14,282 nt of DNA, taken from positions 1 through 14,282 of the forward strand of contig JBDRFE010000020.1 in assembly GCA_043819075.1 (NCBI GenBank). The letters run 5' to 3'. Both the position numbers and the translations under genes were made by a program. The notes under the pieces are model-generated. The model made no database searches, was not told the DNA's origin, and saw only the letters and a program-made list of their open reading frames with translations. Shown here in pieces: positions 1 through 14,282 of the stretch; position 1 is the first letter of the stretch, and every line of letters begins with the position of its first letter. Origin of the DNA: an archaeon (lineage in GTDB: Archaea; Iainarchaeota; Iainarchaeia; Iainarchaeales; 1-14-0-10-31-34).

Positions 1-131
1 ATTCTTGTCTGGATTATTCCTTCAAGCAATCCAAGGCTTTCTTCTTTGGATATTTTTTTAACTTCTTTAATGCTTTTCCCTGAAATTTTTTCTGTTTTGT
101 TTAATATAATAAGCGTCACAGAGGATGTCAT
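1..131 (-). CDS. Possible 5' part of a hypothetical protein running off the window edge (MTSSVTLIILNKTEKISGKSIKEVKKISKEESLGLLEGIIQTR...)
   Basis: ATG at 131-129 opens a frame with no stop to position 1. It is divergent from the ABC-F gene. No recognisable motif. Confidence 0.4.
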   Translation of the reverse strand, partial: MTSSVTLIILNKTEKISGKSIKEVKKISKEESLGLLEGIIQTR

Positions 132-209
132 AAAAATATCCCATAATTTTTTAATAAAACCAAATCACTTTTTCATGTTTTAAATGATTTGCATAAATAA
201 TAATTTAAT

Positions 210-1784
210 ATGTCTCTTTCAATAAAAAACATTTCGATTTCCATTGGCAAAAAAGAAATACTACTTGACGAAAGTGTGGGAATTGCAGACGGTTCTAAAG
301 TCGGACTCATTGGCAGAAACGGCGCGGGAAAAACAACGTTTCTCAAAGCAATTTTGGGTCAAATAGATTACACTGGCGAGATTAAATTTACCGGCAAAGC
401 CGCCTATTTTTCACAACACATTGATTTGGATCCACACAAAACTGTGCGCCAAATCATTGAAAAAAGTGCTACAATACATCATCAAAACCAGTTTGAAAAA
501 GAATTACAGGCAATCGAAAAAAAACTTTCAGACCCAGCAATTTATCAAAACAATAAAATACACGTAAGCAAATTATCAGATCGCTACGTGGAATTGCAGT
601 CAAAAATAATTCAACAGCAAACACCCCGTTCAACAAAAATTAAATCAATTTTGCGAACCTTTGAAGTCGAAGAATCCTGGCTTGACCAGCCAATTGAATT
701 ACTTTCCACTGGACAGCGTGCAATTATTGCCATTGTCCAGATTTTATCTTCTGATGCAGATTTATTACTGCTTGACGAACCAACAAATCACCTGGATTTT
801 AAGCGGCTTGAAATTTTAGAAAACTATGTCCGCAAATTTAAAGGAACCATAATAGTAGTCACACACGACAGGTATTTTTTGGACCGCGTATGTGACACAA
901 TAATAAAAATAGAAAAAGGAAAATGGATCAAATACAACAGCAATTATTCAGGATACCTAAAAACCCGTGAAGCTACATTTGAAGCTCAAAAAACAGCTTA
1001 CAACCTTGAAAACAAATACCTTGCAATTGAAAAAGACAAGATTGCGCGCATTGGAAAAAGCCCCCAAAAAGTCAAACAAGGGCAGTACCGTGAAAAATTA
1101 CTTGAAAAACGTGAGATCATTGAAAAACCCGATATGGATCAATCAAAATTCACAACACACTTTGATGCCTCACCAATTCATGAAGGCGTGATTTTAGAAC
1201 TAAAAGACTTAACTGTTGGATACGAAAAACCATTAATTTCTAATATCAACCTAAACATAGGTTCAGAACAGCGAATAATTTTAATCGGAGAAAACGGAAT
1301 GGGTAAAAGCACTTTATTCAAAACTATTGAAGGGCGTATTCCATCCATTTCAGGAAAAGTAATTTTAGATCCACAAGTAAAACTCGGTTACGTAGACCAA
1401 GAACTAAATGACTTAACAACCAACGCCACAGTATATGATGAAATATATTTTTTGCTAAAAGATTTAGCTAAAACGCGCCAGCACTTGACCATGATGGGGT
1501 TTATTGAAAACGACGAAGTGTTCAAACCAATTTCTAAATTATCTATGGGAGAAAAATCCAGGCTTACGCTGCTTAAAATTCTTATTGACAAACCAAACTT
1601 TTTATTGCTTGACGAGCCAACAAACCATTTGGACATTGATGCACGCGAAATAATTGAAAAAGCGTTTCTAAATTATGACGGCGCAATTTTAGCAGTTTCA
1701 CACGACCGTTATTTCATTAAAAAAATTGCACAGCGTGTGCTAAAAGTAAGTGATGAAACACTCAAAGAAGTTTCTGTGAACTAA
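210..1784 (+). CDS. ABC-F family ATP-binding protein (ribosome-associated, EttA/YheS/Uup-like)
   Basis: Two ABC domains (GRNGAGKT, LSTGQ, LLLLDEPTNHLD, VTHDRYFL; GENGMGKS, LSMGE, LLLDEPTNHLD, VSHDRYFI) joined by a helical linker, with no TM segments. TTTAAA at 179-184. Confidence 0.93.
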   Translation: MSLSIKNISISIGKKEILLDESVGIADGSKVGLIGRNGAGKTTFLKAILGQIDYTGEIKFTGKAAYFSQHIDLDPHKTVRQIIEKSATIHHQNQFEKELQAIEKKLSDPAIYQNNKIHVSKLSDRYVELQSKIIQQQTPRSTKIKSILRTFEVEESWLDQPIELLSTGQRAIIAIVQILSSDADLLLLDEPTNHLDFKRLEILENYVRKFKGTIIVVTHDRYFLDRVCDTIIKIEKGKWIKYNSNYSGYLKTREATFEAQKTAYNLENKYLAIEKDKIARIGKSPQKVKQGQYREKLLEKREIIEKPDMDQSKFTTHFDASPIHEGVILELKDLTVGYEKPLISNINLNIGSEQRIILIGENGMGKSTLFKTIEGRIPSISGKVILDPQVKLGYVDQELNDLTTNATVYDEIYFLLKDLAKTRQHLTMMGFIENDEVFKPISKLSMGEKSRLTLLKILIDKPNFLLLDEPTNHLDIDAREIIEKAFLNYDGAILAVSHDRYFIKKIAQRVLKVSDETLKEVSVN

Positions 1785-1798
1785 AACAAAAACAGGCA

Positions 1799-1804
1799 TT
1801 TAAA
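1799..1804 (+). promoter_or_regulatory. TATA box for the C/D box sRNA
   Basis: TTTAAA about 26 nt upstream of the sRNA 5' stem at 1830, the usual archaeal spacing. Confidence 0.55.
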
Positions 1805-1829
1805 TCGTTTATCTTCTATGTTGTCTAAC

Positions 1830-1899
1830 AGGCAATGATGAGGTTAACACCGGCTGATTCCTGAAAAGGAAAATGAAGATTTAACTCAACACTGAGCCT
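1830..1899 (+). ncRNA. Archaeal box C/D 2'-O-methylation guide sRNA (double guide)
   Basis: Terminal stem AGGC(1830-1833)/GCCT(1896-1899); box C ATGATGA 1835-1841; 12-nt guide 1842-1853; box D' CTGA 1854-1857; TTCCT-GAAA-AGGAA hairpin 1858-1871; box C' ATGAAGA 1873-1879; 12-nt guide 1880-1891; box D CTGA 1892-1895. Confidence 0.92.
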
Positions 1900-2010
1900 A
1901 AACCTTTTTTTGAAAAAAAGGTTTAACAAAAAAGCAAACTTTTTTGCAAAAAGTTTGAACAAAAACAAATTTTAATAAAAGTTTGATCAAAAACTTAAAG
2001 GTTCAACAAA
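1899..2010. repeat. Tandem degenerate palindromic AT-rich repeats
   Basis: TAAACC-T7-G-A7-GGTTTA (1899-1925), CAAACTTTTT-TGC-AAAAAGTTTG (1935-1957) and an imperfect third palindrome (1966-1985). Each is followed by a short ..CAAAAA tail. A fourth partial unit lies near 1997-2010. Confidence 0.6.
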
Positions 2011-2031
2011 AGTACGGCATAAAGCCGTACT
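2011..2031 (-). terminator. GC-rich hairpin between convergent transcription units
   Basis: AGTACGGC-ATAAA-GCCGTACT perfect 8-bp stem, 10 nt past the stop of 2042..2362 and followed by TTTG on the minus strand. Confidence 0.5.
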
Positions 2032-2041
2032 GAAAAAAGCT

Positions 2042-2362
2042 TTACCAAAAAAACATAAAACCTGTTGCCGCAGAAATAAAATTCATTGAAAAAGAAACAA
2101 TAAACGAATTTTTCAAAGACTGTTTAAGCAAAAATCTAATTAAAAAAGCTTCAATTACTGCAATTGAAAATTCAAAGAAAAAAAACGCTATTAAATAGTA
2201 ATCAAAAAAAAATGGAAGCAGAATCCACAACAAAGGCAAAGTAAGGGAATTAATTAAAATCAGGAAAAAAACTTTTTCTTTCAAAGGTTTTTTAATTAAA
2301 AAATAAAAAGGAAAAAATTCAATCAAATTAGTTAAAAAAAAAGCAAGAAAAAAAGGATTCAT
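2042..2362 (-). CDS. Small polytopic membrane protein (about 4 TM), hypothetical
   Basis: Very hydrophobic, with intramembrane polar residues (TNLIE, INSLT, E..IAVIE, MNFIS). Overlaps the upstream gene by ATGA (2359-2362). Confidence 0.75.
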   Translation of the reverse strand: MNPFFLAFFLTNLIEFFPFYFLIKKPLKEKVFFLILINSLTLPLLWILLPFFFDYYLIAFFFFEFSIAVIEAFLIRFLLKQSLKNSFIVSFSMNFISAATGFMFFW

Positions 2363-2868
2363 TTTTTCCCTTGTTTTTTCAAGAACTTAACTACAAAAAA
2401 CAATACAACAATAATAATCCCCACAAAAATTAATGGAGGAATTAAGGAAAAAAAATCAAATCTTATGTCATCAGGATTGTTGCTTATCGCTTCTAAAACC
2501 ATTGTTTTTTGTGTTTCATCAAAAGATTTTACTTCAAAAACTGTTTCTCCAGAAGAAAGATTAATTCCTTGAGATACGATACTTTGAGAAGAAACTTGCT
2601 CAAATTCTGATTCAAGAATAATTGAATCTGATGCAAGCTCTAATGGAACTGCATAAACTTTAATATTAGTGTTTAATTTGTAAACAAACTGATTAGATTC
2701 AACTAAAGTTAATTTTTCTGGCCAAATGTTTCCTGCATAATAAAATTTGTATGCAGGATATTCACCTGCATTTCCAATTGAAAAAGAATAATCAGGGCTT
2801 GGCCCAATATCAGCTAAAACTAAAGGAAACAAGAATAAAAGCAATGTAAACAAAATGAAATAACGCAT
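2359..2868 (-). CDS. Secreted protein with signal peptide and C-terminal membrane anchor, hypothetical
   Basis: N-terminal MRYFILFTLLLFLFPLVLA|DIGPSP; C-terminal TM helix followed by a basic tail KFLKKQGKK; TTTAAA at 2890-2895. Confidence 0.8.
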   Translation of the reverse strand: MRYFILFTLLLFLFPLVLADIGPSPDYSFSIGNAGEYPAYKFYYAGNIWPEKLTLVESNQFVYKLNTNIKVYAVPLELASDSIILESEFEQVSSQSIVSQGINLSSGETVFEVKSFDETQKTMVLEAISNNPDDIRFDFFSLIPPLIFVGIIIVVLFFVVKFLKKQGKK

Positions 2869-3050
2869 AACAGTATGAACACTCTTTTGTTTAAATATTT
2901 TACTATAATGAAAGGCAAATCACTTTTTTTGTTTCAGAATGTTTCTTCTTTGAATTTGCTTCTTCTGAAAAATTGGGTTGTTAAAAAAGATATCATTACC
3001 TACAACACTCAATGGTTTTAATGAGGCTAACGCCTGCTTAGAAACAAAAA

Positions 3051-3611
3051 CTAGTCTTCTCTTATTCTGCTGTTTTCAGGCCCGGTTATTCCGAAATATT
3101 TTGCGCCTTTTTTCTTTGAATAAGGTGTTTCACTTGGAGAAGACAGTACATCTAAAGTGAATCTTGCAATTTTTATGCCTGGCCTGATAATAATCGGAAT
3201 AGTTGAAATATTGCTTATCTCTAAAGTTGGGTTTCCTTCAAAGCCCGGGTCAAAAGCAGAAGCAGTTGAATGCACAATCAATCCAATCCTTCCAAGACTG
3301 CTTCTTCCATCCAATCTTCCAGCCAGATGAGACGGGATTTTAATGAATTCTTTTGTTGTTGCAAGAACCAGTTCTCCTGGATGCACAACAAATTTTTCTC
3401 CGTCAGGGATTTCAATTAACTGGGTTAAATTATCCGGAACACCGTCTTTGACATCAATATGGGTTATTTCTGAGTTCTTGAATATCCTGAACTGGTTGCC
3501 TAAATGAAAGTCAACTGACGCACAAGAAATATCGTTTAAGTTTATTCCTTTTATTTCCAGTTCCTTGTTTTTAATCGCTTTTTTTATGTCTCTGTCAGAC
3601 AAAATAGTCAT
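3051..3611 (-). CDS. dcd: dCTP deaminase
   Basis: ILSDRDI N-terminus, ASVDFHLG, GRSSLGRIGL..H.TA..FDPGFEG..TLE motifs, PYS..KY.G tail. Confidence 0.93.
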   Translation of the reverse strand: MTILSDRDIKKAIKNKELEIKGINLNDISCASVDFHLGNQFRIFKNSEITHIDVKDGVPDNLTQLIEIPDGEKFVVHPGELVLATTKEFIKIPSHLAGRLDGRSSLGRIGLIVHSTASAFDPGFEGNPTLEISNISTIPIIIRPGIKIARFTLDVLSSPSETPYSKKKGAKYFGITGPENSRIRED

Positions 3612-3672
3612 AGAAGGAACTTATTTGGAAGCTTTTAAATCCTTTTTGGGTTTTTGTTTTTATTGCATTAAA

Positions 3673-4392
3673 ATGGAATTCAAGTCAAAAATTCTTGGAA
3701 TAGAAAAATGTGCTGATGAAAAAAACTGTTTTCAGATAATGAAATTTGAAAAACCAAAAGATTTTTCTTTTAAGCCAGGGCAGTTCCTAATGATTTCAGC
3801 GGATGATTTCAAATTAAGAGGCAACCCAATGCAATTAAAATGGAGTTCTTTTTCCATTGCAAGCTCTCCTTTTCAGGAGCACCTTGAGTTATGCATTAGG
3901 CTTTTAGACACTGATGGCTTAACAAACCATTTAGGAAAAAAATCCCGGGGAGAAAAAGTAAACTTCAAAGGCCCTTTTGGAAACTTTTTCTTAAACAATG
4001 AATTCAAGGAAATTGCTTTTGTTGCTTTAGGAACAGGAATTGCTCCATTGATTTCAATGATTCGCTCTTTACTGCATCAAAATGATTCAAGGCCTATTAC
4101 CCTGTTTTATGGTTTTAGGAACAGGTGCTGTTTTTTGTATCAAAAGGAATTAACTGACTTGCAGGAAAAACACAAAAACTTTAAATTGAATTTTATTGCA
4201 AGCGACCCTGAACAAGGCTGGAATGCACCAAAAGGCTTTGTCCAGGACTTAATTGAAAAAGCAGTTTTTTCTGTTCCAAAAACCGAAGTTGATTTCTATT
4301 TGTGCGGCCTTCCAAAAATTCTTGACTCAATCAAAGAATTTTTACTAGAAAAAGGCTTTAGCGAAGACAAAATCTTTTATGAAAAATGGTGA
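3673..4392 (+). CDS. Ferredoxin-NADP reductase-like FAD/NAD(P)-binding oxidoreductase
   Basis: FKPGQF, SFSIASSP, KGPFGNF, GTGIAPLISM, LFYGFR, FYLCG.P and terminal EKW. Start moved to ATG 3673 to avoid overlapping dcd. Confidence 0.88.
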   Translation: MEFKSKILGIEKCADEKNCFQIMKFEKPKDFSFKPGQFLMISADDFKLRGNPMQLKWSSFSIASSPFQEHLELCIRLLDTDGLTNHLGKKSRGEKVNFKGPFGNFFLNNEFKEIAFVALGTGIAPLISMIRSLLHQNDSRPITLFYGFRNRCCFLYQKELTDLQEKHKNFKLNFIASDPEQGWNAPKGFVQDLIEKAVFSVPKTEVDFYLCGLPKILDSIKEFLLEKGFSEDKIFYEKW

Positions 4393-4394
4393 CA

Positions 4395-4505
4395 GCCTTT
4401 TCCAAAAGGCAAGTAACGCTTTCGCGCGTTAGTGACGACGCACGGGATAAACCCGTGCTAGCACAACTGAAAGTTGTGCCTCGTTGCTCGCGAGCGAAAT
4501 CGCGA
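4395..4505. other. GC-rich multi-hairpin structured intergenic element (candidate ncRNA or REP-like DNA element)
   Basis: Five hairpins plus a closing stem that forms a three-way junction, between convergent genes in an AT-rich background (see findings). Confidence 0.65.
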
Positions 4506-4507
4506 TT

Positions 4508-4744
4508 TTAATCTTTCCATTTGTGTTCTGGATTCCTTGGAATAATAATCCAGGCAATAACATACAACAGTATTCCTGAACCCCAGACAAAAACTGATGC
4601 AACCCATAAAAGCCTTATTAACACTGGGTCAACTTTCAGGTATTCTGCTATTCCCCCGCAGACTCCGCCCAAAATTTTTTCTTTTCCAGAACGGTAAAGC
4701 CTTTTGAATTCAGGTTCTTCTTTTTTTTCTTTTTTTCCTGCCAC
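4508..4744 (-). CDS. PspC domain-containing membrane protein
   Basis: KRLYRS..EKILGGVCGGIAEYL.VDP.LIRL...TM...LYVIAWIIIP is the PspC signature. GTG at 4744 behind GGGGA is chosen as start because the 4810 start overlaps tdh. Confidence 0.88.
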   Translation of the reverse strand: MAGKKEKKEEPEFKRLYRSGKEKILGGVCGGIAEYLKVDPVLIRLLWVASVFVWGSGILLYVIAWIIIPRNPEHKWKD

Positions 4745-4782
4745 GAATTCTTTCCCCTTTTCTTTTTCTTTTATTCCTGTGC

Positions 4783-5805
4783 CTAAGGGATTAAAACTAT
4801 TTTCCCGCATTTCCCTGTCTTGATTAACTCAAATGCTTTCTCAAATTCTTCTAACTTGAATTTATGCGTTATTATTTTGCTTAAATCAAAGCCTTTTTTT
4901 TGGACTTCAGCAACTTTTTCCCATGACTCAAACAATTTTCTTCCGTTAATTCCTTTGATATTAGCTGACTTGAATACAATGGAATTATTTATGTCGATTG
5001 AAACATCGTTTGGGAACACTCCGAGAATTGCAACATTTCCTCCGCCTCTTAATGATTCAAATCCTGCTTTCAATGAAGCTTCGTGCCCAGAAATTTCAAG
5101 AAAAACGTCTACCCCTCTTGTTGTTTCTTTTAAAAGCACTTCAACCGGATTCTCTTTTTTTGCGTTAATTATTTTTGTTGCGCCAAGTTTTTCAGCCATT
5201 TCCAGCCTAAAAGGATTAACGTCTACTGCAAAAATTTTTTTTGCTCCAATCATTTTGCATAACATTATTGCGCATAATCCAATCGGCCCGCAGCCGAAAA
5301 CTGAAACAGTTTTATCTTTTATTTCCTGTGAAAAAACAGTGTGCACTGCATTGCCTAACGGCTCCTGTGCTGTTGCAATTTCGTGCGGGATTTTTTTGTC
5401 GTTTTTTATTGCATTTTTTTCTGGTATTGCAATATATTCTGCAAAACTACCGTTAGTGTCAACTCCAAGTATTTTCAGGTTTTCGCATATGTGGGCGTTT
5501 CCAATCCTGCATTGAAAGCAGGTAAAATCAGCCAAGTGTGTTTCACCTGAAACATGGTCTCCTATTTCAATGCTTTCAACTAATTCACCTTTTTCAATTA
5601 CTTCTCCTGAAAACTCGTGGCCGAAAATCATCGGAGTCTTGATTCTTGTTTCAGCCCAGTGGTCCCATTCAAAAATATGGACATCTGTTCCGCAGATACT
5701 GCATGCCTTGATTTTAACCAACACATCTTTTGGGCCTATCTGAGGAATATCAGTTTCTTTTAGTTCAGCGCCTTTTTTTGGCTCTGACTTGAATAAAGCC
5801 TTCAT
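4783..5805 (-). CDS. tdh: L-threonine 3-dehydrogenase (Zn-dependent MDR family)
   Basis: SICGTDVHIFEWD.WA, GHEFSG, GETH, QEPLGNAVHT, GCGPIG, GINGR, GKCGKIVL; adjacent to kbl. Start MKAL at 5805 (5817 also possible). Confidence 0.93.
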   Translation of the reverse strand: MKALFKSEPKKGAELKETDIPQIGPKDVLVKIKACSICGTDVHIFEWDHWAETRIKTPMIFGHEFSGEVIEKGELVESIEIGDHVSGETHLADFTCFQCRIGNAHICENLKILGVDTNGSFAEYIAIPEKNAIKNDKKIPHEIATAQEPLGNAVHTVFSQEIKDKTVSVFGCGPIGLCAIMLCKMIGAKKIFAVDVNPFRLEMAEKLGATKIINAKKENPVEVLLKETTRGVDVFLEISGHEASLKAGFESLRGGGNVAILGVFPNDVSIDINNSIVFKSANIKGINGRKLFESWEKVAEVQKKGFDLSKIITHKFKLEEFEKAFELIKTGKCGKIVLIP

Positions 5806-5903
5806 TTTTCCTTCCATAAAATTCACTAGAAATTATTATTAACAATTTTCTTTTTAATAACTATTAATGTTTTTATCTTTATTATGCTTTTGTTAGTGGT
5901 TAA

Positions 5904-7079
5904 ATGAGTGCATCAGATTATTTTAAAAAAGAAGTTGATGAATTAAAGTCAAAAAACCTTGACTGGAAAATCCGTGTTTTGCAGGGAAAATCTGTTCCTC
6001 ACACAAGAATTGACGGAAAAGAAATGCTGATGCTGTGCTCAAACAATTACTTGAATTTAAGCTCTCATCCAAAACTTGTTGAAGCAGCAGTTAATGCAGC
6101 AAAATCTTTTGGTGCAGGAAGCGGTTCTGTGAGAGCAATTGCTGGAACAATGGAATTGCATGTAAAACTGGAAAAAAAAATTTCTGAATTCAAGGAAACA
6201 GAAGATTCTTTGTATTACCAGACTGGTTTTGCCGCTAATGCTGGCTTAATCCCTGCTTTGGCTGGAAAAAATGATTTGATTGTTTCAGATGAATTAAATC
6301 ACGGTAGCATTATTGACGGGGTAAGGCTTTCTAAAGCAGAAAAAAAAGTTTTTTCTCACAGGAATTACGATGAACTAAAAAAAATTTTAGAGGAATCAGA
6401 AAAAAATTTCAATAAAATTCTTGTTGTTTCTGACGGAGTATTCAGCATGGACGGAGACATAGCTGAATTAGATAAAATATCTGGGTTATGCAGAAAACAC
6501 AATGCTTTAAGCTATGTTGATGACGCCCACGGAGACGGTGTACTTGGAAAAGGAAAAGGAATAGTCCATCATTTTAATTTAAAAGGAAAAGTTGACGTTG
6601 AAATGGGCACTTTCAGCAAAGCCTTTGGTGTTGTCGGCGGCTATGTCTGTGGTTCAACTGACTTAAAAGAATTTGCCTTGAATAAAAGCCGTACCTGGCT
6701 TCTTTCTGGGAGCGCGCCTCCAGCAACTGTTGGGGCATGCATTGCCTCACTTGAAGTTGTTCAAAGTGAACCCCAGCATGTAAAAAAGCTCTGGGAAAAC
6801 ACTTTTTACTGGAAAAAACAGCTGAAAAACGCAGGATTTGACACTGGAATAAGCGAGACGCCAATTACTCCTGTAATGTTAGGGGAAAGCAGTACTGCAA
6901 GAAAGTTTTCTGAAAAACTATTGGGTAAAGGAATTTTTGCTTTGCCGATTGTTTTTCCAATGGTTGCAGAAGGCAAAGCAAGAATCAGGTCAATGATGAA
7001 CTCTGGCTTAACCAAAGAAGACCTTGATTTTGCCTTGGAAAAGTTTTCTGAAACAGGCAAAGAACTAAAATTAATCTGA
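5904..7079 (+). CDS. kbl: Glycine C-acetyltransferase (2-amino-3-ketobutyrate CoA ligase), PLP-dependent alpha-oxoamine synthase family
   Basis: CSNNYLNL, GSVRAIAGT, SDELNHGSIIDG, DGVFSMDGD, VDDAHG, GTFSKAFG (PLP lysine), ARIR. The neighbouring tdh favours Kbl over BioF. Confidence 0.88.
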   Translation: MSASDYFKKEVDELKSKNLDWKIRVLQGKSVPHTRIDGKEMLMLCSNNYLNLSSHPKLVEAAVNAAKSFGAGSGSVRAIAGTMELHVKLEKKISEFKETEDSLYYQTGFAANAGLIPALAGKNDLIVSDELNHGSIIDGVRLSKAEKKVFSHRNYDELKKILEESEKNFNKILVVSDGVFSMDGDIAELDKISGLCRKHNALSYVDDAHGDGVLGKGKGIVHHFNLKGKVDVEMGTFSKAFGVVGGYVCGSTDLKEFALNKSRTWLLSGSAPPATVGACIASLEVVQSEPQHVKKLWENTFYWKKQLKNAGFDTGISETPITPVMLGESSTARKFSEKLLGKGIFALPIVFPMVAEGKARIRSMMNSGLTKEDLDFALEKFSETGKELKLI

Positions 7080-7258
7080 TTCAGCGTTTTTTGCCATGCA
7101 ATATGTTTTTAATCCTTGTTTTGCACAAATATGTTTGTCTGTTGTTTGAACAGCAGATTATAAAAAAATGGGAAATACTGATTTTTTTTAATTTATTTAA
7201 ATTGAATTTTTTTTGTATTGCTTATTTTTTTATAAACAGTTTTAGATGGAGGAATGTA

Positions 7259-7441
7259 ATGCCATTCAATAAAGGAAACAAAGGTTTCGAAGGCAACAAG
7301 GGCTTTGACAGACAAATGTTCAAAGTAACTTGTGCTGAATGCGGTGTGGAAACAGAAGTTCCGTTTAAGCCAGACGGAAAAAGACCTGTTTATTGCAGGG
7401 ATTGTTACCAGAACCACAAACCACAAAAAAGATTCGATTAA
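7259..7441 (+). CDS. CxxC-x17-CxxC domain small zinc-ribbon protein (60 aa)
   Basis: RQMFKVTCAECGVETEVPFKPDGKRPVYCRDCY; GGAGG at 7248-7252 and TTTATAAA near 7229-7236 support the start at 7259. Confidence 0.9.
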   Translation: MPFNKGNKGFEGNKGFDRQMFKVTCAECGVETEVPFKPDGKRPVYCRDCYQNHKPQKRFD

Positions 7442-7468
7442 ATAAAACACTGTTTTTTGTAACTGAAT

Positions 7469-7512
7469 CTTTTTAATTTATTTTTATTCTTTTTTTTTGT
7501 TTTTTTATTTTA
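7469..7512 (+). terminator. Oligo-T tract between convergent genes (archaeal-type terminator)
   Basis: Long T runs immediately downstream of the CxxC-x17-CxxC gene. Confidence 0.45.
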
Positions 7513-7516
7513 ATTC

Positions 7517-7906
7517 TTATTCAGGAACGTGCACAAAAGATAAAACTATTTTTAATCCTTCAGCTGCTGTTCCTTTAACAAAAGTCATTGTATTTTTTTC
7601 GTTCTGGAAAACCAAATGCATGTTCCCAAACAATTCGTTGTTTTTTCCTTTTAATTCGTATTGCCCTGAAGCATTCAATACATTTGCCAAAAGAATTTCT
7701 TTTGACTTGAATCTTGAGCCAAGCATGAAATTAACACAACAATTATTTATTTTTCCCTGAATGGCTTTCAATACAGCTTTATTGATTTTATTTTGAATCA
7801 TTCCTTCCCTGATTGATTCAAGCAAGTTTTCGCCTTCAGATAACTCTAAAGTAAGGTCTTTTTGAATCCCTTTTTTGTTAAAAAACTGTGAATCTCCTGC
7901 CTTCAT
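7517..7906 (-). CDS. PPC/DUF296-like domain protein
   Basis: LELSEGENLLESI...I..A.L..IQGKI ... EIL....SG ... NMHLVF ... GT pattern resembles the PPC fold but is divergent. TTTAAA at 7931-7936. Confidence 0.6.
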   Translation of the reverse strand: MKAGDSQFFNKKGIQKDLTLELSEGENLLESIREGMIQNKINKAVLKAIQGKINNCCVNFMLGSRFKSKEILLANVLNASGQYELKGKNNELFGNMHLVFQNEKNTMTFVKGTAAEGLKIVLSFVHVPE

Positions 7907-8126
7907 ATCTTATTCATTCCCAGCTAAAGATTTAAAAAACTTCATTAAGTTTTTTCCGGTTTCTGTTTTGTTGATCGCTTTAAAAGCATTGCTGTTTACA
8001 AATTATTTATTAAAAAAAAGAAAGGCAGAATAACTCTATTTTTTTCTTAAATGAAAACTTTGCTTTTTGGCGCACTAAATGCGTTAAACAGAATGGCGTT
8101 ATTTTTCTATTTCTTTTAAAGGAGAT

Positions 8127-9233
8127 TTGATATACTTGAATTTTAACGAACTAAACTTAAACGACAGCATAAAGCATGCATTGCAAAAAAAAGGTTTTGT
8201 GAATGTATCTGAAATACAGAAAAAAGTTATTCCCTCAGCTTTAGAGGGAAAAGACTTGGTGGGAAAATCAAAGACAGGCACAGGAAAAACTGCTGCTTTT
8301 GCTATTCCTTTAATCCAAAAAATAGGTGAAAAAAAGGGTTCAGCTTTAATTGTTGTTCCGACAAGAGAGCTTGCCTTGCAGGTGAAAGAAGAAATTGCTT
8401 CAATTGCAGTTAACACTAATGTAAGGACAATAGCTGTTTTTGGCGGGCAAAACATTAAAAGGCAGATTGAATTGCTTTCAAGAAAACCTGAAATAGTTGT
8501 CGGCACTCCAGGAAGATTGCTTGACTTGATTTCAAGAAAAGTTCTTTTTCTTGGCAGAACAGGATTTCTTGTTTTGGATGAAGCAGACAAAATGTTTGAC
8601 ATGGGTTTCAGGGATGATGTGGAAAAAATTATTTCTTTTCTTCCAAAAGAAAGGCAGACAATGCTTTTTTCTGCTACCATGCCGCATGAAATAATGTATT
8701 TGATTGAAAGGCATTTAAAGCGCGATAAAATTGTTTTTGATTTAAGCACAGACAATGCGCCGGTGCAGGAAATAGAACAGTTTTATGTAATGGTTGATGA
8801 AAGGCAGAAAATTAATGCATTGCACAGGATTTTAGCCAACGATGATTCAAAGACACTTGTTTTTTGCAGGACTAAAAGAACTGTTGACTGGCTTGAAAGA
8901 AAGTTTGCAGGAATGGGAGTAAGAATTCTTGCAATTCACGGAGACAAGCCCCAGAACACAAGAAACAAAATCATTGAAGACTTCAAGCGTTCAAGAAACG
9001 CTGTTTTGGTTGCAACAGACGTTGTTTCAAGAGGAATTCATGTGAATGACATAGACAATGTAGTTAACTTTGATTTCCCAAAAGAAACTGAAGCATACTT
9101 GCATAGAATTGGAAGGACTGCAAGGCAGGGAAGAACAGGCAAAGCAATAAGCTTTTGCGCTAACTTAATGGAACTTGATTCGCTTGAAAAAGTGGGTTCA
9201 AGAAACAATACAGTAATACAGCAATTGCAGTGA
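8127..9233 (+). CDS. DEAD-box RNA helicase (core only)
   Basis: Q motif, SKTGTGKT, PTRELA, GG, TPGRLLD, DEAD, SAT, HGD, TDVVSRGI, HRIGRTAR. Start is TTG 8127 or 8136 behind GGAG (8121-8124). Confidence 0.95.
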   Translation: MIYLNFNELNLNDSIKHALQKKGFVNVSEIQKKVIPSALEGKDLVGKSKTGTGKTAAFAIPLIQKIGEKKGSALIVVPTRELALQVKEEIASIAVNTNVRTIAVFGGQNIKRQIELLSRKPEIVVGTPGRLLDLISRKVLFLGRTGFLVLDEADKMFDMGFRDDVEKIISFLPKERQTMLFSATMPHEIMYLIERHLKRDKIVFDLSTDNAPVQEIEQFYVMVDERQKINALHRILANDDSKTLVFCRTKRTVDWLERKFAGMGVRILAIHGDKPQNTRNKIIEDFKRSRNAVLVATDVVSRGIHVNDIDNVVNFDFPKETEAYLHRIGRTARQGRTGKAISFCANLMELDSLEKVGSRNNTVIQQLQ

Positions 9234-9238
9234 AAATT

Positions 9239-9808
9239 TTAACTCCATCTGCAGTAGTAATTCCAGTCCCGGCATTCAAAGTCTTCTGGTTTTCCACTGC
9301 ATTCAGTTTCTTTTTCAGGGCATTCGTCCATCAAGTCATTGAAAGAAAAAGCTTTTTCCCCAAGCTTGTATGTTATCAGCCTTCCAATTTCTTGTTTAAC
9401 TTTTTCAAACTGTTCCTGAGAGTAATTAACTAAGGTAACTGTTTTTCTTTCCCCGTTTGCTTTAATGCTTATTTTTGTGAATCCTCCATCCATTACAAAA
9501 GGGTCTTCATAGTTTTCATTTAAAGAAAAAAAGCTGTTTAATACAACTGCATCAAAAATTTTTTTTCTTTCTGATTCGCTTACAGTGAACTCGTATTTTT
9601 TTGTTAAGCTTGTTTCAATTGTTTTTTCAAACACTGCATTTCCTTTGCTGTCAATTTTAAGTTCATAGTGACCCCACTCTAAATGTGTTGCTCCGCTGCT
9701 GTATTCGACTTCAAAGTCTTCTGGAAGATTTTTTGGGGGCTCTGGCGGCTGGAAAAGGCAGCCAAAAAAGAGGACAAGCAAAACCAGAACAAAAGCAATT
9801 TTTTTCAT
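9239..9808 (-). CDS. Putative lipoprotein with Cys-rich C-terminus
   Basis: MKK-hydrophobic-LFFGC lipobox-like signal, Pro-rich linker, L.IDSKG...Y.DP.VMDGG core, four C-terminal Cys. Confidence 0.8.
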   Translation of the reverse strand: MKKIAFVLVLLVLFFGCLFQPPEPPKNLPEDFEVEYSSGATHLEWGHYELKIDSKGNAVFEKTIETSLTKKYEFTVSESERKKIFDAVVLNSFFSLNENYEDPFVMDGGFTKISIKANGERKTVTLVNYSQEQFEKVKQEIGRLITYKLGEKAFSFNDLMDECPEKETECSGKPEDFECRDWNYYCRWS

Positions 9809-10117
9809 CTGATTAAATTAAGTCTTTCTGGTATTTAATTTTTTCTTCTGTTTTTATTAATTTGATGCAGTCCAAAAGCAAAAACATTTTTTGTTGCGCA
9901 AGCCAAGAAATCCAAACAAGCCTCTTATTAGGGACGTCTTTACATATATATGTCATGGAATCAACTGATTTTTTGGGGAAAAAATAATGGACAGCCAGTT
10001 TACTAGAATGAGGAACAGGTCGCTTGCTTTTTCTCCTGAAAAACGTAAAAAAGAGGACCGCAAGAACAGCCTTCTCTTAAGATCAATTTCAATCTGATTT
10101 TAGGTTATTGAAAAAAT

Positions 10118-10135
10118 TTCCGCCTCTTGGGTTTG
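10118..10135 (-). repeat. Degenerate tRNA 3'-end copy (att-like), most distal
   Basis: TTCCGCCTCTTGGGTTTG, 14/18 identical to 14265-14282. Confidence 0.7.
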
Positions 10136-10148
10136 CACAGGAAACTCT

Positions 10149-10277
10149 TTATAATTCTGCTAATTCATTATAGAATGCTTTGTATTTTTTTAGATCTTCT
10201 TCGACTATTTTTTTTATGTCTTTCCATTCTGCCATTGTTATTGGCTCTCTTTTTCCTTTGATTTTTATTTTTTTCAT
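10149..10277 (-). CDS. 42-aa putative antitoxin for the Doc toxin (absent from the ORF track)
   Basis: Hand-translated MKKIKIKGKREPITMAEWKDIKKIVEEDLKKYKAFYNELAEL*. ATG is 4 nt after the doc stop. Amphipathic helical C-terminus. Confidence 0.72.
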   Translation of the reverse strand: MKKIKIKGKREPITMAEWKDIKKIVEEDLKKYKAFYNELAEL

Positions 10278-10281
10278 TTTA

Positions 10282-10644
10282 TCAGCCCTTTCTTGTGTGG
10301 TTTGCAATCCATGTAACTATTTCGTCTAATCGTGTTTTTGGTTTTACTGACCACACCACTACATTAAATCTTGATGTTTCGCCAACCTTTAATTCTTTTC
10401 CATTCAACTTCAAGAAGGCAGTCATTGCCTGAAATGCTGTTCTTTTGTTTCCGTCTGCAAAAGCGTGCCTTCTTGCAATATCCATTAGTAAAGTTGCTGC
10501 CTTTCTGTCTATTCCTCTTGTGTTTGCCACCTTGAAAACAATATGGTCTAAATCTCCTTCGTTTCTAATTATTCCTTTGTCAAATTTTTTGTTTATTTCG
10601 ATTATTGCTTCTTTTGAAAGTGTTTTTGCATAAATCCTTGCCAT
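10282..10644 (-). CDS. doc: Doc/Fic family (death-on-curing) toxin
   Basis: HAFADGNKRTA Doc motif, GIIRNEGDL, KAA.LL..I. Start MARIY at 10644 lies about 25 nt below a TTTAAA box. Confidence 0.9.
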   Translation of the reverse strand: MARIYAKTLSKEAIIEINKKFDKGIIRNEGDLDHIVFKVANTRGIDRKAATLLMDIARRHAFADGNKRTAFQAMTAFLKLNGKELKVGETSRFNVVVWSVKPKTRLDEIVTWIANHTRKG

Positions 10645-10647
10645 GCA

Positions 10648-10672
10648 TAAATTCTGTAAATTACAGAATTTA
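10648..10672. promoter_or_regulatory. Perfect 12-bp inverted repeat (operator) over the doc promoter
   Basis: TAAATTCTGTAA-A-TTACAGAATTTA overlapping TTTAAA (10669-10674). Confidence 0.7.
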
Positions 10673-10702
10673 AACATATTGTTTTTCAGCTAAAAATAGG
10701 GT

Positions 10703-10720
10703 TCCCGTCTCCTGGATTTG
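10703..10720 (-). repeat. Degenerate tRNA 3'-end copy (att-like)
   Basis: TCCCGTCTCCTGGATTTG, 16/18 identical to 14265-14282. Confidence 0.85.
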
Positions 10721-10767
10721 AGAAAAGGTTCTTGGTTTGGGGTTGGAAGTGTGGAGTTTTTCACATC

Positions 10768-11049
10768 TTATCTCCTGTACATATCATCGTGATGGCCAAA
10801 TTTATCAAACATGATGAAATTTTTTTCTTTGAATACTTTAAAAAAGAGCACAAAGCTTTTTGCTACGTGAACTCTTTTGTATTCTTTTAAATCATATTGC
10901 ATATTTTTGTAATGGTCAATTGTTATCTCATCTGAATTAGCTATTTGCTTGATCTTTTTATTAAGTATTTCCACGGTCTTTTTGTCTTTTTTTGCCAGCA
11001 CTCTGATTGTGGCTTTCAATTCATCTGAAAGGTCAAATGAAAAAGGCAT
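10768..11049 (-). CDS. RelE/YafQ-superfamily type II toxin
   Basis: 93 aa, basic; HYKNM.YDLKEYKRVHV.KSFVL.F....FGHHDDMY; abuts the upstream antitoxin (TGA ATG). Confidence 0.85.
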   Translation of the reverse strand: MPFSFDLSDELKATIRVLAKKDKKTVEILNKKIKQIANSDEITIDHYKNMQYDLKEYKRVHVAKSFVLFFKVFKEKNFIMFDKFGHHDDMYRR

Positions 11050-11313
11050 TCATTCGCCTCTGCATAGCTTGTCTAATTCTTTTATGCTCATTTTTCTGAA
11101 GCCGTATTTCTTGATATGTCTGTCACAAGATTCAATCACTTCTCTGATTACCTCTTCTTTGACTTCTTTATCAACAAATTCGTCTCCATACATTTCAGCA
11201 AACTTGTCTAATGCCTCTCCTTTGTCATTTAACCCATATTTTTCCTTAACCACACCAAGCACTCTGCTTGTATAATCATCTATTTTAACATTTATAGAAA
11301 CAGTTTTGCCCAT
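11050..11313 (-). CDS. Antitoxin with N-terminal ribbon-helix-helix-like domain (DUF2683-like)
   Basis: VSINVKIDDYTSRVLGVVKEKYGLNDKGEALDKF then an acidic segment; AGGTGA RBS at 11320-11325; directly upstream of the RelE-like toxin. Confidence 0.8.
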   Translation of the reverse strand: MGKTVSINVKIDDYTSRVLGVVKEKYGLNDKGEALDKFAEMYGDEFVDKEVKEEVIREVIESCDRHIKKYGFRKMSIKELDKLCRGE

Positions 11314-11332
11314 ATAACTTCACCTAATATAG

Positions 11333-11355
11333 AATTAGTTAAACTAATTTATAAA
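11333..11355 (-). promoter_or_regulatory. Inverted-repeat operator plus TATA box of the antitoxin-RelE operon
   Basis: AATTAGTT-A-AACTAATT (11333-11349) abutting TTTATAAA (11348-11355). Confidence 0.65.
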
Positions 11356-11391
11356 CCTTGCCGTCCAGCGTTCCTTTTTCTGAAGAAAAAT

Positions 11392-11409
11392 TCCCGCCTC
11401 AAGGATTTG
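11392..11409 (-). repeat. Degenerate tRNA 3'-end copy (att-like)
   Basis: TCCCGCCTCAAGGATTTG, 16/18 identical to 14265-14282. Confidence 0.85.
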
Positions 11410-11451
11410 CAATTGGGTTGTGGGAGGTTGGATGTTTGAGGTTTGGAGTTT

Positions 11452-11802
11452 TCAGAGTTCATATAATTCCTTTATTTTTTGTTTTACTTCTTTGAGTTTT
11501 TGTTTTGAAATTTTTCCAATTTTGGTTTCTATTAGTTTCTTATAAACTGTTACTGGGTTGTCGGTCATTATTTGGCTTTCAGTTTTTAGTTGTCCATTTT
11601 CTAAATCTTTTGAAGTTAGTAAAACATCGTATTTTGTTTTGCTTCCTCTGGAGGTTATCTTAAACAAGATTAAGTCATCAGATTCTCTGTTAAATTTTGA
11701 ATTGCTTATAACTAATGCAGGTCTTCTTTTCACTCCAATTTGTTCCGAGAACATTAGGTCAGCTACAACAAGGTCTCCTTGTTCAAAATTCAAAGAGTTC
11801 AT
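11452..11802 (-). CDS. mazF: MazF/PemK family endoribonuclease toxin
   Basis: [14 protein letters not shown]....[27 protein letters not shown]. Confidence 0.9.
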
Positions 11803-11986
11803 GTGCGTCTTCTCCTTCTTCTGCCCATCTCTTGTAAGCGTAAAGTCTTAATGGGTCTTTTTCTGATTCAAGCAACTTGGCTTTTTCTTCTATTGCTTTT
11901 CTTGCTATTTCAGTCCACTTAATTTCAGAATGCTTTTTCATAATGTCATGAAGTTCTTTTGGAACAGCCATAGTCATATTAACCAT
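11783..11986 (-). CDS. Ribbon-helix-helix antitoxin
   Basis: [35 protein letters not shown] pattern with an acidic C-terminus; overlaps the mazF start by 20 nt; AAGGTGG RBS near 11991-11997. Confidence 0.82.
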
Positions 11987-12054
11987 TTAACCACCTTAAA
12001 TAAGTAAAATAAGTAAAGTTGTTAAAGTTATCTTTCACTTGGCGTGATTGGAAT

Positions 12055-12102
12055 TCCCGCCTCCCAACACCGTTCTACGGGTGCAAGTCCCGCCGATTTT
12101 TG
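12055..12102 (-). repeat. Split/duplicated degenerate tRNA 3'-end copies (att-like)
   Basis: TCCCGCCTCCC (12055-12065, 11/11 match to 14265-14275) and TCCCGCC-GATTT (12088-12099). Confidence 0.7.
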
Positions 12103-12122
12103 GTAAAATGCTTCTTTTTTTT

Positions 12123-14198
12123 CTATCTGATTTCCTCAAAAGGAGAGGCATACTTTTCAGGTTTGTTTTCTAATAAGTGGATATATTTAATGCCCCCTTC
12201 AGTCTGAAAGTCAATTATTGCTGCCCAATAAAGATCCCTCATTTTTTCTGGGTTTACTCCATATTCACCTTTGTTTAGTTCTTTTTCAAGGTAAATAATG
12301 TAGCCATAGCCATCTATTTTTTCCCACCTGATTTTATTATCTATTTCTTTGTATTCATTGCCTATTTTTTCCATAATAGTCGCTTGGTTCAAGTCTTTTG
12401 GCAATATATTGCTTGGATTTATTACCATTGTATCATTGTTAATAATGTTGACGGATTCGATTGATGGCTGTGGCATGACTATCACCGGGCATACAGAAAC
12501 AAAGCTGTTTTCTATGTAGTAAAAATTGTCTGCAAAAGCAGTTGAAAATTTTTTTGAAAGTAGGTGTTCTCCTTTTATTATTGATAATTCGTTTTCTTTT
12601 TTTAGTTCTATATTCTCTCCACTTGCAGTTAAAAGATATAAATCGTCTTTTAACTTTGCCAATCGGATTATTTCGAGTTCTTTATCATTCATTTTCGCCT
12701 TCACATCTTCTTTGTTTAATTCAAAATTTGAGTGCAAATAAATGTTCAAGGGATAATTTTCTTTGATTGGCAGCGCGCCCTCAAAGGATAATTGCTCAAA
12801 GCCTGTGCTGGAGGAAAGAATGTCATCTCCATGATAATCAAAAGAAAGATTAGAATTTTTGTCTCTGACAAAGAATTCATCTGTTATGCCTTTTGTTGAG
12901 AAGTTGAGGTCATAAGTATATTTTTCTGTTATAATGTCTTTTGACATTTTGCTTCCTTGTAAATTAGCTTCTATCGGATAGCCATTTGCGAGCAATGACA
13001 TTTCTTTCAAATTTAGCTCTTTATCTGTTTCAATTGTTAGCACAGGATAGAATGTTCCCTTGCATCCTAAATATTCTCTGTCAATTTCAAAATTTACTTT
13101 TTTGATTTCAAGTGATGCTGGGGCTTCTTTGTCAGGCGTGATACATCCTGCAAGAGCCACAGTTGCTCCAAGCGCTCCAATTGCAGTAAAAGTGACGATT
13201 TTTGAGAACAAAGACGGTTTCTTTTCAGCTATTTCTTTGCATTCTCTGTTTCCTGCATAAAATGAGCCATAGTTCAAAATAGCTCTTGCTCTACAACCGC
13301 CTCCACACCATTCGACTGCTTCACATTTTTTACACGGTTCTCCAAGCTTTGCATAATCAAATTTTCTAAAACTGTCAAAAAGATTGCTGTTCCAAACAGC
13401 AGAAATTTTTGTTTTTCTGATGTTTCTTACAGAATAAGGAAAAGAAATACATGGTTTTATTTCGCCGTCTGCAGCAACACACAAATGCGACCTGCCGGCA
13501 GTGCATTCAAAGTGGTCATTGTAAGGGCCAAATCCATCATCCAAGAATATTTTTGTTTTGGAATCTTTGTTTTCATTGCTATATTCAATTAAATCAACAA
13601 CATTGTCCAAATCCAGTTTTACGTTGTTTTCTTTTGCCCTTCCACTGTTTTGTGGGAGATATAAATTGAGCCTGTCAAACTCGTTTTCTACGCACATTTG
13701 ATGGGTTATTTCTACTGTTTCAGAATTAGAGTTGCAAACCATCATTGAAGTGCAAGTGATGATTCCATTTTCTCTAAAAAGCTTTAGCGCATTAATTGCT
13801 TTTTCGAATGATTCTCCTCTGTTTAAGTCGTGGCATTCTTTTGTTCCGTCAATGCTGATGGAAACTGCTTTCAAACCACAGGAAGAAAGTTTTTTCGCTA
13901 TCTCTCCTGTTACCAGAGAGCCGTTGGTTATTAGAGTTGTATTCAAGCCAAGAGAATCAGCATGTTTTATTATTTCAAATATATCCTTTCTTGCTAAAGG
14001 TTCTCCGCCAGTAATTGAAAAAAACAAGGCGCCTAAAGAGGCAACATCCTCTAACATTTCTTTAACTTCTGAGGTTGTCAGTTCGTTGCACAGTTTCTTG
14101 CCAGAATTTGAACCGCAATGTTTGCAGTTTAGATTACACTGCCTTGTACTCTCCCATACAAAATGTTTCAGAATATGGGTTTCATTGTAATCAATCAT
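12123..14198 (-). CDS. Radical SAM/SPASM enzyme fused to an internal lipoprotein-signal-like TM segment and a large C-terminal domain of unknown function
   Basis: CNLNCKHC, TGGEP, ITNG, SISIDG; SPASM CTAG...C...DGEIKPC...CKKC....CGGGCRARA...C; then KK..SKIVTFTAIGALGATVALAGC (Cys352) and about 340 further aa. Confidence 0.88.
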   Translation of the reverse strand: MIDYNETHILKHFVWESTRQCNLNCKHCGSNSGKKLCNELTTSEVKEMLEDVASLGALFFSITGGEPLARKDIFEIIKHADSLGLNTTLITNGSLVTGEIAKKLSSCGLKAVSISIDGTKECHDLNRGESFEKAINALKLFRENGIITCTSMMVCNSNSETVEITHQMCVENEFDRLNLYLPQNSGRAKENNVKLDLDNVVDLIEYSNENKDSKTKIFLDDGFGPYNDHFECTAGRSHLCVAADGEIKPCISFPYSVRNIRKTKISAVWNSNLFDSFRKFDYAKLGEPCKKCEAVEWCGGGCRARAILNYGSFYAGNRECKEIAEKKPSLFSKIVTFTAIGALGATVALAGCITPDKEAPASLEIKKVNFEIDREYLGCKGTFYPVLTIETDKELNLKEMSLLANGYPIEANLQGSKMSKDIITEKYTYDLNFSTKGITDEFFVRDKNSNLSFDYHGDDILSSSTGFEQLSFEGALPIKENYPLNIYLHSNFELNKEDVKAKMNDKELEIIRLAKLKDDLYLLTASGENIELKKENELSIIKGEHLLSKKFSTAFADNFYYIENSFVSVCPVIVMPQPSIESVNIINNDTMVINPSNILPKDLNQATIMEKIGNEYKEIDNKIRWEKIDGYGYIIYLEKELNKGEYGVNPEKMRDLYWAAIIDFQTEGGIKYIHLLENKPEKYASPFEEIR

Positions 14199-14264
14199 AA
14201 ATCTATAGTAAGCTTAAGTCATTAAAAAATATTACATTATTCAATGACTTTTGTTATGTATATA

Positions 14265-14282
14265 TCCCGCCTCCCGGATTTG
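14265..14282 (-). tRNA. 3' end of a tRNA (probably tRNA-Tyr) truncated by the window edge, or a perfect att copy of it
   Basis: Minus strand reads CAAAT-CCGGG-AGGCGGG-A, i.e. end of the T loop, 3' T stem, 3' acceptor strand and discriminator A. G72/A73 (implying C1:G72) is the archaeal Tyr identity. No encoded CCA. The anticodon is not visible. Confidence 0.62.

Follow-up and report, generated by a model that had tools for sequence, protein, structure and literature searches.

The locus raises the question of what occupies the narrow gap between two convergent genes in an archaeal genome of 1.24 Mb (G+C 34.6%, completeness 90.55%). In the window, by which we mean the whole stretch of 14,282 nucleotides that was analyzed, 115 bases separate the two stop codons, and a densely structured element (4395-4505) takes up 111 of them. 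Based on the present data, this element is probably one complete doublet plus an accessory hairpin of a dispersed, modular and polar hairpin repeat that is maintained and spread at the level of DNA and belongs to Iainarchaeota-like DPANN archaea. The family is apparently an unpublished, REP-like archaeal repeat, as no description of it was found in the literature open without subscription, mostly titles and the first parts of abstracts. The features concerned are the following.

3673..4392, plus strand: FAD/NAD-binding oxidoreductase gene, flanking and outside the element (Pfam NAD_binding_1, E 3.6e-24, and FAD_binding_6)
4395..4410, plus strand: H1, an accessory AT-rich hairpin module of the same repeat family, starting 2 nt past the oxidoreductase stop
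4414..4458, plus strand: left half-unit, with outer hairpin H2 (4414-4431), 8-nt linker (4432-4439) and inner hairpin H3 (4440-4458)
4459..4460, no strand: central TA between the two inverted half-units
4461..4505, minus strand: right half-unit, inverted, with inner hairpin H4 (4461-4479), linker (4480-4487) and outer hairpin H5 (4488-4505), which lies 2 nt from the pspC stop
4508..4810, minus strand: gene for a PspC-domain protein, flanking, convergent and outside the element (Pfam PspC, E 2.1e-25)
1899..2030, plus strand: second array of the family in the window, made of AT-rich hairpins and an inner hairpin (2012-2030)

The first-pass annotation had described H1, H2, a closing stem, twin hairpins and H5, and all of these helices were recovered from the sequence at the positions given; for H1 the coordinates hold, but the proposed 7-bp stem with a 2-nt loop folds as 6 bp with a 4-nt loop. 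The closing stem (4432-4438/4481-4487) indeed has 7 bp, with two G-U pairs on the plus strand, and the loops of H2 and H5 are exact reverse complements. The plus strand of 4395-4505, folded as RNA, has a minimum free energy of -53.4 kcal/mol (z -6.18) that none of 200 shuffles equalled, more structure than chance would provide. The corresponding structure is the long-range alternative that had been suggested, in which H2 and H5 are opened and paired to each other; the three-way-junction fold first proposed reaches -49.6 and five separate hairpins reach -44.5. The minus strand also folds well as RNA (-47.6, z -3.82), and in DNA folding the two strands are nearly equal (-34.8 versus -33.3). An Rfam scan of the window, which the annotation had called for, listed 14 matches at E 10 or lower; none of them overlaps 4395-4505, in agreement with the lack of a recognizable RNA family noted there. 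Contigs of run X1 span both sides of the site and overlap at 4456-4482, so that a mis-join confined to this assembly does not explain the site; the assembly may, however, derive from X1.

The feature is thus real, but the unit had been drawn wrongly, and the interpretation given to it is supported in part. The repeating unit is a half-unit in which an 8-nt linker separates an outer hairpin (6-bp stem; pyrimidine-rich loop of 6-7 nt) from an inner one (7-bp stem beginning with GYRC, 5-nt loop mostly RTAAA). Positions 4414-4505 comprise two such half-units, each of 45 nt in this copy, joined in inverted orientation at the central TA, H1 being a further module. The left half-unit aligns without gaps to 26 others, and the resulting set of 27, picked for having both hairpins, is the basis of covariance model R1; the left and right halves of this copy score 65.4 and 61.8 bits (the latter on the minus strand), both being training sequences of R1 themselves. 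Across this alignment 349 of 351 cells are paired, with 102 double-sided changes and a single G-U pair, counts that are inflated by kin. Among 73 inner hairpins chosen by their fixed letters, without a pairing filter, 356 of 365 pairs are Watson-Crick, the remainder being 6 A.C, 1 G.T and 2 others. Such scarcity of wobble pairs amid heavy change suggests a structure that has to form on either strand, that is, in DNA. The stem mismatches lean 6:1 towards one strand, which is not significant; we regard this as a faint hint of strand-specific folding and a weak point against full strand symmetry.

The manner in which halves are combined was read from 39 doublets, 19 from this genome and 20 from named loci elsewhere, 29 of which have both outer hairpins; 12 bacterial pattern matches had been left out as chance before doublets and anchored hairpins were counted. 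Of the 48 inner hairpins of this genome, 31 have a TA behind them, nearly always as the link to a second inner hairpin. The ends of a doublet are inverted in architecture and not in sequence, the two halves being no more alike than random ones, and inner hairpins of the same doublet never share their variable stem triplet (0/39 versus 4.8 expected, p ~0.008). This indicates that doublets are put together from independent halves and that perfect palindromes of 40 bp disappear, either from the cell or during assembly; the missing identical halves could thus be an assembly artefact. We had considered fold-back duplication as the origin of the doublets, which was rejected because the halves are never identical.

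The two halves of a doublet are inverses of each other, and any meeting of similar halves therefore makes their outer loops and linkers complementary. Exact loop complementarity was found in 2 of the 29 doublets versus 3.2 expected, so that the proposed kissing loop is not conserved, and linker pairing amounts to 3.28 of 8 positions versus 3.17 of 8 in shuffled pairs (p 0.35), so that the three-way-junction stem is not conserved either. In this copy the linkers pair at 7 of 8 positions; only 6 of the 39 doublets pair as well. Kissing loop and junction stem are therefore by-products of inversion and not conserved RNA design. The conserved parts are the two local stems and their spacing, not the junction or the loop complementarity.

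The search for further copies that had been recommended returned 40 loci in this genome (nhmmer, E<=3), and the anchor motif occurs 41 times as compared to 0.2 times in shuffles. Matches to R1 number 75 in this genome, 12-61 in five congeners and 1-3 in each of three other genera of the same family; at E<=0.01 at least one match is present in 52 of 151 genomes of the phylum, mostly weak outside the genus. The same layout was seen outside the genus in 10 readable loci of 13, seven of them at tRNA ends or introns. The exact doublet pattern has 32 matches in genome_contigs, of which 20 are archaeal, all with 7/7 or 7/6 stems, and 12 bacterial, never with both stems >=6; it has none in the viral contigs. 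The five archaeal genomes concerned are titled Iainarchaeum, Diapherotrites, Micrarchaeota and, in two cases, archaeon. A module-like match within a 2483-aa ORF on C22 was rejected as chance coding sequence. The H1 module recurs in the same genome at C33:4235, C68:8714, C41:8597 and C2:103060 and adjoins pspC in one congener (L016), and the combination of H1, H2 and H3 is repeated at C33:1324 and C5:2116. The second array in the window has a weak R1 match at 2014-2028 (E 0.023).

Some neighbouring features were recorded as well. A C/D-box-like RNA at 1835-1895 of the window is followed directly by the hairpin array at 1899-2030, and in a paralogue of this RNA at C35:11400-11560 inserted family modules separate the D' box from the C' box, while a half-unit lies at the 3' end; no target was found. 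Further along, 10282-11986 holds small toxin-antitoxin-like genes (Fic, PemK/MazF and two unnamed pairs), flanked by GC-rich stretches (9809-10281, 11314-11451 and 11987-12122) with the common motif CCCGCCTC.

The half-units are polar with respect to their surroundings. We called an outer hairpin abutting when its edge lay -8 to +4 nt from a feature end, using ARAGORN tRNAs and simple ORF calls. The outer edge touches a feature end in 21 of 77 oriented outer hairpins, as compared to 0 of 77 for the inner edge. The abutted features are nine tRNA 3' ends (0.03 at random), five tRNA 5' ends (0.09 at random), six stops (2.1 at random, p ~0.02, a modest enrichment based on crude ORF calls) and one start, in a spurious frame (3.0 at random). 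At tRNA 5' ends the module is antisense, and its orientation is thus set by the DNA boundary rather than by the transcript; the outer-edge polarity at tRNA ends on either strand and at stops points to a polar element at the DNA level. Modules also occupy canonical-position tRNA introns (C30:9049, C59:9814 and C36:2000), and free-lying ones are seen after stops, next to C/D RNAs and RNase P RNA, and in the rRNA spacer.

Individual sites are worth recording here. Doublets lie in the spacer before 23S rRNA and beside RNase P RNA genes among L048, L031 and L046, and the 16S rRNA of L048 has a 102-nt insertion. At C29:35672-35756 a half-unit is translated in frame as the C-terminal tail of a large NrdD chain, and at C2:58903-59562 an array runs in frame upstream of a class III signal-peptide-like motif of a pilin-like ORF. 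ARAGORN calls a tRNA-Ile with a UAU anticodon at C67:12614-12687.

We next turn to the site itself, for which the first-pass annotation had proposed a comparison with orthologous sites. Orthologues of the oxidoreductase are present in all five congeners and those of pspC in three. The order oxidoreductase, C/D RNA, pspC is found in three relatives' loci, and none of them has the doublet: the C/D-box-like RNA stands bare between the genes in L014, is accompanied by AT-rich modules in L025, and in L019 is surrounded by different modules that are pressed on both stop codons. No clean filled/empty pair was found at the strain level, the relatives being ~72% identical in protein, so that neither an insertion boundary nor an excision was seen. 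The C/D-box-like RNA occurs in 5/5 congeners and in 1/3 other genera, and its orientation relative to the oxidoreductase flips among genomes. The conserved RNA (L014:1407-1474, minus strand; also L011, L013, L016, L019, L021, L024, L025, L152 and L155) has a D guide that matches the tRNA(CAU) anticodon loop by complementarity and places its fifth base opposite C34; the RNA is thus a predicted guide for C34 of tRNA-Met, and both the fifth-base rule and this class of target are described for C/D guides in the accessible part of PMC7994747. Its second guide is complementary to the D loop of the same tRNA, and the tRNA(CAU) of this assembly (C30:3425) retains both target sequences. The C/D RNA was not found in this assembly; as the genome is 90.55% complete, it may sit elsewhere, unassembled. 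A selenocysteine insertion element at the end of the oxidoreductase was also considered and is ruled out, as the relatives' genes end with TAG or TAA.

Turnover of slot content is seen in this assembly too. A tRNA cluster is present in two syntenic versions (C2:100780-104118 and C36) with flanks 76-82% identical, yet the two have nothing in common in what lies at the tRNA ends and within the intron, some slots being empty; no target-site duplication is visible, the versions being ~20% diverged. C36 may belong to a contaminating sister species. The earlier suggestion of a non-autonomous hairpin mobile element fits a multi-copy repeat whose slots differ among relatives. Its other suggestion, a novel ncRNA or 3'-UTR element, does not agree with a multi-copy sequence whose RNA-like features are unconserved and which is missing from the orthologous site.

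No dedicated mobiliser was found among the protein families screened, which are listed next. Y1 transposases, present in 56 of 215 genomes of the phylum, are absent from this genome and occur in one of five congeners with flanks of another type, these genomes being incomplete. GIY-YIG genes were found in none of six genomes of this genus, though in 138 of 215 of the phylum, and the five genomes searched for resolvase, reverse transcriptase and IS110 had none of these. The one integrase of this genome is XerA-like. R1 matches 1 of 30 Y1 loci and 2 of 30 GIY-YIG loci, each at a tRNA; four of 30 loci (L129, L130, L131 and L137) have small stand-alone GIY-YIG genes near tRNA-Ser. Two further candidates were dismissed: the sole ORF of this genome with an array on either side is a spurious frame that overlies a tRNA, and a gene between inverted half-units in L072, a locus from another taxonomic family, looks by eye like an FKBP-type isomerase, not a nuclease.

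From these patterns we infer that half-units would be recognized as folded single-stranded or cruciform DNA and copied or swapped between slots by recombination, possibly helped in trans by a putative enzyme. By analogy with REP/RAYT this might be an HUH-type nuclease, or host repair might suffice; we give similar odds to an HUH-type enzyme that acts in trans and escaped the screen and to recombination or repair by the host with no such help. The half-units would also remove the adjoining spacer until a base under selective protection is reached. At the present site each convergent gene would have had its own half-unit facing inward, and the meeting of the two at TA would have eliminated the gene for the C/D guide RNA, which persists between the two genes in relatives; such recombination is the simplest and most likely reading, relocation of the guide gene being possible. 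Transcripts that enter the element would carry its hairpins as a side effect. A bolder version, possible although rather unlikely, is that the repeat represents a new class of polar, structure-recognized mobile DNA whose richest genomes contain no transposase. An unrecognized host or viral enzyme would then act at the outer edge and join unlike halves at TA. The element would in this way pare spacers to essential sequence, seed and refill tRNA introns and be able to delete small RNA genes, the tRNA-Met C/D guide at this site being one.

Selection on RNA offers a different account, in which hairpins after stops protect 3' ends or end transcription from both sides and modules tune tRNA and rRNA processing. 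The spacing of ~2 nt from stops and tRNA ends suits such a domesticated element, as do terminator-like scores on both strands (2 versus 0.7 in shuffles, in a bacterial-type scan) and REPs downstream of genes, which are thought to act as RNA according to the accessible part of PMC3733652. Nevertheless, sense strands carry both orientations (tRNA 5' versus 3' ends), G-U pairs are hardly present despite heavy variation, relatives' slots are empty or hold other modules and copy number ranges from 12 to 75 within one genus, so that we consider this account improbable. A discrete plus-strand ncRNA, perhaps a catalytic one, folded into a three-way junction with kissing loops would explain the strong fold with its two plus-strand G-U pairs and the lack of an Rfam match; it is very improbable in view of the random level of junction pairing and loop complementarity across the 39 doublets, the lack of conservation at the orthologous site and the absence of room for a promoter between the stops.

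Spread could also be RNA-borne: modules would be excised as tRNA introns, become circular, insert at RNA ends or splice sites and then be converted into DNA again, much as has been proposed for introns of Thermoproteales. Modules do fill canonical-position tRNA introns, tRNA ends are the strongest hot spot, and intron transposition is described in the accessible text of PMC4033280. This route nonetheless seems quite improbable, given that none of the five element-rich genomes searched has a reverse transcriptase, that stop codons, as at this site, are not RNA processing sites and that polarity is independent of transcript direction. The DNA-level hairpin repeat remains our preferred reading.

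The origin of archaeal tRNA introns is called open in the accessible part of a 2026 preprint (10.64898/2026.10.13.758758), and a repeat that occurs both in introns and free, and whose grammar is strict and testable, offers a concrete donor for them. A REP-like family without RAYT in its richest genomes raises the question of the mover, and occupation of the site of a conserved tRNA-modification guide implies a possible cost to the host. What this locus adds is the inverted half-unit grammar, the negative kissing-loop test and a likely displaced guide RNA, together with the caution that, in DPANN genomes, hairpins with high stability and covariation can be mistaken for novel ncRNAs.

Several known systems resemble the repeat in part. 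The GC clusters of yeast mitochondria are GC-rich palindromes in AT-rich DNA that spread without an enzyme of their own, and the T-shaped termini of parvoviruses have twin short hairpins side by side with A-rich and T-rich loops. Both are analogies only, and the outer stem of the T-shape is not conserved in the repeat. In Thermoproteales, transposed tRNA introns (Fujishima 2010, as summarized in the accessible part of PMC4033280) share the presence of related sequences in introns of different tRNAs, whereas the modules described here also occur outside introns: after stops, at both ends of tRNAs, next to C/D and RNase P RNA and within the rRNA spacer. The PATEs and SMRs of Haloquadratum walsbyi, as far as the accessible part of PMC3119063 describes them, are likewise archaeal, transposase-free, palindromic elements of 50-110 bp with no target duplication seen and with nested conglomerates, and the mobilization of SMRs is equally unexplained. 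The present repeat differs from PATEs in having no likeness to same-genus IS200/IS605 ends (by eye on the readable Y1 flanks, and with R1 on 30 Y1 loci), and from both in that its halves vary by compensatory change and are not >95% identical and that its targets are RNA-gene ends.

Along with these haloarchaeal elements, the closest known systems are REPINs and BIMEs, the REP doublets mobilized by RAYT. According to the accessible parts of PMC3116915 and PMC3733652, REP doublets too are multi-copy short palindromes outside genes, mostly in inverted pairs with heterodimers common; partners are sometimes 1-2 bp apart, downstream of genes, overlapping stops and occasionally in frame. In contrast to REPs, each half here has two hairpins at a fixed 8-nt spacing, there is no terminal tag (GTAG in 1/27 half-units, CGTC, on either strand and in one place, in <=5/27), no RAYT (a Y1 HUH transposase gene between repeats) is flanked, tRNA ends and introns are the main sites, and the halves of a doublet as a rule do not pair into one long hairpin. 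Because the tests for tag and RAYT failed, we do not file the element as a REP, even though it acts like REP doublets.

What the first reader, a model, noticed from the sequence alone, without database searches (positions are those of the whole stretch)
10118..14282. tRNA-anchored, integrase-less cassette array: four modules each delimited by a copy of a tRNA 3' end
Seen: TCCCGCCTCCCGGATTTG (14265-14282; minus strand reads as tRNA T-loop, T-stem, acceptor and discriminator) recurs in the same orientation at 12055 (11/11, then diverges), 11392 (16/18), 10703 (16/18) and 10118 (14/18). The intervals are 2210, 663, 689 and 585 bp. Each contains exactly one functional module on the same strand as the tRNA: rSAM-lipoprotein fusion, RHH-MazF, antitoxin-RelE, Doc plus micro-ORF. 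Upstream TATA/operator-like motifs are clear for the Doc and RelE modules and weaker for the other two. The match ends within the T-loop. Established: tyrosine-integrase elements insert into tRNA 3' ends and duplicate that end, and integron arrays are rich in self-promoted TA cassettes. Inference: these units are far too small to be ordinary islands and none carries an integrase. They look like minimal gene cassettes added one after another at a tRNA by a recombinase acting in trans. That would be an integron-like capture platform using tRNA-end repeats instead of attC, in an archaeon. The most distal copy is the most decayed of the full-length copies, consistent with polar growth.
Basis: partly seen in the sequence, partly recalled or inferred. 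Interest (0 to 1): 0.93.

Follow-up and report, generated by a model that had tools for sequence, protein, structure and literature searches.

The report
Toxin-antitoxin mini-cassettes stacked behind tRNA-Tyr
Behind the tyrosine tRNA gene of a tiny groundwater archaeon sits a stack of very small, swappable gene packets, mostly toxin-antitoxin pairs, that have no integration enzyme of their own and seem to borrow one from larger mobile elements using the same tRNA.

Summary
The 18-mer is the exact 3' end of an intron-bearing tRNA-Tyr(GTA) on another contig of the same genome (C30). It recurs in one orientation at 14265, 12055 (11 nt), 11392, 10703 and 10118, delimiting one rSAM gene and three toxin-antitoxin modules.

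Relatives across the order show PAP2 - tRNA-Tyr - variable array - DEAD helicase. Of 62 core-to-core units, 26 are 750 bp or shorter, and only the two units over 4 kb encode an integrase. The cassettes carry conserved arms on both sides of the core. The MazEF unit is 87-88% identical, core to core, to units in another family, where the helicase gene is about 72-74%. Metagenome contigs of near-identical strains lack or reorder single cassettes at the repeats.

"Integrase-less" needs qualifying. A tyrosine integrase gene starts 149 bp after tRNA-Tyr on C30, and intact relatives in G007 and G062 head 8-11 kb elements whose far-end arm matches the cassette arms.

The boundaries are not attC-like and there is no IntI. 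My best reading is miniature non-autonomous integrative elements, like CIMEs, accreted at a tRNA.

This is a new variant of a known kind. This scan has already reported similar arrays at other tRNAs in other archaea.

The parts
14265..14282 (-). Proximal core. Exact copy of the last 18 nt of tRNA-Tyr (T-loop CAAAT, T-stem 3' strand, acceptor 3' strand, discriminator), cut by the contig end.
   Evidence: contig end
12123..14198 (-). Cassette 1 cargo. A 691-aa ORF: radical SAM + SPASM enzyme (residues 16-293) continuing in frame into a lipoprotein-like signal (LAGC) and about 330 further residues.
   Evidence: no DNA-level relative of the body in 40 relatives, apart from one 50-nt match in G017
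12055..12100 (-). Type B boundary. A conserved ~46-nt element (consensus AAAACCGGCGGGAGTTGCACCCGTAGAGCAGTGTTGGGAGGCGGGA). Only its last 11 nt (12055-12065) match the tRNA.
   Evidence: 19 distinct copies in 10 genomes; no consensus fold
12036..12054 (-). Proximal arm of the MazEF cassette, holding the motif AATCACGCC (12041-12049).
   Evidence: 8 of 13 exact occurrences in 507 kb of loci lie within 30 nt 3' of a core, ahead of different cargo
11783..11986 (-). 67-aa putative antitoxin of MazF. It has no Pfam hit. It is preceded by the conserved tandem repeat TACTTATTT TACTTATTT and AGGTG.
11452..11802 (-). MazF/PemK toxin, 116 aa.
   Evidence: PF02452, E 1.3e-18
11410..11451 (-). C/A-rich distal arm of the MazEF cassette (arm motif at 11426-11441).
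11392..11409 (-). Core copy, 16 of 18. It is followed at 11391 to about 11345 by the T-rich sequence that also follows tRNA-Tyr itself in G002 and G005.
   Evidence: in run X3 a contig runs from here into the real tRNA-Tyr
11050..11313 (-). 87-aa putative antitoxin of the RelE-like toxin, behind the palindrome AATTAGTT-T-AACTAATT.
   Evidence: no Pfam hit
10768..11049 (-). RelE/YhaV-like toxin, 93 aa.
   Evidence: weak, PF11663, E 0.0058; homologue in G006 at E 3.6e-5
10721..10767 (-). C/A-rich distal arm of the RelE cassette (arm motif at 10727-10742).
10703..10720 (-). Core copy, 16 of 18.
10282..10644 (-). Doc (Fic-fold) toxin, about 120 aa from the conserved ATG, behind the palindrome TTCTGTAA-T-TTACAGAA.
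   Evidence: (PF02661, E 6.6e-8)
10149..10277 (-). Conserved 42-aa ORF directly after Doc, a likely antitoxin or regulator. Cassette homology ends at its stop codon.
10118..10148 (-). Distal end of the array. A decayed tRNA-Tyr 3' end (14 of 18 in the core) whose likeness to the tRNA runs on into the T-stem 5' strand, about 31 nt in all.
   Evidence: the same end abuts the RelE cassette in a contig of run X3
9239..10097 (.). Conserved chromosomal flank. A 36-aa ORF (9987-10097, + strand) and a DUF6438 lipoprotein (9239-9808, - strand), then the DEAD-box helicase at 8127-9233.

Best explanation
The region is an accretion array at the 3' end of tRNA-Tyr, built by site-specific (tyrosine-recombinase type) recombination.

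Its units are miniature, non-autonomous integrative elements. Each consists of a short proximal arm, its own promoter/operator, one cargo module (here three toxin-antitoxin pairs and one rSAM gene), and a C/A-rich distal arm that ends in a copy of the tRNA 3' end.

They encode no recombinase. I infer that they are moved in trans, or carried along in cis as part of a composite, by the integrases of 8-11 kb elements that target the same tRNA. One such integrase gene lies directly after tRNA-Tyr in this genome.

Shown: the repeats, the arms, the modular content, the synteny, unit-level gain, loss and reordering, unit identity above core-gene identity, and integrase-bearing elements at the same site with the same arm motif.

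Inferred: that this integrase family acts on the small units, the circular intermediates, and the way units pass between cells.
For: 1. tRNA-Tyr with the exact 18-mer lies on C30, behind PAP2, and is followed after 149 bp by an ORF with an integrase SAM-like N-domain. In relatives the order is PAP2 - tRNA-Tyr - array - DUF6438/DEAD helicase. Synteny therefore joins the end of C30 to the right end of the window.

2. Homologues of the C30 fragment are found in 26 of 61 genomes. All 8 that I fetched lie directly 3' of a tRNA (Tyr, Asn, Glu or Cys).

3. G007 has tRNA-Tyr, then an integrase (PF00589, E 1e-24), then an 11.3-kb element, then a far-end repeat. The two ends share a 26-nt direct repeat, and the far-end arm matches the motif CCACAAACCACNWACC exactly. 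G062 has a similar 8.4-kb unit.

4. That arm motif hits the arms at 10727-10742 and 11426-11441. The window has 4 hits in all against 0.39 expected.

5. Of 62 core-to-core units in the window plus 22 relatives, 26 are 750 bp or shorter, 20 are 751-1300 bp, 14 are 1301-4000 bp and 2 exceed 4 kb. Only those 2 carry an integrase. A tblastn search with 9 integrases against 28 loci hits only those two genes.

6. The MazEF unit aligns from core to core, arms included, with units in G121, G062 and G089 at 87-88% identity. It is 71-74.5% identical to same-genus MazEF units. The DEAD helicase gene is 72-74% identical between families.

7. The Doc unit is 92% identical in G002 but sits in another position there with other boundaries.

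8. Contigs from groundwater runs:
- A 2547-nt contig at 97-99% identity lacks the Doc unit (joint 10136 to 10734).
- Another contig places Doc, followed by a type B boundary, proximal of RelE.
- Another runs from the RelE unit straight into tRNA-Tyr.
- One contig in X5 lacks the MazEF unit (joint 11359 to 12052).
Against: - No recombination was observed. Only contigs were available, not raw reads, so neither circles nor empty sites could be sought.
- The proximal arms of the integrase elements (G007 TTACACCGG..., G000 TTATACCGAC...) differ from the cassette proximal arm (..AATCACGCCG) beyond the shared TTACAC.
- No integrase-bearing element with a type B boundary was found, although type B is the commonest boundary in the family.
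- The X3 junctions are not simple recombinants of the window's boundaries, because 15 nt differ.
- The integrase gene on C30 is incomplete and the rest of its element is not in the genome bin. It may belong to another strain of the population.
- TA modules at 69-79% identity also occur outside such arrays in relatives, so some of the similarity could reflect conserved TA genes.
Confidence: 0.6

Rival explanations
1. The units are remnants left in place. Large integrase-bearing elements integrated one after another, and each lost everything but its addictive toxin-antitoxin module through deletion. Nothing small ever moved.
For: - Large integrase elements do use this site.
- TA modules resist loss (established knowledge of post-segregational killing).
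- Reviews describe decay of integrated elements to integrase-less units (PMC5704250 and PMC8371274, passages read).
Against: - No integrase fragment occurs in the 28 loci searched.
- The same unit, with the same arm-to-promoter junction, recurs from core to core in different families and at different positions.
- Single units of 561-697 bp sit between tRNA-Tyr and a repeat copy in G096, G065, G147, G121 and G123. The copy is exact over the 18-mer in four of these and differs at one base in G121.
- Near-identical strains differ by whole units.
- The end of the G007 element next to its far-end repeat shows no TA module; its Pfam hits there are weak or absent.
Confidence: 0.15
2. A recombination hotspot without a dedicated integrase. 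The short repeats are shuffled by homologous or microhomology recombination, or by the host XerA recombinase, and the integrase elements are bystanders.
For: - XerA is the only complete tyrosine recombinase found in the genome (C2, 273 bits against a cut-off of 220).
- Type B and other boundaries share only 11 nt with the tRNA and have no known integrase partner.
I did not test that.
Against: - Identity of 11-18 nt is short for homologous recombination.
- The conserved arms on both sides of the core are what arm-binding integrases need, and they are not explained by homology-driven exchange.
- The boundaries bear no likeness to a palindromic dif-type site.
Confidence: 0.1
3. A true integron or integron-like platform. 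One resident integrase captures promoterless cassettes through folded attC-like sites.
For: An array of mostly single-module cassettes in one orientation, rich in TA modules, with shuffling between strains.
Against: - No IntI is found; integron-integrase models score far below their cut-offs.
- The boundaries fold no better than shuffles, with z from -0.15 to +1.27 for 8 strands.
- 19 type B copies give no consensus structure.
- The cassettes carry their own promoter/operator sequences.
- The archaeal integron paper does not mention tRNA (PMC9668308: 0 occurrences of 'tRNA' in its main text).
Confidence: 0.02

Closest known systems
CIMEs and tandem accretion at att sites (ICESt1/ICESt3 family of Streptococcus; reviewed in PMC5704250, passages read)
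   Same: The units have lost, or never had, integration genes but keep both att ends. They stack at the 3' end of a target gene next to integrase-bearing elements, and can be moved with or by these.
   Different: Here the units are 0.56-0.7 kb single TA modules rather than decayed ICEs of several kb. They spread as a recognisable family across families of DPANN archaea. No conjugation machinery is involved. At least two boundary types share one crossover segment.
Tandem ssrA-specific genomic islands of Dehalococcoides (PMC3146451, passages read)
   Same: A series of islands bounded by ~20-bp direct repeats of a t(m)RNA 3' end. A conserved motif lies next to the repeat, insertion is in the T-loop, and some islands lack the integration module and were proposed to be cis-mobilisable.
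   Different: That system is bacterial, and its integrase (dsiB) is named there as a ccrB homologue; that ccrB is a serine recombinase is recalled, not taken from a call. Its islands are several kb long with rdhA cargo. Here the integrases are tyrosine recombinases and the units are about ten times smaller and TA-rich.
Tycheposon-shaped islands at tRNA genes of Prochlorococcus (bioRxiv 10.1101/2020.12.28.424599, passages read)
   Same: tRNA-anchored islands grow by repeated integration that pushes older elements inwards, leaving partial tRNAs and degenerate elements.
   Different: Tycheposons carry their own integrase and often replication genes. Integrase-less mini-units with conserved arms are not described in the passages I read.
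Integrons, including those of Archaea (PMC9668308, passages read)
   Same: Arrays of small cassettes in one orientation, TA cassettes, shuffling, and arrays without a local integrase (CALINs) that are served in trans.
   Different: No IntI, no folded attC and no attI. The recombination site is a copy of a tRNA 3' end with double-stranded-type arms.
Integrated elements of archaea at tRNA genes (PMC8371274 and PMC6563490, passages read; She et al. [quoted passage not shown]
   Same: Tyrosine integrases target tRNA genes, integration can be tandem, and integrase can be lost after integration.
   Different: The smallest cryptic integrated element in PMC6563490 is 2.6 kb and has an integrase. No split SSV-type integrase fragments flank the units here.

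Membership tests
tRNA-targeting tyrosine-recombinase integrative elements / accretion arrays with CIME-like units | Units flanked by direct repeats of the 3' end of an intact tRNA gene | tested here: met
   in relatives
tRNA-targeting tyrosine-recombinase integrative elements / accretion arrays with CIME-like units | A tyrosine integrase encoded next to the target tRNA in autonomous members | tested here: met
   C30 fragment; G007 and G062 (PF00589). This holds for 3 of 20 tRNA-Tyr loci chosen without regard to integrase.
tRNA-targeting tyrosine-recombinase integrative elements / accretion arrays with CIME-like units | Non-autonomous units keep both att ends (arms) but no integrase | tested here: met
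   Distal arm motif; proximal arm motif; core-to-core alignment; no integrase remnants
tRNA-targeting tyrosine-recombinase integrative elements / accretion arrays with CIME-like units | Excision to a circle and re-integration catalysed by the integrase | not testable with these tools
   Only assembled contigs of public runs could be laid. They show unit-level variants but not circles.
Integron | IntI-type integrase | tested here: not met
   One XerA plus one cut tRNA-adjacent integrase in the genome. Integron-integrase models score 30-205 bits against cut-offs of 265 and 435.
Integron | attC sites that fold as imperfect hairpins | tested here: not met
   z-scores from -0.15 to +1.27 for 4 boundaries on both strands; 0 consensus pairs in 19 type B copies
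Integron | Array of small cassettes in one orientation that differ between strains | tested here: met
SSV-type 'suicidal' integrase gene capture | Integrase gene split into N and C parts flanking the captured DNA | tested here: not met
   tblastn found no integrase fragments in 28 loci
Type II toxin-antitoxin modules (cargo) | Toxin domain with a small adjacent partner gene and an own operator | tested here: met
   PemK and Fic/Doc hits; RelE-like hit is weak. Palindromes or tandem repeats lie upstream. The antitoxins have no Pfam hit.

The most novel reading that the evidence does not exclude
These units are not debris. They are a self-propagating family of ~0.6-kb 'minimal integrative elements', each a TA pair or another single gene plus two att arms, that parasitise tRNA-specific integrases much as MITEs parasitise transposases. 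Together they form a tRNA-anchored gene-capture platform across this DPANN order. If the earlier notes of this scan hold, the same applies at other tRNAs across Archaea. Several site 'dialects' (types A, B, C) share one 11-nt crossover, and at least one of them (type B) is served by a recombinase not yet identified, possibly a host one.
Probability: 0.3. Interest if true: 0.8.

Novelty: new variant of a known kind. Interest (0 to 1): 0.6.

Why it matters
If these units do move as 0.6-kb packets, they would be the smallest site-specific integrative elements I know of. They would also give a concrete route by which toxin-antitoxin genes spread and pile up in genome-reduced archaea that have few other means of gene exchange.

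The arrays are common in the order: same-strand clusters of the tRNA-Tyr end occur in many of the 151 genomes scanned. They offer a simple test. A synthetic site made of the two arms and the core, one integrase and the tRNA gene should suffice to reconstitute capture. The tRNA-Tyr locus also serves as a ready marker of strain-level variation in groundwater populations.

Tried and rejected
- **Rfam scan** of 9000-14282 at E up to 1 gave only two chance snoRNA-like hits. ARAGORN finds no tRNA in the window.
- **IMG/VR scan** for the exact 18-mer gave 0 matches, so no free element was found there.
- **Genome-contig scan** with a degenerate type B pattern returned only two loci, on contigs whose lengths and match positions equal those of G062:C8 and G002:C5. 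Their titles say 'uncultured archaeon'. It brought no new integrase partner for type B.
- **Body of the G007 element:** its homologues are absent from this genome bin apart from the integrase start and the tRNA on C30. The element between C30 and the window could therefore not be reconstructed.
- **Folding:** a hairpin reading of type B (CGGG/CCCG) was rejected because the outer pairs are not kept and no consensus structure appears. An attC-like reading of all boundaries was rejected.
- **PBS-like reading:** I rejected the idea that the repeats act like a retroelement primer-binding site. The copies have the tRNA's own sense on the cargo strand and lack CCA (reasoning).
- **Read laying** gave contigs only. 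A joint 12609 to 10203 lies in A/T-rich sequence and I did not use it. Bins without cover say nothing.
- **Literature:** searches for a description of integrase-less TA cassettes bounded by tRNA ends in archaea listed no such paper. I judged this from listings and from the passages read. Supplements were not consulted.

Full report
**What is there.** The window is a whole 14,282-bp contig (C20) of a 1.24-Mb, 75-contig, 34% G+C genome. Runs holding the sequence are groundwater metagenomes.

Allowing 3 mismatches it occurs at 14265 (exact), 11392 and 10703 (2 mismatches each), against none in 200 shuffles. A 4-mismatch copy lies at 10118, and an 11-nt copy at 12055. All have one orientation.

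Elsewhere in the genome, at up to 4 mismatches, there are only two further hits. One is the 3' end of tRNA-Tyr(GTA) on C30, which has a 90-nt intron. The other is a hit on C73 without a tRNA-like flank. The repeat begins inside the T-loop and ends with the discriminator base. Of 45 tRNAs in this genome, only tRNA-Tyr has clustered non-tRNA copies of its end.

The four intervals hold, all on the tRNA strand:
- a radical-SAM/SPASM ORF fused to a lipoprotein-like tail
- a 67-aa ORF plus MazF
- an 87-aa ORF plus a weak RelE/YhaV-like toxin
- Doc plus a conserved 42-aa ORF

Window positions 1-9233 carry ordinary housekeeping genes.

**The anchor and the integrase.** On C30 a PAP2 gene (74.5% amino-acid identity to that of G002) precedes tRNA-Tyr. 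An ORF with an integrase SAM-like N-terminal domain starts 149 bp after the tRNA and runs off the contig.

Relatives show PAP2 - tRNA-Tyr - variable region - DUF6438 lipoprotein and/or DEAD helicase. C30 and the right end of the window are therefore neighbours by synteny. An integrase element either lies between them or belongs to a co-assembled strain.

The only complete tyrosine recombinase in the bin is XerA. Homologues of the C30 fragment occur in 26 of 61 genomes searched. All 8 loci I fetched place the gene directly 3' of a tRNA.

In G007 the homologue (79% identity; PF00589) heads an 11.3-kb element. The element is bounded by a 26-nt direct repeat that includes the tRNA end, and a MazEF unit lies beyond it. 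G062 has tRNA-Tyr, a 431-aa integrase and an 8.4-kb unit, followed by five small units.

**The units are discrete and shared.** In the window plus 22 relatives I measured 62 core-to-core units. Of these, 26 are 750 bp or shorter, 20 are 751-1300 bp, 14 are 1301-4000 bp and 2 exceed 4 kb. I picked the cores by eye, so hidden boundaries may split some units further.

Only the two largest units carry an integrase. A tblastn search with nine integrases against 28 loci found nothing but those two genes. Cargo is dominated by MazEF, HicAB, Doc, RelE/ParE-like and PIN modules and by ~310-aa Fic proteins. Methyltransferases, an AAA_14 ATPase and unknowns also occur.

Single units of 561-697 bp lie between tRNA-Tyr and a repeat copy in G096, G065, G147, G121 and G123. 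The copy is exact over the 18-mer in four of these and differs at one base in G121.

An order-wide scan found the tRNA end in 137 of 151 genomes. Many have same-strand clusters spaced 0.56-1 kb, while the reversed-pattern control gave 0-2 hits per genome.

**Arms.** Upstream of type A cores lies a C/A-rich arm with the motif CCACAAACCACNWACC. In the window it hits 10727-10742 and 11426-11441, plus two places outside the array, making 4 hits against 0.39 expected. It is exact in the far-end arm of the G007 integrase element and recurs next to cores in 16 of the 60 loci held at the time.

Downstream of cores, the motif AATCACGCC occurs 13 times in 507 kb of loci. Eight of these lie within 30 nt after a core, ahead of different cargo. 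The window copy is at 12041-12049.

**Type B boundary.** A second boundary type (window 12055-12100) is a ~46-nt conserved sequence sharing only GGGAGGCGGGA with the tRNA. I found 19 distinct copies in 10 genomes. It has no consensus fold, and none of the window's boundaries folds better than shuffles.

Type B can be read as the tRNA end interrupted by about 28 nt after CCGG. G008 has a boundary interrupted at the same place by a different GC-rich insert. I cannot explain this.

**Mobility.** The window's MazEF unit aligns from core to core, arms and operator included, with units in G121, G062 and G089 of another family at 87-88% identity. It is only 71-74.5% identical to same-genus MazEF units. 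The DEAD helicase gene is 78-82% identical within the genus and 72-74% between families. The proximal and distal neighbours differ in each of these genomes.

The Doc unit is 92% identical in G002. There the order is lipoprotein - RelE - Doc - MazEF - HicAB - tRNA, and Doc has type B on both sides. Homology stops at the stop codon of the 42-aa ORF.

Contigs of public groundwater runs add strain-level variants:
- In X3 a 2547-nt contig (4 and 17 differences over 1137 and 667 nt) joins 10136 to 10734, so the Doc unit is absent.
- A second X3 contig puts Doc, followed by a type B boundary, proximal of RelE.
- A third X3 contig runs from the RelE unit into the real tRNA-Tyr.
- In X5 a contig joins 11359 to 12052, so the MazEF unit is absent, but only 45 nt lie on the shorter side of that joint.

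These are assemblies, and one run may be the source sample. I reason that the 18-nt cores are shorter than the assembler's words, which makes false joins across them unlikely.

**Interpretation.** The simplest account is classical integrase-type recombination at the tRNA-Tyr T-loop/T-stem, with accretion of units. The small units keep both arms but no enzyme, which is the definition of cis-mobilisable elements (PMC5704250).

They differ from those elements in being minimal (one TA pair), recurrent as a family, and spread across families. I therefore read them as non-autonomous mini-elements served by the integrases of larger elements at the same tRNA, with confidence 0.6.

Erosion in place (0.15) fails to explain the conserved core-to-core units and the lack of integrase debris. 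A hotspot served by homologous recombination or XerA (0.1) remains possible, above all for type B, for which I found no integrase partner. A true integron is excluded on its defining features.

**Novelty.** Tandem islands bounded by t(m)RNA ends, including integrase-less ones, are described in bacteria (PMC3146451; tycheposon preprint). Tandem integration and integrase loss are noted for archaea (PMC8371274). The smallest cryptic element in PMC6563490 is 2.6 kb and has an integrase. The archaeal integron paper does not mention tRNA.

My searches listed no paper on TA-only cassettes bounded by tRNA ends in DPANN archaea. This scan has already reported similar arrays at tRNA-Val, -Leu, -Phe and -Thr in other archaea, so within the scan this is a further instance. 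Its added points are the arm motifs on both sides, the integrase element at the same tRNA, and the strain-level variants.

Noticed in passing
window 12123-14198 (-), around 13140-13215: The 691-aa ORF joins a cytoplasmic-type radical SAM/SPASM enzyme in frame to what looks like a complete lipoprotein signal (an internal TTG, then a hydrophobic stretch ending in LAGC) and a ~330-aa tail with no Pfam hit. It may be two genes read as one, or a real fusion. No DNA-level relative of the body was seen in 40 relatives.
   Followed up: no
window 9987-10097 (+): A 36-aa basic ORF (MDSQFTRMRNR...) with a conserved upstream TATA-like region is kept at 69-73% DNA identity next to the arrays of G001, G003, G004 and G007. 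In G003 it lies between array units.
   Followed up: partly
G000:C30:14770-14931 (outside the window): tRNA-Tyr has a 90-nt intron at 37/38 and the T-loop TGCAAAT, that is, G where most tRNAs have the second T of TTC. The intron length differs widely between relatives: 41-136 nt, and none in genus g33.
   Followed up: no
L016 (G008:C20) 4400-5150 and 10100-10900: Doc and RelE modules there are flanked by a different boundary. It reads like the tRNA-Tyr end (AAATCCAGG ... GGACGCGGGA) interrupted by a ~28-nt GC-rich insert, at the same place where type B is interrupted. It may relate to the GC-rich hairpin repeats at tRNA ends noted earlier by this scan.
   Followed up: partly
L047/L048/L049 (genus g33: G099, G118, G130): In this genus tRNA-Tyr has no intron, and the array repeats extend about 45-50 nt back to the anticodon-arm region. 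This suggests a different crossover place in the tRNA for the elements of that genus.
   Followed up: no
window 7414-7429 (+) and 7958-7973 (-): Two further matches to the arm motif (2 and 3 mismatches) lie outside the array, in or near small ORFs. They are probably chance.
   Followed up: no
L025 (G011:C18) about 8713-8840: A RelE module 74% identical to the window's lies directly after the 3' end of a tRNA that ARAGORN calls tRNA-Thr(CGT), intron-bearing. The same cargo therefore also sits at other tRNAs.
   Followed up: no

Follow-up and report, generated by a model that had tools for sequence, protein, structure and literature searches.

The window analysed here is the whole of a 14,282-nt contig (C20) from an archaeal genome (G000; 1.24 Mb, 34.6% GC, 90.55% complete, 75 contigs) whose tRNAs include intron-bearing ones. 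The host is probably a small archaeon of DPANN type. Its minus strand carries one uninterrupted 691-aa frame, P0001, with zero internal stops (Table 1). The original prediction described a single ORF combining a radical SAM (rSAM) domain with a full SPASM domain, which is borne out by Pfam matches above cut-off for both (Radical_SAM PF04055 at aa 16–154: 100.2 bits, cut-off 29.5; SPASM PF13186 at aa 232–293: 42.9 bits, cut-off 21.5). Seven SPASM cysteines (232, 250, 289, 292, 298, 302 and 320) are invariant in all four fusions described below. Seven-Cys SPASM domains as such are widespread and non-diagnostic. Behind them, the basic residues, hydrophobic stretch and ALAG-C352 that had been foretold were found exactly in place, followed by a passenger that fills the rest of the frame.

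Table 1 Features of the fusion gene and its cassette, in window coordinates
Feature	Position	Strand	Basis
Fusion ORF P0001, 691 aa	12123..14198	-	translation and orthologous fusions
Radical SAM domain, aa 1-231	13506..14198	-	Pfam and Cys motif
CxxxCxxC at C21/C25/C28, then G-S (CxHCGS motif)	14115-14138	-	sequence motif
SPASM domain, aa 232-320	13239..13505	-	Pfam and seven invariant Cys
Predicted internal lipoprotein-type signal, aa 326-352	13143..13223	-	basic residues, weak Ala/Gly-rich helix, lipobox
Lipobox ALAG-C352, Cys352 codon	13143-13145	-	sequence
Passenger, aa 353-691, predicted nearly all beta, with three probable Ig-like sandwiches	12126..13142	-	predicted structure
Cys379, invariant in 4/4 fusions, low-confidence stretch beyond lipobox	13062..13064	-	alignment and model
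Middle Ig-like (IPT/TIG-type) domain, aa 465-556	12531..12806	-	structure match and complex model
Cys570, conserved S-[VM]-C-P linker, kept in 3/3 fusions reaching that far	12489..12491	-	alignment
Tyr631-Gly632, candidate splice site, predicted beta-hairpin turn	12303..12308	-	alignment and model
Exact copy of tRNA-Tyr 3' 18 nt (att-like), upstream cassette boundary, contig end	14265..14282	-	
Degenerate att-like copy, 11-nt core, downstream cassette boundary	12055..12065	-	

The gene is flanked by two copies of the tRNA-Tyr 3' end, one exact and one degenerate, and its cassette, which lacks an integrase, is part of a tRNA-Tyr att array in which further copies at 11392, 10703 and ~10118 divide toxin-antitoxin-type cassettes. 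At least two att copies were present in six of eight family relatives, with none in the reversed control, and contigs from public runs connect att sites in other orders; together, the multi-copy sites and the alternative joins argue that the array is mobile. The gene had also been placed in the tRNA-proximal, newest cassette position. Its proximity to the tRNA holds only in part: the window does end in a tRNA-Tyr 3' copy, but the intact tRNA-Tyr lies on another contig (C30) and is followed there by an integrase-like frame, so that neither direct adjacency to the tRNA nor newest rank is supported for the cassette. The slot behind tRNA-Tyr is filled in one relative (G017) by an 11.4-kb integrase element. 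Two orthologues sit elsewhere: at locus L002 the gene lies upstream of tRNA-Asp among metabolic genes, and at locus L048 it is preceded by a thioredoxin-like ORF and a gene resembling aminoacyl-tRNA synthetases, these labels coming from sequence motifs. No neighbour gene is shared among the window, L002 and L048, as expected for a self-contained unit.

Reality and rarity of the fusion

The fusion of an rSAM/SPASM enzyme through a signal to a passenger is genuine and not an assembly artefact. That two genes were joined through an assembly or sequencing error might be suspected from the fragmentation of the assembly and from positions 13239–13251, which are unbridged among the read pieces listed (127 further pieces exist). 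However, the same junction recurs in three independent fusions that run through the helix and lipobox, both halves of the ORF share the same GC3 (0.32/0.32), and a contig from public run X4 covers 12935–13238 with 0 differences and 0 gaps. A stop or frameshift lost near 13200–13240 had been a particular concern; there the X4 contig is clean to 13238, and no indel within the ORF occurs among the pieces listed from four public runs. The orthologous fusions refute such a joining error, to which we assign a negligible probability.

A search for further full-length fusions yielded three carriers in other genomes or metagenomes. P0005, from metagenome locus L002, is a complete 684-aa fusion 59% identical to P0001; P0006 is truncated by its contig, is 43% identical over the alignment and keeps the helix and Gly-Cys (query aa 1–356); and the third, at L048 in a Ca. 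Altiarchaeota MAG, is 39% identical across aa 1–595, up to the contig end. This last one came from a GTDB scan seeded with three fusions, the same scan seeded with the two closest giving nothing. The set thus comprises four fusions including P0001, two of them (P0006 and L048) cut by contig ends, and the helix and lipobox Cys are retained in all four. With aa 323–691 as query, one further cluster (P0002/P0005) was found among 5171 candidates, and a fragment, P0003, matches the last passenger domain. We dismissed two other candidate passenger homologues as noise, namely a repeat protein (P0004; E 2e-7 over 39 aa) and a match in G038 (E 5.5e-4).

Of the 71 other long relatives assessed (73 in total, two without the anchor motif being left out), 70 stop 27–104 aa past the SPASM motif without a hydrophobic tail, and the remaining one is a glycosyltransferase fusion. 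A stand-alone passenger was not found among proteins of 202–646 aa, 1.84 billion representatives and 215 phylum genomes, and G000 was the sole carrier of the fusion among 196 order and 215 phylum genomes, many of them <90% complete.

Enzyme, internal signal and passenger

When P0001 was compared with NCBIfam, every named family scored far under its cut-off. The top score was to AhbD (156.6 against 500), and TIGR04133, the family to which the enzyme had been likened, came eighth (131.2 against 425), with 135.7, 133.9 and 132.9 bits for the other three fusions. A 29-row tree recovered three fusions as monophyletic (100/100) and outside the splicease-like group (96/95), with a 92/89 branch uniting the fusions and the splicease/TIGR04133 group; this value depends on the dropping of 14 long or redundant rows, also applied in the AU tests, and the corresponding branch is weak (60/89) with all 43 rows. 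PqqE and one order-level rSAM, both without the regex anchor, were left out of the tree. The CxHCG motif occurred in 14/14 sequences on the side of the fusions and the splicease/TIGR04133 group and in 0/29 others. AU tests, to which the fourth fusion was added, rejected a common group of the fusions with TIGR04133-type enzymes (p-AU 0.0077) and with AhbD/NirJ-like haem enzymes (p-AU 0.032), and did not reject one with PlpX-type enzymes (p-AU 0.054). The N-terminal resemblance to TIGR04133 stands as far as the common CxHCGS motif; membership of that family is not supported. From the tree placement, the CxHCG motif, the AU tests and the sub-cut-off scores, the enzyme appears to act like a peptide or protein maturase of the splicease/TIGR04133 radiation outside its named families, and sequence comparison places it as sister to that whole radiation, one step wider than TIGR04133.

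Within the same order, TIGR04133-like enzymes occur in 3 of 196 genomes (208–224 bits), each with a small upstream gene bearing Tyr-Gly motifs, and annotated TIGR04134 lipoproteins carry Tyr-Gly-x-Pro directly behind the lipobox. Tyr-Gly motifs of this kind are a splicease signature: spliceases are reported to excise tyramine at XYG sites (PMC11414181, PMC11002830, PMC11626197 and PMC10849128). The proposed kinship of our passenger with TIGR04134 failed, as hhalign against that profile gave a probability of 0.3% and Tyr-Gly-x-Pro is missing past the lipobox; TIGR04134 control lipoproteins scored 207 and 139 bits, and the passenger gave no match at E 1.

The signal lies internally, 325 residues past the start, unlike the N-terminal signals of host lipoproteins. 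Downstream of the last SPASM cysteine (C320), KK at 326–327 and K333 precede a hydrophobic stretch with a best 19-aa Kyte-Doolittle mean of 1.89 (aa 334–353), which ends in ALAG-C352. Its L-A-G-C352 fits the lipobox pattern [LVI][ASTVI][GAS]C, and a helix is predicted at 328–347 by the full-length model, which is otherwise too poor to use (pLDDT 43). Gly-Cys is kept in 4/4 fusions, the other lipoboxes reading LAGC, TSGC and MPGC, and G-C[IV] with an acidic, Pro-rich tether is likewise kept in all four although the helix sequence drifts. Among 1403 host ORFs of at least 100 aa we found 34 N-terminal xG-C signals, in which the next residue is mostly I, T, L or V, and the LAG-C-I-T-P of the fusion agrees with them. 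The retained Gly-Cys and this resemblance to host signals support the predicted lipobox-type signal. Its h-region is unusually weak, with a mean of 1.44–1.89 in the four fusions against 2.0–3.51 in the 34 host signals, below all of them, and small residues make up 43–71% of it against 14–36%. Since three TIGR04134 signals are equally weak (1.44–1.84; bacterial, and so no like-for-like control), this weakness would fit an rSAM-coupled signal. The charge pattern around the fusion signal is positive-inside.

The host encodes a DUF63 protein (contig C74, 171.8 bits); the same search was positive in 3 of 14 controls, the three being euryarchaeal. The AliA alignment supplementing PMC12462473 consists of DUF63 proteins, that paper describes lipoproteins as prevalent across DPANN, and most lipidation is assigned to AliA (bioRxiv 10.64898/2026.03.08.710431). 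TatC was not found in the host genome (90.55% complete) and the signal is without a twin Arg, which makes Sec the likely export route. NifU_N, an IscU/NifU-type scaffold, was found in the host, and SufBD was not found in the same 90.55% complete genome. We rejected the idea that the passenger is made as a separate lipoprotein from an internal start, as none of the in-frame starts ahead of the helix is conserved.

A model of aa 352–691 built from three sequences (mean pLDDT 57.8) was nearly all beta, in agreement with the beta-rich fold that had been predicted. The best structural match, at aa 465–556, was to IPT/TIG-type Ig sandwiches (Z 9.0, rmsd 3.3 Å, 84 aligned), the partner being an IPT/TIG domain from a Bacteroides surface protein and the score close to the tool's "common" mark; Foldseek against PDB and viral models returned weak Ig-type matches only (TM ≤0.20). 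The passenger is probably three Ig-like sandwiches, with the assignment of the first and third domains barely tested and the middle one alone matched separately. Zero matches to the passenger were found in Pfam or, at E 1, in NCBIfam, a PDB sequence search with its profile gave nothing under E 0.28, and atlas look-ups yielded nothing that matched the passenger (0.76; TM ≤0.37) and generic rSAM/SPASM clusters for the N-terminal part. An Rfam search returned nothing at E 0.1, and P0001 contains no RRE. Three-way identity is 0.19 in the passenger against 0.38–0.42 in the enzyme, the best-conserved passenger windows being aa 476–487 and 559–572. The only two passenger cysteines, Cys379 and Cys570, are invariant in the fusions that reach them and both fall in low-confidence stretches of the model, aa 553–585 around Cys570 being predicted as poorly ordered. 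Their invariance is explained as easily by a plain disulfide in an exported domain as by a modification.

We modelled aa 1–325 (40-row alignment, three 4Fe-4S clusters and SAM) together with aa 353–691 (4 rows) and obtained an ipSAE of 0.73, compared with 0.01 for the best of three controls. Of 157 solved complexes, 116 pass the mark for this score, as do 2 of 215 mismatched pairs, figures that apply only roughly here; the score is the model's own confidence, and custom alignments and ligands lie outside its calibration. Runs shared at least 36% of contacts with a partner pLDDT of at least 60, and the confident contacts run between enzyme residues 2, 7–9, 53–58, 82–86 and 110 and passenger residues 473–487 and 511–524 in the middle Ig-like domain. 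On the passenger side, the interface is identical in three fusions at 7 of 13 positions versus 38 of 230 elsewhere (p 0.003), a comparison that shares its alignment with the model and is hence non-independent; identity shows no such conservation for the enzyme face (2 of 15 positions versus 116 of 305 elsewhere). Cys379, Cys570 and Tyr631 lie outside the confident contacts, and the model places none of them in the active site. The model supports docking of the middle Ig-like domain on the enzyme, a contact that would require both halves on the same side of the membrane, either before export or with export never taking place. The suggestion that the fusion acts as a Rosetta stone, linking the enzyme to its own passenger as substrate, is thereby strengthened by the predicted complex as well as by the presence of the fusion in all four cases.

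What the fusion may do

We consider the odds slightly in favour of the enzyme modifying its own passenger, all chemistries taken together. Our main reading within this, which we put at a probability of roughly 0.4, is a self-maturing lipoprotein polyprotein with a Cys-centred or other chemistry that does not involve Tyr-Gly. Fe-S cluster loading in the cytoplasm is established for the rSAM/SPASM family, and the enzyme would be made first and loaded there. Given its unusually weak signal, the passenger would probably not be exported at once, an extrapolation from bacteria, and while it stays inside, the middle Ig-like domain may bind the enzyme. The enzyme would then introduce a radical modification into a flexible passenger segment, with Cys570 or Cys379 as its most likely centre and a thioether cross-link as candidate product; this Cys-centred guess draws on the two invariant cysteines and on the example of CrpC. 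The passenger would subsequently leave through Sec, Cys352 would be lipidated by the host AliA/DUF63 enzyme, and the signal would be cleaved or kept as an anchor, giving a lipid-anchored surface protein outside and a tethered enzyme inside.

Should the enzyme instead be a divergent splicease, it might cut its own Tyr631-Gly or Tyr646-Gly to leave a beta-ketoamide, and the signal helix would serve at the same time as the leader helix that activates it. The sister position and CxHCG motif, the PlpX-type grouping that the AU test did not reject and the small Tyr-Gly genes upstream of the three nearest same-order TIGR04133-like enzymes would all suit such one-gene tyramine splicing, as would engineered C-terminal leader-helix fusions that activate spliceases (PMC11414181). 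Tyr631-Gly632 is kept in all three sequences that reach it (P0001, P0005 and fragment P0003) and Tyr646-Gly647 in two of three; however, the two Tyr-Gly sites of the 340-aa passenger do not exceed chance, since 36 host lipoprotein-like proteins give an expectation of 0.8 for that length, and the model puts both within beta structure. With the post-lipobox Tyr-Gly of TIGR04134 lipoproteins not conserved in the fusions and the fusions outside the splicease clade in the tree, we regard tyramine splicing as improbable.

The other two explanations part the enzyme from its passenger as substrate. The fusion might merely anchor the enzyme and couple the amounts of two products across the membrane, the enzyme working inside on another substrate (a membrane protein, lipid or cofactor) and the passenger, unmodified and with Cys379 and Cys570 joined in a disulfide, serving on the outside as adhesin or sensor. 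Such co-production is favoured by the likeness of the passenger to an ordinary surface Ig-like protein, the positive-inside charges and the top family scores to haem-type AhbD/NirJ enzymes, but the AhbD-like grouping was rejected, a single gene makes up the moving cassette, the three loci have no candidate substrate in common among their neighbours, and the modelled contact with its conserved docking face would be barred by the membrane after export; we find this account doubtful. Alternatively, the whole protein could stay in the cytoplasm, its helix leader-like or vestigial and its Ig domains a recognition module that stands in for the missing RRE and serves a substrate in trans. A permanent enzyme–Ig contact would account for the complex model, and the h-region, weaker than every host signal and rich in small residues, is in keeping with it. 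Yet G-C[IV] and the tether persist in 4/4 fusions despite the drift of the helix, the host possesses AliA/DUF63, and TIGR04134 signals are as weak, so that we think a wholly cytoplasmic protein unlikely.

Enzyme–lipoprotein gene pairs and spliceases are already known, and we found no description in the open literature of an rSAM/SPASM enzyme joined to a lipoprotein by way of an internal lipobox, a scope without subscription papers and their supplements, such as Scott et al. 2022 (Chem), in which fused spliceases may be listed. The TIGR04133/TIGR04134 pair (NCBIfam hypothetical equivalogs of Bacteroidota and Treponema) likewise couples an rSAM/SPASM enzyme with CxHCGS to a weak-signal lipoprotein, but as two genes rather than one chain and with a lipoprotein unrelated to our passenger, which has no Tyr-Gly-x-Pro behind its lipobox. 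Spliceases (PlpX/TIGR04103, TIGR03913 and RhaX) are the nearest characterised enzymes in the tree, although the fusions fall outside their clade; they act on XYG sites of peptide and protein substrates (PMC11414181), and use a separate short precursor (the spliceotides) where P0001 has a folded 340-aa passenger without a clear XYG core. According to PMC13692751, CrpC (from the archaeon Methanococcus voltae) and QhpD are protein-modifying SPASM thioether synthases with a seven-Cys SPASM domain and an open AuxI site, both cross-linking Cys in large proteins; the seven-Cys SPASM of the fusions would leave AuxI open as it is in CrpC. Those enzymes work with an RRE on a Cys-rich substrate that is separate from them, and P0001, set apart from CrpC by description, has no RRE, two passenger Cys and an export-type signal joining its halves. 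Its lipobox Cys resembles that of archaeal lipoproteins of the AliA/AliB pathway, for which the host has DUF63/AliA, whereas its signal is internal and weaker than every host signal found. Borosins, in which a methyltransferase is fused to its own core peptide, also carry enzyme and substrate on a single chain, but belong to another enzyme class with other chemistry and have neither an export signal nor a folded passenger.

We tentatively propose that P0001 represents a new branch of rSAM/SPASM maturases, a one-gene polyprotein of small archaea in which Ig docking would replace leader or RRE recognition, the backbone or Cys would be modified in cis in a new way, the product would be handed over to AliA, and the whole would form a single mobile cassette. 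Since this sister of the spliceases is joined to a passenger without their customary Tyr-Gly core, it may perform a new chemistry on a folded protein. It offers a single gene for probing the effect of uncharacterised rSAM/lipoprotein systems on surface proteins, and for asking whether archaea are able to attach a lipid to an internal lipobox, and process it, when a cytoplasmic enzyme of 325 residues comes first. Protein engineering could also gain a candidate tag from a maturase with a small Ig domain as its recognition element. If the proposal is true, these archaea would bear on their surface a protein altered by radical chemistry and spread by one mobile cassette.

The tRNA-Tyr cassette array

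The small cassettes of this array carry a Doc-like gene, a RelE-like pair, a MazF-like pair and lipoproteins, and are separated by decaying copies of the tRNA-Tyr 3' end. Two to five such copies are present in 6/8 relatives, and in contigs of public sequencing runs the cassettes are reordered or skipped. The array behaves like a tRNA-anchored, integron-like array.

At 12052-12095, one att copy runs on into a different tRNA-like T-arm sequence. In each of the four public runs compared, this sequence also occurs past 11400 as a loose end, which suggests a second site family or, alternatively, the captured end of another tRNA. Just past the last att copy lies a DUF6438 lipoprotein gene (9239-9808) with a typical host signal.

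Locations of the array and of the Tyr-Gly neighbours
Feature	Location	Note
Array of small integrase-less cassettes	window 10100-14282; L063-L067 (loci cited with it)	tRNA-Tyr 3'-end copies between cassettes
Tyr-Gly neighbour sites (genomes of the same order)	L005:951-1382; L006 upstream of 2520; L014 upstream of 1372	

Other features of the host genome and of the orthologous locus

A second internal lipobox-like segment occurs in the host, at aa 1241 of a 2109-aa ORF on contig C22 of genome G000. On contig C75 (G000:C75:7708-9210), a NifU_N match falls into two pieces ~1.1 kb apart within a single 507-aa open frame, the kind of split expected of an intein or an inserted domain. An intergenic repeat that is palindromic and A/T-rich (window 1899-2051) has copies on many contigs, often close to tRNA genes. 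In the metagenome locus L002, an intron-bearing tRNA-Asp lies downstream of the orthologous fusion, followed by genes for a XerA-like recombinase and cargo lipoproteins (L002:12238-13620).

Candidate spliceases in the archaeal order

TIGR04133-like rSAM genes were found in three genomes of the host's order beside genes for small membrane proteins or peptides, and these small neighbours bear repeated Tyr-Gly motifs, the signature of spliceases, which excise tyramine at XYG sites. We consider the three loci candidate archaeal splicease systems.
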